Translations under genes and position numbers: made by a program
The notes under the pieces: model-generated
Told to the model about the DNA's origin: nothing
The model's input: only the letters and a program-made list of their open reading frames with translations
Database searches by the model: none
Assembly: GCA_016869025.1 (NCBI GenBank)
Contig: VGFA01000006.1
Span: 16,065-80,064, forward strand
Source: Armatimonadota bacterium
Lineage (GTDB): Bacteria; Sysuimicrobiota; Sysuimicrobiia; Sysuimicrobiales; Humicultoraceae
Direction: 5' to 3'
Length of the DNA: 64,000 nucleotides
Shown here: piece after piece, positions 1 to 64,000 of the stretch
How the letters are laid out: the number at the start of each line of letters is the position of its first letter
Position numbering within the stretch: position 1 is the first letter of the stretch

Positions 1-785
1 TCCTCCACACGCCCGACGTCAACCACCCGCACCGGTACGCCCCCGCGGACAGCCACTATTGTCTGCCCGATCGCCTCCGGGGAGGAGAACCGGCCGACGG
101 TCCTCACGATCCGCCGCTGCGGACCTACGCGCACGTCCCCGCCGGGGTCGCTGGTGCTCTCGGCGCGCAGCGCCTGCGAGACCTCCCGATCGGAGACGCC
201 CAGCGCCTCCAGGCGGCGGGCATCGAGGCGGACCTGGATGATCCTGCTTCGCGTCCCGCGCACGTCCACGTTGGCCACGCCCTCGATCTGTTCCAGGCGC
301 GGGCGGAACTCGTTCTCTGCCAGATCCCGGAGCGCGCTCAGATCTCCACGCCCCTCGATGGCGATCTGTACTACGGGCATCAGGTTTGGGTCGAACTTGG
401 ACAGCCGCGGCGTCTCGGCGCCGGCGGGCAGCCGGCTGCGTACCCGGTCTATCGCTGGGCGCACGTCGTTAGCGGCGGCGGACAGGTCTGTGCCCCACGG
501 GAACCGGAGCGTGATCGAGCTTCGGCCCTCGATCGAGTTGGATGAGATCTCGGTGACGCCCGGCACGGTGCTGAACGTGTTTTCCAGGAGGATCGTGACC
601 TCGCGCTCGACCTCCTGGGGCCCGGCGCCGGAGTAGTTCGTGATCACCGAGAGGGTCGGGTAGGAGATGTCGGGGAGGAGATCCACAGGGAGCCGCACGA
701 AGGCGACCACTCCCAGGAAGGCCAGGGCCAGATACGCCATCGCCGTGGTGACGGGCCTTGCGATGGCGAAGCGCGAAAGATTCAT
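1..785 (-). CDS. RND (AcrB/HAE1-type) efflux permease, N-terminal part; gene continues beyond the left edge
   Basis: Own minus-strand translation from ATG 785-783 gives MNLSRFAIARPVTTAMAYLALA ... PTLSVITNYSGAGPQEVEREVTILLENTFSTVPGVTEISS, a typical RND N-terminus. ATGA start/stop overlap with the adaptor gene at 782-785. Absent from the ORF track because it has no stop inside the window. About 20 codons (roughly 661-719) are out of frame relative to the canonical motif (see finding). Confidence 0.75.
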   Translation of the reverse strand, partial: MNLSRFAIARPVTTAMAYLALAFLGVVAFVRLPVDLLPDISYPTLSVITNYSGAGPQEVEREVTILLENTFSTVPGVTEISSNSIEGRSSITLRFPWGTDLSAAANDVRPAIDRVRSRLPAGAETPRLSKFDPNLMPVVQIAIEGRGDLSALRDLAENEFRPRLEQIEGVANVDVRGTRSRIIQVRLDARRLEALGVSDREVSQALRAESTSDPGGDVRVGPQRRIVRTVGRFSSPEAIGQTIVAVRGGVPVRVVDVGRVE

Positions 786-2059
786 GGCTTCTGCTGGCCG
801 GGGGCGCCGCTACCCGTGCGGACCTTCATCCCGTCGCGGAGCCCTTGCTGGCCCACGGTCACGATCGTCTCGCCCGCGATCAGGCCCTCGACGATCTCGG
901 ACCGGCTGCCCTCAACGTATCCAACAATCACCGGGCGCTCCTCAACGGTGTCGTCCTTGAGCACGAACACGACGGAGGCATCGCCCCTGCGCACGGCGGC
1001 ATCCGAGGGAACCATGATGGCCTGGCGCTCATCGAACACGATTGTAACCCTAGCGAACATGCCGGGGCGCAGCGCGCGGTCGGCGTTTGAAAGCACAACC
1101 ACCGCACGGGCACTGCGCGATCCGGCGTCCAGCGCCGGAGCGGTTCGGGCTATCGTGCCCTCGAACAGACGTCCGGGCAGCGCATCCACCAGGATCTTGG
1201 CCGTGCTTGTCTTGCGCAGCCGAACGAGATCGGTCTCAGGCACGGGCACGTGGACCTCGATGGGCTGGACCCGCGCCACGGTGACGACCACGGTCTGAGT
1301 CGAGATTACCGCGCCGGACTCGACGCCGACGCGGGTGACCACGCCGCTGATCGGTGATGTGATGCGCAGCTCCCGCAGCCGCGCCCGGATCTGGGCGACG
1401 CTCGCCTCTGCCTGCCGGATCGTGGCCTCCTGGGCCTCGACATCCTCGGGGCGCGGGCCGTGCCGGACCAGGGCGAGCTGCTCCCGCGCGCCCCGGAGGC
1501 GTGCCCTGGCCAGCCCAACATCGGTTAGCGCCCGGTCCACCGCCGCCCTTGCCACCAGCCCGTCGGCGAAGAGCTGCTGGGTGCGCGCGAGTTCTCGCTC
1601 GGCCTGCGTCAGGGAGGTCTCGGCCTGGGCAACGGTTGCCTCCACCTGGGCCACCTCAGGCCCGCGCGGCGCGGCCTTCAGTTGAGCCAGGCGGGTACGC
1701 TGCACCTCGACCGAGGCCTCGGCCTGCTTGATGGTCAGCTCGAGCTCGGGATCGTCGAGGCGCGCCACCAAACCGCCGGCCGCAACCACCGTTCCTTCCT
1801 TGACGAGGACCGCGCCAAGCCGCCCAGATACGCGCGAGAATACGTCCACAACGGCCGAGGCGCGCACCTCGCCGGGGAACGTGCTCTGCTCGACCAGGCT
1901 CGTGGGATCCACGGTCTCCGTCCGGACCAGCGGCGCGGGTCGCTGCATCGGCCGCGCCGTCTCCTTGACGGCCGCGCGGCTGGAGATCCACCGTGACGCG
2001 CCGACGATCAGTGCGGCCACCACCACGAGCATCAATACAAACCGGATTGTACGCAACAC
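782..2059 (-). CDS. Efflux RND transporter periplasmic adaptor (HlyD/MFP family)
   Basis: 425-aa ORF with an N-terminal TM helix (FVLMLVVVAALIVGA). It has a long Ala/Glu/Arg-rich coiled-coil hairpin (AEASVEVQRTRLAQLKA...AQAETSLTQAERELART) flanked by beta-barrel-like segments. It is translationally coupled to the downstream RND permease. Confidence 0.85.
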   Translation of the reverse strand: MLRTIRFVLMLVVVAALIVGASRWISSRAAVKETARPMQRPAPLVRTETVDPTSLVEQSTFPGEVRASAVVDVFSRVSGRLGAVLVKEGTVVAAGGLVARLDDPELELTIKQAEASVEVQRTRLAQLKAAPRGPEVAQVEATVAQAETSLTQAERELARTQQLFADGLVARAAVDRALTDVGLARARLRGAREQLALVRHGPRPEDVEAQEATIRQAEASVAQIRARLRELRITSPISGVVTRVGVESGAVISTQTVVVTVARVQPIEVHVPVPETDLVRLRKTSTAKILVDALPGRLFEGTIARTAPALDAGSRSARAVVVLSNADRALRPGMFARVTIVFDERQAIMVPSDAAVRRGDASVVFVLKDDTVEERPVIVGYVEGSRSEIVEGLIAGETIVTVGQQGLRDGMKVRTGSGAPGQQKP

Positions 2060-2100
2060 CCAACCGTCACCCTTGTGAGTAGATTCACGTAGATGCTACG

Positions 2101-2703
2101 ATGTCGGCGAACGGAGGCTTTCCTGCTGCCCCTATGGCGACCGATCAACGTCCAGCCGATTATACACCCACGGGCGCGCGCGCGGCGACCTCTGTCGAAT
2201 ACGCCAGGCGGCTCAGGCACGCCGCGGCCCCTCTCCGAGAACGTGCCGCCCGCATCAAGCACAATCCCGCCACAGGGCAGGCGCCGAGCAACGCCTCGGA
2301 TCTGCCATCCCTCCTGGAAGACGCCGACGAGTTGCTGAGGGCAGTCCAGAAGGGCGCGGACGAGCGGGCGCGGGACGAGGCCGCAATGCGAGATCATGGG
2401 GGAGGTGCCGTGGGAGGTATCGGTGGAGGCGCCATGGGAGGTGCCGGCTCGGAGTCAATCCGTGCTAGGCACGCGGCCATCGAGCAGACCGCGCAGGCCG
2501 CCGCGGTTGCGGTGGACGTGCTCAGGGGTCTGTTCCTGTCTCCCGCATCTTCCACGGGCGCGGTGCTGGATGCGCCCTACGGCCACGGAGCCCCCCTGCG
2601 CCACCACCCCGGGGCGCTCTGCGCAATCATCGCCGAGCATGTCGAGGGCCTCGCAGGAGCGCTCGAGGCCGCGGCAATCATCAAGGCCAACGCAGGCCTC
2701 TGA
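2101..2703 (+). CDS. Hypothetical protein (helical, Gly-rich central linker)
   Basis: 200-aa ORF filling the 620-bp gap between two minus-strand genes. No recognisable motif. Overlaps the 3' end of the GT39 gene by 23 nt. Could still be a high-GC artefact. Confidence 0.4.
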   Translation: MSANGGFPAAPMATDQRPADYTPTGARAATSVEYARRLRHAAAPLRERAARIKHNPATGQAPSNASDLPSLLEDADELLRAVQKGADERARDEAAMRDHGGGAVGGIGGGAMGGAGSESIRARHAAIEQTAQAAAVAVDVLRGLFLSPASSTGAVLDAPYGHGAPLRHHPGALCAIIAEHVEGLAGALEAAAIIKANAGL

Positions 2704-4111
2704 AGCCGAAGCCCGGATAGAGCAGGACCTCGCGGTCCTTCGCCACGGGCACCACCGTGGGAGAGCCCAGGCGCCCGAACGCGTCCGGAAGGCGGTCCTT
2801 GGGCGCAGCGCTGGGATGGTGCATGTAGACGCCGCTGCGCCCCAACCAAGGCCCCGGGGGCTCCCACAGGTCGAACCCCCTGAAGGGCAGAACCACCGGC
2901 GCGCTGTTGCGCAGGGCATAGATGAGCTGGCTCCCTGTTTGGTACGTCTCGGCCAGAACGAAGACCGCACCATCTGGGCCCTGCTCCTTGAGCAGCCGCG
3001 TCACCTCGATCGCGACCCTGGGCCAGCTCTGCGCCTCGGCGTGGAACAGACGCAGCGCCGGGTTGGGCACGCCGGCCAGGGCGACGATCGCCAGCGTGAA
3101 CGCCGCGCTGCTGACTACCGCGCCGCGTAGCGCGCGCTGCGGCCTCCAGGTATCCCACAATCCGGCTGCCGCGACCACCGCGGCCATGAGCGCCGGGCCC
3201 GTGTAGTGGGGCTTGGCCAGCGCGCGGAGGCTGCCCGCGACCATCAGCGCCAGCGTGGGCAGGGTGCACCAGAGGAGAAACGCAAACCTCTCGTCGCCGC
3301 GCACCCTCCTGGCCGCGCCAACCAGGCCCGCGACAAGTACCGCGAATCCCAACGGTGCGAAGAAGAGAAACTGCGAACCCAGGTACACCGCGAGGTTGCC
3401 CAGCGGCGTCGTGGGCGCGATCCAGGGATCAATGACCCCTGCGCGCGCAATCGTGGCCCATCCATGCGTAAGGTTCCACCAGGCCAGGGGCGCCAGCACA
3501 GTCGCTCCTGCCAGAACTGCCAGATACGGACTAGGGGTGCTCAACCATCGGCGCCCCGAGGGCGTGGCCAGGACGAACCCTGCCAGGGAGAGCGCGAGCG
3601 CACCGCCGGCGAGCTTGCTCTGGATGACCAACCCGATCGCGGCACCTGCGGCCGGCCACGCCCATCGGCTACCGCGTGTGGCCTCCCACATCAGCAGCAT
3701 CGCCAGTAACCAGAAGAACCCGAACGGTCCATCCGGGGCCGCGATGATGCCGCCGACCGCGAATGCGGGCAGGATCGCAAAGAGCACCGCCGCACGCAGT
3801 CCGGCCGAGGGCCCGAAGAGACCGCGCGCCAGCGCGTAGATGGTCAGTGTGGACGCGGCGCCCAGCATCAGGGGGAAGAACCGGACCGCCGGCACCGAGT
3901 CGCCCAGCAGGCGCGTGCTTGCGGCCACGAGGCCCGCGATCATAGGTGGATGGTCCGGGTAGCCCCACATCAGGTGCCTGGACCAGACCCAGTAGTGGGC
4001 TTCGTCGTCCAGGATCGGCACACCGAAGGCCGCGGCGGTTCTGATCAGCGTGGAAACGATGATGACGGCCAGCAGACCCCGGGTAGAGGCGTCCATTTTC
4101 ACAGTTCTCAC
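2681..4111 (-). CDS. Glycosyltransferase family 39 (ArnT/PMT-like) polytopic membrane protein
   Basis: 476-aa multi-TM ORF with the N-terminal signature LDDEAHYWVWSRHLMWGYPDHPPM typical of the ArnT/dolichyl-phosphate-mannose transferase superfamily. GTGA start/stop overlap with the upstream UDG gene (4108-4111). Confidence 0.8.
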   Translation of the reverse strand: MRTVKMDASTRGLLAVIIVSTLIRTAAAFGVPILDDEAHYWVWSRHLMWGYPDHPPMIAGLVAASTRLLGDSVPAVRFFPLMLGAASTLTIYALARGLFGPSAGLRAAVLFAILPAFAVGGIIAAPDGPFGFFWLLAMLLMWEATRGSRWAWPAAGAAIGLVIQSKLAGGALALSLAGFVLATPSGRRWLSTPSPYLAVLAGATVLAPLAWWNLTHGWATIARAGVIDPWIAPTTPLGNLAVYLGSQFLFFAPLGFAVLVAGLVGAARRVRGDERFAFLLWCTLPTLALMVAGSLRALAKPHYTGPALMAAVVAAAGLWDTWRPQRALRGAVVSSAAFTLAIVALAGVPNPALRLFHAEAQSWPRVAIEVTRLLKEQGPDGAVFVLAETYQTGSQLIYALRNSAPVVLPFRGFDLWEPPGPWLGRSGVYMHHPSAAPKDRLPDAFGRLGSPTVVPVAKDREVLLYPGFGFRGLRWP

Positions 4112-4854
4112 GCTGATCTTCCGGCGCGCAGGACTGCCTGGCGCATCACCCGATTGAGCATTTCAGCGGTCAGCCTTCCGGTCTGGGTGTTCTGACGGCT
4201 CGGATGATAAGAAGCGAGCAGTACAATCGGACGAGCGCCCGGCCCAGCGACCGGTCGCGCTACTGGCCCAGCACGTGGCCGCGCGATCAGGGCCGCCGCC
4301 CCGTGCGCGAACACGGGCCGCGGATGCGGCCGCTGCCATTCGAGGTCCGCGGCCGCGCGCAGCACCGCATCAAACGCAACCCGCCCTAGCGCGACGATCA
4401 CCCGCAGGCCACGCAGAAGCCGGAGCTCCTGGGCCAGGAACACACGGCAGGCATCCAGTTCCTCTGGGAGCGGCCTGTTACCCGGCGGCGCGCATCGGGC
4501 CGCGGAGGCAAGATACGCGAAGCGCAGACGCAGCCCATCGTCGCGGTGCTCCGAGGTGGGCTGGGAGGCCAGGCCTGCCCGGTGCAGCGCCGCGGTCAGG
4601 AACTCCCCGGAGCCGTCGCCGGTGAACATGCGCCCGGTACGGTTGGCGCCGTGCGCGGCCGGGGCGAGGCCTACCAGCAGGATGCGGGCGCGCGGATCAC
4701 CGACCCCGGGCACCGGCCGGCCCCAATAGTCCCACGAGCTGTACTTCGGCCTGCGCAGCCGGGCTACGGCTTCCCTGTAGGCCACGAGCCGCGGGCATCG
4801 GCGGCATGCAACAATGGCGGAGTTGAGCGCGGCGAGAGATGAATAGCGGGCCAT
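4108..4854 (-). CDS. Uracil-DNA glycosylase, family 4/5 type (Fe-S UDG; GLAPAAHG motif suggests family 5)
   Basis: Motifs CRRCPRL (Fe-S Cys cluster), LLVGLAPAAHGANRTGRMFTGD (motif A without the family-4 Glu) and SYHPSRQNT (motif B). Confidence 0.85.
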   Translation of the reverse strand: MARYSSLAALNSAIVACRRCPRLVAYREAVARLRRPKYSSWDYWGRPVPGVGDPRARILLVGLAPAAHGANRTGRMFTGDGSGEFLTAALHRAGLASQPTSEHRDDGLRLRFAYLASAARCAPPGNRPLPEELDACRVFLAQELRLLRGLRVIVALGRVAFDAVLRAAADLEWQRPHPRPVFAHGAAALIARPRAGPVARPVAGPGARPIVLLASYHPSRQNTQTGRLTAEMLNRVMRQAVLRAGRSA

Positions 4855-4861
4855 GGCTTCC

Positions 4862-4891
4862 TTGACGCTAGTTTTCGCACGGACCTATAAT
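4862..4891 (+). promoter_or_regulatory. Sigma-70-like promoter for tRNA-Val
   Basis: TTGACG (4862-4867), 18-nt spacer, TATAAT (4886-4891), located 18 nt upstream of the tRNA 5' end. Confidence 0.5.
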
Positions 4892-4909
4892 ATTCCTTGC
4901 CGTCTTCGT

Positions 4910-4984
4910 GGGCGGTTAGCTCAGTGGAAGAGCGCATCCTTCACACGGATGAGGCCGCAGGTTCAAAACCTGCACCGCCCACCA
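4910..4984 (+). tRNA. tRNA-Val (anticodon CAC), CCA encoded
   Basis: Hand-folded cloverleaf: acceptor GGGCGGT/ACCGCCC, D arm GCTC/GAGC, anticodon stem CATCC/GGATG with loop TTCACAC, T arm GCAGG-TTCAAAA-CCTGC, discriminator A, CCA. Confidence 0.95.
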
Positions 4985-4997
4985 CCCCTGGAGGTTC

Positions 4998-6104
4998 GTG
5001 ATGACTGACCCACGCCTCGCCAGACTCGCTGACGTATTGATTCACTACTCCCTGAAGGTGCGGCCGGGCCAGCTCGTCCGCGTCTCCGGCCCGGCGCTGG
5101 CCGCGCCGCTCATTGCCGAGGCGTATCGAACGGCCCTGGAGGCCGGCGCGCACGTCCACACGCGCGTAAACGTTGATGGCCTCGACGAGCTGTTCTTCAA
5201 GAAGGCCACCGATGAGCAGTTGAGGTTCGTCTCTCCCTTGCTTGAGTACGAGGTCGAAAGGATTGACGCCGAACTTGGGATCTGGGCGCACTACAACACC
5301 CGGTCCCTGACCGGCGTTGACCCTGCCCGCCAGGCCATCCGCCGCGAGGCAACCCGCGCGTTGAACCGGCGGTTCCTCGAGCGAGCCGCGGAAGGAGCGC
5401 TGCGCTGGTGCGGCACCCAGTATCCCACGCACGCCGACGCCCAGGACGCCGAGATGTCGCTGTCCGAATACGAGGAGTTCGTGTTTGGCGCGGGCCTGAT
5501 CGACCATCCTGATCCTGTCGCGGCATGGGAGAAGGTGCAGCGGGAGCAGGAGCGCATCGTGCGCTTGCTGGAGACGAGAGACGAGCTGCGGCTGACGGGC
5601 CCGGACGTTGACCTTACCGTGCGCACCGGGGGCCGCCGGTGGATCAACGCGGCGGGCGAGCACAACTTCCCCGACGGCGAGGTCTTCACCGCACCGCTTG
5701 AGAACGCCACGGCCGGCCGTGTGCGGTTCTCGTTTCCGGCCATCTACAGCGGGCGGGAGGTGCATGGGATCACCTTGACCTTCTCCGAAGGGCGCGTGGT
5801 TGAGGCAACGGCCGAGAAGGGCGAGGAGTTCCTGCGCGCGATGCTGGATCTCGACGCCGGAGCGCGCGTGCTCGGGGAGTTCGCCTTCGGTCTGAACTAC
5901 GGCATTGCCCGGTTCACGAAGAACATCCTGTTCGACGAGAAGATCGGGGGCACCGTGCACCTGGCCGTGGGCGCGGCCTATCCCGAGACCGGAGGCACCA
6001 ACACCTCAGGGCTGCACTGGGACATGATCTGTGACATGCGGGCCGGGAGCGAGGTCTGGGCCGACGGCGAGGTGATCTACCGGAACGGGTCCTTCGTGGT
6101 ATAG
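4998..6104 (+). CDS. Aminopeptidase, M29 (AmpS/PepS thermophilic metalloprotease) family
   Basis: 368-aa ORF. N-terminus LADVLIHYSLKVRPGQLVRVSG and C-terminus GGTVHLAVGAAYPETGGTNTSGLHWDMICDM match the M29 family pattern. Confidence 0.9.
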   Translation: MMTDPRLARLADVLIHYSLKVRPGQLVRVSGPALAAPLIAEAYRTALEAGAHVHTRVNVDGLDELFFKKATDEQLRFVSPLLEYEVERIDAELGIWAHYNTRSLTGVDPARQAIRREATRALNRRFLERAAEGALRWCGTQYPTHADAQDAEMSLSEYEEFVFGAGLIDHPDPVAAWEKVQREQERIVRLLETRDELRLTGPDVDLTVRTGGRRWINAAGEHNFPDGEVFTAPLENATAGRVRFSFPAIYSGREVHGITLTFSEGRVVEATAEKGEEFLRAMLDLDAGARVLGEFAFGLNYGIARFTKNILFDEKIGGTVHLAVGAAYPETGGTNTSGLHWDMICDMRAGSEVWADGEVIYRNGSFVV

Positions 6105-6115
6105 GGGCGGGCTCG

Positions 6116-6388
6116 CTACGAGCGCTCGATGTCCTCTATCAGCTCATCAAACAGCAGGCGGGTTTCCTCCCTGACCTGATCGGCCATCTCGGCGTAGCGC
6201 TGGTGTTCCATTGCCTTGGTATGGATGTTGTTCAGCATGTTGGCTTCGATCTCGCGCAGGAACGCGACGACGTCGCTTCGCGGGAACTCGCCGAACTCCC
6301 TGTTCCTGAGCCGGCGCACGAACTCGTCGAAGTCCCGCATCTCGACCTGACAGAGCTGCTCGTAGATCTCCCATAGCCGCTCAGTCAT
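6116..6388 (-). CDS. Hypothetical small helical acidic protein
   Basis: ORF 6116..6448. The internal ATG at 6388 is preceded by GGGAG 7 nt upstream, so MTERLWEIYEQL... is the likely start. No family recognised. Confidence 0.5.
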   Translation of the reverse strand: MTERLWEIYEQLCQVEMRDFDEFVRRLRNREFGEFPRSDVVAFLREIEANMLNNIHTKAMEHQRYAEMADQVREETRLLFDELIEDIERS

Positions 6389-6518
6389 CACGAACTCCCA
6401 AGACAGTTCTTGTGGCGATGTTCGCGCGTGCCCTCTGTATTCCTTCATGCCAGACTGCGGTCCGGCGCTGCCGCACCTACCTACCCACCCACCGCCCTGG
6501 TGCGGAAGCGGCCGGGTT

Positions 6519-6527
6519 TGCTACAAT
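6519..6527 (+). promoter_or_regulatory. Extended -10 promoter element (TGcTACAAT) for tRNA-Thr
   Basis: TG at 6519-6520 and TACAAT at 6522-6527, 12 nt upstream of the tRNA 5' end. No good -35 element. Confidence 0.4.
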
Positions 6528-6539
6528 GAGATCGGCCGG

Positions 6540-6614
6540 GCCGGCGTAGCTCAGTGGTAGAGCAGCGCACTCGTAATGCGCAGGTCACGAGTTCGAATCT
6601 CGTCGCCGGCTCCA
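6540..6614 (+). tRNA. tRNA-Thr (anticodon CGT), CCA encoded
   Basis: Hand-folded: acceptor GCCGGCG/CGCCGGC, D arm GCTC/GAGC, anticodon stem GCGCA/TGCGC with loop CTCGTAA, T arm ACGAG-TTCGAAT-CTCGT, discriminator T, CCA. Confidence 0.95.
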
Positions 6615-6616
6615 GG
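6596..6616 (+). repeat. Direct repeat copy 1 (tRNA-Thr 3' end; attL-like)
   Basis: AATCTCGTCGCCGGCTCCAGG at 6596-6616 is identical to 9486-9506. Confidence 0.75.
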
Positions 6617-6979
6617 ATTGGATTTCAGTCACTGCCCTCCTGCCAGTCACCCTCCTGCTAGCCGATCTTTCCCCTCGTGGCGCCCGCAGATTGCGCGCAG
6701 GGCGTGCTCGTCCCCAGCGAGAATGGGTACAATAAGGGCGGGTAGAAGTGCGGAGCCTGCCGATGACTATGGTAGGGTGCGGAGTTTCGCGAAAGGCTCC
6801 AGGCAGGAAGTCCGGTGCCCACGACGTATTAGGATGAACGGTCAAGATGTCAGGCACGTCATAGCGGGTATTGCGCGATTTCCAGGCAGATAGGGAACAG
6901 ATTGCGCGACCAGGCCGTTAAACGTAATGCAATGCTTGCTTCGCGGGGGTAATGCGATCATCCTGAGGGAGGGATTACG

Positions 6980-7345
6980 ATGAGCGCCATCCTCGCGAAA
7001 GACATCAAGAGGGCGAAGGCATTTCACAGCAACCCCCCCGGTTGGTCTGTTGAGCCATCAGGTGCTGAGGAGATCATGACTGCACGATTTCTGTTTGCCG
7101 ACCCTTCGTTTCTTACGGGCATGGCTCGTGTGCTTGACTTGACGGGCCAGTTCGACGAGTACAACACGAGCATCACACCCGAGGAAGCCGACGCAAGAGC
7201 ATTCTGGAGTGACTGGATTGTGGTCGGTCATGACTTGAGGGATGCGTTCGAGCGATTCTCCGCACAATCTTCTGGGCCTGCGGAAGTCAACACGCATCGC
7301 GCTGGCTCTCGACACGAGCAAACACTTCTGCCGCTGCGGCGGTGA
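6980..7345 (+). CDS. Hypothetical protein (island cargo)
   Basis: 121-aa ORF with a strong RBS (GGAGGG 6 nt before the ATG). No motif recognised. GTGA overlap with the next ORF. Confidence 0.45.
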   Translation: MSAILAKDIKRAKAFHSNPPGWSVEPSGAEEIMTARFLFADPSFLTGMARVLDLTGQFDEYNTSITPEEADARAFWSDWIVVGHDLRDAFERFSAQSSGPAEVNTHRAGSRHEQTLLPLRR

Positions 7346-7896
7346 GTGCATTAGAACTGCGGCGTCATACCGGGTTCACCGTGGGCGACGAAGATACGCG
7401 TAGGGACGAGGCTGCAGAGAGGGCTGGTACCGGCCCGGCGGAGGTTCAGCGAGCACCCGCCGCCGGCACTGCGCAACAGCCTGTATCAGCGCACAAAGGA
7501 CAAGTAGTGAGGCTGATGGAGGCAACTTACGCCGGGCCTCTTCCGCCTCCTGATATGTTGGAGCAGTATAATCGTGCCTTTCCTGGCTGTGCCGAGCGCA
7601 TTGTCAAGATGGCCGAAGAGCAAGGGCATCATCGTCAGGCGCTTGAGAGGGTTGTCATCGAATCGAAGATTCAGAACGAGAGGCGAGGCCAGTGGTTCGC
7701 GTTCATCCTCGGTATGGCCGGCATTGCTGGAGCGGTTTACCTCGTCACCATCGGGAAATCTCTCGAAGGCTTCGGTGTCTTTCTGCTTAGCCTCGGCAGT
7801 CTTGTCGGCGCATTCCTTGTCGCACAGCGCCGGCAGGCGAGGGAGTTAGAAGACAAGCGCAGAGACATCGAGGCCGCCCGCGCGCGCGGTGGATGA
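7342..7896 (+). CDS. DUF2335-type membrane protein (phage/island associated)
   Basis: Core GPLPPPDMLEQYNRAFPGCAERIVKMAEEQGHHRQALE followed by two TM helices (WFAFILGMAGIAGAVYLV, FGVFLLSLGSLVGAFLVA) is the DUF2335 pattern. The start codon is uncertain: GTG 7342 or ATG 7516. Confidence 0.65.
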   Translation: MSALELRRHTGFTVGDEDTRRDEAAERAGTGPAEVQRAPAAGTAQQPVSAHKGQVVRLMEATYAGPLPPPDMLEQYNRAFPGCAERIVKMAEEQGHHRQALERVVIESKIQNERRGQWFAFILGMAGIAGAVYLVTIGKSLEGFGVFLLSLGSLVGAFLVAQRRQARELEDKRRDIEAARARGG

Positions 7897-8063
7897 CCTC
7901 CCGCAGCATCAGTCTGTCAGACTTCTCTCCATCGCCGAAGCTGCGCTGATGTAGTCGCCTTCCTGTTCGCTTCCACGCCCAGGCGCCCCAGCTCTGAGCG
8001 ACCTGGACCGATGGCGGGCAGGAGACCGCCGGCAATCACCGGGACACCGGAGCCTGTGGGTGC

Positions 8064-8938
8064 TTGGCCAAAGAGACCCAGTTTACGTTCCGTCTCCAAA
8101 CAGGGCATGATATACCCACTGTGGTGACGAATCGTCAAGTCCAGGCGCTCACAACCGAGGATTTCCTCGCGCAACACCCGGTATTCACGCTGGAGCAACT
8201 GGCTGGCGCCATGGGCCGGGGGAAGGACACCGCAGCGGCCCTGGAACGGGTCAAGCACCATCTGCGCCAGGGGCGCCTGAAGCGGGTGGCCAAGGAGCTC
8301 TACGCGGCGGTGCCTCGCGGGATGTCTTCCGATGATTTCGTCCCGGATCGCTACCTCGTCGCCGCCGCCGCCCGAGCGGACGGGATCCTGTCCCACCATG
8401 CCGCGCTCGAACTTCTCGGCGTGGCGCACAGCGAGGCGAACGTGTGCACGGCGCTCTGCTCCGCCAGACGGTTCCAATCCGGGTTGGAAGCGGGGGGATC
8501 CGGTTCCTTCCCCATCCCACGGCTCTTCGTCGAGCGCGGGCCGAGCGTCTCGGTGTGCGGCGCCAGGAGCGAATGGGGAGACCCCTCCACGTCACGGGGC
8601 CAGAGCGCACACTCGTCGATGGCTTCCGCCAGCCTCGCCTCGTAGGGGGAGTGGAGGAACTCGTCGAATCCGCCGCGGGCTTCGGGGTGCTCGACCTGGA
8701 TCTCCTGGAGGAAGTCCTGGCGGTCTGCCGGCAGAAGGCCCTGTGGGCGTGCGTGGGCTGGTTCCTCGAGCGGCACCGAGAGCGGTTCTTCGTGCCCGAG
8801 GGGGTTCTGGCCCGCCTCGAAGGGAAGCGGCCGCGTTCCCCGCACTACGTGCCGCGGGGACGGCGCGGCGGCGTGCTGTCCCGGCGGTGGAACCTGGTCC
8901 TGCCTGAGGGTCTGTCCCGGGGCTGGGAAGGCGCATGA
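8064..8938 (+). pseudogene. AbiEi-family (type IV TA antitoxin/regulator) gene, frameshifted
   Basis: The N-terminal half (frame of 8064) reads LAQHPVFTLEQLAGAMG...ELYAAVP...LVAAAARADGILSHHAALELLGVAH. The C-terminal half continues only in the frame of ORF 8444..8938 (LHVTGPERTLVDGFRQPRLVGGVEELVES...). The frame switch lies around 8440-8470. Confidence 0.7.
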
Positions 8939-9063
8939 ACGTCGAGCGAGCAACGCTGGGCCGGCTGGTGGCCGAGACCGAGTTCGCCATGCAGCGGCCC
9001 ACGCTCGAAGGCGGAGCCGGGCACGGAGGAGGCTGGATGCCGGTGGGAGCACCCGATGAATGA
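8935..9063 (+). pseudogene. 42-codon stub at the position of an AbiEii toxin gene (remnant)
   Basis: ATGA overlap with the AbiEi stop at 8935-8938, the same arrangement as the intact pair at 49458-49461. It reads MNVERATLGRLVAETEFAMQRPTLEG..., then stops at 9061-9063. Confidence 0.4.
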
Positions 9064-9189
9064 AGGAGCGGGGGCGGCGTCTAACTATCGCTTACGGCGA
9101 GCCGGGGCTCGCGCTGCTTGCTTGTCCCTCGGCGTCTCCCCGCAAGTTAGGCGTCTCCATCCGGGTCGCGAAACGATGCAGGGATCTCG

Positions 9190-9519
9190 ATGACCACGGA
9201 GTCCAGAGGCCGCGACCTCTTCATCGTGGACAACAGCGTCTCTGGCCGGACGGGGCTTCGCTACCTCGAGGAATGGTCCGGCATCGGCAAGGCGCTCGAC
9301 ATCGCCACGGGATGCGCCGAGATTGGTGCCCTGCTCGCCCTTGACGGAAAGCGGCAGCCTCTGGACAAGATCCGGGTCCTGATGGGCGCAGAGACGACAC
9401 ACCGTACCCGCAAGGCCTTCCTTGAAGCCGTGCGCTCGCGTCCCAGCGATTCTCGAGGCGCTCCGGTCGCGCCAGATCGAATACCAATCTCGTCGCCGGC
9501 TCCAGGGAGTGCGGGATAG
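9190..9519 (+). pseudogene. Truncated N-terminus of a PLD-like (HKD) nuclease-Snf2 helicase fusion
   Basis: FIVDNSVSGRTGLRYLEEW...KALDIATGCAEIGALLALDGKRQPLDKIRVLMGAETTHRTRKAF resembles the N-terminal PLD-like domain that precedes Snf2-family helicases. The similarity ends near 9440 and the ORF runs into the tRNA repeat. Confidence 0.5.
9486..9506 (+). repeat. Direct repeat copy 2 (displaced tRNA-Thr 3' end fragment; attR-like)
   Basis: Exact 21-bp copy of 6596-6616. The flanking TCGAAT at 9478-9483 also resembles the tRNA T-loop. Confidence 0.75.
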
Positions 9520-9674
9520 ATCCCAGCCCCTTCACCCCCGCTGGCTGTCGAGCACGCGTGACCTGCTTCACGCATTCCACCGGCCGACGGCGAACCTAAA
9601 CCGTCCGGTTTCATTCCTTGTCGAACTTATGACCGTTGCCCTTGTGGGCGTTGCCAAGGTTGAGACCACAGAAG

Positions 9675-10537
9675 ATGAACGCGAAGACGGCATTGCTGCT
9701 AACCCGGAGGGCGTTCGTCAGGCCGCTGGGGCTGGCGCTGGGGGGCCTGGGGCTGGGGAGTGTGTGGCTTTGGGACTCCGGATCGCACCGGCAACTGTGG
9801 CCGGGCGTACAGCAGGCCGGGGCCACCCAACCCGAGGCCATGCGGGCAGGAGATTGGGACGCACGAACCTCATGGTCTCGGTGGTCGGGTTCGGGGGAGG
9901 GGTCATCGGTTTCCCGTAGCAGATACCCGTACTGCAAGAAGCGATCAAAGGTGCGCGGGAAAGGGTCTACATTGCCACCAAGACCCAACAGCGTCTGGCC
10001 GAAGGCGCGGCACGCGAAATAGAGGAGAGCCTCAGACGGCTTCAGGTCCAGAAGATAGACTTGCTTCAGATGCACGCTGTAGGGTCCTTTGTGGGGCTGG
10101 AGGCCATTCTTCATCCAGGCCGCGGCACCTTGCTCGCCGCGCGCGAGTTCCAGAGGCAGGGCAAGATCGGGTTCGTCAGGATCACGGCAGCCCACAGCCC
10201 CATTGACAGCAGAGAGCCGCGCCCCCCGGAGGTCATCCAGCAAGAGCTCGCGGTAATGGCCGAGGCGGTCCGGACCGATCAGCTCGATACCATGATGCTG
10301 AGCTACCACATCGAGTGGCAGGGGGAGCCGGTTCGGCGGCTCATCGAGCTAGCCAGGGAGCGTGACGTCGGCGTAATCGTCAAGAGACCCCTGAGTGTAG
10401 GCAGGTTGATGGCGCAATACGGCGCCAGTCGCCTGATACGTTTCGTCCTTGAGAACCCGGATGTTCACACGGCGATCCCCGGCATGGCCAGGATCGAGCA
10501 CGTCTACGAGGATGTGCCTCGGGGCTATGAGGCCTGA
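9675..10537 (+). pseudogene. Aldo/keto reductase with Tat-type signal; frameshifted and carrying an in-frame TAG
   Basis: Three pieces support this. A Tat-like leader MNAKTALLLTRRAFVRPLGLALGG sits in one frame from 9675. The AKR start RRLGRTNLMVSVVGFGG sits in another frame and ends at TAG 9917-9919. The same frame then continues QIPVLQEAIKGARERVYIATK...IEESLRRLQVQKIDLLQMHAV... to 10537. Confidence 0.65.
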
Positions 10538-10601
10538 GGTGAGGGGACAGCCACCAAAACTGGCAGCAGCGGGCGTCTCCTTCCTCCCGCCCTAAGCCCC
10601 A

Positions 10602-11582
10602 TCAGCCCTCCAACCTCTTCGTGAACGTCACCCACGCCGGCATGCGCACGAACCCAAACTTGGCGTTGATTGCCAGCATGGCCTCGTTGTGGCTGCTGTT
10701 GAACGTGCGGATCACCCGGTAGCCCCGCTCCTGAGCGTATGCGATCGTCGCCGCCTTCAACGCCACCGCGATTCCCTGCCCGCGGTAGGCCGGGAGCACC
10801 GCGGTGAGTTGCTGGTGGAGCAGGCCCGGATCGCCATCGCTGCGCTTGAGCGCGCTTTCGCCGACGTAGAGGTCTCCCATCTTGGCAAGGAAGAAGGCGT
10901 CGGGCAGCACCCGTGGATGGCGGACCTCCTGGGCCAGGAACTCCTCTTGCGTGGGCGGCGTGGGCGGTTCGGGGTCGTCGCCGGGCACTCCCATGTCCAG
11001 GACGCAGTGCGCCTGGTAGACGGCTTCCAGGCAGTTCGTGTCGCGGCGGAGTTCCTCTTGCAGCGTCGTGATTGTAACTCCAAGCCGGGCCGCGCGCTCC
11101 TGGTAGTCGCGGAACCGGTCCAGGTTGACGCCGGCGACATCCAGCCGTGACTCGAACTCGCGCGCCTGCTCGACGAACTCGTAGCGCTGCAGGAATGCGA
11201 CGGCGCGGCTCCGATCTTCGCGCGTCCAGGCCTTGAGCCGGCGCCCGCCATGGGCCATGACCGCGGACAGGATCTCATCCATGAGCCGGCTGCCGATGCC
11301 CCGGCCCTGATGATCGGGATGGACGTTCACGAAGGAGAAGAACTTCTCCGGGTGATGCGCCCAGGGGACGTGGCGGTAGCCGCCGTAGGCGACCACCTCA
11401 TCCCCACCGGTGGTGGTCGCCACCATCCACTCTGAGATGTAGCGCCTCCGGTCGATCCTGGAGATCTCGTGCCGGACCTCGTCCACGGTGGTGGGCACGT
11501 CCGGGTTGATCGCGTTGTGGATCCGAACCAGCGCCGGAAGGTCGGCCTCGCTCAGTTCCCGAACGATTGTCTCTGCGACCAT
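10602..11582 (-). CDS. GNAT-family N-acetyltransferase (two tandem GNAT domains)
   Basis: Two acetyl-CoA-binding motifs: HPDHQGRGIGSRLMDE and LPAYRGQGIAVALKAATIAYAQERG. Confidence 0.85.
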   Translation of the reverse strand: MVAETIVRELSEADLPALVRIHNAINPDVPTTVDEVRHEISRIDRRRYISEWMVATTTGGDEVVAYGGYRHVPWAHHPEKFFSFVNVHPDHQGRGIGSRLMDEILSAVMAHGGRRLKAWTREDRSRAVAFLQRYEFVEQAREFESRLDVAGVNLDRFRDYQERAARLGVTITTLQEELRRDTNCLEAVYQAHCVLDMGVPGDDPEPPTPPTQEEFLAQEVRHPRVLPDAFFLAKMGDLYVGESALKRSDGDPGLLHQQLTAVLPAYRGQGIAVALKAATIAYAQERGYRVIRTFNSSHNEAMLAINAKFGFVRMPAWVTFTKRLEG

Positions 11583-11621
11583 TGCGCAGACATTCTATCA
11601 GGATCTACCGAGGAGGACACC

Positions 11622-12796
11622 GTGAACCACGCATCAATGAACGCCGCCGCCGCCCGACTTGCAGCGGCCACGTCCCATCGTGCCGAGGACGCGCTTCGTC
11701 TGCTCGAGACCCTGGTCAACATGGACACGGGCTCCCGCTCCCTGGAGGGTCTGTCCACGGCGGGAACCTGGATCCAGGAGCAACTTGAGGGCCTGGGCCT
11801 ATTGGTAGAGCGGCACGAGCACGCCGATGCCGGACCCACGCTGGTAGGCCGCAGGTCTGGGTCCGGGCGCCTCCGGTTGCTCTTCCTGGCGCATTACGAT
11901 ACCGTCTTTGACTCGGGCGAGCCCAGACACCGGCCGTTCCGCGTCGAGGCCGGGCGCGCCTTCGGGCCTGGAGTGGCGGACATGAAGGGCGGCATCGTCA
12001 CGCTGTGGGAGGCGCTGCGGGCCCTGAACATGGAGGGCTGGGACGACTTCGCGACGCTGACTGTAATCCACAACGCCGATGAGGAGGTTGGCTCACGGGC
12101 CTCTCGGGAGATCATCGAGCGCGAGGGCCGGAACTGCGACATCTGCCTGGTGCACGAGCCGGGCCGGCTCGACGGGTCGGTGGTCACGGCGCGCAAAGGC
12201 GTTGGCAGGTACGTGTTGACGGTGCACGGGAGGGCGGCCCACGCGGGTGTCAACCCGCAGGACGGCGCGAGCGCTGTCGTTGCCCTGGCGCGCAAGATCC
12301 TGGAGATCCACGCGCTCAACGATCCTGCCAGGGGTATCTCCGCCAACGCGATCGTGACCTCCGGCGGCACCCGCTCAAACGTGGTGCCCGACCTGGCCGC
12401 GGCCGAGATTGACCTGCGGCTGCCCACCGCCGCGCTCGGGGCGGAGGCAATCGCGCGGCTGGAGGAGATCGCGCAGGTCCAGCACCTGCCCGGCACGCAC
12501 GCAACGCTCTCCGGCGGGGTCAACAGGCCGCCGTTTGAGGCCGGGCCGGGCGGGCTCGCGCTGTTCGGCCTGGCGCACGAGGCCGCCGGTATCCTGGGGT
12601 TCCCGCTGACCGCGGCGACGACAGGCGGCGGTTCCGACGGTAACTTCATCGCACCCCTTGGGGTGCCTGTGCTCGACGGCATGGGCGCGGTGGGTGGTGG
12701 ATACCACGGCCCAGATGAGTACCTGGAACTCGCCACGCTGCCGCAGCGCACGGCGCTGACGGCGCTGCTCGTGTGGGAGGTCTGCCGCAGGAGGGC

Positions 12797-12800
<4 letters not shown>
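11622..12800 (+). CDS. M20-family metallopeptidase (glutamate carboxypeptidase/CPG2-like)
   Basis: [28 protein letters not shown] and AHAG motifs. ORF 11469..12800 is trimmed to the GTG at 11622, which is preceded by GAGGAGGA. ATG 11637 is an alternative start. Confidence 0.85.
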
Positions 12801-15532
<2,732 letters not shown>

Positions 15533-15570
15533 GCGTCACCTCAGCGGATGCTTCTCGAAGAACCGCCAGA

Positions 15571-16349
15571 CTACATCGTTCGCGTGGAGCTTGCCAGGAC
15601 ACCACCTCGGAGCCCTGCCGGCACGGCGAGTAGGCAATACCCCGCACGCCGTCCGCGTCGTGGATTACAACGGGCTCTGGGGGGGCATCCATTCCACTTC
15701 GACCACCGCAGCACCGAGTCCCTCAGCGGAGGCCTGTGCTCGAACCCACCGCCGGGTACCCGGATCTCTCCCCCGTCCGGTGGGTTGAGCGGATCCGCCA
15801 GGCCGGCGATGGAGATGAGCGGGACCGGCCGGAGGAACTGAGGATCCTTGAGCCAGAGGTGTCCCGAGATTGGTGCGACCGCGGCGATGCGTCCCGAGAG
15901 CTCCGCGCCCACCCGGTAGGCCATCGAGGCGCCATTTGAGAACCCGGTCACGAAGATGCGTCGGACGTCAACCACGAATCGTGAGGCCAGATCATCAAGC
16001 AGGGCGCTGACGAAGCCCACATCGTCAACATTCGTGCTACCTGAATGGAAGCGGCCGGATCCGTCGTTCCACGTCTGCGGGTTGTCCGCAAAACTGCCAG
16101 GAGCCCTAGGATCAGGGCCCGTCGCCTCAGGGAACACCGCGAGGAACGCGGCTTCATCGGCCTTGGCGGTCCACCCGGTTTCCCTCATGGCCGCCCGCGC
16201 GGCGCGTGCGCAATGTAGCGGCGTTCCAGTCGCCCCACCCGCAGGACCCCGGCGTGCTCGCCCGGAATGCCCCCGGGCAGGAGATGAATCCCGGCAAGGC
16301 CAAGAACAAGAACGAGATGAAAATGACTCCTTGTGCGCGGAGCCGTCAC
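15571..16349 (-). pseudogene. PHB-depolymerase-family (LpqC-like) esterase, N-terminal deletion/frameshift
   Basis: The catalytic part is intact (VTGFSNGASMAY). The signal peptide and the GRLERRYIAHAP segment lie in another frame, which starts at GTG 16349 and stops at 16185-16187. The usual PLVVxLHG segment between them is absent. Confidence 0.6.
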
Positions 16350-17249
16350 AGACACCCCCCGGCACCCCCGGGCATTCCCCTGATCGCCTGGGTCATCACC
16401 ACCTGGGTTGTCATTGCCTGGATCATCACCGCCTCGGCCATCATCGCCGTGCCCGGCCTGGCCCAGGCCTTATCGGTGGATGTGCACGCCCATCGCGGCG
16501 GCGCCGCGATGGCGCCGGAGAACACGCTGGCCGCGGTGCGCAATGCGCTGGCGCTGGGCGTGGACGTCATAGAGCTCGACCTGCACGTATCGCGGGACGG
16601 CGCGGTCGTGGTCATTCACGACGCCACGCTGGAGCGCACGACCACCGGCCGTGGGTTCGTTCGCGAGACGGCGCTGGCCGACCTCCGGCGCCTCGATGCC
16701 GGAACCTGGTTCCACGCGCGCTTTGCCGGCGAGCGGGTCCCGACGCTGCGCGAAGTGCTGGAAGTGGTCAAGGGGCACGGCAACGATCGGGTACGCCTGA
16801 ACCTCGAGACCAAGTACGATGCACGAGGGCCGGGCCCGCCCTCGAACTTCGAGGAGCTGGTGCTGGAGCAATTGCGCGCGGCAGGGATGTTGGGCCGCAC
16901 GATCATCCAGTCGTTCCACTACCCCTCAATCGTCAGGGTGAAGGCCCTCGACTCCTCGCTGACGACCGCGGCGCTTCGATCGCCCCTGAACCCCCCGCTC
17001 GATCCGGTCGCGGACGTCCGTGCGGCGCACGCGGACGTCTACTCGCCCGGCTTCCGCCTGGTTACCCGAGAAGCGCTCGAAGCCCTGCACCGCGCCGGTG
17101 TCCCGGTCGTGCCGTGGACCGTGAACGAGCCGGCGGACATGGAGCGCCTCCTGGCGTTAGGGATCGGTGCGCTGCGCGGCGACGGCATCATCACCGACCA
17201 TCCCGACCGGCTCATCCAGGTGCTGCGGGCGCGAGGCCTCCGGCGCTGA
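16317..17249 (+). CDS. Glycerophosphodiester phosphodiesterase (GDPD family), membrane anchored/secreted
   Basis: HAHRGGAAMAPENTLAA, ELDLHVSRDGAVVVIHD and NLETK motifs. ORF 16206..17249 is trimmed to ATG 16317 before the hydrophobic segment. Confidence 0.85.
   Translation: MKMTPCARSRHRHPPAPPGIPLIAWVITTWVVIAWIITASAIIAVPGLAQALSVDVHAHRGGAAMAPENTLAAVRNALALGVDVIELDLHVSRDGAVVVIHDATLERTTTGRGFVRETALADLRRLDAGTWFHARFAGERVPTLREVLEVVKGHGNDRVRLNLETKYDARGPGPPSNFEELVLEQLRAAGMLGRTIIQSFHYPSIVRVKALDSSLTTAALRSPLNPPLDPVADVRAAHADVYSPGFRLVTREALEALHRAGVPVVPWTVNEPADMERLLALGIGALRGDGIITDHPDRLIQVLRARGLRR
16386..16445 (+). repeat. 15-bp tandem repeat x4 inside the GDPD N-terminal hydrophobic segment
   Basis: The four units are gcctgggtcatcacc, acctgggttgtcatt, gcctggatcatcacc and gcctcggccatcatc. 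They encode AWVIT, TWVVI, AWIIT and ASAII. Confidence 0.8.
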
Positions 17250-17286
17250 CCTAGCGAACGCGGTCGCGCGCGGCCTGCGTGCTGGA

Positions 17287-17796
17287 TTAGCGGACTCGGT
17301 CGCGACGGGCCCGCATCCTCTGCGCGTTCATCTCACGCCACCGGCTCCACTGCTCCGGGGTCAGGATGGCTCGCAGTTCGAACCCGACCTCCAGGCGCGC
17401 GCGCACCATCTGGCCGTACAGATCGCCGATGCGGCGCGATACCGCCTCGATCTTCGCCCGGTCGGGCTTGGTTTCCAGCGACAACTCACGGGCATCGAGC
17501 CGGGCCCGCCCCAGTGCGATCCGCAGACGCGCCGTCCGCTCCCGGTGCGCGGCCAGGGCCTGTTCGACACGTTGGGCCTGCGCTTCGGTCAGCCCGAGCC
17601 GCTGGCGTAGCCCCACTCCTCCCGGCCCTGGAGCCCCCGGCCCTGGCGCCCCAGGCGCCTGCGCGATCAGATCGTCGAGCCCGGGGACATCCGCCCAGGG
17701 TGGCGTAGACTCGTCGTCGGTCTGCGCGCGTGTGACGCCGGTCCAGGCCGAGGTCACCAGCGCCACGGCGATGACACAGATGAGGAAGTACCGCAT
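17287..17796 (-). CDS. Spy/CpxP-family periplasmic chaperone (LTxxQ motif protein)
   Basis: Signal peptide MRYFLICVIAVALVTSAWTG and two LTxxQ motifs (LTEAQAQ, LTPEQWS). Start set at ATG 17796 (AGGGAGG RBS) rather than the ORF-track start 17946. Confidence 0.75.
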   Translation of the reverse strand: MRYFLICVIAVALVTSAWTGVTRAQTDDESTPPWADVPGLDDLIAQAPGAPGPGAPGPGGVGLRQRLGLTEAQAQRVEQALAAHRERTARLRIALGRARLDARELSLETKPDRAKIEAVSRRIGDLYGQMVRARLEVGFELRAILTPEQWSRWREMNAQRMRARRDRVR

Positions 17797-17880
17797 GGTC
17801 ATACCTCCCTTGATGTGGGATCTCAATGTGTTGGACGCCGGGAGACCATGGGCGGGTTGAGCGGCTAGGAAGCACCGCGT

Positions 17881-18582
17881 TTGGGCATATCTAAATGGAT
17901 GAGCCCGGCCAAGCCGAAACCCACGACGAAGCATAGAGACGACCACTCCCCCGCTCGCCGCGCCGAGGACAAGTTCCGGGCGCTCTCACGCCTCGTTTCA
18001 GACTACGCGTACTCCTTCCATGTCATGCCCGATGAGTCCCTGCGCGGCGAATGGGTGTCCGAGTCGTTCGCGCGGGTCTTCGAGTACACCCTTGACGAGA
18101 TATGGGCCCAGGGCGGGTGGCAGACCCTCGTGCACCCGGAGGACCTCCCGGCGGCGATCGAGCACGCACGCCGGGTTGCGTCCGGCAAGCCGGACACCCT
18201 GGAGTTCCGGTTCCTGACACGGCGCGGCGAGACGCGCTGGCTGCTCGATCAGGCGATCCCAGTCTGGGATCCTGCGCAGGTGCGGGTGGTACGCATCCTC
18301 GGCGCTGCGCGCGATATCACCGAGCACAAACGGTTGCTGCAGTCGCTTCGGGAGAGCGAGGCGCGGTACCGACACTTCTTCGAGCACGACCTGAGGCCGA
18401 CTATCTCTCGACGGTGGACGGCCAGATCCTGGAGTGCAATCAGGCGTTTGCCCGGTTGTTTGGCTTCCAGTCGGTGGAAGACGCGATGTCGGCAAATGCA
18501 GTCTCGCTGTACGACTCACCGCAGGGTCGGGAGGCGTTTCTACAGAGGGTGCGAACCGAGCGGCAGCTTGCCGGCCTCGTGA
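17881..18582 (+). CDS. PAS-domain fragment; probable true N-terminus of the downstream sensor, separated by a 1-nt frameshift
   Basis: PAS-like sequence up to ARYRHFFEHDL (ends 18393). After that this frame becomes low-complexity, while the neighbouring frame continues as a PAS domain. Confidence 0.55.
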   Translation: MGISKWMSPAKPKPTTKHRDDHSPARRAEDKFRALSRLVSDYAYSFHVMPDESLRGEWVSESFARVFEYTLDEIWAQGGWQTLVHPEDLPAAIEHARRVASGKPDTLEFRFLTRRGETRWLLDQAIPVWDPAQVRVVRILGAARDITEHKRLLQSLRESEARYRHFFEHDLRPTISRRWTARSWSAIRRLPGCLASSRWKTRCRQMQSRCTTHRRVGRRFYRGCEPSGSLPAS

Positions 18583-21350
18583 CCGAGATGGTGCGGGTTG
18601 ACGGCGCCAAGATCGTCGTGGTGGAGAACGTCCTTGGGATCTTCGACGATCGCGGCGATCTGGTGCAGATCCAAGGCTACATGTTCGATATTACCGACCA
18701 CGTCCGGGCCGAGGAATCACTGAGGCGTCGGCTCGAGCTGGAGGGCATCGTCGCCACGATCTCCAGGGTTTTCGCAACCACGGCAGCCGCCGGGTTCGAT
18801 GCGGCGGTCAACGAGGCGCTGCGCCGGATCGGCGAGTACGGACAGGTGGACCGGAGCTACCTCTTCCTGATCTCGGAGGACGGCTCCACCATGAACGATA
18901 CGCACGAGTGGACCGCCGAGGGCATCAGTCCCGAGATCGAACGGCTCCAGGGCCTCCCGACGGCGGTCTTCCCTTGGTGGATGGAGTGGCTGCGCCGTGG
19001 CGAGGTCATCCACGTCACGCGCGTCGCCGACCTTCCCGCGGAGGCGCGCGCCGAGCGCGAGATCCTGGAAGCGCAGGGGATCCAATCGGTGCTCGTTGTA
19101 CCCCTGATGACCGGAGGAGACTTGGCCGGGTTTCTGGGGTTCGATGCGGTGCGGACCGAAAAGGCGTGGGCCGACGAGGATATCAGGTTGCTGGGCGGCG
19201 CAGGAGAGATCATCGCCGCCCGTCTGGAGCGAATGCGCGCCGACGAGGCCCAGCGCCGCCATCTCGGGGAGGCGTTGCTCCTCAACCAGGTGATCGCCGC
19301 CGCGTCCGCGGCGCAGGACCCCGGTGAGCTGCTACGCGCGGTGTGCCGCGAACTCGCCCAGACCTTTGATGTGCCGGCTGCGGCAGCCGCGTTGCTGTCC
19401 GATGATCGCACGCGGCTCGACGTGATCGCCGAGGAAACGACCGACCCCCGGATCTCTGTCTGCGGGCTGAGCGTGCCGCTGAGCGCGGGAGAGGTCGAGC
19501 GGCTGTTTGGATCGGGCCCCGCGCGGCCAGCGGTCATCCACGACGTGATGGGCAACCCAAGCGTGGCCCCGGTCGCCGAGGCACTCCAGGACCGCCCGAT
19601 CTCCACGCTCGTCGTCGTGCCCCTGGTGATCCACGAGCAGCAGGTCGGGGTTGTCGCGTTGATAACCAGCCAGCCGCGCAAGTTCTCGGAGTATGAGCTG
19701 TCGCTGGCCCTCAGCGCCACCGCCGCGGCCAGCCAGGCCCTTGCCAACGCGCGGTTGCACGACCAGACGCGCCGGCGCGCCGAAGAGCTGAGCACGCTGG
19801 CCGCGGTCTCCGCCGTTCTGCGCGCCGCGCCCGGCCGCGTAGAGATAATCCGTGCCGTGGAGGAGAGGGTGCAGTACCTGCTGCGCGCCGAAGGGGTCTC
19901 GCTGGTGCTTGTGGATCCGCCCACCGGCGATGCGGTGCACGAACTGGGCATGGGGGCCTGGGCCGCGTGGACCGGGGACCGCCTGCCTCGAGGTGCCGGG
20001 ATCAGCGGGCACGTCATCGCCACCGGAGAACCCTACGTGAGCGCGGACGTGCGCACCGATCCGCATCTTGTGAACCTTGCCCCTTTCGCAGGTGTCCACT
20101 CGGTGGCCTGCGTCCCGCTGATAGCGGGCACGCAGACCATCGGCGCCTTGTGGGCCGGCCGGCACACCCCTCTCTTGGCCGACGAGGTTCGATTGCTGGG
20201 GGCCATCGGCAACATGGCGGCCACGGCCATCCACCGGACGACACTGCATGAGCAGACCGAACGACAGGTGCACCGCCTGACAACGGCGCGGACCATTGAC
20301 AGGGCCATCACCTCCAATCTCGACCTCCGCATGATCTTAAAGCTGCTCGCCGAAGAGGCAGCCACGGTAATGGAGGTGGATGGCGCGGCAGTGCTCCTCC
20401 TCCGGCCGGACCTGATGGCGCTGGAGCCCGCGGCCAACAGCGGGGTTCCATTTCTGGCGAACCCGGCCCTTTGCATCCCTCTGGTGGCCACGCCGGCGGG
20501 ACAGGCGGTGCTCCAGCGGCGGGCGGTCGCCATCAGCGATCTCAGTCAGGCACCGGCCGGGCTGGCCCGCGCCATGGAGCAAGCCGGATTCGTCGCCTAC
20601 CTGGCGGTGCCGCTGATAGCCAAGGGACAGGTCAAGGGGGTGCTGGAGCTCTTCGGCCGCACCCCGCTGTCAACGGAGCCGGACTGGCGCGAGTTCCTGG
20701 ACGGCCTGGCCGCCCAGGCGGCCATAGCCATTGACAACGCTGAGATGTTCGAGACGCTGCAACGGTCCCATCTCGAGCTGGCCTTTGCGTATGATGCTAC
20801 CCTGGAGGGATGGGGGCGGGCACTGGACCTGCGGGATCGGGAGACGGAAGGGCACACCCGGCGCGTGACGGAACTGACGCTGCGCCTGGCACGTGACCTG
20901 CGAATCCCGGAGCCCGAGATAGTGCATGTCCGCCGGGGAGCCCTCCTGCACGACATCGGCAAGATGGGCGTGCCCGACGCTATTTTGTTGAAGCCCGGCC
21001 CGCTGAACGACGACGAATGGGAGACGATGCGCCGCCATCCCGCGCTGGCCCGCGATATGCTCGCGCCCATCCCGTTCCTGAGGCCGGCGCTGGACATCCC
21101 CTACTGCCACCACGAGCGGTGGGACGGCAGCGGGTATCCTCAAGGATTGGCAGGAGAGCACATTCCGCCTTCGGCTCGGATCTTCGCGGTGGTAGATGTC
21201 TGGGACGCGCTGCGTTCGGACCGGCCGTATCGCCGGGCCTGGTCCGAGGAGAAGGCGCTGGCGTACATACGCGAGCAGGCAGGGAAGCACTTCGACCCCG
21301 AGGTGACCCGCCGGTTTCTAGACCTGCCGGCGGAGATCCGTCGAGGTTAG
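18102..21350 (+). CDS. Multidomain signalling protein: PAS, multiple GAF domains and a C-terminal HD-GYP phosphodiesterase domain
   Basis: Meaningful sequence begins at about 18396 (ADYLSTVDGQILECNQAF). Repeated GAF-like blocks follow. The C-terminus reads HTRRVTELT...HDIGKMGVPDAILLKPGPL...HHERWDGSGYPQGL (HD-GYP). Confidence 0.8.
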   Translation: MGPGRVADPRAPGGPPGGDRARTPGCVRQAGHPGVPVPDTARRDALAARSGDPSLGSCAGAGGTHPRRCARYHRAQTVAAVASGERGAVPTLLRARPEADYLSTVDGQILECNQAFARLFGFQSVEDAMSANAVSLYDSPQGREAFLQRVRTERQLAGLVTEMVRVDGAKIVVVENVLGIFDDRGDLVQIQGYMFDITDHVRAEESLRRRLELEGIVATISRVFATTAAAGFDAAVNEALRRIGEYGQVDRSYLFLISEDGSTMNDTHEWTAEGISPEIERLQGLPTAVFPWWMEWLRRGEVIHVTRVADLPAEARAEREILEAQGIQSVLVVPLMTGGDLAGFLGFDAVRTEKAWADEDIRLLGGAGEIIAARLERMRADEAQRRHLGEALLLNQVIAAASAAQDPGELLRAVCRELAQTFDVPAAAAALLSDDRTRLDVIAEETTDPRISVCGLSVPLSAGEVERLFGSGPARPAVIHDVMGNPSVAPVAEALQDRPISTLVVVPLVIHEQQVGVVALITSQPRKFSEYELSLALSATAAASQALANARLHDQTRRRAEELSTLAAVSAVLRAAPGRVEIIRAVEERVQYLLRAEGVSLVLVDPPTGDAVHELGMGAWAAWTGDRLPRGAGISGHVIATGEPYVSADVRTDPHLVNLAPFAGVHSVACVPLIAGTQTIGALWAGRHTPLLADEVRLLGAIGNMAATAIHRTTLHEQTERQVHRLTTARTIDRAITSNLDLRMILKLLAEEAATVMEVDGAAVLLLRPDLMALEPAANSGVPFLANPALCIPLVATPAGQAVLQRRAVAISDLSQAPAGLARAMEQAGFVAYLAVPLIAKGQVKGVLELFGRTPLSTEPDWREFLDGLAAQAAIAIDNAEMFETLQRSHLELAFAYDATLEGWGRALDLRDRETEGHTRRVTELTLRLARDLRIPEPEIVHVRRGALLHDIGKMGVPDAILLKPGPLNDDEWETMRRHPALARDMLAPIPFLRPALDIPYCHHERWDGSGYPQGLAGEHIPPSARIFAVVDVWDALRSDRPYRRAWSEEKALAYIREQAGKHFDPEVTRRFLDLPAEIRRG

Positions 21351-22462
21351 GCGGAGTGCCGGAGCAGGAGCACGTCCTCGGGTGAGAACCGGACCGCGAT
21401 CGGCCCTCCCTCTGCGAAGCGCAACTGGGTGCGGGGGTTGGCGGCCTGAGCGCGGATCAGCGCACCGCCCCGGAGTTCGATCTCGCAGGTCATGATCCAG
21501 CCCAGGTAGTTCCGCAGACGCAGCGTGCCGCGGAGGACATTGCCGGCGCCGGCCGCGTGATCGGCGGCCTCTTCCGGGGATACGATCTCCAGCACCTCGG
21601 GTCGCAGGCACACCGTGGCGCGCTCACCGGCCGCAAACCCCGCGTTGCGGGACGCCGAGGCGTGGAGTGCCTCCCCGCTTTCCAGCGCGACGGCGATCCC
21701 TTCGCTGGAGACGGCGCGGACCGCGCCGGGCAGGAAGTTGGCTCCGCCCAGGAAGTCCGCAACAAACGGGTCGGCCGGCCGCTCGTAGACGTCCTGTGGC
21801 GAACCGATCTGCATCAGGTACCCGAGGTGCATCACCGCGACGCGAGTGGAAAGCATCAACGCCTCTTCCTGGTCGTGGGTTACGTAGATCGTTGTGATGC
21901 CCAACTGCCGCTGAAGCTTGACCAGCTCGTTGCGCATCTGCACCCGCAGCTTGGCATCCAGGTTGGAGAGGGGCTCATCCAGCAGCAGCAGGGCCGGCTC
22001 CACAACCACGGCGCGCGCCAGTGCTACCCGCTGCTGTTGCCCTCCGGAGAGCTGCGACGGCAGGCGATTGCCCAGCCCTTCCAGGCCAACCAGGCGCAGC
22101 GCCTCCTCCACCCGTCCGCCGATCTCACGGCGCGGAGTCCGGCGCTCCACCAGGCCGAAGGCCACGTTCTCGAACACCGTCATATGCGGCCACAGGGCGT
22201 AGTTCTGGAAGACCATGCCGATGTTGCGGTGCCAGGGCGGGACGCGCGTCATGTCCCGCCCGTCGAAGCGAATCTCCCCGGCGTCCGGCTCGAGCAGTCC
22301 GGCGATCATTCGCAGCGTGGTCGTCTTGCCGCAGCCGCTCGGGCCGAGGAAGGTGAAGAACTCGCCGCGCTGGATCAACAGCGAGAGATCGTGCACCGCC
22401 ACCATGTCACGGAAGCGCCGGTGCAATCCGCGGACCTCGACGTCAACAGGCCTGAGGCGCAA
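21347..22462 (-). CDS. ABC transporter ATP-binding protein (PotA/FbpC-like with C-terminal TOBE-type domain)
   Basis: Walker A GPSGCGKTT, signature LSGGQQQRVALARA, Walker B LLLLDEP. The 649-aa ORF is trimmed because its first ~280 aa overlap the permease gene out of frame. Proposed start is TTG 22462, 7 nt after GGAGGG; the start is uncertain. Confidence 0.85.
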   Translation of the reverse strand: MRLRPVDVEVRGLHRRFRDMVAVHDLSLLIQRGEFFTFLGPSGCGKTTTLRMIAGLLEPDAGEIRFDGRDMTRVPPWHRNIGMVFQNYALWPHMTVFENVAFGLVERRTPRREIGGRVEEALRLVGLEGLGNRLPSQLSGGQQQRVALARAVVVEPALLLLDEPLSNLDAKLRVQMRNELVKLQRQLGITTIYVTHDQEEALMLSTRVAVMHLGYLMQIGSPQDVYERPADPFVADFLGGANFLPGAVRAVSSEGIAVALESGEALHASASRNAGFAAGERATVCLRPEVLEIVSPEEAADHAAGAGNVLRGTLRLRNYLGWIMTCEIELRGGALIRAQAANPRTQLRFAEGGPIAVRFSPEDVLLLRHSA

Positions 22463-22488
22463 GCACGGTCCCTCCAACTCGTGTTCGA

Positions 22489-24228
22489 TTACAGAGTGAA
22501 CGCCATCCGTCCCCGGCCGCTCAACCGGTTCGCAAGGTACGTTCCAAGCGCCACGATCACGATCGCCACGACCCCAAGCGCCGCGGCGGAGCCCCGGCCG
22601 AGCGCGCTCTGGGAGTAGATGTAGATCCCGTAGGCCAGCGGGCTCTGTTCGATACGGCTGACCAGGATGATCGTGGCGCTGAACTCGACCGCCGCGGTCA
22701 CGAACACCAGCACGCCCCCGGCAATCACACCGCCCAGGATGAGCGGCAGCACAACCCGGCGGAACGCCCGCAGTCGAGGCGCGCCGGCAATCCCGGCGGC
22801 GTCTTCGAGCGACGGGTGTACCTGATGCAGCGCCGCATGGCTGGCGCGCAGCGCGTATGGAAGCCGCCGCACCATGTAGGCCAGCACGAAGATCACCCAG
22901 GTGGCCGCCAGGGGCTGGTCTATCCAGGGGAGCGTGATTCCGTAGAACACGCGCAGGAAGCCCACGCCCACCACTACCCCGGGCAGGGCGATCGGCATCA
23001 TGGCGATCCAGTCGAGCAGTCCCTTGCCGGGAACCCTGCCGCGCTGGAGCAGGTAGGCGATCGCCGCTGCCAGCACCACGCCCAGCAGCGCCGCCCCTAC
23101 GCTGTAGACAAGGGTGTTGACCACGAAGCGCGGGGCGCGCAGGAAGATCTCGGCGTAGTTGGCCAGCGTGTAGGCGCTGGGCAGGTAGCTGAGACTCCAC
23201 ACCTTGCTGAACGACAGCATTACCACGCCCAGGTGCGGGATCAGCCCGGCGCCGATGATCGCGGCGCAAAGACCCAGCACCCCGGCCAGCCGCCACCCGG
23301 TCAGCGTCCGGCCGCCCTCGGGCGAGCGCGCCCCGGTCTGGAGCGTGGCATATTCGCGTCGCGAGACGATCCAGTTCGAGGCCAGCACGCAGACGATCGA
23401 GATGACGACCATGACGACGCAGATTACGTACCCGTCCACGTCGTCACGTCCCACCGTCGTGATGCGCAGGTAGGCCTGCGGCCCGAGCATGTTCTTGAAG
23501 TTCAGGATGAACGGCGTGCCGATGTCGTCCACGGCCTTCACGAACGTGAGCAGCGCGCCGGCCGCGTACGAAGGCAGCACCAACGGGAACACCACCCGGC
23601 GCTGCAACCGCCAGCCGCGCGCCCCCATCATCTGTCCCATCTCTTCCAGTGACCTGTCCACGTTCAGCAGCGCGGTGGTCACGGTCAGGAAGATGAACGG
23701 GAAGAAGTGCAGCGCCTGCGCCAGTATGATCCCGCGCAGGCCCTCCATGATGTTCAGCCGCAGGCCGAACAGATCCTGGAACAGGAGCGTCACGGCCCCT
23801 GCGCGGCCGAAGATCTGCATCAGCGCGATCGCGCCCACGAACGGCGGTATGACCAGCGGGAGGGTGGCGAGCGTGACCACCAGCATCCGGCCGGGGAAGT
23901 CGTAGCGGGCCACGACGAACGCCAGGGGGAGGGCCAGCACCGTGCCGATGGCCACGGTCCACAGGCCTGCCACCAGGCTGTTGACCAGCGATTCCACGTA
24001 GAGCGGTGTATGGAAGAACCGCGCCAGGTGGGAGAGCGTCACCCCACCCTCGGTGCCGGTGAGCGCGACCTTCAGGACCACGCCGATCGGCAGGACGACG
24101 AACACACCCAGGATGGCCAGCAGGATCGCCATCAGGGCGGCGTGCCCGGGGTCCACGGTCACCCGCCACAGGTGCGGCAGCCGCGCCGCAACCGGCGCGG
24201 GCACCATCTGGGGCGCGGGGATGCTCAT
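22489..24228 (-). CDS. ABC transporter permease, duplicated (two fused transmembrane domains, FbpB-like)
   Basis: 579-aa polytopic protein with two EAA-like loops (LEEMGQMMGARGWRLQRRVVFPL and LEDAAGIAGAPRLRAFRRVVLPL). Confidence 0.9.
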   Translation of the reverse strand: MSIPAPQMVPAPVAARLPHLWRVTVDPGHAALMAILLAILGVFVVLPIGVVLKVALTGTEGGVTLSHLARFFHTPLYVESLVNSLVAGLWTVAIGTVLALPLAFVVARYDFPGRMLVVTLATLPLVIPPFVGAIALMQIFGRAGAVTLLFQDLFGLRLNIMEGLRGIILAQALHFFPFIFLTVTTALLNVDRSLEEMGQMMGARGWRLQRRVVFPLVLPSYAAGALLTFVKAVDDIGTPFILNFKNMLGPQAYLRITTVGRDDVDGYVICVVMVVISIVCVLASNWIVSRREYATLQTGARSPEGGRTLTGWRLAGVLGLCAAIIGAGLIPHLGVVMLSFSKVWSLSYLPSAYTLANYAEIFLRAPRFVVNTLVYSVGAALLGVVLAAAIAYLLQRGRVPGKGLLDWIAMMPIALPGVVVGVGFLRVFYGITLPWIDQPLAATWVIFVLAYMVRRLPYALRASHAALHQVHPSLEDAAGIAGAPRLRAFRRVVLPLILGGVIAGGVLVFVTAAVEFSATIILVSRIEQSPLAYGIYIYSQSALGRGSAAALGVVAIVIVALGTYLANRLSGRGRMAFTL

Positions 24229-24261
24229 TGATCGGGTCCGGTCACGGGCCCTTCGGTACCG

Positions 24262-25611
24262 TTAGCGCCTCCGCGCCAGATCCTCGGCCTGGTTCGCGAG
24301 CGCCAGGGCTCGTGCATAGGAGGTCCGCGCCACCTCGCCCCACTCGCGCTCCTTGGCGCTTCGGTAGGCGGCGTCGCGGTCCATGCCGCCGCTGACCTCC
24401 GCCGCCATCTTCTCGCTCACGTGCACGTAGCGCGCCGATGCCCGGGCCTGGATCAGCAGCCGCTCGGCCTCCACCACGTCGCGGCCGGCCGACCTGGCGG
24501 CTTCCACCGCGCGCTCCGCGCGGTAGATCGCCTCCCAGGCCTTCCTTAGATCGGCGTGGCGGAACGTGATGACCTGGTCGTACATCCGGTTGGTGACGTT
24601 GTAGCGGCCCGCCGACAGGTCGGCATCGAACTGCACGCCGGCCTGCATCTTGAACGGGTTGGGAATCCCCTTGGGCGCCTCGGCGTAGAGCGTGGTCCGC
24701 ACCGGCAGCCGCGCGATATCGGGCTTGAAGAGCAGGCGCTGGCCTTCGTCGCTCAGCAGGAAGTTTATGAACCGGCGGGCGCCCTCGGGGTTCGGCGCGC
24801 CCTTGATCATTGCGACGTTGGCCGGCACCACCGACGTCAGGGAGGGATAGACGAAGTCTATCGGCTGCCCTGATGCGATTGCCGAGAGCCCGAAGAAGTC
24901 AATAACGACGCCGATGCCGTAGTGCCCGGCGATCACGGCCTCGGGTACCCCAAAGGAGCGCTCGGTGATCGCGCCCATGCTGCCCCCCATCTGGATGAGC
25001 AGCTCCCAGCCCTTTTGCCAGCCGTACCCCTGCAGGATCGTCTCGACGGTCAGGTGGGTGGTGCCGCTGCGGCTGGGGGCGGTGATGACCAGGTGGCCGA
25101 AGTAGACGGGCTTGATGAGATCGTCCCATTCTTTGGGCGCGGGCAGGCGGTTGCGCGCCAGGTAGGTCTTGTTCCACATGATGCCGTAGCCGCTCACAGC
25201 GAACCCGTGGAAGAACCCGTCGGGATCGTTGATCGGGAACCCGGCCACCTTGTCGGGAACGCCGCGCCGGAACTCGGCCGGCGGCACGTACCGCTCGATG
25301 AGGTTGTTGGCCTTCAAGAAGAAGAACGCGTCCACGGCGCTGGCCCAGAAGACGTCCACGTCAGGCCGCGCCGCCCGCTCGCGCACATGCGTGATGGCCG
25401 CCGACGTGGGCTTGGGAACAACGGCCACGGTCCACCCGGGGTTGGCCTTCTCGAACGCGGCCTTGTAGGCGTCAAACAACTCCTTTGGGAACGAAGTGAT
25501 TACCGCCACCTGCTGGGACTGGGCAAAGGTCCGTGCCGGGAGGAAAACGAGCCCGGCGGCGGACATGACGAGCACGGTGAGTAGCGCCACGCTGCGCATC
25601 GCGGTTCTCAC
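24262..25611 (-). CDS. ABC transporter periplasmic solute-binding protein (Fe3+/PgtC-like family) with helical C-terminal extension
   Basis: Signal peptide followed by an SBP fold pattern (VITSFPKELFDAYKAAFEKANPG..., SRSGTTHL). First gene of the SBP-permease-ATPase operon. Confidence 0.85.
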   Translation of the reverse strand: MRTAMRSVALLTVLVMSAAGLVFLPARTFAQSQQVAVITSFPKELFDAYKAAFEKANPGWTVAVVPKPTSAAITHVRERAARPDVDVFWASAVDAFFFLKANNLIERYVPPAEFRRGVPDKVAGFPINDPDGFFHGFAVSGYGIMWNKTYLARNRLPAPKEWDDLIKPVYFGHLVITAPSRSGTTHLTVETILQGYGWQKGWELLIQMGGSMGAITERSFGVPEAVIAGHYGIGVVIDFFGLSAIASGQPIDFVYPSLTSVVPANVAMIKGAPNPEGARRFINFLLSDEGQRLLFKPDIARLPVRTTLYAEAPKGIPNPFKMQAGVQFDADLSAGRYNVTNRMYDQVITFRHADLRKAWEAIYRAERAVEAARSAGRDVVEAERLLIQARASARYVHVSEKMAAEVSGGMDRDAAYRSAKEREWGEVARTSYARALALANQAEDLARRR

Positions 25612-25729
25612 AGTAGGTCACCTCGCAGGTCTGGGATCAATCAGCCGACGCCCGCAGTGGACGGCGGCCCGCAACCATTATACCTGCATGCCTGGTACCT
25701 ACGCCGCTGATCGCGCAGGGTCCTTGTTG

Positions 25730-26542
25730 CTACCTGCCAAGCGCAGTTGCGCGTTGGGTTGCGCTGCGCACCGCCTTCCCTATGGCGGCCGCGAACCCGC
25801 CCTCCTCCAAGGCGGCCAATCCCGCCATGGTGGTGCCGTTCGGCGACGTCACGCGGCGCCGGAGATCGCCCGGGTCGCCGCCGGTCTCCCTCACGAGCTT
25901 GGCGGCGCCGTAGACGGTCTGTAGCGCCAGGTCCCTTGCCACCGTGGGCGACAGGCCGGCCTGGGCGCCTGCCTCAATCAACGCTTCCATGAACAGGTAG
26001 ACATAGGCCGGGCCGCTGCCTGCGATCGCAGTGACCGCGTCGAGGGCCTCTTCGCGCACCTCGACGGTCTTGCCCAACCGGTTGAACAGGGACACCGCTG
26101 CCACCCGGTGCTCATCGGCCACCCCCTGGCCGTAGGCGAGCGCGGTCGCAGAGGCCATGACCGCCGCCGGCAGGTTGGGCATGGCGCGGATCACAGACGC
26201 CCCGCCCAGGTGATGCTCAACCGAGGAGCAGCGCACTCCAGCCAGCACAGAGATGACCAGGTGCTCCGGAACGAGGTGGGGCCGCAGCCCCTGCGCCGCC
26301 TGTGCCAGATCCCCGGGTTTGACGGCAAGGACCAGCACCCGCGCCGATCCGCAGACCTCTGCCTTATCGGGCGTGACCCGTATTCCCCAGGAGGCGCTCA
26401 GGTGGTCGAGGCGCTCCCGGCGGCTGCGGTTGGTCGCCAGGATCTGCGCGCCGTCCATCCCGGCGCTGCGCAGACCGCTGATCAGCGCCTCCGCCATATT
26501 GCCCGCGCCGATGAACCCGATCGCGGCGTCCATCCAACTCAC
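25730..26542 (-). CDS. proC: Pyrroline-5-carboxylate reductase
   Basis: GFIGAGNMAEALISGL Rossmann motif and the C-terminal SPNGTTMAGL motif. Start is GTG 26542 or ATG 26533. Confidence 0.9.
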   Translation of the reverse strand: MSWMDAAIGFIGAGNMAEALISGLRSAGMDGAQILATNRSRRERLDHLSASWGIRVTPDKAEVCGSARVLVLAVKPGDLAQAAQGLRPHLVPEHLVISVLAGVRCSSVEHHLGGASVIRAMPNLPAAVMASATALAYGQGVADEHRVAAVSLFNRLGKTVEVREEALDAVTAIAGSGPAYVYLFMEALIEAGAQAGLSPTVARDLALQTVYGAAKLVRETGGDPGDLRRRVTSPNGTTMAGLAALEEGGFAAAIGKAVRSATQRATALGR

Positions 26543-26555
26543 CGCCCTTCCAGAA

Positions 26556-26862
26556 TGACCCCACGAAAAGCAATCGCCCCTCCGCCCAAGGGCGGAAGGG
26601 GCTTCCGCGGTGCCACCTCAGTTCGCAGCCGCGCGCCGGACAATACGCCTCCGGAGGCGGCTGCGCTCTCAGCGTGCGATATCGGGCACACCCGGCGGCC
26701 TTGGGCACTCCGCAGGGCGGGGCTTGGACCGCGGCTCAGGAGGTGGGTTCGTCAGGGCTCCGGCGGCAGGGTTCACACCAGCTCAGATCAGTGAGCTCCC
26801 CGGCTCGCTTGCGCCTCGCCCGCGACTACTGGCCTCCGTCAAAGCATGGGCGACAGGTGATT
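26556..26862 (-). promoter_or_regulatory. T-box riboswitch leader (proline specifier CCC) controlling proC
   Basis: On the minus strand the T-box sequence is AACTGAGGTGGCACCGCGG (26605-26623). Stem I base is GGAGG/CCTCC, with AGTA on the 5' side and GAA-CCC-A on the 3' side of the specifier loop; the CCC codon is at 26745-26747. A distal element reads GAGCTGGTGTGAACCC. A terminator hairpin competes with the T-box sequence. Confidence 0.8.
26565..26601 (-). terminator. Intrinsic terminator of the T-box leader
   Basis: RNA CCCCUUCCGCCC-UU-GGGCGGAGGGG (one bulged base) followed by CGAUUGCUUUUCG, about 20 nt upstream of the proC start. Confidence 0.7.
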
Positions 26863-26869
26863 GGGTCGG

Positions 26870-26898
26870 ATGTTACCATGGGCCCTCCGGCCGGTCAA
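26870..26898 (-). promoter_or_regulatory. Sigma-A-type promoter of the T-box/proC transcript
   Basis: On the minus strand: TTGACC (26898-26893), 17-nt spacer, TAACAT (26875-26870). Confidence 0.5.
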
Positions 26899-26901
26899 CC
26901 G

Positions 26902-28839
26902 CTACTCCTCGGTGCCGGCGTTGACCCGACGGAAGCGTTCGATCTGCTCGAGCAGCCCAACCACCGTTACCTGGTCGCCCGGCAGCAGGACGGCTTCCGG
27001 CGGCGGGTTCCAATGGGGCTCTTCTCCGGGCCTCTCGATGCCGACCACCGTCACGCCGGTGCGTTCCCTGATTCGTATGCGCCGCAGCGACTGGTGCGCG
27101 AGGGGTCCCTCGACGACCCGCACCGTTGCCGCCTGGAGCAGGGCAACCCCGGACACGCCTTCTAGCGCCCGCGCGCCCGGCCTCTCCAGCTCGCGCAGCC
27201 GCCGGAGGTAGGTGCGCACCTCCTGCGAGGGCACTGCCAGGCGGTGCAGGGCATGGTCCACGAGCGTCATCCCTGCCTCGATCTCCGGGAGGATGACCTC
27301 GGTGGCCCCTGCAGCCAGCAGCCCCTCCCGGTCGTCCCGCGAGTGGGCCCGGGCGATGACCGCGGCCCCTGGGTTCAAGCCGAGCACCTGGCGGGTCGCC
27401 AGCGCGGCTTTGACGGTGTCGGGGATGGCCAGCACCGCCAGACGCACGCCCGAAGCGCCGGCCTCGCGCAGTGCGATCTCGTTCGCCGCGTCTCCCAGCA
27501 CGGCTGGGATGCCGCGGCGCCGCAAAGCCCGTACAACGACGGGGCTGAAGTCCACCACCGCAAACGGAACGTTGAAGCTCTCGAGCGCTTCTCCAACAGT
27601 GCTCCCGACGCGGCCGTATCCGGCGATGAGCACCGCGGGCGCGCGCTTCACCGGCTCGACCGCAGGTTCCTGCGCCCACCGGTCCGCCCATCGCTCCAGT
27701 GGTCGGCTGCGCCTGAAGACCAGCGCGTTGACCACCAGGGTCACAAGCGAGGTGGCCAGAACGGCGCTGTATACTTCTGCCGACAGCAGGCCTACCGCCC
27801 GCCCCAACTGGGCGACGACGAAGGAGAACTCACCTATCTGGGCCTGGCCTATACCAACGGCCACGGCGACCGGGAGAGGGCTCCGAAACACCAGCGCCAA
27901 CCCTATCCAGACAACGGCCTTGGCGAGCAGCACGACCCCTACCATCTGCAGCAGCAGGACGGGCCGTTCCAGGAGCGACCTCACGTCTATCAACATTCCA
28001 AGTGAAACGAAGAACACAGCGACGAACAGGTCGCGCAGCGGCAGCACGCGGGCCAGCGTCTCCGTGGTGTACTCCGATTCGCTGATGGCCAGTCCGGCCA
28101 GGAACGCGCCGAGCGCCAGCGAGAGCCCGAGGCCTGCTGAAAGCGCCGCGGTGCCGACCCCGATCGTTACAGCCACCAGCACGAACAACTCGGTGTTCTG
28201 TGCGTGAGCGATCCGCCCAAGCAGCGCAGGGACAAGCCGGTCGGCCAGCAGGAAGAACGCGGCGAGGACCGCTGCTGCCTGCGCCATGGCAATCAAGAGA
28301 CCTGCCGCAGGCGCGCCCTGCGCTGACGCCAGCGCGCGGATGAGGAAGAACGCGGCAATGACCCCCCCGTCCTGGGCGAGAGAGATTCCGATGGAGGCCC
28401 TGCCCACCGGTCCGTTGAGGTCACCACGTTCCGCCAGCAGCTTCGCCAGGGCCATCGTGCTGCAGTTCGCCAGCGCCAGGCCGACGACCAGGCCGGCGGC
28501 GAGGGATAATCCTGCCGCGACCATCAAGGAGGCCGCAAGGCCGGTGATCACCGCTGCCCCGACCGGCGCGCCCAAAAACGCCAGGGCGCGGACCTTCCAG
28601 AGCTCGCGCAGCGAGAACTCGACGCCCAGCGCAAACATGAGCAGCACCACACCGAACTCGGCAAACAGATGAAACGTGGCGGTGTCGGAGATCCTGGGGC
28701 CTGCAATCGCGGTGATCAGCAGCCCGCCCACTATGTAGCCCACGAACGCCGGCTGTCTCAGCCACTGCGCCAGGGCGCCGCCCACCACCGCCGCGATGAG
28801 CAGAAGGGCCAGGTCGCGGAAGAAGACGCCTTCTGTCAT
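26902..28839 (-). CDS. Monovalent cation:proton antiporter (CPA2/Kef-type) with TrkA-N and TrkA-C domains
   Basis: About 12 TM helices followed by VLIAGYGRVGSTVGEAL (Rossmann RCK domain) and a C-terminal TrkA-C-like segment (GDQVTVVGLLEQIERF). Confidence 0.9.
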   Translation of the reverse strand: MTEGVFFRDLALLLIAAVVGGALAQWLRQPAFVGYIVGGLLITAIAGPRISDTATFHLFAEFGVVLLMFALGVEFSLRELWKVRALAFLGAPVGAAVITGLAASLMVAAGLSLAAGLVVGLALANCSTMALAKLLAERGDLNGPVGRASIGISLAQDGGVIAAFFLIRALASAQGAPAAGLLIAMAQAAAVLAAFFLLADRLVPALLGRIAHAQNTELFVLVAVTIGVGTAALSAGLGLSLALGAFLAGLAISESEYTTETLARVLPLRDLFVAVFFVSLGMLIDVRSLLERPVLLLQMVGVVLLAKAVVWIGLALVFRSPLPVAVAVGIGQAQIGEFSFVVAQLGRAVGLLSAEVYSAVLATSLVTLVVNALVFRRSRPLERWADRWAQEPAVEPVKRAPAVLIAGYGRVGSTVGEALESFNVPFAVVDFSPVVVRALRRRGIPAVLGDAANEIALREAGASGVRLAVLAIPDTVKAALATRQVLGLNPGAAVIARAHSRDDREGLLAAGATEVILPEIEAGMTLVDHALHRLAVPSQEVRTYLRRLRELERPGARALEGVSGVALLQAATVRVVEGPLAHQSLRRIRIRERTGVTVVGIERPGEEPHWNPPPEAVLLPGDQVTVVGLLEQIERFRRVNAGTEE

Positions 28840-28845
28840 GTCAGT

Positions 28846-29847
28846 CTACGTTGAGGCACGGGGAGACGGCTCCAACGCGTAGTGCAGGATACCGTCACGT
28901 TGCTCGATCGCCAGATGGCCCGCTTCTTCGATCAGGTCCAGGTGGCCCAGCACCTCGGACAGCCCAAGGATCAGGTTGGCCGGGCTAAGATCTGGAAACC
29001 AGGCGGCGGCAAGCTCGCGGAGCGTCCACGCGCGTCCGGCGAGCATCTGCCCCAGGCGGTCCTTGCGTGCCTCGTGGTGGAGCAGTAGCTCGCGGACCCG
29101 CCGCGCGGGCTCTGGGATCGGATCGCCGTGCCCCGGGTACGTGATCGCGGGCTCCAGCGCTGCGATGCGCCGCAGCGAGCGGAGCAGCGATGGAAGGGTC
29201 CGGATCCGCTGCCCATTGCCGTCGAACTCCACCAGGGGGTTCGGGCTTATCTCCTCGAGCAGCAGATCGCCCGAGATCAGCGCGCCGCCGTCCCAAAGGC
29301 CGTTCCAAAGGCAGATGTGCCCCTGCGCGTGGCCCGGGGTGTGCAAGACCTCCAGCGTGCCGTCTGCCAGGGGAACCAGAGTGCCATCGTCGAGCAGGCA
29401 CGCCGGCGTGATGGGATCGAGCTGGCCGCGGTACCTCCGCAAGACATCCAGCAGGGCCTCGGCCACGCCGGATGGGAACCCGGCTTCGCTGATCAGTGCC
29501 CGCATCGGCTCCACGAACGCGCGATCCCCGGTCAACTTGGGGAGGTCGGCCCTGTGGGCACAAACCTCGGCGCCGCTCTCGCCGGCTATGGTGGCAGCCA
29601 GCCCAAAATGATCTATGTGTCCGTGGGTGATCACCAGACGCTCGATCTCCTCAAGCCGCACACCGACCCGCTCCAGGCATGACCCGGCCCGCTCCAGGCC
29701 ATCCCGCAGGGCAGTCAGCGCCTCAGGGGTCTTGGGTCCGCAGTCCACCAGCGTCACCGGCGGGCCGGGCAGCAGGTAGGCGTTGACCGGACCGACCGGG
29801 TAGGGGGTGGGCAGGGCCAGGGGTATGATACGCATGGGCGCGTTCAC
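28846..29847 (-). CDS. MBL-fold metallo-hydrolase
   Basis: VITHGHIDHFG metal-binding motif, a later HTPGHAQGH, and a C-terminal winged-helix-like tail. Confidence 0.85.
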   Translation of the reverse strand: MNAPMRIIPLALPTPYPVGPVNAYLLPGPPVTLVDCGPKTPEALTALRDGLERAGSCLERVGVRLEEIERLVITHGHIDHFGLAATIAGESGAEVCAHRADLPKLTGDRAFVEPMRALISEAGFPSGVAEALLDVLRRYRGQLDPITPACLLDDGTLVPLADGTLEVLHTPGHAQGHICLWNGLWDGGALISGDLLLEEISPNPLVEFDGNGQRIRTLPSLLRSLRRIAALEPAITYPGHGDPIPEPARRVRELLLHHEARKDRLGQMLAGRAWTLRELAAAWFPDLSPANLILGLSEVLGHLDLIEEAGHLAIEQRDGILHYALEPSPRAST

Positions 29848-29872
29848 TCGGCGCGCGTGTCTGCCCGGTCCA

Positions 29873-30661
29873 CTACGCGGCCATCATCCCGCCGTCCACC
29901 GCCAGCACCTGGCCCGTGATGTATCCGCCAGATGGCGACACCAGGCAGAGGACCGCACCGAGCAGGTCTTCGGCCCTTCCGATTCTGCCTATGGGGATCC
30001 TGTCGAGCAGCGCCTGGCCCGCCCGTTCGATGACGGCCTCGGCCATCCGGGTCGGTATGAAGCCAGGCGCGATCGCGTTGACCGTCACCCCGTGCCGGGC
30101 CCACTCCACGGCCAGCGCTCGGGTCAGGGCGACCAGCGCGCCCTTGCTCGCCGCGTATCCGGATGCCGCGAGAATCTCCGGCGGCGAACCCGCCAGAGCG
30201 GCCACCGAGGCCACGTTGAGGATGCGGCCGTATCCCAGGGCTATCATGCCCCGGCCTACCGCCTGGCACATCAGGAAGGCGCCGGTGGCGTTGGCCTCGA
30301 TCACCTCGCGCCAGCGCTCCAGCGGCATCGTCTCGGCCGGTGCGCCCCAGGTGCGGCCGGCGGCGTTCACGAGTATCGAGAGATCGCCCACCGCGGATTT
30401 GGCCGCCGCGACGGTTCGGGCGACCTGCTCCGCGTCGGAAACGTCCGCGGAGAACGCGGCGCAGGTCACGCCGGCTTCGCGCAGGGCCTTCTCCGCGGGC
30501 GCCAGCCACTCTGCCCGGCGCGCGACGATGGCCACCCGGGCGCCGGCCCCTCCGAGCGCCCGCGCGATCTCAAGGCCGATGCCGCGGGAGCCGCCCGTGA
30601 CGAGCGCGGCCTGATCCCGCAGGCTGAAGAGCCCATCGAGCAGGGTGTTCATGGTGTTCAT
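29873..30661 (-). CDS. SDR-family oxidoreductase (FabG/gluconate 5-dehydrogenase-like)
   Basis: TGGSRGIG cofactor motif, NAAG, and the catalytic YAASKGAL motif. Confidence 0.9.
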   Translation of the reverse strand: MNTMNTLLDGLFSLRDQAALVTGGSRGIGLEIARALGGAGARVAIVARRAEWLAPAEKALREAGVTCAAFSADVSDAEQVARTVAAAKSAVGDLSILVNAAGRTWGAPAETMPLERWREVIEANATGAFLMCQAVGRGMIALGYGRILNVASVAALAGSPPEILAASGYAASKGALVALTRALAVEWARHGVTVNAIAPGFIPTRMAEAVIERAGQALLDRIPIGRIGRAEDLLGAVLCLVSPSGGYITGQVLAVDGGMMAA

Positions 30662-30747
30662 GGGGATTCATTCCGGCCTGGCGCACGAACTCCTGTTCTC
30701 CCGGCGGCAGGAAGCACGGCGCCAGCGGAGTATCACAAGCATTACCT

Positions 30748-32574
30748 ATGGTCATCACCCAGCCCCGTCCGGTACTTACCAGCACTGTCCCCGGCCTCTT
30801 CTTCGCCCAGGCCGCACGCCAGCCCGCGCGCGTCGCGTTGCGGCGAAAGCGCTTCGGGATCTGGCACCGCATCACCTGGGAGGAGTACGCCGGAGCGGTG
30901 CGGCACGTGGCCAACGCCCTGCTGTCCCTCGGCGTGCAGCGAGGCGAACGGGTCGGCTTGATCGGCGAGAACCGGCCGGAGTGGCTGTTCGCCGATCTCG
31001 GCATCCAGTCCGCCGGCGGCGCAACGACCGGGATCTACACCACCAGCAGCCCCGAGCAGACCCACTACATCCTGGAGCATGCCGGCTGCAGGGTGTTCAT
31101 CGTAGAGAGCGAGGAGCAGCTCGACAAGGCCCTGGAGATCCGCGACCGACTGCCTCTCCTCGAGCACATCGTCGTCATGGACCCCGAGGGCCTGCGGACG
31201 TTCCAGGACCCCATGGTCATGATGTGGGACCAGTTCCTCGCGCTCGGGCAGGACCACGCGCGCCGCCGCCCGTATGCCCTGGACGAGCGCATGGTCGAGA
31301 TCCGGCCCGAGGACATGGCGGTGCTCATATACACGTCCGGGACGACCGGGCCTCCCAAGGGCGCGATCCTGACCCACCACAACATCGTCTGGACCACCGA
31401 GGTTCTCGACAAGGCAAACCCGGTCAGTTCCACCGATGAGCTCCTCTCGTACCTGCCGCTGTCGCACATCGCGGAGCGGCAGTTCTCGGTGTTCCTGCCG
31501 ATCCGGTGGGGTTACACGGTCAACTTCATCGAGAACGTTGACACGGTAATGCAGAACTTCGTCGAGGTGGCGCCCTCGCTGGTGTTCGGGGTGCCGCGGA
31601 TTTGGGAGAAGATCTTCTCGGTGGTTACCCTGCGCATCAAGGAGAACGATATCTTCAAGCGGGCTGCATACTGGGCCGCGATCGGGCTGTCGTACCGGGC
31701 GGCACGCAGGCGCTTCTCGCGCCGCGCCGTGCCTGCCTGGCTGCACGCGGCCGTCCGGTTGGGCGACGGGTTGGTACTGCGTCCGCTGCGGCACCGCCTG
31801 GGCCTGAACCGGGTCCGCGTAGCGTACTCGGCCGGCGCGCCGATCTCGCCGGACCTGCTGCTCTACTTCTGGGCCCTGGGCGTGCCCATGCGAGAGATCT
31901 ACGGCCAGACCGAGGACTCGGGGCCGACCTCGATGCACCAGGGTGACGCGGTCAAGCTCGGCACCGTCGGTCACCCAATCCCCGGCGTCGAGATACGGAT
32001 CGCCGAGGACGGCGAGATACTGGTACGCGGCCCCAATGTCTTCGCCGGCTACTTCCGCGACCCAGAGGCCACGGCCGCGGCGCTGAAGGACGGCTGGCTC
32101 TACTCGGGCGACATCGGCGAGTTCGACGAGGAGGGCTATCTGCGCATCACCGACCGCAAGAAGGACCTCTTCGTCACCTCGGCGGGCAAGAACATAGCCC
32201 CCCAGTACATAGAGAACAAGCTCAAGGCGAGCCCGTACATCAACGACGCGGTCGCGATCGGCGACCGCCAGCGCTACATCGTGGCCCTGGTGGTGATTGA
32301 CGAGGAGAACGTCACCAAATGGGCACAGGACCGGCGCCTGCCGTTCACGACCTACAGCGATCTGGCCGCCAATCCCGACGTGAGGGCGCTGATCGAAGGC
32401 GAGGTCGCCGAGGTCAACAAGACGCTCTCCTCGCCCGAGCAGGTGCGGCGCTTCGCGATCCTCCAAAAGCGGATGTACGCCGAGGAGGGCGACGTGACGC
32501 CGACCCTCAAGGTGAAGCGGAAGACGATCATGGAGAAGTACAAGGACGTGATCGCGGAGCTGTATCGGGGGTAG
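30748..32574 (+). CDS. Long-chain acyl-CoA synthetase (AMP-forming)
   Basis: AMP-binding motif IYTSGTTGPPKGA, plus YGQTE, GDIGEFDEEGYLRITDRKKD and VKRK. Confidence 0.9.
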   Translation: MVITQPRPVLTSTVPGLFFAQAARQPARVALRRKRFGIWHRITWEEYAGAVRHVANALLSLGVQRGERVGLIGENRPEWLFADLGIQSAGGATTGIYTTSSPEQTHYILEHAGCRVFIVESEEQLDKALEIRDRLPLLEHIVVMDPEGLRTFQDPMVMMWDQFLALGQDHARRRPYALDERMVEIRPEDMAVLIYTSGTTGPPKGAILTHHNIVWTTEVLDKANPVSSTDELLSYLPLSHIAERQFSVFLPIRWGYTVNFIENVDTVMQNFVEVAPSLVFGVPRIWEKIFSVVTLRIKENDIFKRAAYWAAIGLSYRAARRRFSRRAVPAWLHAAVRLGDGLVLRPLRHRLGLNRVRVAYSAGAPISPDLLLYFWALGVPMREIYGQTEDSGPTSMHQGDAVKLGTVGHPIPGVEIRIAEDGEILVRGPNVFAGYFRDPEATAAALKDGWLYSGDIGEFDEEGYLRITDRKKDLFVTSAGKNIAPQYIENKLKASPYINDAVAIGDRQRYIVALVVIDEENVTKWAQDRRLPFTTYSDLAANPDVRALIEGEVAEVNKTLSSPEQVRRFAILQKRMYAEEGDVTPTLKVKRKTIMEKYKDVIAELYRG

Positions 32575-32584
32575 AATTCCCAGG

Positions 32585-33004
32585 CTAGGGCAGAACCGCC
32601 ATACCCTCCAGGCGAGCGGCCTCTCGGAGCCGGTTGTCCAGAATCACCGCCTCGCTGCCATCAGCCCCTCCAGCCCATGTGAGCGCTGCGGCGAGCTGCA
32701 AGGCGTCGTGCGCGCGGAATGGGTGAAACCGGAGCAGACGGCTCGCATGCCGGCGGACTTCCTCCCCAGGGGAGATCTCGTTCCACGCGCGCTGATAGGC
32801 CAACAGGATGGCTCGCGCAGCCTCCTCCCCGGCGAGATCAATGACGCCCTCCCTCCGGAGGCGGGCGAACGCCGACCAGCACTCCACCGGTGACGCCCAC
32901 CAGGCGGCGATTTGCGGATCGCGGGAGAGGATCGCTCGGACGGCTGCAGTGCTGGACTCCATGAGGCACAGAGGAACCAGCGCCGACGCGTCCCAGAACT
33001 TCAT
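32585..33004 (-). CDS. vapC: PIN-domain toxin (VapC family)
   Basis: 139 aa with an N-terminal FWDASALV acidic motif and the later D of HDALQLAAA. ATGA overlap with the antitoxin gene. Confidence 0.85.
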   Translation of the reverse strand: MKFWDASALVPLCLMESSTAAVRAILSRDPQIAAWWASPVECWSAFARLRREGVIDLAGEEAARAILLAYQRAWNEISPGEEVRRHASRLLRFHPFRAHDALQLAAALTWAGGADGSEAVILDNRLREAARLEGMAVLP

Positions 33005-33291
33005 CTCCCCTCCCGCCGTTCCTCAATCAAAGCCGCCAGTGCGCGCCCCTCGGGGTCTTCTGGTCGTGGCCAGTCCCAGATGTCGGGCGGCAGCGGCGCG
33101 ATTGGGGGTCTGGCTAATCCCACCCTGACAAGCTGCTCGATTCTGGCATCAGGCTGCTCCTGAGGGGCAATGGGGGTCAACCGTGCTATGGGCCGGCCCC
33201 TATCCGTCACCGTTATTTCCTCTCCGGCTTTTACGGCCTCTAGGTGCTCGCTGAGGCGGGCCTTCAGTTCAGTTATCGGCACGCGCTTCAA
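33001..33291 (-). CDS. Phd/YefM-family antitoxin
   Basis: MKRVPITELKARLSEHLEAVKAGEEITVTDRGRPIARL is the canonical Phd/YefM N-terminal fold sequence. Confidence 0.85.
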   Translation of the reverse strand: MKRVPITELKARLSEHLEAVKAGEEITVTDRGRPIARLTPIAPQEQPDARIEQLVRVGLARPPIAPLPPDIWDWPRPEDPEGRALAALIEERREGR

Positions 33292-33322
33292 AGCAGTTCA
33301 CCCCCGACAGGGCAAGATGGGT

Positions 33323-33362
33323 CTATACGACTAGTATAGTCAGACAATGGTGACTTGTATAG
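33323..33362. promoter_or_regulatory. Putative operator/promoter of the antitoxin-vapC operon
   Basis: Inverted repeat CTATAC(33323-33328)-N5-GTATAG(33334-33339) plus a third GTATAG at 33357-33362. A minus-strand TATACT -10 box overlaps the palindrome, about 40 nt upstream of the antitoxin start. The stretch is AT-rich. Confidence 0.4.
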
Positions 33363-33387
33363 TTTGGGGTGGTTGTGAAACGGTCTG

Positions 33388-34221
33388 CTACGCCCAGCGC
33401 CGCCTGACCTTGAACCGCCGGAAACCCTTGACCGACTCCTCCCGGACCATGCCGAGGTAGAGCTCCTGCACGTTCGGGTCGGCCTCCAGACGCGTGCTGA
33501 TGCCCTCCAGCACGATCCGGCCGCTCTCCAGCACGTAGCCGTAGTGCGCGACCCCCAGCGCCTGCCGGGCGTTCTGCTCGATCAGGAGCATGGCGGTCCC
33601 CGCGGTGTGGATCTCCCGGATGATCCGGAACACCTCGCCCACGATGCGGGGGGCGAGGCCCAACGAGGGCTCGTCTAGCAGCAGCAGCTTGGGCCGGCTC
33701 ATCAACGCGCGCGCCAAGGCGAGCATCTGCTGTTCGCCGCCGGAGAGCGTGCCCGCGAACTGCCGGCGCCGCTCGCGCAGCATCGGGAAGCGGGCTTCCA
33801 TCGCCTCGAAGTCGGCGGCCACGGCCCCATCGCTGCGTGGATAGGCGCCCAGGCGCAGGTTCTCGTGCACGGTCAGCTCCGGGAAGATGCCGCGGCCCTC
33901 AGGGATGTACGCCACCCCCAGCCGGGCGATGTCCTCGGGGTCCCATCCGTTGACGCGCCGGCCCAGGACCTCGATGGTGCCTTTCTCCGGCTGGTCCGGG
34001 ATGTACCCCATGATCGTCTTCAGCAGCGTGCTCTTGCCCGCGCCGTTGGATCCCAGGATGGTGACTACCTGGCCGGAGAGGACCTCCATTGAGACGCCGC
34101 GGAGCACGGTCAACCGGCCGTAGTAGGCCGTCTCGACGTTGCGGACCCGCAGCAGCGGATCGCCCGCGGTGCGCCCCGCGGCCCGGGTCTGCCCGTCGCG
34201 CGCGCCGCCGGCGTCCGTCAT
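33388..34221 (-). CDS. livF: Branched-chain amino acid ABC transporter ATP-binding protein (LivF-type)
   Basis: GSNGAGKST, LSGGEQQMLALARAL, LLLLDEPS. Start ATG 34221 overlaps the livG stop (ATGA). The longer ORF-track N-terminus was rejected. Confidence 0.9.
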   Translation of the reverse strand: MTDAGGARDGQTRAAGRTAGDPLLRVRNVETAYYGRLTVLRGVSMEVLSGQVVTILGSNGAGKSTLLKTIMGYIPDQPEKGTIEVLGRRVNGWDPEDIARLGVAYIPEGRGIFPELTVHENLRLGAYPRSDGAVAADFEAMEARFPMLRERRRQFAGTLSGGEQQMLALARALMSRPKLLLLDEPSLGLAPRIVGEVFRIIREIHTAGTAMLLIEQNARQALGVAHYGYVLESGRIVLEGISTRLEADPNVQELYLGMVREESVKGFRRFKVRRRWA

Positions 34222-34988
34222 GCCGTTTCCCCCAGGTAGGCGGTTATCACGGCCGGGTCGCGCTGGATCACATCCGGCGTGCCCTGCGCTATCTTCACCC
34301 CGTGATCGAGCACCGCGATCCAGTCCGAGATCCCCATGACGATCTTCAGGTCGTGCTCCACCAGCACGACCGTGATGCCCCACTCCTCCCGGATGTCCTT
34401 GATCCTGAAGACCAGATCGGCCTTCTCCTCCGCGGTCATGCCCGATGAGGGTTCGTCGAGCAGCAGGAGGATAGGTTCCGTGGCCAGCGCTCGGGCTATC
34501 TCGACCAGGCGCTGCTGGCCCATGGGAAGATCGCCCACCCGACGGCGGCGGGTCGCCTGGAGGTCGAGGAAGTCCAGGATCTCCTCGACCCTGCGGCGGT
34601 GCCGCACCTCGTCCCGCTTCCACCGGGGCGTGCCCAGCGCCGCGTCCACAAATGAGGTCTTGATGTGCAGGTGGCGTCCGAGCATCACGTTGTCGAGCAC
34701 CGAGCTGTTGCGGAACAGCTCGAGGTTCTGAAAGGTGCGGGCGATGCCGCGCCGGGCCACTGCGTCGGGACGCCGTGGCAGCGGCTCATCCTGGAACCGT
34801 GTTACCCCGGCGTCCGGCCGGTAGAGCCCGCAGATGCAGTTGAAGAGCGTCGTCTTGCCGGCGCCGTTGGGGCCGATCACAGAAACCAGCTCTCGCGCGC
34901 CCACGGCTAGGTCCACGCGGTCGAGGGCGGCGATACCGCCGAACGCGATTGAGAGGCCCGTGGTTTCCAGCAACGGCTGCGCGTTCAT
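34218..34988 (-). CDS. livG: Branched-chain amino acid ABC transporter ATP-binding protein (LivG-type)
   Basis: GPNGAGKTTLFN, LPMGQQRLVEIARAL, LLLLDEPSSGM. Start trimmed to ATG 34988 (MNAQPLLETTGL). Confidence 0.9.
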   Translation of the reverse strand: MNAQPLLETTGLSIAFGGIAALDRVDLAVGARELVSVIGPNGAGKTTLFNCICGLYRPDAGVTRFQDEPLPRRPDAVARRGIARTFQNLELFRNSSVLDNVMLGRHLHIKTSFVDAALGTPRWKRDEVRHRRRVEEILDFLDLQATRRRRVGDLPMGQQRLVEIARALATEPILLLLDEPSSGMTAEEKADLVFRIKDIREEWGITVVLVEHDLKIVMGISDWIAVLDHGVKIAQGTPDVIQRDPAVITAYLGETA

Positions 34989-35050
34989 CTCAAAGAGTCC
35001 GTCCCGGGAAGGAAGCGGGCCGGGGGCTCTGCCCCCGGCCCGCCGCATCG

Positions 35051-36250
35051 CTAGAACTTCTTGGGGTACGTGTACCAATCACTCAGCTTCGTGTACTGGC
35101 CCCTTTCAGACTTGACCATGAACATCCGATTGATGCCCTGCCGGCTATCTTTGGTGAAGCTCACGCCCCTTATCATCTCGCCGTCCCAGTTCTTGATCGT
35201 TTCCATGGCCTCGACCAGGCGTTCCTTGGTCAGGGCGGGCCCGGCGCGACGTATGCCCTCGAGGAACGGCTCGACGAACGAGACGCCTGCGGCCGCGTTG
35301 AAGGGGAGGCGAGCCAGCGCCGGATTGATGCGCGTGATGGTGGCCAGCGCCGCGTCCGTGCGCGCGTCGCCCATTCCCGGCATCGGCATGTAGGTGGCGA
35401 GGTAGATGTTGTTCCAGGCCTCGCCGGCGAGCATGAACATCATGGGGTCCATCAGGGTGAAGGTGGACATGAGCGTGGGCTGGTACCCCACCTTGGCGAT
35501 CTCCCGCACGATCAACGCGCCGCGCCGCGGGTCCGCGTAGATGATGAGCGTGTCAGCGCCGGACTCCTTGAGTTTCAGCGCCTGGGCGGTCACCTCGGCG
35601 TCAATGACCTCGTAGGAGACCTGCGCCACCAGCTTTGCCCCCTTGGCCTGGAACGCGTGGACGCCCCGCTTGACGCCGAGCAGCCCCTGCTGGCCGTAGA
35701 GGTCGTTCTGGTAGAAGACCGCGATCTTCTTCGCCTTGAGGCTCTCCACCCCGTACTTGGTCAGGAAGATGCCTTCATCAACGTAGCCGGGGTACGTGAT
35801 GAACACGTACCGGTTGCGCTCCCGCATGCCTGCCCACATGTCCGCGCCACAAGCCGGGGTGATCCAGAGCGTCTTGCTCTCCACCATGAAGTCGCGGTTG
35901 GCGTAGCAGTTGGCGGTGCCGATCTGGGAGACGATCCCAAACACGCCGTCCCGCTCGACCAGTTCGCGCACGTTGGCCACCGCGCGAGGCGGAAGATAGG
36001 CGTCGTCCCGGATCAGGAACCGGAAGGTGCGGCCGTTGATGCCGCCTTGTGCGTTGATGTGACGGAGCCATGCATCAATGCCTCCCCCGACCCCCATTCC
36101 CCATGGGGAGGCCGGGCCGGACATCGGCATGGAGGTGCCCAATACGATCTCGGTGGGCGTAACGCCTCGTTCGGCTGGCTGGCCGACAGCCGCGGTCCCC
36201 AGGGCCGCCACGACTGTCATTGCGATAATCAACCTGGTCAGAGTTCTCAT
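35051..36250 (-). CDS. Branched-chain amino acid ABC transporter substrate-binding protein (LivK/LivJ family)
   Basis: Signal peptide followed by a type I periplasmic binding fold pattern (IVLGTSMPMSGPASPWG, FYQNDLYGQ). Confidence 0.9.
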   Translation of the reverse strand: MRTLTRLIIAMTVVAALGTAAVGQPAERGVTPTEIVLGTSMPMSGPASPWGMGVGGGIDAWLRHINAQGGINGRTFRFLIRDDAYLPPRAVANVRELVERDGVFGIVSQIGTANCYANRDFMVESKTLWITPACGADMWAGMRERNRYVFITYPGYVDEGIFLTKYGVESLKAKKIAVFYQNDLYGQQGLLGVKRGVHAFQAKGAKLVAQVSYEVIDAEVTAQALKLKESGADTLIIYADPRRGALIVREIAKVGYQPTLMSTFTLMDPMMFMLAGEAWNNIYLATYMPMPGMGDARTDAALATITRINPALARLPFNAAAGVSFVEPFLEGIRRAGPALTKERLVEAMETIKNWDGEMIRGVSFTKDSRQGINRMFMVKSERGQYTKLSDWYTYPKKF

Positions 36251-36284
36251 TCGCGCTCCCTCCCAGCGTGTCGAGTCTCCGATC

Positions 36285-37160
36285 TCATACCCTCCTGTGG
36301 TACACGCGGCCGAGCAGGCCTTCGGGCCGGACTAGCAGCACAAGGATGATCACGGCGAAGGCCATCGTGGTCTTGAACTTGAACGAGATGTACCCCGCGA
36401 ACACGCTTTCGGCGATCCCGAGCAGGAATCCCCCTAGGACGGCCCCTGGGAGACTGTCCATCCCGCCCATGACCGCCGCCGCAAACCCCTTGAGGAACGG
36501 GTCGAGCATCATGAAAGGGTCGAGGAAGACCACCGGAGCCAGAAGCACGCCGGCAGCCCCTCCCAGGGCCCCGGCAAGGCCCCATGTGAGGGCGTAGATC
36601 CGGCGGGCTGGGATGCCCAGTGCCTGTGCCGCGTCGGCGTTCTGCGCGACCGCCCGCATGGCCAGGCCGACCTTGGTGCCCTGTACCAGGACATACAGCA
36701 GGGTCATCAGGACAATCCCGGTGACGATCGTGCCCAGACTCGTCTCGCTGACGACGACCTGCCCCACCCGGTAGATCCGCGTGTCCGAGAGAGGGAAGGG
36801 GAACACCAGCGTTTCGGTTCCCCAAACGACCTGCACGGCGCCGCCGAGCACCAGGGCGAGGCCCAGGGTGAGCACGATTTTGCCCAGGAGCGAGGCTTCC
36901 TTTGCGGGCCGGAGTACGAAGAAGAAGAACAGTACCCCCACCAACGCCGCCGCGGCCAGGCCGCCGGCCACCGCGAGCGAGAACGGCAGCTTGCGGCCGA
37001 GCAGGGTAAACGCTACGAAGGTTCCCAGGGTCGCGATGTCGCCGTGCGCGAAGTTCAGCACCCTGGAACTGCGGTAGAGGAGCACAACGCCCAACGCTAC
37101 CAGCGCGTAGAGACTGCCGGTCGCGAGGCCCCCTACCAGGTACTGCGCCAGTTGTGTCAC
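36285..37160 (-). CDS. livH: Branched-chain amino acid ABC transporter permease (LivH-type)
   Basis: Polytopic; LVGGLATGSLYALVALGVVLLY near the N-terminus. Start set at GTG 37160, which overlaps the livM stop (GTGA). Confidence 0.85.
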   Translation of the reverse strand: MTQLAQYLVGGLATGSLYALVALGVVLLYRSSRVLNFAHGDIATLGTFVAFTLLGRKLPFSLAVAGGLAAAALVGVLFFFFVLRPAKEASLLGKIVLTLGLALVLGGAVQVVWGTETLVFPFPLSDTRIYRVGQVVVSETSLGTIVTGIVLMTLLYVLVQGTKVGLAMRAVAQNADAAQALGIPARRIYALTWGLAGALGGAAGVLLAPVVFLDPFMMLDPFLKGFAAAVMGGMDSLPGAVLGGFLLGIAESVFAGYISFKFKTTMAFAVIILVLLVRPEGLLGRVYHRRV

Positions 37161-38158
37161 AACGGCCAGGCCTTGAAGTACATCTTGATCCGCATCCACC
37201 GGCCATAGATCCCACGTGGCTCAACCATCATCATGAGGATGATAGCCGCGCCGTAGAAGATTGGGAGCCACTGCTTGAGCCCGCTCAGGTAGTGGGGCAG
37301 GAGCGTCAGGATGACGGCGCCGATGATCGCGCCGGAAACCGTTCCCAGCCCTCCGATGACGACCATCGCGAAGTAGGTGATGGACTCAAGGAAGGTGAAC
37401 GACTGGGGCTCCAGGTGCCGCAGCGCCTGCGCCACGATGGCGCCCGCGACCCCGGCGTAGGCGGCGCTGATCGCAAACGCCAGGGTCTTGTACCAGAGCA
37501 GGTTCACCCCGGTAACCTCGGCGGCGATGTCGCTATCGCGGATGGCGGCAAATGCGCGGCCGACGTGCGACCGGGCAAGGTTGTAGCCGACCCACGAGAG
37601 CACGACGGCCGCGCCGACAGCCACACAGTAGAGCTGCTGGGTTGGCGTCAACCCGGCGATTCCCAAGGACAGTTGCTGGATCGGCAGGCCAGTGCGTCCG
37701 CCGGACAGCGCGGTCCAGTTGACGAGCACCTGGTAGACGGCGATACCGAATCCCAACGTTGCGATGGCCAGGTAGGGGCCTGTCAGGCGAAGCGCCGGCA
37801 GGCCGACGAGGAAGCCGAATCCGGCGGTGATCGCCGCCGCGCCGACCCAGGCCGCGTACCAGGGAAGCCCGAGCCGGGCAGCCAGCAGACCCGAGGCATA
37901 GGCGCCGATGGCCACGAAGCCGGCATGTCCCAGCGAGATGAGCCCGGTGAACCCGACCAGCATGTTCAGGCCGACCGCCACGATCACGTTGGCCGCCATC
38001 AGGATGGCGATGAAGAGGAGATAGCCCAGGCCCACCCTGGGCAGGAGGAAGGGCAGGGCAAATAGCCCGGTCAGCAAGGTCCCGACCGCCAGCCAGCCCG
38101 TCGCTCCCTTAACCTGGTAGAGGTCGTCCTGATACCGTTCCAGCAGGTCACTCGACAC
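37157..38158 (-). CDS. livM: Branched-chain amino acid ABC transporter permease (LivM-type)
   Basis: 333-aa polytopic protein with the LNMLVGFTGLISLGHAGFVAIGAY motif. Confidence 0.9.
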   Translation of the reverse strand: MSSDLLERYQDDLYQVKGATGWLAVGTLLTGLFALPFLLPRVGLGYLLFIAILMAANVIVAVGLNMLVGFTGLISLGHAGFVAIGAYASGLLAARLGLPWYAAWVGAAAITAGFGFLVGLPALRLTGPYLAIATLGFGIAVYQVLVNWTALSGGRTGLPIQQLSLGIAGLTPTQQLYCVAVGAAVVLSWVGYNLARSHVGRAFAAIRDSDIAAEVTGVNLLWYKTLAFAISAAYAGVAGAIVAQALRHLEPQSFTFLESITYFAMVVIGGLGTVSGAIIGAVILTLLPHYLSGLKQWLPIFYGAAIILMMMVEPRGIYGRWMRIKMYFKAWPL

Positions 38159-38340
38159 GCTGATAAGGGGGATTCGCGCTGTTCGGGAAGAAGCCCTGCT
38201 TCCCTCTCGTTGTCAGGGTAGGTCGAAGCGGATTCGTTTCCTTTGGGCCATGCTATACTCTACCCATCCGTGTCTCCCCGATCTCAGCGCGGGCTCGCCC
38301 GCACATCGCCGCCCGCGCCGGTAGAAAGGACCGAACCCAG

Positions 38341-40224
38341 GTGGTTGTCAACAACCTCAAGCTGCTCGTAGGGGGTGTTCAGCTCCGCGACGCGGTTACC
38401 ACGGTCACAGACATCCTCGGGAAGCTGTTCGTACGGGCCGGGCTGCACGTCCTGGCCATGGAGAGGGGATACGCCTCGACGATCTACGGCGCCCATCAGT
38501 TCGATCCGATGGTCGTAGCGGCGACCCCCCCGCTCTCCTACGGCGACGATCGCACCGACGTCCTCGTATCCCTGGAGCACGACACGAACCCCGACTCCCC
38601 AATCAAGCCCAACCGCGACACCATACTGCGGCACGGCAAGAACCTGAAGGAAGGCGGGGTCTTGATCTACGACAACAGCACCGAGACCGTGGAGGTCGGC
38701 GAGCTCCAGGCGCGCGGGGTCAAGGTATTTCCTCTGCCCGCCCGCCAGATCGCGCAGCGCGAACTCAAGATGGAGGTAACCAAGAACACGATCGTCACCG
38801 GCGCGCTGCTGCGCCTGCTCGAGTTCGACATGGACTACGCCCTGTTCGGCGCCTACCTGGAAGGGCGGTTCCTGAGCAAAGGGCGTGGGGTCGTTGACAT
38901 CAACCTCGAGGCCGCGCGCCGCGGCAGGGCCGCGGTTGAGGAGATACTGTCGAGCAACGGCTGGGATTCTGTTGGCTACCGGCTGGAGCCGCAACCATCC
39001 TCGGTTCCCAACCTGCTGCTGACCGGCAACGAGGCGATCGCGATGGGTTCCATCCTGGCGGGCTGCCGGTTCTATTCGGGTTACCCCATCACACCGGCCA
39101 CCTCGATCCTGGAGTTCTTAGAGAAGCACCTGCCGCGATACGGGGGCCGGGTGCTGCAGGGCCAGAACGAGCGTGAATCCATCCGGGCGGCGATCGGCGC
39201 CAGCATCGCGGGGGTCCGCAGCGCCGTCGGATCGTCGGGGCCCGGGATCTCCCTGAAGGTCGAGGAGTTCGGGCTGGCAGGGGCCACCGAGACGCCGCTG
39301 GTCATCGTTGACACGCAGCGGGCAGGCCCTGCGACCGGCATGCCCACGAAGAGCGAGCAGGGCGACCTGGCGATGGCGATCTACGCCGGACACGGCGAGA
39401 TCCCGCGGATCGTGCTCTCGGCAGGGACCATCGAGGAGTGCTACTCGCTCGCGTTCGAGGCGTTCGACCTGGCCGACAAGTACCAGTGTCCGGTCTTCCT
39501 GCTCAGTGACCTGACCCTCACGGACGGTCGCAAGAACCTCCCCGAGACCTACTTCACCGAGAACCAGAAGCCCGTGGTCCGCCACGGCCTGGTGCGCGCC
39601 GCGGACCCCGGTGGCGACGGCTACAAACGCTTCGCGATTACCGAGTCGGGCATCTCCCCGCGCAGCATCGTGGGCACGCCGGGCGCGATCTTCAAGGTCA
39701 GCGGGACCGAGCACGATGAGACCGGGTTGATCACCACCGACCCTCCCAAGCGCAAGGCGATATTCGAGAAGCGGATGCGCAAGATGCAGACCTACCTTAA
39801 GGAGGACGCGAAGCCGCCGCAGGTGTTCGGTTCTCCCGACGGCGTTCCGCTGCTGATCGGGTGGGGATCAACCAAGATGCCGCTGCTGGACGCGCAGGCG
39901 CGGCTCAGGTCGGAAGGAATGGAGACGTGCGTGATCTACTTCACGCACATCTGGCCGTTCCCGGTCCACCTGGTGGCGCCCCTGCTGCGGCAGGGGTCCG
40001 TGCTGATCGTCGTCGAGCAAAACTACTCCGGACAGCTCGCGGACGTGATCCAGCAGGAGTGTCTGATCGAGACGCGCCGCGTTCTCAAGTACAACGGGCG
40101 GCCGTTCTACACGGCGGACATCGCCGGGGGCGTGCGCCAGGTGCTCGCCGGAGGCCCGGGCGTCGTTCGGGTGGGCGAAGAGGCGCCGGACGCCGCTGTT
40201 GAGACAGTACCGGAGGGGGACTAG
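38341..40224 (+). CDS. korA: 2-oxoacid:ferredoxin oxidoreductase, fused gamma/alpha subunit (KorA-type)
   Basis: 627 aa. An N-terminal gamma-like domain is followed by an alpha domain (LTGNEAIAMGSILAGCRFYSGYPITPAT). Substrate specificity (2-oxoglutarate versus branched 2-oxoacids) cannot be told from the sequence. Confidence 0.85.
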   Translation: MVVNNLKLLVGGVQLRDAVTTVTDILGKLFVRAGLHVLAMERGYASTIYGAHQFDPMVVAATPPLSYGDDRTDVLVSLEHDTNPDSPIKPNRDTILRHGKNLKEGGVLIYDNSTETVEVGELQARGVKVFPLPARQIAQRELKMEVTKNTIVTGALLRLLEFDMDYALFGAYLEGRFLSKGRGVVDINLEAARRGRAAVEEILSSNGWDSVGYRLEPQPSSVPNLLLTGNEAIAMGSILAGCRFYSGYPITPATSILEFLEKHLPRYGGRVLQGQNERESIRAAIGASIAGVRSAVGSSGPGISLKVEEFGLAGATETPLVIVDTQRAGPATGMPTKSEQGDLAMAIYAGHGEIPRIVLSAGTIEECYSLAFEAFDLADKYQCPVFLLSDLTLTDGRKNLPETYFTENQKPVVRHGLVRAADPGGDGYKRFAITESGISPRSIVGTPGAIFKVSGTEHDETGLITTDPPKRKAIFEKRMRKMQTYLKEDAKPPQVFGSPDGVPLLIGWGSTKMPLLDAQARLRSEGMETCVIYFTHIWPFPVHLVAPLLRQGSVLIVVEQNYSGQLADVIQQECLIETRRVLKYNGRPFYTADIAGGVRQVLAGGPGVVRVGEEAPDAAVETVPEGD

Positions 40225-40227
40225 GGC

Positions 40228-41097
40228 ATGAGCGTCGCGTCGCCGGAGGCCGCTCGGCTGTGGGAGCAGAACGCGTTTCCCAGGCACCGTATCCAGTGGT
40301 GTCCGGGATGCGGTGACTTCGGGGTCCTGGCCGCGCTGAAGATGGCCCTGATGAGGATAGGCGTAATGCCGCACGAGGTCCTCCTGGTTGGAGGGATAGG
40401 CTGCTCGGGCCAGACCCGCAACTACCTCAACGGCAACGGATTCCACGGCACTCACGGCGGTCCATTGGGATATGCTCTGGGCGCCAAGATGGTCGCCCCC
40501 GACCTCACCGTGATCGCGCTGGCCGGGGACGGCGACACGCTGGCCATAGGCATGGAGAGCTTCATCCATGTCTGCCGCCGCGACCCGGCGGTGACGCTGA
40601 TTCTCATGAACAACGGCGTCTACGGATTGACCCGCGGTCAGGATTCCCCTACCACGGGCCTCGGCAAGATCATGGAGGAGCACACCGAAGAGCATCCACC
40701 GTTCGTTGATCCGGCGCGCCTGGCGATCACCGCGGGCGCGACCTTCGTGGCGCAATCGTTCTCCGGGGACCCAAGGCACTGTGCCGACATCTACGCCCAG
40801 GCCTTCCGGCACCCCGGTTTCGCCATGGTCAACGACTTCTCGCCGTGCGTCACATACAACAAGTTCAACACCGCCGGATGGTACAGGGAACACTCCGAGC
40901 ACGTCCCCGAGGGACACGACGTATCGGACAAGGCCGCCGCGTGGGCGCTGCTAGACGATTTCGACCGGAGGGGGAAGCTGCCGCTGGGCATCATCTACCG
41001 CGCGCCCAGGCGCAAGAAGGCCCACGCGCGGCTTCCGATCTGGGAGGAAGAGCTTGCCGGGATAGACCCCGAGCCGATGTTCAGCGTGTTCCGCTAG
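40228..41097 (+). CDS. korB: 2-oxoacid:ferredoxin oxidoreductase, beta (TPP-binding) subunit (KorB-type)
   Basis: WCPGCGDFGVLAALK and the GDGD...NNGVYGLT TPP-binding motif. Confidence 0.9.
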   Translation: MSVASPEAARLWEQNAFPRHRIQWCPGCGDFGVLAALKMALMRIGVMPHEVLLVGGIGCSGQTRNYLNGNGFHGTHGGPLGYALGAKMVAPDLTVIALAGDGDTLAIGMESFIHVCRRDPAVTLILMNNGVYGLTRGQDSPTTGLGKIMEEHTEEHPPFVDPARLAITAGATFVAQSFSGDPRHCADIYAQAFRHPGFAMVNDFSPCVTYNKFNTAGWYREHSEHVPEGHDVSDKAAAWALLDDFDRRGKLPLGIIYRAPRRKKAHARLPIWEEELAGIDPEPMFSVFR

Positions 41098-41113
41098 GGC
41101 TGCCGCCAGAGTT

Positions 41114-41134
41114 GCCCGGCTGGGGTTGCCGGGC
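41114..41134. terminator. Possible bidirectional hairpin between convergent korB and the acyl-CoA ligase gene
   Basis: GCCCGGC-TGGGGTT-GCCGGGC, a 7-bp stem. There is no clear U-tract, so this is weak. Confidence 0.25.
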
Positions 41135-42822
41135 TAGGGCTGCCCGGCGCGGGCTTCTTCGGCCAGCACCCGGCGCAACACCTTTCCGATCAGGGACTTG
41201 GGCAGGCTCTCCCGGAACTCGATCTCTTTCGGGACCTTGTATCGGGCCAGACGCTCCCTGCAGTGGGCGAGGATCTCCTCGGCCGTGGCCTGGGCCCCTG
41301 GCCGCAGCACCACGAAGGCCTTTCCTACCTCACCCTTGTGAGGGTCGGGCACTCCCACCAGCGCCGCCTCCATCACCGCGGGGTGCGCGAAGAGCACCTC
41401 CTCAACCTCCCGCGGGTAGACGTTGAGGCCGCCGGTGATCAGCATCTCCTTCTTGCGGTCCACTATGTAGAAGAACCCGTCCTCGTCCATCCTGGCGACG
41501 TCGCCGGTGAACAGCCACTCGTCGCGCAGCGCCGCCGCCGTCTCGGCCAACTTGTTCCAGTAGCCGGCCATCACCTGCGGTCCCCGCACGACCAGCTCGC
41601 CGGCCTCGCCGATCGGCAGCGTGATGGTCCCCCCATCGAGGTCCACGATCCGCGCGTCGGTGTCCGGCACCGGGATGCCGATGCTGCCGGGCTTGCGCAG
41701 CCCTACCAGCGGATTGACATGGGTCACCGGCGAGGCCTCGGTGAGCCCGTATCCCTCAACGAGACTTCCTCCGGTGACGCGCTCGAAGCGCGACTGCACC
41801 TCGGAGGGCAACCCCGCGGCCCCGCTTATGCACGCGCGAACCGAGGTGAGGTCATGGCGGCCGACCGAGGGATGGCTGGCCAGCGCGTTGTAGAGAGTTG
41901 GGACGCCTGGCAGCTGGTCCGGCTTGTAGCGGGAGATGATCTTGAGGACGGCCTCCGCCTCGAACCGCGGGAGGAGCACCATGCGGCCGCCCTTCAGCAG
42001 GGTGCCGTTCATCACGACTGTCATCGCGTAGGAGTGGAAGAGCGGCAGCACGCCCACGGTCGTGCCGGTCGCGTCCGGCGGCGTTACGTACCAGTGCGCG
42101 CTCTGGTAGGCGTTGGCCACCAGATTGCCGTGGGTGAGCATGGCGGCCTTGGGTGTGCCGGTCGTGCCTCCGGTGTAGAGCAGCACCGCTGTGTCGGTGC
42201 TCCTTTGATCTGCCTGCACCGCCAGCGGAGCCCCGGCGGCCACGGCATTGAAAGGACGCGTTGTGGCATCAGGGGTGATCCTGGGCCACTCACCGCGACG
42301 TCTGGCTCGCAGGGGATACAGCAATCGCAGCGGCGCCGGGAAGAACTCGTTGATGCGCGTAACGATGACGTGCGCGAGGCGGCTGCCGGCCTTCGCGGCC
42401 ATGACGCGCCATGCGAACAGGTCGAGCGTCACGGCGATTGAGGCCCCGCTGTCGGCGAGCTGCCCGGCGATCTCCCGTTCCACGTAGAGCGGGTTGAAGG
42501 GCACGACCACGCCGCCGGCCTTCAGGGTCCCATAGTAGGCGATCACGAACTGAGGACAGTTGGGCAGGTGGAGCGACACCCGTTCGCCGCGCTGCAGGCC
42601 GAGCGCCTGGAGGCCTCCGGCAAACCGGTCGGCCAGGTCGCGCAGCGCCTTGTAGGTCAGGTCGCGGCGAAAGAACGTGACCGCCGGGCGGTCGGGATAC
42701 CGCTCGGCGGCATCGTCCAGCAGGTGTTGCAGCGGCCGGGCCGGGTAGGCGATGGTCCTGGGCACCCCTGGCTCGTAGTGCCGAAGCCAGGGCCGAGATT
42801 CCAGAAGGGCCTGGTCCTCCAT
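41134..42822 (-). CDS. fadD: Long-chain-fatty-acid--CoA ligase (FadD-type)
   Basis: RPWLRHYEPGVP N-terminus, LLYTGGTTGTPKAAMLTH AMP-binding motif, GYGLTE, GDVARMDEDGFFYIVDRKKE. Confidence 0.9.
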   Translation of the reverse strand: MEDQALLESRPWLRHYEPGVPRTIAYPARPLQHLLDDAAERYPDRPAVTFFRRDLTYKALRDLADRFAGGLQALGLQRGERVSLHLPNCPQFVIAYYGTLKAGGVVVPFNPLYVEREIAGQLADSGASIAVTLDLFAWRVMAAKAGSRLAHVIVTRINEFFPAPLRLLYPLRARRRGEWPRITPDATTRPFNAVAAGAPLAVQADQRSTDTAVLLYTGGTTGTPKAAMLTHGNLVANAYQSAHWYVTPPDATGTTVGVLPLFHSYAMTVVMNGTLLKGGRMVLLPRFEAEAVLKIISRYKPDQLPGVPTLYNALASHPSVGRHDLTSVRACISGAAGLPSEVQSRFERVTGGSLVEGYGLTEASPVTHVNPLVGLRKPGSIGIPVPDTDARIVDLDGGTITLPIGEAGELVVRGPQVMAGYWNKLAETAAALRDEWLFTGDVARMDEDGFFYIVDRKKEMLITGGLNVYPREVEEVLFAHPAVMEAALVGVPDPHKGEVGKAFVVLRPGAQATAEEILAHCRERLARYKVPKEIEFRESLPKSLIGKVLRRVLAEEARAGQP

Positions 42823-42874
42823 GATCAGCCCGGGGCCGCCGGAGCCCTGCCCGCCCGCTGCCGCACCCGTACTC

Positions 42875-44653
42875 CTACGCGACGTACTTCCCCGCGTTGA
42901 TCACCGCCCCGGCGATCTGGCGCCCGAGTCTCACCGTGTTCACCGAAGGGATCTTGAGGAACCGGCGCAGACCGGACAGCATGGTACGCAGGGTGTCGCC
43001 GTCCTCGGTGGCGGCCAGCACCCTGCGCGCGTTGGTCTCGATGCGCGGCAGCGCGTCGTCGAGGAAGTAGGCGGCCATCGCGGCCTGCAACCCCGCGGAA
43101 GCCCCGCCGCGGGCAGCGGTCCTGGCGGCCCGCAGCACCGCGCTCTCGATGGCGAACAGATCGATCGCCATGTCGGCTATGCCGCCCAGGATCTCCTGCT
43201 GGTTCTCCAGTTCGGTAAGGTACTTCTGGGTCGCGGCTCCTGCGGCAAACAGGAATGCCCGGCGCGCAGCATCCACCAGGCGGCGCTCTTCGGCGAGAGG
43301 CCCGGCAACCACGCCCTCTCCCCCGACATTTGGGGAAAGCATCTCGCCGGCCACCTTCTGCGCGGCCGCGAACAGCCCCAAGCGGCCCTTCTGCGCCCGG
43401 CGCAGCAGCATTGCCGGGATGAGCAGCCGGTTGATCTCGTTCGTGCCCTCGAAGATCCTGTTGATGCGCGCGTCCCGGTAGGCCCGCGCCACCGGGTACT
43501 CCTCCACGAAGCCGTAGCCGCCGTGGATCTGCAGCGCCTCGTCCACGACCGCGTCGAGCACCTCGGAGCAGAAGACCTTGTTGACCGAGCACTCGACCGC
43601 GTACTCCTCCAGCGCCGCGACCACCTGGCTGCTGTCGTGGGCCTCGCCGCCCAGCGCCTCGCTGATGAGGCCTCCGGTCCGGTAGAGCATGCTCTCGGCG
43701 GCAAAGGTCGCCGCGGCCATCCGTCCAAGCTTCTGCTGGATCAGGCCGAACTCGGCGATGGCCTTGCCGAACTGCTTGCGCTCCTTCGCGTAGACGACGG
43801 CCTCGCGCAGCGCGAAGCGCGCCCCACCCACGCACCCCGCCGCCAGGTAGAAGCGGCCGACGTTGAGGATGTTGAAGGCAATCTTGTGTCCCTGGCCGAC
43901 CTCGCCCAGCAGGTTGGCGGCCGGCACACGCGCGTTCTCGAGGAAGATCGAGGCGGTCGAGGTGCCCTTGATCCCCAGCTTGTGCTCTTCCTCGCCGATC
44001 GTGACCCCCTCGGTGCCCCTTTCCACGATGAAGCAGGTGTGGTGCTCGCCGTCCACCTTGGCGTAGACCAGGTAGAGGTCGGCCATCTTCGCGTTCGTGA
44101 TGAACTGCTTGACGCCGGTGATCACGTAGTGCGAGCCATCCGGGCTGCGCGTAGCGCGTGCGCGTATGGCCATCGCGTCTGAGCCGGCGGTGGGCTCGGT
44201 CAGGGCGTAGCTGCTGACCCACTCGCCCGATGCCAGTTTGGGCAGGTACTTCTGCTTCTGTTCCTCGTTGCCGAAGAACACGATGGGCAGCGTCCCGATG
44301 CCGGTGTGCGCGCTTACCATGGTCGCGAACGAGGCCGCCGAGCTCATCGCGTCCTTGATGACCAGCGCGGAGATCTTGTCCAGGCCGCCCCCACCGTAGG
44401 CCTCGGGCACGTCGGCTCCCAGGAAGCCCAGCTCCCCAAACCCGCGGAACTGCTTGACTACCAGGTCCCAGTTGTGCTCGTCGGTCTCTTTGATATGCGG
44501 CTGGACTTCCTGTTCTACGAACTGCTCGACCGTGCGCTGGACCATGCGGTGGTCGTCCGTCAGATCCTCCGGGGTGAAGACCGCCTCCGGGGGCGTGGGC
44601 CCGACGACGAATCCGCCACCGGGGATCGCGACCTGCGCCGACTTAGCATCCAT
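42875..44653 (-). CDS. fadE: Acyl-CoA dehydrogenase (long, about 590-aa FadE-type)
   Basis: ACAD motifs (YALTEPTAGSDA, QIHGGYGFVEEYPVARAYRDARINRIFEGTNEI). Start set at ATG 44653 after AGGAGGAG. Confidence 0.9.
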   Translation of the reverse strand: MDAKSAQVAIPGGGFVVGPTPPEAVFTPEDLTDDHRMVQRTVEQFVEQEVQPHIKETDEHNWDLVVKQFRGFGELGFLGADVPEAYGGGGLDKISALVIKDAMSSAASFATMVSAHTGIGTLPIVFFGNEEQKQKYLPKLASGEWVSSYALTEPTAGSDAMAIRARATRSPDGSHYVITGVKQFITNAKMADLYLVYAKVDGEHHTCFIVERGTEGVTIGEEEHKLGIKGTSTASIFLENARVPAANLLGEVGQGHKIAFNILNVGRFYLAAGCVGGARFALREAVVYAKERKQFGKAIAEFGLIQQKLGRMAAATFAAESMLYRTGGLISEALGGEAHDSSQVVAALEEYAVECSVNKVFCSEVLDAVVDEALQIHGGYGFVEEYPVARAYRDARINRIFEGTNEINRLLIPAMLLRRAQKGRLGLFAAAQKVAGEMLSPNVGGEGVVAGPLAEERRLVDAARRAFLFAAGAATQKYLTELENQQEILGGIADMAIDLFAIESAVLRAARTAARGGASAGLQAAMAAYFLDDALPRIETNARRVLAATEDGDTLRTMLSGLRRFLKIPSVNTVRLGRQIAGAVINAGKYVA

Positions 44654-44666
44654 GGGTTCGCTCCTC

Positions 44667-45842
44667 CTATGCCGCCTCGAAGATACCCGCTGCGCCCATA
44701 CCACCGCCGATGCACATCGTCACCATTCCATAGCGCGCCTTCCGCCGGCGCATCTCGTGCAGCGCGGTCGCCGTGAGCTTCGCGCCGGTACAGCCCAGCG
44801 GGTGGCCAAGCGCGATGGCTCCGCCGTTGACGTTGACCCGATCCGGATCCAGCCCTGCCAGCCGGATCACGGCCACACCCTGCGCCGCGAAGGCCTCGTT
44901 CAGTTCGATCACCCCGATGTCGTCGAGCTTCAGCCCGGCCAGGGACAGGGCCTTTGGGATGGCCTTGACCGGGCCGATGCCCATCTCCTCCGGGGCCACC
45001 CCGGCCACCGCAAAGGAGCGGAGCATGCCCAGCGGCTTTGCCCGCAGCCGCCTGGCACGTCCGGCGGACATGATCACAGCCGCGGCCGCGCCGTCGCTGG
45101 TCTGCGAGGAGTTGCCCGCTGTGATCGTCCCCTTTGTGGAGAAGGCCGGCCTGAGCTTGGCAAGCGCGGCCATTGAAGTGTCGGCGCGCACGCCCTCGTC
45201 CGCCGACAGGGTGATCTCCTCACGCCGAGGCCGGCCGTTGTCCGCGGTCCACCGCGTGGTGGAGACCGGCACGATCTCCTCGTCGAACCTGCCCGCCTGC
45301 TGGGCGGCGGCCGCGTTCATGTGGCTGCGCAGGGCGAGCTGGTCCTGGTCTTCGCGAGAGACGCCGTACCGCTCGGCCACGATCTCCGCTGTCAGGCCCA
45401 TGGAAAGGTAGACTTCCGGCCAGTGCTCCGCGAAGTAAGGATTTGGAGCGTACTTGTTCCCGGTCATCGGGACCATGCTCATACTTTCGGTTCCGCCGGC
45501 CACAACGATCTCGTGCTGCCCGGTCATGACCTGGTGGACGGCTACGGCGATCGCCTGCAGGCCCGAGGAGCAGTACCGGTTGATGGTCATCCCGGAGGTG
45601 GTGATGGGCAGGCCGGCGCGCAGCGCCACCACCCTGGCCACGTTCATCCCCTGCTCTGCTTCGGGGAAGGCGCAGCCAAGGATGCAATCCTCGACCTCCT
45701 GGGGATCAAGCCCCGCAACCCGCCGCACCGCCTCCCGGACGGCAATGGCGGCCAGCTCGTCTGGCCGGGTGTCCTTCAGCGCTCCGCGCGGCGCCTTGCC
45801 CACCGCGGTACGTACGGACGAGACGATGACTGCTTCTCTCAT
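44667..45842 (-). CDS. fadA: Acetyl-CoA C-acyltransferase (thiolase)
   Basis: Active-site motifs [18 protein letters not shown] and GHPLGCTGA...CIGGGMG. Confidence 0.95.
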
Positions 45843-45896
45843 CGCAAGGCCCCTTTCTTGATCCGGCGCCCTGTGGGGCCGGCAGAAAATCCCCCG

Positions 45897-48338
45897 CTAG
45901 TTGCGCAGCGGCTTTCCGGTCTGAAGCATGTGCCGGATGCGATCCAGGGTTGCCGGCATCCCGAGCAAACTCAAGAACGCCTCGCGCTCAAGGTCCAGCA
46001 GGTACTCCTCGGACACACGGGTGCCCTCGGGCACGTCCCCTCCACACATGATGAATCCGAGTTTCCTGGACACCACGATGTCGTGATCGGTAATGTATCC
46101 GCCGGTGCGCATGATGTAGAGCAACGACTCGATCGCCGCGAAACCACGCGATCCGATCACCCGGATCAAACCGGGCTGAGGCGGCCGGTAGTTACCCCTC
46201 ACAAGCGCCAGCGCCGCGGCCTTGGCGTCGGAGAGCAGCAGGTCGCCGTTGACCGTGACCCCGTCGGAGGGGCGCAGGAAGCCCAATCGCCGGGCGTCCT
46301 CGCCCGAGATGGACACCTTGGCCATGGCAATGTTCTCGAACGCCTTGCGAAGGAGCGGGAGCAGGTCGGCGGAGGAATCCTCCGGCGCCGCGGCCGCCAC
46401 CCGCTTGGTCATCTCCATCGTGCCGCCGCCGGCCGGGATGAGGCCGACCCCGGCTTCGACAAGCCCCATGTAGGTCTCCGCGGCGGCCTGTATGTGCGCG
46501 CAGCCCAGGCAGAACTCCACGCCGCCGCCCAGCGTGCGTCCGAACGGCGCTGCGACAACCGGCGCGACCGAGCGCCGCAGCTCCATCGTGGCGCCCTGGA
46601 ACTGCCGGACCACGAAGTCCAGATCCTCCCAGTTGCCCTCCTGGGCCTCCATGAGGATGAGCATGAGGTTTGCGCCCACGCAGAAGTCGGACCCCTGGTT
46701 GCCGATGACCAGGGCGTCGAAGTCGGACCTGACCCGCTCCAGCGCCCGGCGGGTCATGACGATGATGTCCTCGCCGATGGCGTTCATCTTGGAGTGGAAC
46801 TCCAGACAGGCGACCCCATCGCCCAGGTCTACCAGGCTGGCTCCCGCGTTCCCCTCCACGGTGCGGCCGCGCGACTTGAGGTGCGGGAGCAGGATGCGGC
46901 CTTCCAGTCCGGGTTCCGGCAGGTACGTCGCCGATTCCAGATCAAAGTAGGTCCGCCCATCTGCCCCGTCGCGGTACCAGGCCCCGGCCCCACGCTCGCG
47001 GACCTGGCGCAGGACTTCCGGCATCTCCTCGCCGGGCGGCAGCAAGCGGTCGGCCGCCCCGATGGCGGCAAGGGCGTCCCACTGCTCGAACGGTCCATGA
47101 TCCCAACCGAACCCCCAGCGCAGGGCGCGATCCACGTTGACCACGTCGTCGCTGATCTCAGGAATGCGGCGGGCGGCGTAGACGAGCACCGCTCCCGTGA
47201 GCCGGCGCAGGAACTCGCCGTACTTGTCTTCCATGGCCAGCAGCGCCGCCACCCGCTTCTCCGGTTCGGCGATCGACTTTGCCGCCTCCAGCGCCCCGGT
47301 AGACAGCCGCTTGCGCGGGCGGTACTCGAAGGTCCGGTAGTCGAGGGTGAGGATGTCCCCGTCCTGCCGCTTGTAGAACCCGCCGCCGGTCTTCTCGCCC
47401 AGCCACCCGCGCTTGGCCATCTCGGTGAGGATCGCCGGGGGAACGTAGATGCCGCGCTCTTCGTCATCGGGCAGGTTGCGGTGCGAGTTGGAGGCCACGT
47501 GCAGGAGCGTGTCCAGGCCGACCAGGTCGCCGGTCCGGAAGGTCGCGCTCCTGGGGCGGCCCAGGATCGGCCCGGTCAGCTCGTCCACCTCGTCAATCTC
47601 GAGGCCGAGGTCAACCATCAGGTGGATCGCCTTCAGCATCCCGTAGGTTCCGATGCGGTTGGCTATGAAGTTGGGCGTGTCCTTCGCGTAGACGATCCCC
47701 TTGCCCAGCAGCCGCTCGCCCCAGCCGGCGACCGCTTCGGTTACCCACGCGTGCGTGTGCGGCGTGGGGATGAGTTCCAGCAGTTTCATGTACCGCGGTG
47801 GGTTGAAGAAGTGAGTTCCCAGGAAGTGAGCGCGGAACTCCTGGCCCGACTGCTCGGCCACCGCGGCGACGGGCAGGCCGCTCGTGTTGGTGCTGACGAT
47901 CATGCCGGGCCGCCATCTGGCCTCGACCCGAGCCAGCAGGTCGCGCTTGATGGCCAGGTCCTCCACCACCGCCTCGATGACCCAGTCCGCGTCGCGGATC
48001 AGGTCCAGGTGGTCCTCGAAGTTGCCCGTGGTGACCAGGGCGGCCCGATCCGGAGAGTAGAACGCGGCCGGCTGGGCCTTGACCGCGCGCTCCAGCCCGG
48101 TGCGGGCGAACCGGTTGCGCACCTCGGGGGCATCAAGCCCCAGCCCGCGCTTGCGCTCGTCGTCGTTCGGCTCCTTTGGGACGATGTCCAGGAGCACCGT
48201 GGGTATGCCGACGTTGGCCAGGTGCGCGGCGATCGTGCTGCCCATGACACCCGCGCCCAGGACGGCGGCGCGGGTAAGACGCATCTTGCGACTGGCGGTG
48301 GGCGCAGTAGCAGTAGAGGAGATCATTGAGGGGGTCAC
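45897..48338 (-). CDS. fadN: Bifunctional 3-hydroxyacyl-CoA dehydrogenase/enoyl-CoA hydratase (FadN/FadB-type)
   Basis: N-terminal AVLGAGVMGSTIAAHLANVG Rossmann motif (HAD domain) and a C-terminal crotonase-fold half. The start is ambiguous: GTG 48338, ATG 48326 or ATG 48284. Confidence 0.9.
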   Translation of the reverse strand: MTPSMISSTATAPTASRKMRLTRAAVLGAGVMGSTIAAHLANVGIPTVLLDIVPKEPNDDERKRGLGLDAPEVRNRFARTGLERAVKAQPAAFYSPDRAALVTTGNFEDHLDLIRDADWVIEAVVEDLAIKRDLLARVEARWRPGMIVSTNTSGLPVAAVAEQSGQEFRAHFLGTHFFNPPRYMKLLELIPTPHTHAWVTEAVAGWGERLLGKGIVYAKDTPNFIANRIGTYGMLKAIHLMVDLGLEIDEVDELTGPILGRPRSATFRTGDLVGLDTLLHVASNSHRNLPDDEERGIYVPPAILTEMAKRGWLGEKTGGGFYKRQDGDILTLDYRTFEYRPRKRLSTGALEAAKSIAEPEKRVAALLAMEDKYGEFLRRLTGAVLVYAARRIPEISDDVVNVDRALRWGFGWDHGPFEQWDALAAIGAADRLLPPGEEMPEVLRQVRERGAGAWYRDGADGRTYFDLESATYLPEPGLEGRILLPHLKSRGRTVEGNAGASLVDLGDGVACLEFHSKMNAIGEDIIVMTRRALERVRSDFDALVIGNQGSDFCVGANLMLILMEAQEGNWEDLDFVVRQFQGATMELRRSVAPVVAAPFGRTLGGGVEFCLGCAHIQAAAETYMGLVEAGVGLIPAGGGTMEMTKRVAAAAPEDSSADLLPLLRKAFENIAMAKVSISGEDARRLGFLRPSDGVTVNGDLLLSDAKAAALALVRGNYRPPQPGLIRVIGSRGFAAIESLLYIMRTGGYITDHDIVVSRKLGFIMCGGDVPEGTRVSEEYLLDLEREAFLSLLGMPATLDRIRHMLQTGKPLRN

Positions 48339-48565
48339 CTTCCTGCTCTTAGGTGACTTGCTATGTTGACTTCGTCGCAGGGGGCGTGCGCTCCTTGCGG
48401 CTACGACCAGCGATTATCAGGTTCTTCACCTTGTTCGCCCTTGGTCCATGGCCAGGGCGAACGCGGACCGATGCGCGGGCGCTTGTTTAGGGAACCCTGG
48501 GCAACATCAGCAGGACTGACGCCCGCCGTTGATATTTGAAGTCCAGTTGTTTCTTCCTGGGCGGA

Positions 48566-48640
48566 ATTTCTGGCTTTCTTTTATCACTGAACCGTGATAC
48601 GCTCAATCCAGAAATGAGCCTGATGAGTGAACCGTGGGAT
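48566..48640. promoter_or_regulatory. Nested inverted/direct repeats upstream of abiEi (candidate AbiEi operator)
   Basis: ATTTCTGG (48566-48573) pairs with CCAGAAAT (48608-48615). These flank TATCAC (48582-48587) paired with GTGATA (48594-48599). TGAACCGTG occurs twice, at 48588-48596 and 48628-48636, the second copy 10 nt before the ATG. Confidence 0.4.
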
Positions 48641-48645
48641 AGGGC

Positions 48646-49461
48646 ATGTTGCACAAGGTCGCTGGTATCTCGAGGAAGGGCCGGGACGAACTCGCGCTGG
48701 TGGCGGGTCGGGGGAGGAGATTGGTGTCCGTTTCGGAGGCCGCCAGCGCTCTCAGGGTGGACAGGCAGGCGGCAGCCCGGAAGTTGGCGCTATGGGCTGA
48801 GGAAGGTTGGCTCCGACGTGTGAGGCGCGGTCTCTACATCCCTGTTCCTGTGGAGGCTCAGGATCCCCGTTCCTGGTCCGAAGACCCGTTCGTCTTGGCA
48901 GATGCCGTCTGGAGTCCCTGCTATTTCACTGGCTTGACAGCCGCGAACCACTGGGGGCTTACGGAGCAGATCTTCCGAACCACCGTGCTCAAGACAGTCC
49001 GCCGGGTGCGCTCCTCCCGCGAGCGTTTCCTCGATCACGAGTACCTCGTCGCGCACATCCCCGAGCGCCTGATGGACTGGGGCCTCCGGCCCATCTGGCG
49101 AGAGGAGCGACGGGTGTGGATTGCCGACCCTGCTCGCACAGTCACAGAGATCCTCGACGCCCCCCTGCTTGGAGGCGGCATTCGTCAGGTCGCCGAGATC
49201 GTTGCCGCGTACCTGAACGAGCACGACTGGAAGACCTTGGTCGAGTACGGGGATCGTCTTGGGAACCGCGCCGTATTCAAGCGGCTCGGCCACCTGGTGG
49301 AGACGGCAGGCCTCGGGAAGCCCGGGTTAGTGGCGATGTGCCGGGACCGGATCTCTACGGGTGTATCTCTGCTCGATCCGAACGGCCCAGCGGGCGGCAA
49401 GCGAGTGGCAGAGTGGGGCATCCGGGCTAACGTCCAGGTCCCTCGGCACGGGGCTTCATGA
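48646..49461 (+). CDS. abiEi: AbiEi-family antitoxin/transcriptional regulator (type IV TA)
   Basis: N-terminal wHTH (VSVSEAASALRVDRQAAARKLALWAEEGWLRRVRRGLY) and C-terminal AbiEi domain (PARTVTEILDAPLLGGGIRQVAEIV). ATGA overlap with the toxin gene. Confidence 0.85.
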   Translation: MLHKVAGISRKGRDELALVAGRGRRLVSVSEAASALRVDRQAAARKLALWAEEGWLRRVRRGLYIPVPVEAQDPRSWSEDPFVLADAVWSPCYFTGLTAANHWGLTEQIFRTTVLKTVRRVRSSRERFLDHEYLVAHIPERLMDWGLRPIWREERRVWIADPARTVTEILDAPLLGGGIRQVAEIVAAYLNEHDWKTLVEYGDRLGNRAVFKRLGHLVETAGLGKPGLVAMCRDRISTGVSLLDPNGPAGGKRVAEWGIRANVQVPRHGAS

Positions 49462-50636
49462 TTCCCCCAGGTGAGATCCGCGCGCTGCGGGCCGAGTGGC
49501 GGCTCCGGGACGACATCATCGAGAAGGACTACGTCCTGGGCTGGCTGCTCGCCGGCATCGCAACGGATCCAGCGCTCTCGGCCACCTGGGTGTTCAAGGG
49601 CGGCACCTGCCTCCGGAAGTGTTACTACGAGACATTCCGGTTCTCCGAGGATCTCGACTTCACAATTGTCGGAGGTGGCCCGGAAGAGCCGAACGAGCTC
49701 CTCCTGGCGTTCAGGCGGATCGGCGAGTGGCTCTTAGACCGATCGGGCATTGAGCTCGTGCCTGACGAGCAGTCCTTCACCAGGCAGAGAAACCTCCGAG
49801 GGAACCCGACAACCCAAGGCCGGATCGCCTTCCGGGGGCCAATCCGATCACCCATGCCCCCGAAGGTCAAGCTTGATCTCACGAGCGACGAGGTCGTCGT
49901 GGAAGCACCGGTTCGTCGCCCCATATCACACCCCTACAGCGACGGCGCGCTCCCGGTGGTAGACGGCGTCCTCTGCTACTCGATCGTGGATCTCATGGCC
50001 GAGAAGATTAGGGCTCTCGCTGAGCGGTGCAGGCCGCGGGACCTCTACGATGTCGTCCACCTGTACAGGTATCCCGACCTCAGGGAGCGCGCGGCTGCTG
50101 TGTCGGCCGCGCTCAGCCGAAAGTGCACACATGTCGGGATCCCGGTGCCCACCGCTGAGACGATCCGGTCATCGCCGTACCGAGAAGAGGTCGAGATAGA
50201 GTGGCACAACATGCTGGCCCACCAACTGCCTCACCTGCCACCGTTCGCAGAGTTCTGGGCCGCCCTGGACGAGGTCTTCGCATGGGTGCGAGGTGAGTGG
50301 GCGGTCCCCACTCACCGCCGAGCCGAGATCGGCGATCTGCATGCCAGCTGGATGCCCCCGCGTGCGATGGCCTCGTGGCGGCGCGGTGCGCCACTCGAAC
50401 TGATCCGGTTCGCCGGCGCGAACCGCCTGAAAGTCGAGATCGACTACCGTGCCGAAGCGGGCCGGCAAGGCCCTCGCGTTGTCGAGCCGTACTCGCTCCG
50501 GATGACGAAGGACGGCAACCTCGTGCTCTTTGTTGTCAACGACCGGGGCCAGCTCAGGGGCTACCGGGTCGACAGGATCGCTGGCGCGCGCGTCACGGAG
50601 GCGCCGTTCCAGCCCCGGTACCTTGTCGAGTTCTGA
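49458..50636 (+). CDS. abiEii: AbiEii/AbiGii (DUF1814) nucleotidyltransferase toxin with C-terminal WYL-like domain
   Basis: IEKDYVLGWLL, FKGGTCLRKCY...RFSEDLDF (NTase motif) and KIRALAERCRPRDLYD. An extra ~90-aa tail reads LKVEIDYRAEAGRQGPRVVEPYSLRMTKDGNLVLFVVNDRGQLRGYRVDRIAGARVTEAPF (WYL pattern). Confidence 0.85.
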   Translation: MIPPGEIRALRAEWRLRDDIIEKDYVLGWLLAGIATDPALSATWVFKGGTCLRKCYYETFRFSEDLDFTIVGGGPEEPNELLLAFRRIGEWLLDRSGIELVPDEQSFTRQRNLRGNPTTQGRIAFRGPIRSPMPPKVKLDLTSDEVVVEAPVRRPISHPYSDGALPVVDGVLCYSIVDLMAEKIRALAERCRPRDLYDVVHLYRYPDLRERAAAVSAALSRKCTHVGIPVPTAETIRSSPYREEVEIEWHNMLAHQLPHLPPFAEFWAALDEVFAWVRGEWAVPTHRRAEIGDLHASWMPPRAMASWRRGAPLELIRFAGANRLKVEIDYRAEAGRQGPRVVEPYSLRMTKDGNLVLFVVNDRGQLRGYRVDRIAGARVTEAPFQPRYLVEF

Positions 50637-50725
50637 GCGTCCGGGGCCAAGGCCCCAGGGATGGCTCTGAGGCAGGGAGAATGGTGCAATGACCTACTGA
50701 GGCATGCCGGGCTTTATCCGGCCAG

Positions 50726-53557
50726 GTGGGCATGAACCCCGAACAGGAAGCGCGCCAGCGAATTGACGACCTGTTGACCCGGGCCGGCTGGGCCGTGCAG
50801 GATGCCGGCGCCGTCAACCTGTACGAGCGCCGCGGAGTCGCCGTGCGCGAGGTCGCCCTCAAGACCGGCCACGGCGAGGCCGACTACCTGCTGTACGTGG
50901 ACGGCAGGGCTGCCGGCGTAGTCGAGGCCAAACGAACGGGTTCTACTCTCACAGGTGTTGAGCCACAGTCCAAAAGATACAGCGAAGGGCTCCCAGACGA
51001 CCTGCCTGCCTGGCGGCGACCTCTCCCCTTCCTCTATGAGAGCACTGGGGTCGAGACCCGGTTCACCAGCGGCCTTGATCCCGACCCGCGCAGCCGCCAG
51101 GTGTTCGCGTTCCACCGGCCGGAGACCCTGGCCGAGTGGCTGGCCATCCCTGGGACGGTGGCCGAAGCGCGGCTCCGCGAGGAGTTGAAGGCGGCAGAGG
51201 AACGCGAGATCTACGTCGCGCTTCCCACACTGCGCCACGGTCTCAGGATGATGCCTCCGCTGAACCCGCGAGGGCTGTGGTCGGTACAGGCTCAGGCAAT
51301 CCAGAACCTGGAAGCGTCTTTGGCACGGGACCACCCCCGTTCCCTGGTTCAGATGGCCACGGGCAGCGGGAAGACGGTCATGGCCGCTCACCTGGTCTAC
51401 CGGCTCGTCAGGCACGCCGGCGCCGGGCGCGTCCTCTTCCTCGTGGACCGCAGCAACCTCGGCCGCCAGACTCTGCGCGAGTTCCAGGGCTTCGTCAGCC
51501 CCGACGACGGCAGGAAGTTCACCGAACTCTACAACGTGCAGCACCTCCAGTCCAACCGCATCGACCAGGTGAACCGCGTCTGCATCGCCACCATCCAGCG
51601 CATCTATTCGATGCTGAAGGGGGAGGAACTGGATCCGGAACTGGAAGAGCAGTCCGCCTTCGAGATGCTGCCGCTCCGAAAGGAACCTGCCCCCGTCGAG
51701 TACAATTTAGATATCCCCATCGAGACCTTCAACGTCATCATCACCGACGAGTGCCATCGTTCCATCTACAACCTCTGGCGGCAGGTGCTGGAGTACTTCG
51801 ACGCTTTCCTCATCGGCATGACGGCCACGCCATCGAAGCAGACCCTGGGCTTCTTCAACCAGAACCTGGTCATGGAGTACAGTCACGAGCAGGCCGTCGC
51901 CGACGGCGTGAACGTGGACTTCGACGTCTACCGCATACGCACGGAGATCACCGAACGCGGCTCCAAGGTTGAGGCCGGGTACTACGTAGACCGCCGCAAC
52001 CGCCAGACGCGCGCCGTGAGGTGGGAGCAGCTCGACGAGGACCTCGTGTACGCCCCCAATCAACTGGACCGGGACGTGGTGGCTCCCGACCAGATTCGCA
52101 CGGTCATCCGCGCCTTCCGTGATCGACTTTCTACTGAGATCTTTCCCGGACGTTCCGAAGTACCCAAGACGCTCATCTTCGCGAAGGACGACAGCCACGC
52201 CGATGACATCGTGCAGATCGTGCGGCAAGAGTTTGGGCGCGGCAACGAGTTCGCCCAGAAGATAACCTACAAGACGACCGGCGCGAAACCCGAGGACCTG
52301 CTGCAGGCCTTTCGCACTTCCTACTTCCCACGCATCGCCGTCACCGTGGACATGATCGCCACCGGCACGGACATCCGCCCCCTGGAGGTCGTCCTCTTCA
52401 TGCGGAACGTCCGCAGCCGCAACTTCTTCGAGCAGATGAAGGGCCGCGGTGTGCGGATCATCTCCTCCACCGAGTTCCAGTCCGTCACCCCCGACGCCGC
52501 CCACAAGACCCACTTCGTCATCGTAGACGCGGTGGGTGTGACAGAGCAGAACCTCTCCGACTCCTACTCCCTGGAGAAGCAGCCTACCATCCCCTTCGAG
52601 AAGCTGCTGGACGCGGTGGCCATGGGCAACCGGGAGCCGGAGGTCCTCTCCTCCCTGGCCAGCCGGCTGGCACGCCTGGACCGCCAGCTCACGGTTTCGG
52701 ATCGGCGCGCTCTCCAGGACGTGGCTCAGGGTCTGGCTCTCAAGGAGATGACTTCCGCCCTGCTCAAGGCTGCGGACCCGGACGCCGTGCTTGACGCCGC
52801 CCGCCAGGCGACGGGCCAGGACGAACCGCCGGAAGAAGCCGTTGCACGGGCGCGGAGGGACCTCGCGGAGGCGGCTGCCCGCCCACTCGCCGCCAACCCA
52901 GAACTGCGCCAGCGTCTCATCGACATTCGACGGTCGTACGAGCAGATGATCGACACCGTCAGCCAGGATCGTCTCGTGGAAGCCGGTTACTCCGCTGACG
53001 CCACCGACCGCGCCCGGGCCCTGGTGCGGTCCTTCCAGGAGTTCATCGCACAGCACCGCGATGAGATCACTGCCCTGCAGGTCCTCTACAGCCGGCCCTA
53101 TCGGCAGCGCCTGACCTACCGGGATATCAGGGGCCTTGCCGACGCCTTGCAGATGCCTCCCAGGGCGCTGACGCCTGACCGGCTGTGGGCTGCGTACCAG
53201 CAACTCGACCGATCCCGCGTGCGCGGATCCGGCCATCGGATGCTGGCTGACATTGTTTCTCTGGTGCGCTTCGCGATCGGCCAGGACGCGGAGTTGGTCC
53301 CATTTGCCGACCATGTGCGGGAGCGGTTCGATACCTGGCTGGCGGTCCAACAACTGATGGGTCGCGCCTCCACGGCCGAGCAGCGCCGCTGGCTGGAAGC
53401 CATCCGCGACCACATCGCGGGCAGCGTGAGCATGGGGCTGGAGGACTTTCAGTTGTCACCCTTTGACCAGCGGGGAGGCCTGGGCCGGGCCTACGCCCTC
53501 TTCGGGAAGGAGTTGGAGGCGCTGCTGGACGAGTTGAACCGGGAGTTGGTGGCATGA
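50726..53557 (+). CDS. hsdR: Type I restriction enzyme R subunit (EcoEI/type IB-like C-terminal domain)
   Basis: N-terminal PD-(D/E)xK nuclease (GEADYLLYVDGRAAGVVEAKR), helicase motif I MATGSGKT, motif II TDECHRS, and a C-terminal EcoEI-R-like tail. Confidence 0.9.
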   Translation: MGMNPEQEARQRIDDLLTRAGWAVQDAGAVNLYERRGVAVREVALKTGHGEADYLLYVDGRAAGVVEAKRTGSTLTGVEPQSKRYSEGLPDDLPAWRRPLPFLYESTGVETRFTSGLDPDPRSRQVFAFHRPETLAEWLAIPGTVAEARLREELKAAEEREIYVALPTLRHGLRMMPPLNPRGLWSVQAQAIQNLEASLARDHPRSLVQMATGSGKTVMAAHLVYRLVRHAGAGRVLFLVDRSNLGRQTLREFQGFVSPDDGRKFTELYNVQHLQSNRIDQVNRVCIATIQRIYSMLKGEELDPELEEQSAFEMLPLRKEPAPVEYNLDIPIETFNVIITDECHRSIYNLWRQVLEYFDAFLIGMTATPSKQTLGFFNQNLVMEYSHEQAVADGVNVDFDVYRIRTEITERGSKVEAGYYVDRRNRQTRAVRWEQLDEDLVYAPNQLDRDVVAPDQIRTVIRAFRDRLSTEIFPGRSEVPKTLIFAKDDSHADDIVQIVRQEFGRGNEFAQKITYKTTGAKPEDLLQAFRTSYFPRIAVTVDMIATGTDIRPLEVVLFMRNVRSRNFFEQMKGRGVRIISSTEFQSVTPDAAHKTHFVIVDAVGVTEQNLSDSYSLEKQPTIPFEKLLDAVAMGNREPEVLSSLASRLARLDRQLTVSDRRALQDVAQGLALKEMTSALLKAADPDAVLDAARQATGQDEPPEEAVARARRDLAEAAARPLAANPELRQRLIDIRRSYEQMIDTVSQDRLVEAGYSADATDRARALVRSFQEFIAQHRDEITALQVLYSRPYRQRLTYRDIRGLADALQMPPRALTPDRLWAAYQQLDRSRVRGSGHRMLADIVSLVRFAIGQDAELVPFADHVRERFDTWLAVQQLMGRASTAEQRRWLEAIRDHIAGSVSMGLEDFQLSPFDQRGGLGRAYALFGKELEALLDELNRELVA

Positions 53558-54213
53558 ATAGGCTGTCGTGCGCTTACTGCGGAAGCAGCGTGTCGAGAGC
53601 CGACAGAGAGCATGTTGTCCCCCGGTGCCTCTATCCCGACTCCAAGAGGAGTTCGAAGGTTCAGCGGCTGACCGTCCCTGCCTGCAGATCCTGCAACACC
53701 AGTTGGTCTGACGACGAAGCGCATTTCCGCAATATGATGCTGATCGCAGGCGAACCGAACTCGTCGGTACAGGAGCTCTGGCAAACCAAGACACGGCGGA
53801 GTTTCCGGGAAGTCGACGGGCCACGGCGGATGCGGGACCTTCTCTTCCAGCTGAAACCCGTTGAGACTGCAGACGGGCTGAGGCACATGGTCTATCCGGC
53901 CAGCGATGAGCGAGTCATGCGAATCATCCGGAAGATCGTGCGGGGCCTTTGTCATCATCATTGCGTAGTGTCCCCTGTCCAGGACCAGCAGGTGCGGGCA
54001 CGCGTTCTGGAATACCTAGCACCCCCAGAGCTCCTGGACGAGATGAGCTACCACCACTTGGAAAAGGATGTCTTCGAGTATCGGTATGCGGTCCTCGATG
54101 AGCCGGAGATCAACTCCGCATGGCTGCTGACGTTCTTCGAGCGCCGGAAGTTCATCGCCACTGTGACTCCCCTGCAACCGCTCAGTGAGGCGAACGGTGA
54201 AACAGGTAACTGA
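53554..54213 (+). CDS. HNH-type endonuclease-like protein inserted between hsdR and hsdS
   Basis: CAYCGSSVSRADREHVVPRCLY...VPACRSCNTSWSDDEAHF is a Cys4 plus H-N-H arrangement. ATGA overlap with the hsdR stop. Confidence 0.7.
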   Translation: MNRLSCAYCGSSVSRADREHVVPRCLYPDSKRSSKVQRLTVPACRSCNTSWSDDEAHFRNMMLIAGEPNSSVQELWQTKTRRSFREVDGPRRMRDLLFQLKPVETADGLRHMVYPASDERVMRIIRKIVRGLCHHHCVVSPVQDQQVRARVLEYLAPPELLDEMSYHHLEKDVFEYRYAVLDEPEINSAWLLTFFERRKFIATVTPLQPLSEANGETGN

Positions 54214-55777
54214 AGCAAGCGAGCGCACCGAACCTGTCCCCAGGGCACAACTCCTGCCTCCAGGGTGGGTGTGGACTACTTTGGGAGAGGTTTGCCTGGT
54301 CAACCCAAGTACCATCGCCGGGCCTCTGGGAGACGACGTGCCAGTCTCCTTCGTTCCGATGGCCGCCGTTGAGACCGCCACTGGGCGAGTAGATGCAAGC
54401 CGGGTGCGACCCTACAGCGAGGTCGCGAGGGGCTACACACGTTTCTCCGAAGGGGATGTTCTGTTCGCCAAGATCACTCCTTGCATGGAAAATGGCAAGA
54501 TTGCGGTGGCCCGGGGTCTGACGAACGGCGCAGGTTGCGGATCAACAGAGTTCCATGTGCTCCGACCGTTGGGCCACGTTTCCAGCGAACTGGTCATGTA
54601 CTACCTGCTCCAAGACAACTTCCGAAAGGAAGCGCGCAGGCACATGGCCGGGACGGCAGGGCAACTGCGGGTGCCGGCTTGGTTTGTTAGCGAAGCGCCC
54701 TTTCCACTCCCACCTCTCCAGGAGCAGCACCGCATCGTCGCGGAGATCGACAAGCACCTCACCCGCCTGGATGCCGCCGTCGCCTCTCTCCAGCGAGCCC
54801 GGGCCAACCTGAAGCGCTACCGCGCCAGCGTGCTCAAGGCGGCGTGTGAGGGACACCTGGTGCCCACCGAGGCCGAGTTAGCCCGTCACGAGGGTCGGGG
54901 CTACGAGCCTGCCTCGGTGCTGCTGGAGCGCATCCTAGAGGAGCGCCGCGCCCGGTGGGTGGCTCATGGGAAGCGCCGTGGCAAGTACCGGGAATCCCAA
55001 CCGCTGGACACTTCCAATCTACCAGCGCTTCCTGAGGGCTGGGTGTGGGCCACGGTGGAACAGATTGGCTCTGTGGGTAGCGGGCACACGCCAAAGGGTG
55101 TTGCCGGATACATAACACCCTCTGGAGAGATACCCTGGTTCAGGGTTGGAGACATGAACTTGCCCGGCAATGAGCGGTTCATGAGGAATGGTACCGCTTT
55201 CGTCTCTTCAACAGATGCCGGGTTGCTGGGGCTTCGGGCATTTCCACCAGGGACTATCGTCTTCCCGAAGCGAGGCGGTGCAATCGTGACTAACAAGAAG
55301 CGCCAACTCGCACTTCCTAGCGCCCTTGATTTGAACACGATGGGAATTGTGCCTAGCCCTCTCGTCGCAGCCTACGTCTGGTGGTGGTTTCAGACAGTGC
55401 CTCTTGTAGCACTGCATGATGGTTCAAATGTGCCTCAGATCAACCATGACGACATTGCACCGTTGCTAGTGCCACTTCCGCCGCTCTCGGAGCAGCGCCG
55501 AATAGTCGCCGAGGTGGAGCGCCTCCTGGCCGTGATCCAGGCGGCGGCAGAGATGCTGGGGGCTAACCTGCAGCGCGCGGAGCGGCTGCGTCAGGTCGTC
55601 CTCCGACGCGCCCTTGAGGGGAAGCTCGTTCCCCAAGACCCCACCGACGTGCCGGCCTCCGTGCTGCTGGAGCGCATCCGCGCGGAAGAGGAACATGCGG
55701 GGAGGAACACCGAAAAGGCGAGACGAAAAGTCAGCCGCCGACAGAAGGCTGAGTTAGAAGGCCCAGCGGGGGCATGA
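54185..55777 (+). CDS. hsdS: Type I restriction-modification specificity subunit
   Basis: Two target-recognition halves, each starting LP(P/E)GW(V)W..LGEV/VEQI and each ending in a conserved helix (LPPLQEQHRIVAEIDKHL and LPPLSEQRRIVAEVERLL). The start is uncertain because of a 29-nt overlap with the HNH ORF. Confidence 0.9.
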   Translation: MRRTVKQVTEASERTEPVPRAQLLPPGWVWTTLGEVCLVNPSTIAGPLGDDVPVSFVPMAAVETATGRVDASRVRPYSEVARGYTRFSEGDVLFAKITPCMENGKIAVARGLTNGAGCGSTEFHVLRPLGHVSSELVMYYLLQDNFRKEARRHMAGTAGQLRVPAWFVSEAPFPLPPLQEQHRIVAEIDKHLTRLDAAVASLQRARANLKRYRASVLKAACEGHLVPTEAELARHEGRGYEPASVLLERILEERRARWVAHGKRRGKYRESQPLDTSNLPALPEGWVWATVEQIGSVGSGHTPKGVAGYITPSGEIPWFRVGDMNLPGNERFMRNGTAFVSSTDAGLLGLRAFPPGTIVFPKRGGAIVTNKKRQLALPSALDLNTMGIVPSPLVAAYVWWWFQTVPLVALHDGSNVPQINHDDIAPLLVPLPPLSEQRRIVAEVERLLAVIQAAAEMLGANLQRAERLRQVVLRRALEGKLVPQDPTDVPASVLLERIRAEEEHAGRNTEKARRKVSRRQKAELEGPAGA

Positions 55778-56553
55778 CCCATCGAGCGACAAAGCGCAGT
55801 CGCGGCCGACCAAATGCCGTCGAGGTACTCGTGGCGAAGGTCGAGCAGCAATTCGACCCACTCGTGCTGCCCGCCGCTCACGGTCACGCTGGGACGCAGG
55901 GGGCCCAGGAGCGCCTAACTGCAGCCCTGGAGAGCGTCAATAACGCCCTGCTGACCATGAGCCTCTCGCGGGCTGCCAACCGAGCTGTGCAGAAGAAGGA
56001 TCTTCGCGGGCGCCTGTCCGAGACTCAGCTCGACATTCTGCGGGCAGCCATCGCGTTTGCTGGTGCGGGCCTGGACGCCGCCCTGAAGAAGCTGATCAAG
56101 GATACAGTTCGGGACATCGCTCTCCGCATTCCCTCGGCACGGCGGAAGTTCCTGGACTTCATCGATCGGCACCTCGCCGCATCCGACCAACCCGTTGATC
56201 GGCGCCGGCTAGCAGAGATCCTTGTGGATGGCCGTGGCAGCCAAGCAGCCCTGTTGGAAAGCTACGAGCGGGAGCTCACCGGCGACAGCCTTCAGTCAGT
56301 CGATCAGGTCAACGTCGTCTGTGGAGCCCTGGGCATTGACACCCGCACGATCCGGGAGCGTCTGAAGCCCGGCGCCACGCTCGACCAGATGTTTAGGGCG
56401 AGAAACGACATCGTTCATCAGCTTGATCTAACAGACCGCGGCCGCAAGGCGCGAACGTTCACGGAAGTTCGCGAGTTCGCAATGGAGGCCCTCGCTGTCA
56501 CTCAGGAGATCATCAATGCAGTCGCCACGACGCTCGAGGAGAGGGTCCTCTAA
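55774..56553 (+). CDS. Hypothetical all-helical protein with HEPN-like Rx4H motif (RiboL-PSP/MAE-type HEPN candidate)
   Basis: 259-aa ORF with an ATGA overlap with the hsdS stop. FRARNDIVHQ (R210-H215, nt 56401-56418) fits the HEPN Rx4-6H signature near the C-terminus of a helical protein. The assignment rests on the motif only. Confidence 0.5.
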   Translation: MTHRATKRSRGRPNAVEVLVAKVEQQFDPLVLPAAHGHAGTQGAQERLTAALESVNNALLTMSLSRAANRAVQKKDLRGRLSETQLDILRAAIAFAGAGLDAALKKLIKDTVRDIALRIPSARRKFLDFIDRHLAASDQPVDRRRLAEILVDGRGSQAALLESYERELTGDSLQSVDQVNVVCGALGIDTRTIRERLKPGATLDQMFRARNDIVHQLDLTDRGRKARTFTEVREFAMEALAVTQEIINAVATTLEERVL

Positions 56554-56602
56554 GACGCGGGTTAGCCGCAGCCGTTGGAGGGACAAAGAGGGGTCGTGAC
56601 TC

Positions 56603-59251
56603 ATGCCTGAGCTCGAACTCAACACGCAGGATCTCCCAACGCACCTTACTCGCGTAGCCGCGCGCCTTCGACTGGTCGGTCCAGATGCCTCTGGGGACAC
56701 ATTCCTCCTGACGTCGTACCTTTTCGAAGCGTCGCTGAAGACCATCGCGATTGCCCTCTGGTCTGGCCTGCGCGGGAGTTCTGCCGAGAACGCGTACGCC
56801 GTCGCATACAGGCTCGTGCGGGCAGACGGTCTTGGCGAGTGGGAAGACTCGATCTACCAAATGAGTTCGCAGCCACTTGCGGGCTACCTGTCCCCGGTCT
56901 TCCAACCAACGATCAACTGGCTAACACAGAAACGCAAACCACCAGCGGACGATTGGTTTCTTGCCGCGATTGGTGCCTCGGACCGGATCATCTCCTTCTT
57001 GGGGTTGGAACCGGATAGCGACGTCAGCCGGTATCGCACCATACGCCACCTCTTGAAGTCATTGGTACTGATTCGGAACAAGACCAAGGCCCACGGAGCG
57101 GTTGGCCCTGAGTTCTTCCAGATGGCGAACCCGCACTACCTTACCGCGGTTTCTGCTATCGCAGTACGCTGCCCCCTGTTTAGGGCCCGCTGGATGCACC
57201 TGTCTATCCGGGTGTCGAAGAACACAGTCCGCGGGGTTGATTTGGTCGGGCCAGAACCCAGGCACATTCGAGACGCTGAATGCGAGGAGTTTTCGCCCAC
57301 GGTCCCAGGCGTCCACGTAGCGCTGGCAAGAGGCATTCAGCCCTTCTATGTAGGCGAATTCCTCAGAACAACGGTGGAGTGCAAGGCGTTCCTGCTCCCG
57401 AACGGCGGTTTCACTACTGCAAATGGCGCCGAGTTCATCGACTTCGCAAATGGGGAGACGGAAAGGCTTGACCTGCCTGCCTACGCGTTACCGCCTGCGC
57501 CGCTACCCCCAAGCGAGACAGAGGGTCTCCCAGACCTAGATATCCAGAGCAATGTGTTCGGGAATCTGCCACCGCGACCGCATGGGTATGTGGAGCGGCC
57601 GCAGTTGCAGGGCGATCTTCTCACACGCCTGCTCGACAGGAATCATCCGATCATCACCCTCCATGGGCGCGGAGGCATAGGGAAGACGAGCCTCGCATTG
57701 TGGGCCGCCCACGAGTTAGCTTCTCGTGCTGAGCCACCCTTCAGTTTCATCGTGTGGTTCAGTGCACGCGATGTCGACTTACGCCCGACCGGACCAGCGC
57801 CTGTGCGAACGGCCGTGGTCGATCTCAAGTCTGTCTCAAGGGTCTATGGAGCGATGTTTGCTACCAAACCCTCTGAGGATGCTTTCGCTCGGATGCTTCA
57901 GGCGCCGCAGCCCGATGGGACCGGACGGCTGCTCATCTTCGACAACTTCGAGACCTTCGCGGATTCCCGTCAACTCCACAGGTTTCTTGACACCCATACC
58001 CACCTGCCGAACAAGGTGCTGATGACTAGCCGGGAGCGGGCGTTCAAGGCCGACTATCCGATTGAAGTGCGTGGGATGGAACCGGCAGAGGCCAGGAGTT
58101 TGCTCGCGTCAGTCGGGAGAGAGTTGGGGATCGAGGGTCTGCTGAATGATGATGCCGTCGAGTCCATCTACAGGTACACAGATGGACATCCGTATGTCAT
58201 GCGGCTCGTCCTCGGAGAGATGGCCAAGGAACGCCGCTATGTACCTCCCAAGGATCTCCTGCCCAGAAGAATCGACATTGTGAATGCAGTGTTCGAGAGG
58301 TCATTCAACAAGCTGTCCCAGCATGGCAAGTGGGTGTACCTTCTGACCGCAAATTGGAGAACTGCCATCGCTGAGCTTGCTCTCGTTGTAATCTGCGCAG
58401 AGCGCGATGTCGACGCGGAGGCTGGTGCCGAAGAATGCGTGCGTCTCTCGCTTCTCACCGCCGAACAGACCCCGGCTGGGAGTTACTACTACTGGGCGCC
58501 TGAACTTGCACGCGTATTCGGACGGAAGAAGCTTGATAGTGACCCCGATCGCCTAGCCATCCAACAGGCCCTCGCAGACCTTCGGCGCTTCTGCGTGCTG
58601 AAGCCGGGACAGGTCGCCACTACCTCACACTCAGACGTTGTGAACCGCTTCCTCGAATCGGCTCTGGAGGATACCAGCTCCACCGACGCGCAGGAAATCG
58701 ATCGCCTGAACGGCATTCTCGAAAGGATTGCCGAGTTGTATCCACCGGCATGGGGACAAGTCGCCGCGTTCCGCAGGCACTTCAGACTGCCCGGCCAGGA
58801 CATCGAGTACGCCCTTCGTCGTTGGGTCGAAGAACAGCCGTTCGACAAGACCGCCTGGCTCCAGCGCGCCGAGTACGCACGGGAGGTCAGCGACCAAGAA
58901 ACCCAAATCTCCTCCCTCGTGAGCGCGGTTGACGCTGACCCGCGAGACATCTCACTCCTGCGTGATGCGGCCCTCGCTCTATGTCAGTTCATCGACGCCC
59001 GCAAGGCTGCGATCCCAAGGACGCGACGCGGGGTGTACCTGGCAGGGGTCCGAGACCATATGGAGAGGTCAGCCGGCGATCTTGACGCGACAGCCCTTAG
59101 CAGGCTTGCCTGGCTCTTTCTCCTCGAGGACAATCGCGAAAAGGCTCTCTACTACGCAAAGCTCGGACTCGACAAAGAGCCTGGTAACGAACACTGTCGA
59201 CGAATCGTGCAACGTCTCGAGCCGCAGGCGGGCCGTCCAACTCGGCGCTGA
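56603..59251 (+). CDS. STAND NTPase (NB-ARC-like) with N-terminal HEPN-like domain and C-terminal helical/TPR-like region
   Basis: Walker A HGRGGIGKTS (nt 57662-57691), Walker B LLIFDNFE (57929-57952), KVLMTSRE, and GHPYVMRLV (GxP motif). The N-terminal region has LIRNKTKAHG (R158-H164, nt 57074-57094). The last ~340 aa are helical repeats. Confidence 0.8.
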   Translation: MPELELNTQDLPTHLTRVAARLRLVGPDASGDTFLLTSYLFEASLKTIAIALWSGLRGSSAENAYAVAYRLVRADGLGEWEDSIYQMSSQPLAGYLSPVFQPTINWLTQKRKPPADDWFLAAIGASDRIISFLGLEPDSDVSRYRTIRHLLKSLVLIRNKTKAHGAVGPEFFQMANPHYLTAVSAIAVRCPLFRARWMHLSIRVSKNTVRGVDLVGPEPRHIRDAECEEFSPTVPGVHVALARGIQPFYVGEFLRTTVECKAFLLPNGGFTTANGAEFIDFANGETERLDLPAYALPPAPLPPSETEGLPDLDIQSNVFGNLPPRPHGYVERPQLQGDLLTRLLDRNHPIITLHGRGGIGKTSLALWAAHELASRAEPPFSFIVWFSARDVDLRPTGPAPVRTAVVDLKSVSRVYGAMFATKPSEDAFARMLQAPQPDGTGRLLIFDNFETFADSRQLHRFLDTHTHLPNKVLMTSRERAFKADYPIEVRGMEPAEARSLLASVGRELGIEGLLNDDAVESIYRYTDGHPYVMRLVLGEMAKERRYVPPKDLLPRRIDIVNAVFERSFNKLSQHGKWVYLLTANWRTAIAELALVVICAERDVDAEAGAEECVRLSLLTAEQTPAGSYYYWAPELARVFGRKKLDSDPDRLAIQQALADLRRFCVLKPGQVATTSHSDVVNRFLESALEDTSSTDAQEIDRLNGILERIAELYPPAWGQVAAFRRHFRLPGQDIEYALRRWVEEQPFDKTAWLQRAEYAREVSDQETQISSLVSAVDADPRDISLLRDAALALCQFIDARKAAIPRTRRGVYLAGVRDHMERSAGDLDATALSRLAWLFLLEDNREKALYYAKLGLDKEPGNEHCRRIVQRLEPQAGRPTRR

Positions 59252-59308
59252 ACCAGAAGGCCGCTTAGAGCGGCCGCAGGTTACCGCGGACCGTTCGGAG
59301 GTGCGGGC

Positions 59309-60799
59309 ATGAGCACGGCCTCGGCTATCGGCCAGAAGTTGTGGAACTACTGCAACGTCCTCCGGGACGCCGGCCTCTCATACGGCGACTACCTGGAGCA
59401 ACTTACCTACCTGATCTTCCTCAAGATGATGCATGAGCGGGCGCAGCCGCCGTACTCGCTGTTGCCGGACTTCCAGCCCCCGCCCATCCCTGAAGGGTAC
59501 GACTGGCCGAGCCTCCTGGCCCGGGATGGCGACGAGCTGGAGACGCACTACCGGCATCTGCTGGAACGGCTGGGACGGGAGCAGGGTACCCTAGGGGTCA
59601 TCTTCCGCAAGGCCCAGAACAAGATACAAGATCCGGCGATGTTGCGCCGGCTCATCGTGGACCTCATTGATCGGGAGAACTGGTCAGCGCTCAGCGCCGA
59701 CGTGAAGGGCGACGCCTACGAGGCGCTACTGGAGCGCAACGCCCAGGACGTGAAGACGGGCGCGGGACAGTACTTCACGCCCAGGCCGCTCATCCAGGCC
59801 ATCGTGGACGTCATACGTCCTGCGCCGAGCATGACTATCTGCGACCCTGCCTGTGGCACCGGTGGGTTCCTTTTGGCCGCCCATGATTACATCGTCAGGC
59901 ACTACCCGCACATGGACCGCGGCCAGCGTGAAGAACTGAAATACCGCGCGCTATATGGCTGGGACATCGTGGAGGGCGTGGCGCGTCTGTGCGTCATGAA
60001 CCTGTACCTCCACGGCGTCGGCGGCGATGAGACGCTGATCAAGGTGGACGACAGCCTCCGGGCTCATCCGGGCACGGACTTCGATATGGTCCTGACGAAT
60101 CCGCCGTTCGGGAAGAAGTCCAGCCTGACTTTCGTGAACGGGGAGGGCGAGCAGGCCAGAGACACCCTGGTCGTCATCCGGGACGACTTCTCGGCGTCCA
60201 CGAGCAACAAGCAGCTCAACTTCCTCCAGCATGTGAGAAGCATTCTCAAGATCCACGGCCGGGCGGCCGTGGTCGTCCCAGACAATGTGCTCTTCGAGGG
60301 CGGCGCCGGGGAGACCATCCGCCGCCGGCTGCTCCACGAGTGCGACGTCCACACGCTGCTCCGCCTGCCCACGGGCATCTTCTATGCTCAGGGCGTCAAG
60401 GCCAACGTCCTCTTCTTCGACCGCAAGCCGGCCAGCCAAACCCCCTGGACCAAGACCCTCTGGATATATGACCTTCGTACCAACAAGCACTTCACCCTGA
60501 AGACCAATCCACTGACACGGGCTGATCTCGACGACTTCGTGGCCTGCTGCAATCCCGAGAACCGCCACGCCCGGAAGGAGACCGGGCGTTTCCGCCCATT
60601 CCCGTACGAAGAACTGGTGAAGCGCGACAAGGCGAATCTTGACATCTTCTGGCTCCGGGACGAGAGCGTGGAGGACTCCGCCAGCCTGCCCCCTCCCGAG
60701 GTGCTGGCTGAAGAGATAGTAGAGGATCTGCGCGCGGCCCTGGAGCAGTTTGAGGAAATCGGCGCAGACCTCGAGCCGAAGCCCTACCCCTCCGCTTGA
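59309..60799 (+). CDS. hsdM: Type I restriction-modification N6-adenine DNA methyltransferase subunit
   Basis: HsdM N-terminal domain (LWNYCNVLRDAGLSYGDYLEQLTYLIFLKM), AdoMet motif DPACGTGGFL, catalytic NPPFG. Confidence 0.95.
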   Translation: MSTASAIGQKLWNYCNVLRDAGLSYGDYLEQLTYLIFLKMMHERAQPPYSLLPDFQPPPIPEGYDWPSLLARDGDELETHYRHLLERLGREQGTLGVIFRKAQNKIQDPAMLRRLIVDLIDRENWSALSADVKGDAYEALLERNAQDVKTGAGQYFTPRPLIQAIVDVIRPAPSMTICDPACGTGGFLLAAHDYIVRHYPHMDRGQREELKYRALYGWDIVEGVARLCVMNLYLHGVGGDETLIKVDDSLRAHPGTDFDMVLTNPPFGKKSSLTFVNGEGEQARDTLVVIRDDFSASTSNKQLNFLQHVRSILKIHGRAAVVVPDNVLFEGGAGETIRRRLLHECDVHTLLRLPTGIFYAQGVKANVLFFDRKPASQTPWTKTLWIYDLRTNKHFTLKTNPLTRADLDDFVACCNPENRHARKETGRFRPFPYEELVKRDKANLDIFWLRDESVEDSASLPPPEVLAEEIVEDLRAALEQFEEIGADLEPKPYPSA

Positions 60800-60807
60800 T
60801 ACAAACC

Positions 60808-63111
60808 CTACCTCGGCGCCAGCACCAGCCTTCCGACCGCGGCGTCTTCGATCTTCTGCCGCGAAAACAGCAGCGGCACGTACTCTCCCCTCGCCCAAAG
60901 CGCCGCGAAATCACGGTAGTGCCGGTGGAAGGGCAGGCCGCTCTGCCCCGTTGTGTGGATCACCAGCGACCGATCCCAGTCCGCCGGGTCGAGGATCTGC
61001 CGGTACGAGGCCACCACAACCTGCCGGAACGGCTCTTCCGGGTTGAAGGCGCTGTTGTTGACAGTGAAGGCGTCGCCGCCTACCTCTGGGGGCGTCGTGT
61101 TGAAGATCCAGGCCAGGGACCTGATGCGCCCGATGGGATGGACGAAGGTGGGTTGGTGCAGCCTTCCCCACCGCCACCCCTCCCGCTTGGGTCCGAGCTG
61201 CCCTTCCAGGGTCCGCACCGCATCGCGCAGCGCGGTCTCCACCAGCCGATCGCGGCTGCCCCGCCACCAACCAGAGGAAGGGTCGCGCAGCAGCGCGAGC
61301 ACCGTCTGCACCGCCCCCTCGTACTGGCGCAGGTAGCGACCGAAGACCGCCTCGTCGAGTGGCGTCCGGAACACCTCCTTGACCAGGGCATCCAGGAGCG
61401 CCTCGTACACGGCGGCAGGCCGGCTGGAAGCCGAGAGCACGCCGTCCCACTGGAGCAGTTCGGCAAAGACCGGCTGGAGCGCCGGGTCCAGGATCCTCAC
61501 CGGCCGCAGCGCCTCGACCATGGCCCTGCCCGGGAGCGAGGTCACGTCGCTGTGGATGCGCTTGAAGGTCTCGACCGACTGGGTGCCCTCAGAGAGGAGC
61601 TCATTGATGCGCCGCGCGCGGTACCCCACGTCCCAGTCGCGGCCCAGGAAGTGCGGATAGCCCGGCGGCGCGATGCGGTTGTTGGCGGTGAGCAGGAACC
61701 CATCGCGCCCATGGGCGCTGGGGAGCGCCTCGAACGGCAGCCATCCGGTCCACTCGTGCTCGCCGGTCCACCCGGGCACCGGCACCGCGCCCGTTCCCTT
61801 GGCCCGTACAGGGATGCGCCCCGGCATCTGGTAGCCGATCTCGCCATTGCGGTGGGCGAAGACGAAGTTCTGGGACGGCGCGTCCCACGCCCTCAGCGCC
61901 TGCCGGAACTCATCCCAGGTGGACGCGCGGTTGACCCCGTCCACCGACTCGATGATGGTGCTCGACTCCAGCGCCGTCCACCGCAGCGCCAGAGGGGCGT
62001 GCAGCCCACGCACCACATTGTTCAGGATCGGGCCGTGGCGCGTGACGCGCACGATCTCGACGGCCGGCTCGTTCCGGCCCTTGACCTTGATCGTCTCGCG
62101 GACTACGGTCGCCGGGATCCACTGCCCCTTGTGCAGATACCGCGCCGGATCCTCGGGATGGAACCGCTCAATGTACAGGTCCTGCACGTCGGGGTTGGCG
62201 TTGGTCACGCCCCACGCGATGTCCCGGTTGTGCCCGACGATGACGCCGGGCACGCCTGGGAATGTGGCCCCGACGACGTCGTAGGGCCCGCCGTTCAGGT
62301 GCATCAGGTACCAGATAGACGGCATCTGGGATTCCAGGTGCGGATCATTGGCCAGCAACGGGCTGCCGGTCTCCGCGCGGTTTCCGGCGACGACCCAGTT
62401 GTTGCTGCCTATGCCGGGCAGGCTCCTCAGGCCCATGCCCGGAAGGTACCACCCGCCGGTGATGACCGGCGCGTCGGACGGGTACCCAGGCAGCAGCCGC
62501 TCCAGCGCACCGTCGCCGAACCGTTCGAGGAGTTGCTGGCGCAGTATCTCCACCCGCCAATCGCCGCCCAACACCCACGCCATCAGCTTGCCGTAAGCCA
62601 GGCTGTCGGCCGGGGTCCAGGGCTCAGGAGCGAAGCCCAGCAGCGTGAACTCGATGGGAAGCCGGCCGCGCGCGCCTGCGATGAAGGCGTTCACCCCGGC
62701 GGCGTAGGCGTCAAGGTTCTGTTTCGTCTGCGGGCTGACGGCGCCCAGGTGCGCCTCGGCGACGCGCCGCAGGCCGATCGTGCGCAGGAACCGGTCGGTC
62801 GGCAGCGCCGCCTCACCGAAGATCTCGGCCAGACGGCCGGAGGCGGTACGGCGGTTGAGCTCCATCTGCCAGAGACGATCCTGCGCGTGGACGAAGCCCT
62901 GCGCGAGAAACAGCGCGCGTGAGGACCGCGCGAAAAGGTGGGGGATTCCCCACCGGTCGCGCACCACCTCCACGGGATCGCCCAAACCGGAGACGCGTAC
63001 CGCCCCAGAGATCTGAGGGAACGGGCGGCGCGCCAGATAGACGCCGGCTCCACCGGCGACGGCGGCAACGGTCAGGATCACTACCAGCAGGACGAGCAGC
63101 AGGCGGCGCAT
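60808..63111 (-). CDS. Penicillin acylase (S45 Ntn-hydrolase) family protein
   Basis: Signal anchor, RDRWGIPHLFA...AQGFVHAQDRLWQME, and the autoprocessing site GSNNWVVAG. Confidence 0.9.
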   Translation of the reverse strand: MRRLLLVLLVVILTVAAVAGGAGVYLARRPFPQISGAVRVSGLGDPVEVVRDRWGIPHLFARSSRALFLAQGFVHAQDRLWQMELNRRTASGRLAEIFGEAALPTDRFLRTIGLRRVAEAHLGAVSPQTKQNLDAYAAGVNAFIAGARGRLPIEFTLLGFAPEPWTPADSLAYGKLMAWVLGGDWRVEILRQQLLERFGDGALERLLPGYPSDAPVITGGWYLPGMGLRSLPGIGSNNWVVAGNRAETGSPLLANDPHLESQMPSIWYLMHLNGGPYDVVGATFPGVPGVIVGHNRDIAWGVTNANPDVQDLYIERFHPEDPARYLHKGQWIPATVVRETIKVKGRNEPAVEIVRVTRHGPILNNVVRGLHAPLALRWTALESSTIIESVDGVNRASTWDEFRQALRAWDAPSQNFVFAHRNGEIGYQMPGRIPVRAKGTGAVPVPGWTGEHEWTGWLPFEALPSAHGRDGFLLTANNRIAPPGYPHFLGRDWDVGYRARRINELLSEGTQSVETFKRIHSDVTSLPGRAMVEALRPVRILDPALQPVFAELLQWDGVLSASSRPAAVYEALLDALVKEVFRTPLDEAVFGRYLRQYEGAVQTVLALLRDPSSGWWRGSRDRLVETALRDAVRTLEGQLGPKREGWRWGRLHQPTFVHPIGRIRSLAWIFNTTPPEVGGDAFTVNNSAFNPEEPFRQVVVASYRQILDPADWDRSLVIHTTGQSGLPFHRHYRDFAALWARGEYVPLLFSRQKIEDAAVGRLVLAPR

Positions 63112-63226
63112 AAGGCACCTCGTGGGTGAAGCGTGGTCGCCGCTGTGTTCGCCCTGTGGGCCGATCCTCCTCTGGCGCCTGCGGGTGGTGGCAGACTAAG
63201 ATAGGGCCGAAGTCATGGTGGGGTGA

Positions 63227-64000
63227 ATGATGCAGACACCTGCCGGGCCAACCGGTTCCCGCAAGCTTCGCGCAGCCGGCATCTCGCTGGCAGCCGGCGT
63301 GGCGATCCTCGGGCTCAAGGTGGCCGCCTACATGGTCACCGGTTCGGTGGCGCTGCTCTCCGACGCCGCGGAGTCGGTGGTCAACATCCTGGCGGCGAAC
63401 GTCGCGCTGGTGAGTCTGCTGGTCGCGGTTCGCCCCCCGGACGAAGGCCATCAGTACGGCCACGCGAAGGCCGAGTACGTTAGCAGCGCCACCGAAGGGG
63501 CGATGATTGCGGCGGCCGGCGGTTGGATCGTGCTGACCGCGGCCAACCGGCTGCTCAACCCGCAACCACTGGTTCACATTCCTGTTGGCCTCTTTCTGCT
63601 GGTGGCCGGCACGGCATTGAACCTGGCCGTCGCGCTCTACCTGCTGCGCGTGTCGCGCGCCGGGCGGTCAATCGCGCTCGAGGCGTCGGCCAAGCACCTT
63701 CTTTCGGACGTCATCACCTCCGCGGGCGTCTTCGTCGGGCTGGGCCTCGTGGCCGTCACCGGCTGGGCGCCTTTGGACGCGATCGCGGCCATCGTCGTCG
63801 GCGCCAACATCGGCTGGATGGGGCTGGTGCTGTTGCGGCGCTCGATCAGCGGCCTGATGGACGCCCGGTTTCCTCCCGAGGAAGAGGCCAAGATCCGGAC
63901 GGTACTCGACGAACACCAGGGCGAGATCGTTGAGTACCACGCGTTGCGCACCCGTGAGGCCGGCGCCGACCGGTTCCTCGATGTGCACCTGGTGCTGCAC
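63227..64000 (+). CDS. Cation diffusion facilitator (CzcD/FieF-type) transporter; 3' end outside the window
   Basis: Own translation from ATG 63227 gives MMQTPAGPTGSRKLRAAGISLAAGVAILGLKVAAYMVTGSVALLSDAAESVVNIL...HQYGHAKAEY...LLSDVITSAGV. Not in the ORF track because it has no stop inside the window. Confidence 0.85.
   Translation, partial: MMQTPAGPTGSRKLRAAGISLAAGVAILGLKVAAYMVTGSVALLSDAAESVVNILAANVALVSLLVAVRPPDEGHQYGHAKAEYVSSATEGAMIAAAGGWIVLTAANRLLNPQPLVHIPVGLFLLVAGTALNLAVALYLLRVSRAGRSIALEASAKHLLSDVITSAGVFVGLGLVAVTGWAPLDAIAAIVVGANIGWMGLVLLRRSISGLMDARFPPEEEAKIRTVLDEHQGEIVEYHALRTREAGADRFLDVHLVLH

What the first reader, a model, noticed from the sequence alone, without database searches (positions are those of the whole stretch)
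50726..60799. Type I R-M operon split open by three extra genes: hsdR-HNH-hsdS-HEPN-STAND-hsdM
Six same-strand ORFs have operon-like junctions. There are ATGA start/stop overlaps at 53554-53557 (hsdR/HNH) and 55774-55777 (hsdS/next ORF), and a 29-nt HNH/hsdS overlap. Only 49-nt and 57-nt gaps surround the 882-aa ORF. hsdS and hsdM, whose products must assemble for methylation, are separated by about 3.5 kb of non-R-M coding sequence. There is an established precedent: the anticodon nucleases PrrC and RloC reside inside type I hsd loci, and PrrC is unleashed when the R-M enzyme is inhibited. I infer that the inserted genes are a second-line guard or abortive-infection module, tied transcriptionally and perhaps physically to the R-M complex. 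I cannot match this gene set to a named defence system.
Basis: partly seen in the sequence, partly recalled or inferred. Interest (0 to 1): 0.8.

Follow-up and report, generated by a model that had tools for sequence, protein, structure and literature searches.

The report
Defence genes nested in restriction operon
An intact type I restriction-modification operon has three unrelated, uncharacterised candidate phage-defence genes wedged between its own genes; this kind of arrangement is already known, but these members are new and a close relative shows the operon without two of them.

Summary
Six same-strand ORFs at 50726-60799 read hsdR, an HNH-like gene, hsdS, a HEPN gene (RiboL-PSP type), an NB-ARC/STAND NTPase gene and hsdM, with the stated overlaps and gaps. 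None of the three extra genes matches a named defence system.

The extra genes are not one module. Each family is mostly solitary elsewhere, with no conserved partner. None of 82 STAND loci has the HEPN gene. Seven distinct HEPN contexts have neither hsd nor STAND. Only 2 of 81 other HNH loci (L096, L179) adjoin hsdS.

A close relative (L179) has hsdR-HNH-hsdS-hsdM, with hsdS overlapping hsdM. So HEPN+STAND is a roughly 3.5 kb difference between the two loci, most simply an insertion, and the HNH gene is an older resident. The STAND protein looks self-contained: an Apaf-1-like NTPase, a C-terminal helical-repeat domain, and a confidently modelled 300-aa N-terminal domain with no structural match and an invariant RN-x4-HG motif (possibly HEPN-like).

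This fits the published pattern of defence genes embedded in type I R-M operons, not a PrrC-type dedicated guard. Verdict: new members of a known kind, moderate interest.

The parts
48646..50636 (+). AbiEi antitoxin (48646-49461) and AbiEii toxin with a C-terminal WYL domain (49458-50636). This is a neighbouring, separate defence system in the same low-GC island.
   Evidence: PADLOC AbiEi E=3.5e-74 and AbiEii E=6.3e-134; Pfam AbiEii plus WYL.
50726..53557 (+). hsdR, the type I restriction subunit (EcoEI/EcoAI-like). The start may be ATG 50732.
   Evidence: Pfam ResIII, Helicase_C, EcoEI_R_C and HSDR_N; NCBIfam PRK11448 E=7e-113, below its cut-off. GSGKT and DECH motifs.
53554..54213 (+). Stand-alone HNH-like nuclease gene (219 aa) embedded between hsdR and hsdS. 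It is the older resident, shared with relatives L179 and L096.
   Evidence: Invariant C6, C9, C44, C47, N48 and H57, and near-invariant H20, in 35 homologues. Weak PtuB and PHROG HNH matches. L179 has hsdR-HNH-hsdS with the same junction geometry.
54185..55777 (+). hsdS, the specificity subunit with two target-recognition domains. The probable true start is GTG 54197.
   Evidence: PADLOC Specificity_I E=2.5e-120. The internal conserved-region repeat lies at 54903-54942 and 55647-55686. Start.
55774..56553 (+). Stand-alone HEPN protein (259 aa, RiboL-PSP-HEPN family) with an RNxxxH motif at R210/N211/H215. It is the first gene of the extra segment.
   Evidence: Pfam PF18735 at 29.6 bits against a cut-off of 28.4. 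R210, N211 and H215 are conserved in 67-68 of 68 homologues. The family is 624 clusters of single-domain proteins of about 110-325 aa.
56603..59251 (+). NLR-like STAND NTPase (882 aa). Residues 1-300 (56603-57502) form a new helical plus beta domain with invariant R158, N159, H164 and G165. The NB-ARC NTPase/winged-helix core spans about residues 320-650. A C-terminal TPR-like helical-repeat domain spans about 650-875. It is the second gene of the extra segment.
   Evidence: NB-ARC/NACHT hits. Full model pLDDT 85.7, matching Apaf-1/CED-4/plant NLRs at E=2.5e-8. N-terminal model pLDDT 94 with no PDB or BFVD match. Motif invariant in 68 sequences.
59309..60799 (+). hsdM, the type I methyltransferase. 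It now lies 3.5 kb from hsdS and keeps its own GGAGG ribosome-binding site.
   Evidence: PADLOC MTase_I E=1.1e-190; Pfam N6_Mtase and HsdM_N. NPPF motif. The N-terminal 60 aa are 95% identical to L179 hsdM.
55778..59304 (+). The ~3.5 kb segment (HEPN + STAND) that is absent from the related operon L179. It is bounded by the 8-nt direct repeat GGGCATGA at 55770-55777 and 59305-59312.
   Evidence: Alignment of both window junctions with the single hsdS/hsdM junction of L179; repeat positions.

Best explanation
This is an apparently intact type I R-M operon that has served as a landing pad for independent single-gene defence cassettes. It is an example of 'embedded' defence genes.

The likely history is this. 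The lineage's operon was hsdR-HNH-hsdS-hsdM. A ~3.5 kb stretch carrying a stand-alone HEPN gene and an NLR-like STAND NTPase gene then entered exactly at the hsdS/hsdM overlap. Whether that took one event or two is unknown.

All six genes are probably transcribed together, so hsdM expression now depends on read-through across the inserted genes.

Functionally (all inferred):
- The R-M enzyme restricts unmethylated DNA.
- The STAND protein acts on its own as a sensor-effector. Its C-terminal helical repeats would bind a phage-derived ligand, NTP-dependent oligomerisation would bring the N-terminal domains together, and their invariant RN-x4-HG site (possibly a divergent HEPN RNase) would be activated. 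The outcome would be growth arrest or abortive infection.
- The 259-aa HEPN protein is a separate RNase-type effector.
- The HNH protein is a separate nuclease, and its defence role is the least certain of the three.

The gene content, the difference from L179 and the separability of the three genes are shown. Co-transcription, ligand sensing, RNase activity and anti-phage function are inferred.
For: - Anatomy and domains.
- Relative without the segment: L179 has the HsdR C-terminus (89% aa identity), HNH (72%), HsdS (64%) and the HsdM N-terminus (95%), with hsdS overlapping hsdM by ATGA.
- Composition: GC3 is 0.84 for hsdR and hsdM, against 0.68-0.73 for HNH, hsdS, HEPN and STAND.
- STAND separability: the family has at least 1917 members across many phyla. 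None of 82 loci has the HEPN gene, and the commonest neighbour cluster occurs in 5 of 82 loci. The closest homologues (83, 82, 79 and 68% identity) have no hsd and unrelated upstream genes.
- HEPN separability: homologues at 51-86% identity in 7 distinct contexts lack both hsd and STAND.
- HNH separability: only L096 of 80 metagenome loci, plus L179, adjoins hsdS, and there is no conserved partner.
- Recurrent but minority R-M association of STAND: L086 is HsdR-STAND-HsdM-HsdS at 30% identity, L027 is HsdR-STAND, and L043 and L066 have a methyltransferase followed by STAND. R-M, GmrSD and integrase families top the neighbour census. Five of 82 loci against a published 1.5% background gives binomial P=0.009.
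- STAND self-sufficiency: Apaf-1/CED-4-like core; N-terminal model at pLDDT 94 with R158, N159, H164 and G165 invariant down to about 21% identity.
- Literature: most systems seen embedded in type I R-M are mainly found non-embedded, and embedded genes share the host system's orientation in 96.7% of cases.
Against: - No experimental evidence exists for any of the three genes, and there is no expression data.
- The HEPN assignment of the STAND N-terminal domain rests on a motif and a weak profile-profile alignment (P=5e-4 and 4e-3). Foldseek, Pfam and PDB sequence searches found nothing.
- Neighbours of the HNH family are mostly housekeeping genes and transposases, so its defence role is weakly supported.
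- HEPN and STAND may have arrived together and could cooperate in this lineage. Absence of co-occurrence elsewhere does not exclude that.
- The opposite polarity, a deletion in L179, cannot be formally excluded from two loci.
- Promoter and terminator scans are uninformative in this 66% GC genome.
Confidence: 0.6

Rival explanations
1. PrrC-type guard. One or more inserted proteins bind the Hsd complex, are held inactive by it, and are unleashed when a phage anti-restriction protein inhibits the R-M enzyme.
For: The genes lie inside the hsd operon with overlapping or short junctions. HEPN is the same superfamily as the PrrC/RloC nuclease domain. The STAND family has been captured by R-M operons more than once (L086, L027, L043).
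Against: PrrC is almost exclusively embedded in type I R-M. Here at most about 6% of STAND loci, none of 7 HEPN contexts and 2 of 81 other HNH loci (L096, L179) adjoin hsd. The nearest homologues (STAND up to 83% identity, HEPN up to 86%) work in non-hsd contexts, so no co-evolved Hsd interface is indicated. There is no ABC ATPase and no PrrC/RloC match in PADLOC.
Confidence: 0.1
2. HEPN and STAND form a two-gene system in this lineage. For example, the small HEPN protein is recruited or heterodimerises with the HEPN-like N-terminal domain of the oligomerised STAND, or acts as its regulator.
For: The two genes are adjacent, 49 nt apart, and both are absent from relative L179. The STAND N-terminal profile aligns its RN motif with that of the neighbouring HEPN family (hhalign P=5e-4 and 4e-3, against about 0.3 for reversed controls). 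By established knowledge, HEPN nucleases act as dimers.
Against: None of 82 STAND loci has the HEPN gene, and none of 7 HEPN contexts has STAND. STAND's closest relatives have unrelated upstream genes or none. The strictly conserved RN-x4-HG motif in solitary STAND proteins argues that the domain is catalytic in its own right.
Confidence: 0.12
3. Selfish passengers rather than defence genes. The HNH gene is a free-standing, homing-type endonuclease. More generally, the inserted genes persist because sitting between hsdS and hsdM ties them to the R-M system's own addictive behaviour.
For: The HNH family is scattered among housekeeping genes, transposases and integrases, with few defence neighbours, and has no partner. 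Placement upstream of hsdM means that polar loss of the insert's transcription would threaten methylation (inference).
Against: The STAND neighbour census is led by R-M and type IV restriction genes. HEPN contexts contain toxin, Schlafen-AlbA_2 and integrase genes typical of defence islands. The catalytic motifs are all conserved, which suggests selection on activity. No transposon ends or long repeats flank the genes.
Confidence: 0.13
4. The STAND protein is a non-immune signalling or regulatory NTPase that lies in the operon by chance.
For: Many STAND clades are not defence-associated: 391 of 589 in the 2026 census. Most of the 82 loci have no recognisable defence neighbour.
Against: There is no DNA-binding or other regulatory output domain. 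It has been embedded repeatedly in R-M operons at 30-50% identity. It is enriched near R-M genes (P=0.009). It shows a horizontal-transfer-like spread over more than 10 phyla.
Confidence: 0.05

Closest known systems
Defence genes embedded in type I R-M, BREX, DISARM and Hma loci ('guilt-by-embedding', Payne et al. 2024, bioRxiv 10.1101/2024.01.29.577857). Examples: TgvAB in Vibrio cholerae VPI-2 and the rlo genes of Campylobacter.
   Same: Extra genes in the same orientation are nested between hsd genes. They carry nuclease, HEPN or NTPase domains. Their families are mostly found non-embedded elsewhere. Co-regulation has been proposed.
   Different: None of the three proteins convincingly matches a PADLOC HEC or PDC model. 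The only hit is the HNH N-terminus to PDC-M01B at E=9e-5. Three independent cassettes sit in one operon, and a relative preserves the hsdS-hsdM junction without two of them.
PrrC / EcoprrI (and RloC)
   Same: A HEPN-superfamily nuclease gene lies inside a type I hsd locus, with a layered-defence logic.
   Different: PrrC is an ABC-ATPase-HEPN fusion that is almost always hsd-linked and is silenced by the R-M protein. Here the HEPN protein has a single domain, the NTPase is a STAND rather than an ABC type, and both families are mostly unlinked to hsd.
Antiviral STAND / bacterial NLR-like proteins (Avs1-5, Avs7, bNACHT)
   Same: A single large protein with a tripartite layout: N-terminal putative effector, central STAND NTPase and C-terminal helical-repeat putative sensor. 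It shows sporadic, horizontal-transfer-like distribution and occasional defence-island context.
   Different: No PADLOC AVAST or other model matches. The core is closest to Apaf-1/CED-4/plant NB-ARC rather than to solved Avs structures. The N-terminal 300-aa domain has no match in Pfam, PDB or BFVD. The C-terminal region after the NTPase core is short, about 230-340 aa.
RiboL-PSP-HEPN family (Pfam PF18735; Anantharaman et al. 2013) and HEC-08, an embedded HEPN defence protein
   Same: Conserved RNxxxH (Rx4-6H) motif. A small, helical, stand-alone protein found in mobile or defence contexts.
   Different: There is no L-PSP fusion or ParB neighbour, which were noted when the family was described. 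The Pfam score is only just above threshold. HEC-08 is a DUF3644-type HEPN with zinc ribbons and is not homologous at the sequence level tested (no PADLOC hit).
Septu PtuB / free-standing HNH endonucleases
   Same: An HNH motif with two CxxC pairs; weak PtuB and PHROG HNH matches over residues 5-58.
   Different: There is no PtuA ATPase partner. The match covers only about 50 residues. The C-terminal 150 aa form a family-specific domain of unknown function. Neighbourhoods are mostly non-defence.

Membership tests
Type I restriction-modification system | HsdR with SF2 helicase motifs and a nuclease region; HsdM N6-adenine methyltransferase with an NPPF/Y motif; HsdS with two target-recognition domains; all three genes present and uninterrupted. 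| tested here: met
   Pfam and PADLOC hits for all three. GSGKT and DECH in HsdR, NPPF in HsdM. Internal HsdS conserved-region repeat. No frameshifts.
Type IB (EcoAI/EcoEI) subfamily of type I R-M | HsdR is an equivalog of EcoAI/EcoEI. | tested here: inconclusive
   The EcoEI_R_C domain matches at E=2.7e-41. The NCBIfam equivalog scores are below their cut-offs: 378.7 against 729 and 176.9 against 550.
HEPN superfamily, RiboL-PSP-HEPN family (the 259-aa protein) | Conserved Rx4-6H motif and a match to PF18735 above the gathering score. | tested here: met
   29.6 bits against 28.4, which is marginal. R210, N211 and H215 are conserved in 67-68 of 68 homologues.
HEPN superfamily, RiboL-PSP-HEPN family (the 259-aa protein) | RNase activity. 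| not testable with these tools
   This needs biochemistry.
HEPN superfamily (N-terminal domain of the STAND protein) | Rx4-6H motif in an all-helical bundle, with detectable homology to a HEPN family. | tested here: inconclusive
   RN-x4-H is invariant in 68 sequences and sits in a helical domain. hhalign against the neighbouring HEPN family gives P=5e-4 and 4e-3, with probability only 9-32%. There is no Foldseek, Pfam or PDB sequence match; a single member hit Abi_C at E=0.14.
STAND NTPase, NB-ARC / AP-ATPase type | Walker A and B motifs, an NB-ARC profile match, and an Apaf-1/CED-4-like fold of the NTPase plus winged-helix core. | tested here: met
   GRGGIGKT and LLIFDN motifs. NB-ARC at 24.0 bits against 23.5. 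Foldseek matches Apaf-1, CED-4 and plant NLRs at E=2.5e-8 to 1e-6.
AVAST/Avs types 1-5 or other named STAND defence systems | A match to the system's curated profile. | tested here: not met
   No PADLOC-DB v2.0.0 model matches at E<=0.01. NCBIfam gives only FxSxx_TPR, at 44 bits against a cut-off of 300. Newer DefenseFinder models and the 2026 STAND clade tables were not available.
PrrC/RloC anticodon nucleases | An ABC-type ATPase fused to a C-terminal HEPN nuclease. | tested here: not met
   No ABC ATPase and no PrrC or RloC PADLOC hit.
PrrC/RloC anticodon nucleases | For PrrC, near-obligate linkage to a type I hsd locus. | tested here: not met
   hsd-type genes adjoin about 5 of 82 STAND loci, 0 of 7 HEPN contexts and 2 of 81 other HNH loci (L096, L179).
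HNH (His-Me finger) endonucleases (the 219-aa protein) | A beta-beta-alpha-metal motif with catalytic His, Asn and a metal-binding His, and a match to an HNH profile. | tested here: inconclusive
   The motif residues and two CxxC pairs are invariant. There is no Pfam HNH hit. PHROG HNH gives E=3e-4 and PADLOC PtuB E=2.8e-5, over about 50 residues only. One homologue carries a precomputed PF14279 HNH_5 hit. No structure was predicted.
Septu (PtuA-PtuB) | A PtuA ATPase encoded next to the PtuB HNH nuclease. | tested here: not met
   There is no ATPase partner in the window and no conserved neighbour in 80 loci.
Embedded defence candidates of Payne et al. (PADLOC HEC/PDC models) | A match to a HEC or PDC profile. 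| tested here: not met
   HEPN and STAND have no hit. HNH has only a weak partial hit to PDC-M01B, at E=9e-5 over 47 residues.

The most novel reading that the evidence does not exclude
The large STAND family (at least 1900 clusters, more than 10 phyla) may carry a previously undescribed N-terminal effector fold, whose invariant RN-x4-HG site could be a new branch of HEPN-like RNases. In this operon the family may have become functionally wired to the R-M system in one of two ways. It could cooperate with the adjacent stand-alone HEPN protein through HEPN-HEPN pairing. Or it could exploit its position upstream of hsdM, so that silencing the inserted genes would cause lethal under-methylation, which would be a maintenance strategy for embedded defence genes.
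Probability: 0.12. Interest if true: 0.7.

Novelty: new member of a known kind. Interest (0 to 1): 0.42.

Why it matters
The locus offers three untested candidate defence genes with clear catalytic motifs. One of them represents a very large, phylum-spanning NLR-like family whose N-terminal domain matches nothing solved or curated.

The pair of loci, window against L179, is a natural with/without comparison for the HEPN+STAND segment. It could be used to ask how embedding affects expression of an R-M methyltransferase, and whether embedded genes act independently or synergise with restriction.

It does not open a new category. Embedded defence genes, HEPN genes in R-M operons and antiviral STAND proteins are all established.

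Tried and rejected
- Named-system match. PADLOC, NCBIfam, Pfam and PHROGs gave nothing for HEPN and STAND beyond their domains, and only weak partial HNH hits.
- Conserved-partner searches around 82 STAND loci and 80 HNH loci, using all-against-all clustering of neighbouring ORFs. No partner was found. The upstream ORFs of the closest STAND homologues are unrelated to each other and to HEPN.
- Identifying the fold of the STAND N-terminal domain. Foldseek against PDB and BFVD, a profile against PDB sequences, and per-member Pfam scans of 68 sequences all gave no significant match. Only the profile-profile alignment to the neighbouring HEPN family was suggestive.
- Promoter and terminator scans. 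Counts were at or below the shuffle expectation, so they are uninformative.
- Transposon ends, long direct or inverted repeats, or a tRNA at the island borders. None were found; there is only the 8-nt GGGCATGA microhomology. I considered that this repeat might be a target-site duplication built from the hsdM start. I rejected that because the HEPN N-terminus is native to its family.
- Plasmid collection. STAND homologues at 31% identity occur on Ralstonia solanacearum megaplasmids but are unannotated there. HEPN has no plasmid hit.
- The + strand ORF 60796-62922 as a seventh operon gene. Rejected as a shadow of the penicillin-amidase gene.

Full report
**Observation.** Profile searches give the following:
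- hsdR (50726-53557): ResIII, Helicase_C and EcoEI_R_C.
- A 219-aa protein (53554-54213): no Pfam family, but a CxxC...H...CxxCN...H motif and weak HNH-type matches (PADLOC PtuB E=2.8e-5, PHROG HNH E=3e-4).
- hsdS (54185-55777).
- A 259-aa HEPN_RiboL-PSP protein (55774-56553): 29.6 bits against a cut-off of 28.4.
- An 882-aa NB-ARC/NACHT STAND NTPase (56603-59251).
- hsdM (59309-60799).

The ATGA overlaps and the 49-nt and 57-nt gaps are as stated. The Hsd proteins keep their catalytic motifs: GSGKT and DECH in HsdR, NPPF in HsdM. So the R-M system looks functional.

There are two small corrections. hsdS more likely starts at GTG 54197, which gives a 17-nt overlap. The + strand ORF after hsdM is a shadow of a - strand penicillin-amidase gene.

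The same eight-gene block (an AbiEi/AbiEii-WYL pair plus the six genes) recurs on many independent metagenome contigs, so it is not a mis-assembly. The block has lower GC than its flanks.

**Are the extra genes one module?** No. I collected relatives of each gene and looked at what lies around them.
- *HEPN.* The word-indexed search found 73 proteins. An exhaustive HMMER search found 624 clusters, all single-domain proteins of about 110-325 aa. In seven distinct genomic contexts, at 51-86% identity, there is neither an hsd gene nor a STAND gene nearby. The neighbours include integrases, a HigB toxin, a Schlafen-AlbA_2 protein and DUF3800.
- *STAND.* The family is very large, with at least 1917 hits. 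It is conserved at full length at about 50% identity in Acidobacteriota, Verrucomicrobiota and Chloroflexota. It is conserved at about 30% identity in Streptomyces, Micromonospora, Pseudomonas, Myxococcus and Ralstonia megaplasmids. None of 82 loci has the HEPN gene, and the most frequent neighbour cluster occurs in only 5 loci. The four closest homologues (83, 82, 79 and 68% identity) lie outside hsd loci, with unrelated upstream genes.
- *HNH.* The family has 456 hits. Of 80 metagenome loci only L096 has hsdS next door, and there is no conserved partner. Its neighbours are mostly housekeeping genes and transposases.

**A relative without two of the genes.** The closest HNH homologue sits on a short contig, L179, that is a near relative of this same R-M system. 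It carries the HsdR C-terminus (89% aa identity), HNH (72%), HsdS (64%) and then directly the HsdM N-terminus (95%). There the hsdS stop overlaps the hsdM start in ATGA.

Aligning both window junctions with that single junction gives three results:
- HEPN+STAND (about 55778-59304) is the difference between the two loci.
- The GGAGG ribosome-binding site in front of hsdM is retained.
- An 8-nt GGGCATGA sits at both ends of the segment.

The HEPN N-terminus is native to its family. The repeat is therefore microhomology, not a duplication of the hsdM start.

GC3 is 0.84 in hsdR and hsdM but 0.68-0.73 in HNH, hsdS, HEPN and STAND. This fits a variable central region between two conserved hsd genes.

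The simplest history is an ancestral hsdR-HNH-hsdS-hsdM operon that later gained HEPN and STAND, in one event or two. A deletion in L179 cannot be formally excluded.

**What the STAND protein looks like.** The full-length model (pLDDT 85.7) has three parts: an N-terminal 300-aa unit made of a helical bundle (13-194) and a beta-rich subdomain (196-290), an NTPase plus winged-helix core, and C-terminal TPR-like helices. The core matches Apaf-1, CED-4 and plant NLRs (E=2.5e-8).

Modelled alone, the N-terminal unit is very confident (pLDDT 94, pTM 0.93). Yet it has no significant match in PDB or BFVD by Foldseek, in PDB by profile, or in Pfam.

Across 68 sequences, down to about 21% identity, R158, N159, H164 and G165 are invariant, giving the motif [LI]RN[KR]T[KR][GA]HGA. 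G236, N267 and G268 are invariant as well. RN-x4-H fits the HEPN Rx4-6H signature.

A profile-profile comparison aligns this motif with the RNxxxH of the neighbouring HEPN family, at P=5e-4 and 4e-3. Reversed controls give about 0.3. I treat this as suggestive only.

A strictly conserved catalytic-looking site in a protein that is solitary in most genomes argues that the STAND protein carries its own effector.

**Relation to R-M systems.** The STAND family has been captured by R-M operons repeatedly. L086 (30% identity) is HsdR-STAND-HsdM-HsdS with 3-6 nt junctions. L027 (50%) is HsdR-STAND. L043 and L066 have a large methyltransferase immediately upstream.

In the census of 144 immediate neighbours, the leading families are N6_Mtase/Eco57I, DEAD/ResIII, phage integrase and GmrSD_N. 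The leading PADLOC models are R-M and type IV restriction components.

Five of 82 loci adjoin an R-M gene. Against a published background of 1.53% for a random gene lying within 5 kb of a defence system, this gives P=0.009. That background comes from a different detection pipeline, so the figure is indicative only.

The family is therefore associated with defence islands but is not dependent on hsd.

**Mechanism proposed.**
- *Shown:* an apparently intact R-M operon; three separable inserted genes with conserved catalytic motifs; tight same-strand junctions.
- *Inferred:* all six genes are co-transcribed, and hsdM, formerly overlapping hsdS, is now expressed by read-through using its own Shine-Dalgarno sequence.
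- *Inferred from the STAND/NLR paradigm:* the STAND protein binds a phage-derived ligand with its C-terminal repeats and oligomerises on NTP binding. This activates its clustered N-terminal domains, perhaps as an RNase, and arrests the infected cell.
- *Inferred:* the small HEPN protein is an independent RNase-type effector whose control is unknown. The HNH protein is an independent nuclease whose defence role is the weakest of the three; it could be a selfish endonuclease.

**Comparison with what is known.**
- HEPN families embedded in R-M operons, and HEPN-STAND fusions, were catalogued in 2013 (PMC3710099).
- Payne et al. (bioRxiv 10.1101/2024.01.29.577857) formalised 'guilt-by-embedding' for type I R-M, BREX, DISARM and Hma loci. 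They reported that embedded genes share the host system's orientation in 96.7% of cases. They also reported that most embedded systems are mainly found non-embedded, and that PrrC is the exception in being almost exclusively embedded.
- TgvAB in V. cholerae is a tested example that works independently of its host type I system.
- A 2026 census divides STAND NTPases into 589 clades, of which 198 are defence-associated (PMC13581612). This family probably belongs to one of them, but I could not check which.

The present locus follows the general embedded pattern, not the PrrC pattern. Its members are unnamed: there are no PADLOC HEC, PDC or AVAST hits for HEPN or STAND.

**Verdict.** This is a new set of members of a known kind of arrangement. 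It has two useful extras: a relative without the HEPN+STAND segment, and a large NLR-like family with an unmatched N-terminal domain. Interest is moderate (0.42).

Noticed in passing
window 50728-50735, 53551-57, 55770-77, 59305-12: GGGCATGA lies at the ATG of hsdR (alternative start 50732), HEPN and hsdM, and GGCATGA lies at the HNH start. There are 8 copies in the window against 3.6 expected. Three copies on the + strand of this 10 kb operon gives Poisson P of about 0.003. It may be a shared translational-coupling or recombination microhomology motif.
   Followed up: partly
window 48646-50636: An AbiEi/AbiEii pair lies directly upstream of hsdR. The AbiEii carries a C-terminal WYL domain and matches PADLOC model PDLC02317 end to end. 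Together with the hsd block it forms a ~12 kb island of lower GC between a fatty-acid oxidation gene and a penicillin-amidase gene.
   Followed up: partly
window 60796-62922 (+) versus 60808-63111 (-): The 708-aa + strand ORF that overlaps the hsdM stop has no family hits. The opposite-strand 767-aa ORF is a penicillin amidase (PvdQ-like), and gene callers choose it, so the + ORF is a high-GC shadow ORF.
   Followed up: yes
window 54185 versus 54197: There are two in-frame GTG starts for hsdS. The one at 54197 has a GAGG 7 nt upstream and reproduces the 17-nt HNH/hsdS overlap seen in relative L179.
   Followed up: yes
L086:7608-15308: A Verrucomicrobiae MAG has HsdR-STAND-HsdM-HsdS with 3-6 nt junctions, and its STAND is only 30% identical to the window's. 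This is an independent embedding of the same STAND family at a different position in a type I operon.
   Followed up: partly
L005:10013-10756 and 11068-11553: Two tandem paralogues of the HEPN gene (72% and 34% identity to the window protein) lie in a context without hsd or STAND.
   Followed up: no
window 59259-59275: A perfect 7-bp GC-rich hairpin (GGCCGCTTAGAGCGGCC) lies immediately after the STAND stop codon, in the 57-nt gap before hsdM. It has no T-tract on the + strand. It could be an RNA processing or attenuation element.
   Followed up: no
window 54903-54942 and 55647-55686: A 40-nt direct repeat at 85% identity lies inside hsdS. It corresponds to the two conserved regions that flank the target-recognition domains, which are the usual substrate for TRD shuffling.
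   Followed up: no
L178 (Ralstonia solanacearum Po82 megaplasmid, NC_017575.1 128253-130850): A full-length STAND homologue (31% identity) is present in several cultured R. solanacearum strains and is unannotated in the plasmid collection. These strains could serve as a tractable host for experiments.
   Followed up: no

Follow-up and report, generated by a model that had tools for sequence, protein, structure and literature searches.

The window, the whole stretch of 64,000 nt that was analyzed, contains a type I restriction-modification operon whose genes all lie on one strand in the order hsdR, HNH-like gene, hsdS, HEPN gene, STAND gene and hsdM (Table 1). Successive genes are joined by overlaps or gaps of 4 nt, 17-29 nt, 4 nt, 49 nt and 57 nt, and no terminator-like site was found on the + strand between hsdS and hsdM. 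Within hsdS lies a 40-nt repeat of the kind usually seen for the two conserved HsdS regions. This normal repeat was the only one found in a search for flanking direct or inverted repeats as marks of insertion. A 708-aa + strand ORF beyond hsdM was considered as a further operon member and rejected as the shadow of a minus-strand penicillin-amidase gene.

Table 1. Genes and sequence features of the type I operon and its hsdR flank (positions are those of the window)
Feature	Coordinates	Strand	Basis
AbiEi / AbiEii-WYL pair, directly upstream of hsdR	48646..50636	+	Pfam AbiEi_4, AbiEii, WYL
hsdR, type I restriction subunit	50726..53557	+	Pfam HSDR_N, ResIII, Helicase_C, EcoEI_R_C
219-aa HNH-like gene between hsdR and hsdS, second cargo position	53554..54213	+	CxxC...EHVVP...CxxCN; weak PADLOC match to PtuB (HNH), E 2.8e-5
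hsdS, type I specificity subunit (alternative start 54197)	54185..55777	+	Pfam Methylase_S; PADLOC Specificity_I, E 2.5e-120
ATGA, shared by the hsdS stop and the HEPN gene start	55774..55777	+	Sequence; conserved N-terminus of relatives
Stand-alone RiboL-PSP-type HEPN gene	55774..56553	+	ORF list (259 aa, ATG start); PF18735 above gathering score
Basic N-terminal tail KRSRGRP, AT-hook-like K/R..GRP	55792..55812	+	Present in 18 close relatives
D101-x3-K105, counterpart of HEPN Ex3[KR], in long helix 83-118	56074..56088	+	Conservation; model
R210-N-D-I-V-H215, Rx4H catalytic-type motif, ends helix 202-216	56401..56418	+	Conservation in relatives
STAND NTPase, 882 aa	56603..59251	+	Pfam NB-ARC/NACHT; more than 1900 full-length homologs
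R158-N-K-T-K-A-H164 (Rx5H) in the STAND N-domain	57074..57094	+	Conservation of at least 98% for R, N, T, H and G (115 homologs)
hsdM, type I methyltransferase, final operon gene	59309..60799	+	Pfam N6_Mtase, HsdM_N; PADLOC MTase_I, E 1e-190

The 259-aa ORF that follows hsdS, and its start in an ATGA overlap with the hsdS stop, had been pointed out in a preliminary description of this DNA, and both can be read directly in the sequence. At the junction, gggggcATGAccc, the ATG at 55774-55776 shares bases with the TGA at 55775-55777 of the 530-aa hsdS ORF. Start calls for the gene are in conflict, with JGI giving 240 aa from a GTG at 55831 and Logan giving 259 aa. A K/R-rich stretch followed by GRPNAVE, located N-terminal to V20, is kept in 18 relatives from unrelated contexts. 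Since the only start codon upstream of this conserved peptide is the ATG at 55774, the start that overlaps hsdS is the better supported one. The KRSRGRP tail at this end of the protein is a candidate nucleic-acid-binding element; residues 1-10 have low pLDDT in the AF2 model. The ORF of 259 codons represents a real gene, intact and identical across at least nine metagenome samples. The RNA evidence search yielded no RNA-seq runs with the locus, and the only runs matched were lake and groundwater metagenome DNA.

The preliminary description had proposed a HEPN protein, possibly of the RiboL-PSP type, from the peptide FRARNDIVHQ. This peptide is present in the translation, with R210-H215 encoded by nt 56401-56418. 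By itself, the Rx4H pattern does not exceed chance: the protein is rich in Arg, and of 20,000 shuffled versions 46% contained Rx4H and 6.4% contained R[NDH]x3H. RNDIVH nevertheless stands above chance because of a profile match and of its conservation among relatives. The Pfam profile HEPN_RiboL-PSP (PF18735) matches residues 82-250 of the protein over profile positions 23-189 of 191, with an E-value of 8e-7 and a score of 29.6 bits, which narrowly exceeds the gathering cut-off (28.4); the profile is also matched by 36 of 42 relatives. Relatives were collected in a first search, which gave 73 homologs, and in an exhaustive one, which gave 1019 clusters at 50% identity. When 42 sequences were aligned (down to 28% identity), D101, K105, S172, Q174, R210, H215 and D218 proved to be invariant, with N211 kept in at least 90%. 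In an alignment of 140 relatives, D101, S172, Q174, H215 and D218 were again invariant, and R210, N211 and K105 were each retained in at least 90%. The strict extended motif was found in 194 of 203 family members. HEPN domains are defined by an acidic motif in helix 2, typically Ex3[KR], and by Rx4-6H (PMC3710099). Here, the conserved Rx4H motif has a polar residue, N211, after the R, as expected of a HEPN domain, and the second, upstream acidic motif is present with D replacing E. The best 150 of the 1019 cluster representatives are all 170-324 aa long and carry no fused domain. The RiboL-PSP-type proposal is thus borne out by a profile score above the cut-off, by the matches among the relatives and by the conserved residues; assignment to this HEPN family is solid and, as judged from sequence, the protein is predicted to cut RNA.

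The AF2 model of the protein is all-helical, with a pLDDT of 93.8. As taken from the secondary-structure string of the model, the Dx3K helix (83-118) is followed by five short helices, the motif helix (202-216), a loop or hairpin and a last helix (229-255). RNDIVH closes the penultimate helix, in agreement with the published HEPN description (PMC3710099). The motif had earlier been placed at HEPN helix 4; it is conserved as a HEPN motif should be, but by the published definition it belongs to the end of helix 3. In a PDB profile search, the top matches were two Csm6 HEPN RNases with their catalytic RNxxxH in register, at E-values of 0.2 and 0.57 that are not significant. Foldseek searches of PDB and BFVD with the 259-aa protein gave nothing at E <0.3, whether HEPN domains or other folds. 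The three-dimensional HEPN fold of the protein is thus putative.

The hsdS-hsdM junction was compared in 80 loci in which HsdM is 65-73% identical and the hsdR-hsdS-hsdM order is kept. Among the 64 loci with both genes mapped, the hsdS-hsdM spacing was at most 300 nt in 27 and more than 700 nt in 30. The cargo found in these 30 long gaps includes AbiEi/AbiEii, Peptidase_M78 with HTH, DUF6119, Nmad3, a dCTP-deaminase-like gene, prokaryotic STING with TIR, DUF4411, AAA_16 with TPR, and an IS200 transposase. In two of the loci (L096 and L138), the slot is filled by an AbiEi/AbiEii pair such as the one at the hsdR flank in the window. Neither the HEPN gene nor the STAND gene was present in the hsdS-hsdM gaps of the related operons. 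The junction is a variable slot for differing defense or toxin genes in this type I lineage, and the operon carries the HEPN gene as one independent cargo gene among several. The lineage is widespread, and its slot could be mined for more candidate defense genes.

Across 53 loci that contain relatives of the HEPN gene, no conserved neighbor family was found. About 47 of the 53 had no restriction gene nearby, including the loci of relatives at 86, 74, 72, 70 and 60% identity. Certain distant relatives lie directly after restriction-type genes, namely type I hsdR (L041, L048), a type ISP gene (L036) and an Hma-like operon (L044), and in L049 HsdM adjoins the HEPN relative. Because the neighbors of the relatives are mostly non-defense genes, the case for a defense role is drawn from this minority of loci and from analogy. 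ParB was absent from the 25 commonest neighbor families. PADLOC and NCBIfam gave no match to the 259-aa protein, and PADLOC run on 42 relatives gave noise only. No match was obtained by tblastn against plasmid and phage collections, and IMG/VR held one distant HEPN-family locus and none for the STAND N-domain. Since these searches were nearly empty, the HEPN and STAND genes are judged to be chromosomal rather than typical phage or plasmid genes.

The neighboring STAND protein consists of a helical N-domain with HEPN-like motifs, a beta-rich subdomain, an NB-ARC/NACHT NTPase and a TPR-like C-terminus. Within the N-domain, E42x3K46 is invariant, and the conservation of Ex3K and RNxTxxHG was seen over sets of 25 to 115 homologs. 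In the model of this domain (pLDDT 91.5) the Rx5H motif ends helix 147-162, which is followed by helix 169-189. When the domain was compared with the 259-aa family by hhalign, the two were aligned around the RN motif with P values of 3e-4 to 1e-3 and a probability of 21-41%. No match to the N-domain was found in Pfam (E up to 10; 25 homologs), in PDB profiles or with Foldseek. The label HEPN-STAND used in the preliminary description is plausible in that both motifs are conserved and are correctly placed in the model, and the STAND N-domain is treated here as a putative HEPN domain.

The reading that we favor, with a probability of about 0.6, is that the gene encodes an autonomous, latent HEPN RNase that is co-expressed with the restriction system. 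Low-level synthesis of the HEPN protein would accompany that of HsdS, and the protein would dimerize; by analogy with other HEPN enzymes, the dimer may have a composite RNase site that works without metal and yields 2',3'-cyclic phosphate ends. This predicted RNase would remain latent until an infection cue is received. Once triggered, it would cut RNA and halt translation, providing an abortive-infection-type second line behind restriction, and it would work alone, the STAND protein not being needed. No regulator or antitoxin for a free RNase is evident in the window, and the literature searched held no experimental data on members of the RiboL-PSP-HEPN family.

Two other readings concern the HEPN protein and the operon around it. 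In a PrrC-like arrangement, dependent on restriction-modification, the HEPN protein would be inactive while bound to HsdS/HsdM/HsdR and would be freed when a phage inhibits restriction. PrrC/EcoprrI is an established precedent for a HEPN RNase within a type I locus (PMC3710099), the overlap of the start with the hsdS stop favors stoichiometric co-synthesis, and family members are found repeatedly at restriction-type operon ends (L041, L048, L036 and L044, with HsdM beside the relative in L049). However, such placement is confined to a few of the 53 loci, some 47 being without a nearby restriction gene, the 259-aa protein has no counterpart of the regulatory ABC-ATPase domain found in PrrC and RloC, and the unrelated cargo in the same slot of sister operons points to a landing site rather than to a co-adapted complex; we regard this arrangement as unlikely. 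Conservation argues against a non-catalytic or non-defense HEPN protein, which might be an RNA- or nucleotide-binding operon regulator or the product of a decaying passenger gene. The H is invariant, and the R and the following polar residue are kept in at least 90% over about 140-200 diverse members, a signature of catalytic families; the family shows clear conservation at the protein level, and at least nine metagenome samples contain the same intact ORF. Although certain HEPN families bind substrate rather than catalyze (PMC3710099), matches to defense models are absent and the AT-hook-like tail could bind nucleic acid, we consider this reading quite improbable.

The remaining alternatives bring in a second HEPN domain. 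The preliminary description had proposed a pairing between the free HEPN protein and the STAND protein next to it, through the HEPN-like N-domain of the latter; the two would make up a heterodimeric nuclease, or the free protein would be an inhibitor or partner of the toxin-antitoxin kind. The two genes are indeed neighbors on the same strand, 49 nt apart; Ex3K and RNxTxxHG are essentially invariant in the STAND N-domain, hhalign brings the two families together at the RN motif at the P values and probabilities given above, and a second case is seen in L044, where the family member directly follows a HEPN-NTPase fusion (HEPN_Swt1-DUF499). Co-occurrence across genomes, which the same description had named as a test that could refute the pairing, tells against it: a STAND relative was found in 0 of the 53 HEPN-relative loci (up to 86% identity), and at five independent loci with STAND relatives (82, 79, 70, 68 and 53% identity) the STAND gene stands alone, 0 of 5 having the present HEPN gene. 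With the adjacency not conserved on either side, the proposed pair does not hold up. Furthermore, a fusion of the two is absent from the best 150 of the 1019 family representatives, the GC contents of the two genes are unequal (0.627 vs 0.596), and the STAND N-domain is itself a putative HEPN domain. A functional partnership of the two products is, in our judgment, very unlikely. The least probable of the readings is a more general one, in which free RiboL-PSP-type HEPNs would act in trans with HEPNs tethered to NTPase sensors, by forming hetero-dimeric composite sites or by capping the tethered domains until the sensor fires. The tethered HEPNs would be the STAND N-domain here and, in L044, the Swt1-type HEPN of a fusion with a DUF499 ATPase. 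The adjacency here and that in L044 are independent of each other, and the profiles of the free HEPN family and the STAND N-domain show a weak similarity that is in register; all other examined loci are without such co-occurrence.

Comparison with known systems places the autonomous RNase that we favor among single-gene HEPN proteins. In the 2013 survey of Anantharaman et al. (PMC3710099), RiboL-PSP-HEPN was described as a distant relative of AbiD and AbiF, which are abortive-infection proteins encoded by single genes. The 259-aa protein resembles RiboL-PSP-HEPN (PF18735) in its Rx4H motif with N after R, in its upstream acidic-x3-basic motif, in being all-helical and in being bacterial. Unlike the name-giving proteins, it has neither the L-PSP endoribonuclease fusion nor the reported ParB operon; its subfamily is stand-alone and about 230-260 aa long, and the closest members have the basic GRP tail. 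PD-T4-5 is an experimentally validated single gene and a distant AbiF/D relative (PMC9519451). Like AbiD, AbiF and PD-T4-5, the protein is a HEPN protein that is encoded by one gene and lacks a fixed partner, but it and 42 relatives fail to match Pfam Abi_2, and no PADLOC model is matched. With PrrC and RloC it shares a location within a type I hsd operon, although only a minority of the HEPN relatives are so placed, and it would share the logic of a second line behind restriction. Nucleases of the PrrC/RloC type combine an N-terminal ABC-ATPase with a C-terminal HEPN domain, whereas the 259 aa contain no ATPase domain. A HEPN-MNT pair was also considered and set aside, as no MNT gene is adjacent or found among the neighbors of the relatives; the AbiEii gene lies 5 kb upstream and is paired with AbiEi.

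The stacking of RNase-type effectors inside restriction-modification operons is a pattern known from comparative genomics in 2013 (PMC3710099), and the 259-aa gene would be one more example of it. The compact, partner-less HEPN family to which it belongs comprises about 1000 clusters and is missing from current defense catalogs. If the protein turns out to be an RNase that phage triggers, it would represent a new abortive-infection system of the single-gene kind; a need for the restriction enzyme or the STAND protein in its action would reveal wiring between layered defenses. The STAND neighbor differs from Avs proteins in matching no PADLOC Avs model and in having an N-domain that is identified as HEPN by motifs only. 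It resembles them in its effector-like N-domain, STAND NTPase and TPR-like C-terminus and in being a single-gene module, and HEPN-STAND-TPR fusions are among those listed in the 2013 survey (PMC3710099).

The 259-codon reading frame of the HEPN gene, with its ATG start, is present in the ORF listing as described, and its initiation codon shares an ATGA with the TGA stop of the 530-aa ORF that precedes it, as read in gggggcATGAccc. By its matches to Pfam Methylase_S and PADLOC Specificity_I (E 2.5e-120), this preceding ORF encodes a type I specificity subunit, in agreement with its earlier naming as hsdS, and the peptide FRARNDIVHQ is found in the translation, with R210 to H215 at nucleotides 56401-56418. 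Two gene callers differed on the start codon, one predicting 240 aa from GTG 55831 and the other 259 aa. A K/R-rich GRPNAVE peptide encoded upstream of GTG 55831 is kept in 18 relatives from unrelated genomic contexts; because it is conserved and can be encoded from ATG 55774 only, the ATGA-overlapping start is the better supported of the two. The N-terminal tail KRSRGRP (55792-55812) is AT-hook-like, being K/R-rich and then GRP; it is kept in 18 close relatives and missing in distant ones, whose start lies about 40 residues later.

Taken alone, the Rx4H motif is little evidence: the protein is Arg-rich, and Rx4H occurs in 46% and R[NDH]x3H in 6.4% of its shuffles. The assignment to RiboL-PSP-type HEPN proteins, a guess in the preliminary description, is borne out by a match to PF18735 (Pfam HEPN_RiboL-PSP; E 8e-7) that scores 29.6 bits, the curated cut-off being 28.4, and covers nearly the whole profile. 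PF18735 is also the sole Pfam family matched by 36 of 42 relatives. An initial search found 73 homologues, and an exhaustive profile search extended the family to 1019 clusters at 50% identity, 816 of them with E up to 1e-10; the best 150 cluster representatives are all 170-324 aa in length and are therefore stand-alone proteins. Residues D101, K105, S172, Q174, R210, H215 and D218 are invariant across 42 sequences, down to 28% identity. Across 140 sequences D101, S172, Q174, H215 and D218 show no variation, conservation of R210, N211 and K105 is 90% or more, and the extended motif R[NDHST]x3Hx[LIVM]D is found in 194 of 203 members.

The published HEPN definition calls for a polar residue after the R, an upstream Ex3[KR] motif that lies in helix 2 and, between this helix and helix 3, inserts that vary (PMC3710099). 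A confident AF2 model (pLDDT 93.8, pTM 0.89) is all-helical and fits this description, with a Dx3K predicted in helix 83-118, five short helices, a helix 202-216 ending in RNDIVH, a hairpin loop and a last helix 229-255. The site had been placed at HEPN helix 4; it holds as a HEPN motif, and by the published definition and the model its correct position is the end of helix 3. Foldseek searches against PDB and BFVD gave no credible match to any fold. When PDB sequences were searched by profile, two different Csm6 HEPN RNases ranked first and third through their catalytic RNxxxHxLD segments, aligned in register, with E values of only 0.2 and 0.57. We therefore regard HEPN membership as well supported by profile, motifs and predicted topology, although it is not confirmed by 3D comparison.

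Coordinates of the operon genes and the preceding AbiE pair in the window and of small proteins that abut HEPN genes in loci of distant relatives
Feature	Sequence	Coordinates	Strand	Basis
AbiEi	window	48646-49461	+	Pfam
AbiEii-WYL	window	49458-50636	+	Pfam
hsdR	window	50726-53557	+	Pfam
219-aa HNH-like gene	window	53554-54213	+	sequence pattern, weak PADLOC match
hsdS	window	54185-55777	+	Pfam, PADLOC
HEPN gene	window	55774-56553	+	Pfam
882-aa STAND NTPase	window	56603-59251	+	Pfam
hsdM	window	59309-60799	+	Pfam, PADLOC
YDY-repeat small protein	L009	10672-11019		
YDY-repeat small protein	L032	830-1177		
YDY-repeat small protein	L036	10666-11028		
YDY-repeat small protein	L047	10552-10899		
YDY-repeat small protein	L048	9447-9809		
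4-fold beta-flower small protein	L035	9209-9568		Pfam
4-fold beta-flower small protein	L049	10554-10913		Pfam

From hsdR to hsdM, successive genes overlap by 4, 17-29 and 4 nt and are then separated by gaps of 49 and 57 nt, and no terminator-like sites were found on the plus strand between hsdS and hsdM. The operon ends with hsdM; a 708-aa plus-strand ORF that follows (60796-62922), with no family match, was rejected as a shadow, since the next real gene is a 767-aa penicillin amidase on the minus strand (60808-63111). A perfect 7-bp GC-rich hairpin, GGCCGCT-TAG-AGCGGCC, lies at 59259-59275, 8 nt past the STAND stop codon and without a T-run; a GGAGG ribosome-binding site for hsdM is found downstream of it. 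Placed at the boundary of the cargo, this hairpin may act as an attenuator or stabilise the RNA. An identical locus is present in at least nine lake-water metagenomes, and a search of sequencing runs found no RNA run containing it.

Sister operons were collected from 80 metagenome loci (L067-L146) with HsdM at 65-73% identity, in which the gene order hsdR-hsdS-hsdM is kept. Over the 64 loci with both hsdS and hsdM mapped, the two genes are adjacent (gap of 300 nt or less) in 27 and separated by more than 700 nt holding separate ORFs in 30, gap sizes that may be somewhat overestimated because HsdS ends are variable, with the called ORFs confirming the large gaps. Cargo was also found at the hsdR-hsdS junction in 7 of 46 loci. 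The slots of the sister loci contain AbiEi/AbiEii, Peptidase_M78 with HTH_3, DUF6119, DUF6883, AAA_16 with TPR, Nmad3, a UvrD helicase, a dCTP-deaminase-like gene, prokaryotic STING with TIR, DUF4411 and an IS200 transposase, a diverse cargo largely of defence or toxin type; neither the HEPN gene nor the STAND gene of the window was found among these loci. In this type I lineage the junction between hsdS and hsdM is a slot for variable cargo (window 55777-59309), and given what sister operons carry there, the HEPN gene and the STAND gene are best regarded as separate, independent pieces of cargo that came to lie in one slot. The GC content of the HNH-like (0.586), STAND (0.596) and HEPN (0.627) genes, compared with 0.672 in the rest of the window (53554-59251 versus 1-45000), fits this reading and is consistent with horizontal acquisition.

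The hsdR-hsdS junction is a second slot, filled by a third cargo gene, the HNH-like ORF. Overlapping both the stop of hsdR and the start of hsdS, this ORF shows an HNH-type pattern (CAYCG...EHVVPRC...CRSCN) and weakly matches PADLOC PtuB (E 2.8e-5); no relatives of it were found in the 80 sister operons. In the window, the AbiEi/AbiEii-WYL pair precedes hsdR, and in two sister loci (L096 5183-7412; L138 7705-9953) it is the hsdS-hsdM slot that holds its relatives (39-48% identity); this is therefore one cargo at different positions around these operons.

The preliminary description had suggested that the 259-aa protein pairs with the adjoining STAND protein, and had taken a lack of conserved adjacency as refuting. 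Among 53 loci of HEPN relatives (47 from species-representative genomes and 6 from metagenomes), none encodes, beside the HEPN gene, anything related to the STAND protein or to the window HsdS, including those of the closest relatives (86, 74, 72, 70, 60 and 51% identity). All-against-all clustering of neighbours found no family common to more than five loci. In the other direction, more than 1900 full-length homologues of the STAND protein were found, and those at 82, 79, 70, 68 and 53% identity have no adjoining HEPN gene and look like single-gene modules; no HEPN/STAND fusion was seen among the best 150 HEPN-family representatives. With no co-occurrence in either direction, comparative support for the pairing is gone. 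A local, recently evolved interaction would be compatible with this pattern, and we consider such a pairing very improbable.

The STAND protein belongs to a large family (more than 1900 homologues at about 50% identity) with a conserved N-domain, modelled as helical over the first ~195 residues, with a beta-rich subdomain after it. Across 25 to 115 homologues, E42x3K46 and R158-N-x-T-x-x-H164-G do not vary. As in the 259-aa protein, the RN..H motif is predicted at a helix end, before a loop and a long helix, and hhalign aligns the two families around the RN motif (P 3e-4 to 1e-3). HEPN-STAND architectures are already on record (PMC3710099). Because Pfam, PDB-profile, Foldseek and PADLOC searches gave no match to the N-domain, the label HEPN-STAND is reasonable but unproven; the protein looks like an uncatalogued Avs-like single-gene system.

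The locus thus holds an intact, conserved RiboL-PSP-HEPN gene with catalytic-type residues, co-oriented with hsdS and overlapping it by 4 nt, in a variable slot and with no conserved partner. By analogy with RNase L, PrrC, RloC and Csm6, from which HEPN enzymes are known (summarised in PMC3710099), the protein would dimerise, stay latent until an infection cue and then cleave RNA independently of metal, leaving 2',3'-cyclic phosphate ends and causing growth arrest of the abortive-infection type. We give a probability of about 0.6 to this reading of the gene as HEPN-family slot cargo acting as a latent abortive-infection-type RNase. Control of the HEPN protein by the restriction enzyme, as in PrrC, would suit the overlap with hsdS; most relatives lie away from restriction loci, and we regard this control as unlikely. 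A non-catalytic role would have to be reconciled with the conserved catalytic-type residues and seems decidedly improbable. The nearest functional analogues of a latent RNase of this kind are the single-gene AbiD/AbiF-type systems and PD-T4-5 (PMC9519451). The 2013 survey treats the RiboL-PSP-HEPN family as a distant relative of AbiF and AbiD (PMC3710099), and in a table of a review PF18735 is entered for the HEPN domains of PD-T4-2, PD-T4-5, PD-T7-3 and ApeA (PMC10952713); no PADLOC model of a catalogued defence system matches the 259-aa protein or its relatives. The family already has a catalogue entry, and a description from 2013 covers its association with restriction operons in broad outline; the leads worth following are the partner-less HEPN family and, in this type I lineage, the cargo slot, which could be mined for new defence genes.

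Neighbours of the HEPN relatives are heterogeneous and include housekeeping genes, with more restriction and defence genes than we had expected: SLFN_AlbA_2 is found in four neighbours, and ResIII/HSDR_N, Mrr, BrxL, PIN domains, type ISP enzymes and Hma components also lie near relatives. Distant relatives directly follow a type I hsdR (L041, L048) or a type ISP enzyme (L036). At L044 (3411-11985) a family member directly follows a HEPN_Swt1-DUF499 ATPase and a DUF1156 protein (PADLOC HmaB/HmaC matches; an Hma-like operon) and precedes a PD-(D/E)XK nuclease; this gives a second instance, independent of the window, in which a HEPN gene stands free beside a HEPN-NTPase fusion. Neither the HEPN nor the STAND family was found in plasmid or phage collections, with just one match in IMG/VR. 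In seven loci of distant relatives the HEPN gene is directly adjoined by a gene for a protein of ~115-120 aa, and stop and start codons often overlap at the junction; the small protein may be a neutralising partner in this branch, and no gene for it is found in the window. At L051 (10001-11565) a second, divergent paralogue (34% identity) comes after the relative at 72% identity; this paralogue is apparently split over two overlapping ORFs and may be a frameshifted tandem copy.

Follow-up and report, generated by a model that had tools for sequence, protein, structure and literature searches.

We analyzed a window of 64,000 nucleotides from an Armatimonadota genome, in which the ORF list places a forward-strand gene at 56603..59251 that starts with ATG and encodes a protein of 882 aa. 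These are exactly the limits that an earlier note made from the letters of the sequence had given, and the motifs quoted there all translate at the positions assigned to them. The gene lies within a type I restriction-modification (R-M) operon extending from hsdR to hsdM (Table 1), whose genes share one strand and either overlap or lie no more than 57 nt apart, and which forms part of a 12-kb defense island that also carries AbiE. Gaps of 49 nt and 57 nt separate the gene from its upstream neighbor and from hsdM, respectively, and a scan of the operon for promoters and terminators revealed nothing above chance; co-transcription with the hsd genes is likely. The gene had been described as sitting between hsdS and hsdM, and it is indeed inside the operon, but a 259-aa HEPN gene of the RiboL-PSP type intervenes between it and hsdS.

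Table 1. Coordinates of the host operon, its genes and the segments of the 882-aa protein (positions in the window; aa numbers refer to the protein).
Feature	Position	Strand	Evidence
Host operon, hsdR to hsdM	50726..60799	+	ORFs, Pfam, PADLOC
hsdR	50726-53557	+	
HNH-like ORF, 219 aa, between hsdR and hsdS	53554-54213	+	
hsdS	54185-55777	+	
RiboL-PSP-type HEPN gene, 259 aa, R210-N-x3-H215	55774..56553	+	Pfam PF18735
STAND NTPase gene, whole ORF, 882 aa	56603..59251	+	ORF list, homologs, AF2 model
N-terminal all-helical domain aa 1-194, HEPN-like candidate effector	56603..57184	+	AF2 model, topology
E42-A-S-L-K46, Ex3[KR] motif, second helix	56726..56740	+	translation EASLK, conservation
R158-N-K-T-K-A-H164, Rx5H motif, N after R	57074..57094	+	translation RNKTKAH, conservation
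Small beta-rich domain aa 195-295	57185..57487	+	strands aa 196-290 in both AF2 models
Conserved linker aa 296-332, predicted disordered, LPPAPLPPSETEGL..NVFGNLP..YVER	57488..57598	+	pLDDT, conservation
Nucleotide-binding domain aa 333-493	57599..58081	+	Pfam NB-ARC, invariant columns, Foldseek
Walker A GRGGIGKT aa 355-362	57665-57688	+	translation
Walker B LLIFDNFE aa 443-450	57929-57952	+	translation
Sensor-1 TSR aa 475-477	58025-58033	+	translation
ARC1 helical domain aa 494-548 and winged-helix domain aa 549-665	58082..58597	+	AF2, Pfam extent, Foldseek
GxP motif G528-H-P in ARC1 (GHPYVM from 58184)	58184-58192	+	translation
C-terminal TPR-like repeats aa 666-875, about 11 helices, putative sensor	58598..59227	+	AF2 helices aa 676-872
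hsdM	59309-60799	+	

The domain map and a full-length AF2 model of the protein (mean pLDDT 86.4) reveal a candidate effector, an NTPase and a putative sensor in one polypeptide, and the tripartite STAND architecture with an NB-ARC-type core that had been proposed was borne out by Pfam, the model and Foldseek alike. The C-terminal helical repeats, previously put at about 340 aa, exist, but in the AF2 model only about 210 aa (aa 666-875) are TPR-like, the remainder being about 55 aa of ARC1 and about 115 aa of winged helix, both part of the NTPase module. Foldseek matched the repeats to TPR proteins and to the STAND-TPR entry 6mfv, and this region is the most variable part of the protein across the family (entropy 2.56). 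Between the N-terminal helical domain and the NTPase, the small beta-rich domain carries conserved W197, G236, N267-G268 and E277 in the homolog alignments and had no structural match in Foldseek searches of PDB and BFVD. The linker that follows has pLDDT values below 50 at aa 299-317 and shows 47% identity among distant homologs, with S304, N321, P323 and R332 invariant.

Sequence profiles and fold comparison agree on the class of the NTPase. Pfam NB-ARC matched aa 339-535 (E 2.6e-5), a marginal pass with 24.0 bits where the gathering score is 23.5, whereas NACHT stayed below threshold (21.5 against 26.7) and the AAA_16 match was also weaker; the NTPase segment of NCBIfam FxSxx_TPR matched the protein with E 1e-11. 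The full AF2 model retrieved solved STAND proteins by Foldseek, namely 6mfv, Apaf-1, CED-4, plant resistosomes including ZAR1 and Roq1, Avs3 and EfAvs5, with E 1e-11 to 1e-5 over alignments of 350-670 columns. The catalytic motifs are intact in the homolog alignments, with G355, G358, G360 and K361 of Walker A invariant in 71 homologs, and D447 and E450 of Walker B and T475 and R477 of the sensor-1 segment VLMTSR likewise invariant. The GHPYVM segment noticed earlier is present in the core, although it is the ARC1 GxP motif (GLPL-type) and not MHD. A histidine of the MHD/LHD type, which contacts ADP from the winged-helix domain, was absent among the invariant or at least 90% conserved columns of aa 549-665, an absence that carries little weight because many bacterial STANDs likewise lack one. 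The protein is thus a STAND NTPase of the AP-ATPase/NB-ARC type in which Walker A, Walker B, sensor-1 and GxP are all intact. It shares with Apaf-1, CED-4 and the plant NB-ARC NLRs its best Pfam match, the Walker A, hhhhDN Walker B, TSR and GxP motifs, and Foldseek E values of 1e-9 to 1e-7; on the other hand, identity to these proteins is only about 15%, its N-terminal domain is neither CARD, CC nor TIR, and its sensor is TPR-like in place of WD40 or LRR.

The N-terminal region (aa 1-305) was also modeled separately, giving a confident structure (pLDDT 92.8, pTM 0.93), from which we propose helix-1 at aa 13-25, helix-2 at 30-59, helix-3 at 147-161 and helix-4 at 168-189, with a helical insert at aa 61-132 between the Ex3K and Rx5H motifs. 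The earlier note had considered LIRNKTKAHG the only recognizable feature here and had overlooked a second motif, E42-x3-K46, placed in helix 30-59. Both AF2 models place R158 and N159 at the end of helix 147-161 and H164 in the loop that connects it to helix 168-189. In the published description of HEPN domains (PMC3710099), the motif occupies a helix end and the loop before the last helix, N, D or H follows the R, helix-2 carries Ex3[KR], and helical insertions can separate helices 2 and 3; the helical topology of the N-terminal domain agrees with that description.

Both motifs are highly conserved. R158-N159-x4-H164 is invariant in alignments A1 and A2 and kept in 70 of 71 genome homologs, remaining nearly invariant down to about 26% identity, and E42-x3-K46 is invariant in alignments A1, A2 and A3, with Ex3[KR] present in the same number of genome homologs (Ex3K in 68, Ex3R in 2, lost in 1). 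The single exception among the 71, homolog L082, lost RN..H and Ex3[KR] together. E42, K46, R158, N159 and H164 make up 5 of the 13 invariant columns of the N-terminal alignment, and R158, N159, H164, K361, D447, R477 and G528 all reach full or at least 90% conservation in sets of 40 close and 71 multi-phylum homologs, and so did not arise by chance. This pattern supports the view that R158 and H164 belong to a motif that behaves as a conserved HEPN-type active site.

Searches with the domain itself gave a different picture. No HEPN-family match at E values up to 1 was obtained with Pfam, NCBIfam or PHROGs on 38 diverse N-terminal domains, and a sequence-profile search of PDB returned nothing relevant. 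Foldseek with the aa 1-305 model, a check proposed for this region, found neither a HEPN domain nor any other match in PDB and BFVD (best E 0.036, TM at most 0.2), the noise consisting of FERM domains at E 0.04 or above; small helical bundles that carry large inserts are a weak point of Foldseek. The claim of a HEPN RNase at the N-terminus holds for the motif, as R158 and H164 are conserved, correctly sited and joined by Ex3K, but it found no HEPN match by HMM, profile or Foldseek, and the HEPN fold of the domain is unproven from its sequence and model. According to phmmer, the domain is nearly confined to one architecture, with 292 matches among 1.84 billion representatives, the short ones being fragments that run into the linker; stand-alone or differently fused copies were limited to rare variants (P0193, joined to another STAND/TPR; P0133 and P0237, extended at the C-terminus and the N-terminus, respectively).

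These results leave room for a defense STAND whose N-terminal module is not an RNase, but a new effector or adaptor acting by nucleotide or small-molecule binding, on membranes or through protein recruitment, the conserved R, N, H, E and K serving some other chemistry or binding. Such a module would fit a domain that has no detectable relative in sequence or structure despite its confident model, that forms a two-lobed unit (helical plus beta) and not a plain four-helix bundle, and whose Rx4-6H signature is short. We nevertheless consider it rather unlikely, given that four independent HEPN descriptors coincide (Rx5H, N after R, position at the helix end and loop, and Ex3[KR] upstream), that the five motif residues are so prominent among the invariant columns, and that L082 lost both motifs at once.

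The family to which the protein belongs is large, with at least 1,917 homologs, the best 120 of which are full length at 46-82% identity. A search of 185k species genomes confirmed 145 stretches of 26-83% identity, and the best 80 of these were kept as loci. More than 10 phyla are represented in all, including Acidobacteriota, Verrucomicrobiota, Chloroflexota, Bacteroidota, Actinomycetota, Pseudomonadota and Planctomycetota, and homologs also occur on Ralstonia megaplasmids. Across phyla the family occurs patchily, as single copies beside integrases and IS elements, the latter flanking relatives of the gene, whereas no phage-borne copy was found among 50,697 phage records.

A defense role, as had been suggested, appears likely from the neighborhoods of about 80 loci. 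R-M-like genes were found by crude gene calling within 4 kb in 14 of them, about 10 times the null of 1.53% used by Lee et al. 2026 (PMC13581612) (binomial P 2e-11); about 15-17% of family loci have such neighbors. The nearest neighbors over about 60 loci, whose families were confirmed by Pfam and PADLOC, are rich in R-M, BREX, GmrSD and mobile-element genes; among 115 nearest-neighbor ORFs, Pfam identified ResIII (7), Methylase_S (4), HSDR_N (4), N6_Mtase (3), Eco57I (3), GmrSD_N (2), MmeI_Mtase (2), PLDc_2 (2), BrxL (1), integrases and IS200. On the other hand, about 80% of the loci have no obvious defense neighbor. Their ordinary metabolic or regulatory surroundings would suit a regulatory STAND of the MalT/AfsR type, or some other housekeeping protein, that stands in a defense island here by chance, as would the fixed domain architecture without effector swapping and the good conservation of linker and C-terminus within subfamilies. 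Lee et al. 2026 (PMC13581612) distinguish 589 clades and find defense and non-defense clades interspersed, which also leaves place for a regulator. The protein lacks, however, a DNA-binding or other output domain and carries a conserved nuclease-like motif, and its scattered occurrence near mobile elements and excess of R-M neighbors are at odds with housekeeping; we therefore hold a regulatory function to be quite unlikely. The 882-aa protein belongs to a large uncharacterized family that is probably antiviral.

The adjacent 259-aa HEPN gene, overlooked in the earlier note, was considered as an alternative source of the RNase activity. Its product matches PF18735 (29.6 bits; gathering score 28.4) and belongs to a family of 73 proteins in which R210 and H215 are invariant and N211 is present in at least 90%. 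In a two-gene system, the STAND protein would be the sensor and switch, with its neighbor acting as RNase effector or as partner in a heterodimer. In favor of this, the genes lie side by side on one strand, the neighbor has a canonical RNx3H motif, and HEPN enzymes act as dimers. Both proteins have RN...H, preceded at a distance of about 105-112 residues by acidic-x3-K, and a helical insert separates the two motifs, although the motif of the neighbor is Rx4H and that of the STAND protein Rx5H. The hhalign comparison of the two (local, relaxed and global) was not significant (probability 1.2-1.4%, P about 0.04), even though it put the RN motifs in register. The lack of co-occurrence largely refutes such a system, since the HEPN gene is absent from all 80 or more STAND loci, including that of the 83%-identical ortholog, and members of its family elsewhere occur alone beside integrases. 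Pairwise comparison showed that the small ORFs upstream of close relatives are related neither to each other nor to the HEPN gene, and no conserved partner gene of any kind emerged from tblastn of all operon genes of the window against more than 80 loci or from all-against-all clustering of 630 neighboring ORFs. The two-gene model, exceedingly improbable in our estimation, was rejected on these grounds, and the 259-aa HEPN gene is an independent module and not a conserved partner of the STAND gene.

The position of the gene had also been likened to that of PrrC, which according to the literature is characteristically linked to hsd genes and silenced by the R-M complex. By analogy, HsdM/S/R would hold the STAND protein inactive until a phage anti-restriction protein disabled the complex. 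The layout is shared with PrrC and RloC, in that an NTPase with a HEPN-type nuclease, a putative one here, is encoded inside a type I hsd locus. The gene lies within the operon on the same strand, with short gaps and no terminator seen, the 83%-identical ortholog is also directly upstream of hsdM, a Bacteroidota homolog comes after hsdR-hsdM-hsdS, and type I R-M genes are the commonest neighbors overall. The anticodon nucleases PrrC and RloC, however, combine an N-terminal ABC/Rad50-like ATPase with a C-terminal HEPN domain, whereas here a STAND-class ATPase follows a putative nuclease at the N-terminus. In most loci hsd genes are missing, and the hsd neighborhood is restricted to this locus, loci L008 and L062 and a few others, being absent from relatives at 79%, 70%, 68% and about 50% identity and from Ralstonia. 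The order relative to the hsd genes varies, L008 lacking an upstream hsdS, and this operon also holds HNH and HEPN inserts; unrelated defense genes are commonly embedded in hsd operons. The gene contexts of near and remote relatives led us to reject obligatory linkage, and the location in the R-M operon is incidental to this lineage and not a PrrC-like dependency. A guard of this kind is thus very improbable, and functional dependence on the R-M complex is not likely.

Among the closest known systems are Avs/AVAST proteins (Avs1-5; Avs7, Avs8 and Avs10-24, PMC13581612), which also combine in one polypeptide a putative effector at the N-terminus, a central STAND NTPase and TPR-like repeats at the C-terminus, are associated with defense islands and show a patchy horizontal distribution; Foldseek similarity extends to Avs3 (8dgc) and EfAvs5 (9jap). 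Nevertheless, PADLOC-DB v2, which covers Avs1-5, bNACHT and PDC candidates, gave no match beyond TRIP13 P-loop noise, so that the close homology to a characterized Avs or bNACHT family considered in the earlier note was not found with these models. At about 210 aa, or 340 aa if everything beyond the P-loop domain is counted, the sensor here is shorter than in characterized Avs and falls below the 400-aa cut-off that defines Avs sensor clusters (Lee et al. 2026, PMC13581612). The N-terminal domain is fixed across this family and not swapped, and the candidate effector is an RNase, whereas characterized Avs effectors are nucleases, SIR2 and others; as had been remarked, no HEPN domain is found among them in the literature searched.

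The novelty of a HEPN effector on a STAND protein had, however, been overstated. Anantharaman et al. (PMC3710099) had predicted HEPN-STAND-TPR fusions as early as 2013, and their table of HEPN families lists Npun_F6454, MED222_16016, Desac_1927 and B. cereus gi 229028907 as HEPN-STAND-TPR(-S1) proteins; HEPN fusions were predicted again for NACHT proteins. The 2013 proteins share the order N-terminal HEPN-type RNase, STAND NTPase and repeats, and like ours were proposed as regulated RNases on purely computational grounds. Their HEPN domains are detectable by profiles, whereas the domain described here matches no Pfam HEPN model and, compared by description, differs by Rx5H in place of Rx4H, a 70-aa helical insert and an extra beta domain. 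Both this STAND family and its N-terminal domain are unannotated.

Taken together, the explanation we prefer is a self-contained, single-gene antiviral STAND protein, Avs-like and of the NB-ARC/AP-ATPase clade, with a new HEPN-like RNase effector, although we regard it as close to an even call that falls marginally on the doubtful side. The C-terminal repeats would recognize a ligand produced by infection, a phage protein being the likeliest, and binding would release autoinhibition, permitting nucleotide exchange and oligomerization of the NTPase. Oligomerization would then bring together the N-terminal helical domains, envisaged as divergent HEPN RNases with R158, N159 and H164 as catalytic residues assisted by E42 and K46. 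Because other HEPN enzymes need two adjacent Rx4-6H motifs, the domain may be active only in the oligomer, where two such motifs would stand side by side. Metal-independent cleavage of cellular or phage RNA might then abort the infection. The gene itself has landed in the type I hsd operon, where an HNH-like ORF and a RiboL-PSP HEPN gene, the latter unrelated to it, have come to lie as well.

A more ambitious reading joins four propositions. The proteins would be a widespread, previously unclassified type of bacterial NLR, with thousands of members in more than 10 phyla; their effector would be a new, structurally unrecognizable branch of HEPN RNases accompanied by the small beta domain and the conserved flexible linker; the repeat sensor, unusually compact at about 200 aa, would recognize a target different from the large structural phage proteins to which known Avs proteins respond; and in lineages such as this one the protein would be wired into the type I R-M operon as a back-up firing when restriction is disabled. 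That all four hold at once we judge improbable.

If the N-terminal domain is an RNase, the protein would be a bacterial NLR of the NB-ARC type with RNA cleavage as its output, a combination predicted since 2013 of which none has been experimentally characterized within the literature searched. The domain would in that case add a HEPN branch invisible to current HMM and structure searches and help to calibrate those methods. The locus shows type I R-M operons collecting unrelated defense cargo, here the HNH-like ORF, the RiboL-PSP HEPN gene and the STAND gene, and cautions against assuming PrrC-like coupling for every such insertion. The large multi-phylum family is missing from PADLOC, and therefore defense inventories of soil and freshwater bacteria would overlook it.

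The STAND gene is a single long ORF with an ATG start, encoding an 882-aa protein. The ORF list and direct translation bear out its coordinates and every motif quoted in the earlier note, confirming the observation made there, whose interpretation is partly supported. Pfam recognized NB-ARC at aa 339-535 (E 2.6e-5; 24.0 bits, gathering score 23.5), with weaker matches to NACHT, AAA_16 and ATPase_2, and the NCBIfam family FxSxx_TPR matched the NTPase segment alone (E 1e-11), far under that family's cut-off. A full-length AF2 model was built from a 40-sequence alignment (mean pLDDT 86.4), and Foldseek matched it in the PDB to the STAND-TPR structure 6mfv (E 6e-11), Apaf-1, CED-4, plant resistosomes, Avs3 (8dgc), SAMD9 and EfAvs5. 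Because of these matches, the NTPase assignment of the modeled protein is secure. Of the 340 aa of helical repeats formerly proposed as a sensor, about 210 aa form a putative sensor in the model, whereas the remainder is part of the NTPase module.

Genes of the defence island (window nucleotides) and domains and motifs of the STAND protein (aa)
Feature	Position	Strand	Remarks
AbiEi	48646-49461	+	antitoxin gene
AbiEii-WYL	49458-50636	+	nucleotidyltransferase with C-terminal WYL domain
hsdR	50726-53557	+	
HNH-like ORF	53554-54213	+	219 aa
hsdS	54185-55777	+	
RiboL-PSP HEPN gene	55774-56553	+	259 aa; Pfam PF18735 above threshold
STAND gene	56603-59251	+	
hsdM	59309-60799	+	
Helical domain	aa 13-194		AF2 model
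Beta-rich domain	aa 196-290		AF2 model
Low-confidence linker	aa 299-317		AF2 model
Alpha/beta P-loop domain	aa 333-493		AF2 model
Helical ARC1 domain	aa 494-548		AF2 model
Winged-helix region	aa 549-665		AF2 model
TPR-like repeats	aa 676-872		AF2 model; ~11 helices
EASLK	aa 42-46		direct translation
RNKTKAH	aa 158-164		direct translation
GRGGIGKT	aa 355-362		direct translation
LLIFDNFE	aa 443-450		direct translation
TSR	aa 475-477		direct translation
GHP	aa 528-530		direct translation

Among distant homologues, identity was 47% in the linker, 41% in the P-loop domain, 33% in ARC1 and 27% in the winged helix, the N-terminal helical domain (21%), the C-terminal repeats (20%) and the beta domain (18%) being least conserved. 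No stretch outside the P-loop domain is better conserved than the linker (aa 296-332; 57488-57598; LPPSETEG...NVFGNLP), though it is predicted to be disordered (pLDDT <50 at aa 299-317). Its 47% identity is found among homologues with an overall identity of 26-33%, S304, N321, P323 and R332 are invariant, and it may fold upon oligomerisation or play a role in autoinhibition.

From hsdR to hsdM all genes share one strand and either overlap or are spaced by no more than 57 nt, and no terminator signal above chance was found in the operon. A perfect, GC-rich hairpin, GGCCGCTTAGAGCGGCC, is located at 59259-59275, between the STAND gene and hsdM and 8 nt past the stop codon of the former; it lacks a T tract on the + strand, is not convincing as a terminator, and may serve there as an element for RNA stability or processing. 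The AbiE pair lies directly upstream of hsdR and forms with the hsd operon a 12-kb defence island whose GC content (0.59-0.65) is lower than that of the flanks (0.67-0.69); the island is bordered by a 3-hydroxyacyl-CoA dehydrogenase/enoyl-CoA hydratase (3HCDH/ECH) gene and a penicillin amidase gene. The Cys-rich HNH-like ORF overlaps both hsdR and hsdS, shows weak matches to PADLOC PtuB (E 2.8e-5) and IscB-HNH, and may provide the R-M operon with an accessory nuclease. The STAND gene had been described simply as lying between hsdS and hsdM, but the ORF list and Pfam reveal the RiboL-PSP HEPN gene separating it from hsdS, whose stop codon overlaps the start of this gene. Its family comprises only 73 proteins, in which R210 and H215 are invariant and N211 is present in at least 90% of members (canonical RNx3H); the protein also carries D101-x3-K105. 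Elsewhere the gene occurs alone, beside integrases, and tblastn found none in the fetched STAND loci; it is an independent module, and the same holds for the HNH-like ORF and for the AbiE pair.

Searched against 5.8 billion proteins, the STAND protein returned at least 1,917 homologues, the best 120 of which are all full length (~860-950 aa), 46-82% identical, and named, where at all, only "NB-ARC domain-containing", "TPR repeat" or "hypothetical". Scanning one genome per species yielded 145 stretches encoding a relative, of which the best 80 (26-83% identity) served as loci; most matches span nearly the entire query and a minority are truncated by contig ends. The hosts include Acidobacteriota, Verrucomicrobiota, Chloroflexota (many Dehalococcoidia), Bacteroidota, Actinomycetota (Micromonospora, Nakamurella), Alpha-, Beta- and Gammaproteobacteria, Planctomycetota, Gemmatimonadota and others, and copies were also found on Ralstonia solanacearum megaplasmids; none was present among 50,697 phage records. 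The full-length member from the R. solanacearum Po82 megaplasmid (NC_017575.1, 128253-130850; 31% identity), beneath which PLSDB has no annotated feature, occurs in seven R. solanacearum megaplasmid records, adjoining an IS (rve) element; Ralstonia offers a culturable, genetically tractable host for tests of the family. Three rare variants were seen: P0193 (1067 aa) joins the same N-domain to a different STAND/TPR body, P0133 (1299 aa) has ~420 additional C-terminal residues of repeats, and P0237 (1078 aa) has an N-terminal extension of 220 aa.

By tblastn, HsdM-like and HsdR-like genes turned up in 7 of the fetched loci each, and HsdS in a single one. Clustering of 630 neighbouring ORFs produced one recurrent cluster only, of R-M methylases and helicases, in 14 loci. 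The 115 nearest flanking ORFs (Pfam, PADLOC) included ResIII (7), Methylase_S (4), HSDR_N (4), N6_Mtase (3), Eco57I (3), N6_N4_Mtase, GmrSD_N, MmeI_Mtase, PLDc_2 and HNH (2 each) and BrxL (1), together with integrases and IS200. Lee et al. 2026 (PMC13581612) take 1.53% as the null rate at which random genes lie near a defence system. Measured against that null, the R-M cluster in 14 of the 80 loci gives P = 2e-11, which argues for a defence role of the family.

The placement within the hsd operon had been likened to that of PrrC, and in such an arrangement the HsdM/S/R complex would hold the STAND protein inactive until an anti-restriction protein disabled the complex. The 83%-identical orthologue again lies directly upstream of hsdM, albeit with neither hsdS nor the HEPN gene upstream, but it is the sole one to do so. 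The 79%-identical relative adjoins an IS110 element, the 70%-identical one is flanked by a HARE-HTH gene and an IS200-type gene, the 68%-identical one has unrelated neighbours and a methylase at a distance of 6 kb, relatives at ~50% identity have housekeeping surroundings, and the Ralstonia copy adjoins a GGDEF gene and an IS element; hsd linkage is not a family property. PrrC itself differs from the STAND protein in three respects, being an ABC-class ATPase, with a C-terminal HEPN domain, that is characteristically embedded in hsd loci (PMC3710099). Because of these differences and of the relatives outside hsd loci, the resemblance was not borne out, and a PrrC-like guard is an option of low probability, confined to this locus.

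The N-domain (helical aa 1-194 plus a small beta domain, aa 195-295) gave a very confident separate model (aa 1-305; pLDDT 92.8, pTM 0.93). The structure prediction and Foldseek comparison proposed earlier for the N-terminal region found no relative of the N-domain in PDB or BFVD (best E 0.036, TM at most 0.2). Pfam, NCBIfam and PHROGs detected no family at E up to 1 in 38 diverse N-domains, and a PDB sequence-profile search found nothing; the N-domain is without detectable relative in these five resources. Only 292 hits were obtained by phmmer among 1.84 billion representative proteins, nearly all sharing one ~870-aa architecture. Short hits were rejected as stand-alone versions, their sequences extending into the linker as fragments. 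In HEPN domains N, D or H usually follows the motif R, and many families carry an upstream Ex3[KR] in helix-2 (Anantharaman et al. 2013, PMC3710099). The same survey places the motif at a helix end and in the loop ahead of the last helix, and describes helical inserts between helices 2 and 3. The STAND protein shows a coherent set of these descriptors, which stands against the missing matches. In the AF2 models R158 and N159 end helix 147-161, H164 is in the following loop before helix 168-189, and E42-x3-K46 lies within helix 30-59, separated from RNx4H by helices 61-132. These five residues (E42, K46, R158, N159, H164) make up 5 of the 13 columns that are invariant in an N-domain alignment whose members outside the query's own subfamily are only 19-27% identical to it. 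RNx4H is kept in 70 of 71 full-length genome homologues and Ex3K in 68, with Ex3R in two (L033 and L038). The sole exception, from a Limisphaerales MAG (L082; OZ244865.1, 9857-12541), has lost both motifs and may be a catalytically dead derivative. Comparison with the neighbouring RiboL-PSP HEPN family by hhalign placed the two RN motifs in register, at a non-significant probability of 1.2-1.4% (P ~0.04). The R158/H164 pair singled out as a HEPN signature thus stands as a conserved HEPN-type descriptor, but no HEPN match accompanies it in Pfam, NCBIfam, PHROGs or Foldseek. The main rival, an N-domain with a different function inside the same defence logic, accords with these missing matches and less with the motif conservation, and we consider it less likely; the preferred interpretation is a divergent HEPN domain, with chances about evenly balanced.

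HEPN-STAND-TPR fusions were predicted in 2013 (Anantharaman et al., PMC3710099), and both HEPN effectors of bacterial NACHT proteins and STAND pairs with HEPN effectors appear in the literature, where we found no description of this family and no experimental characterisation of an NB-ARC-type Avs protein carrying a HEPN effector. PADLOC (Avs1-5, bNACHT and candidate systems) gave no match, so no close homologue among characterised Avs/bNACHT families emerged, and a PDB sequence search returned P-loop noise only. Lee et al. 2026 (PMC13581612) distinguished 589 STAND clades and built sensor clusters solely from C-terminal regions of 400 aa or more, a cut-off that would exclude the protein described here with its ~210-aa putative sensor. 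Sequence and model point to an Avs-like STAND protein whose N-terminal module is unclassified and probably of HEPN type, and whose sensor is compact. In the most likely mechanism, which we hold at slightly less than even confidence, a trigger would induce oligomerisation of the STAND switch, which would bring the HEPN-like domains at the N-terminus together as an active RNase.
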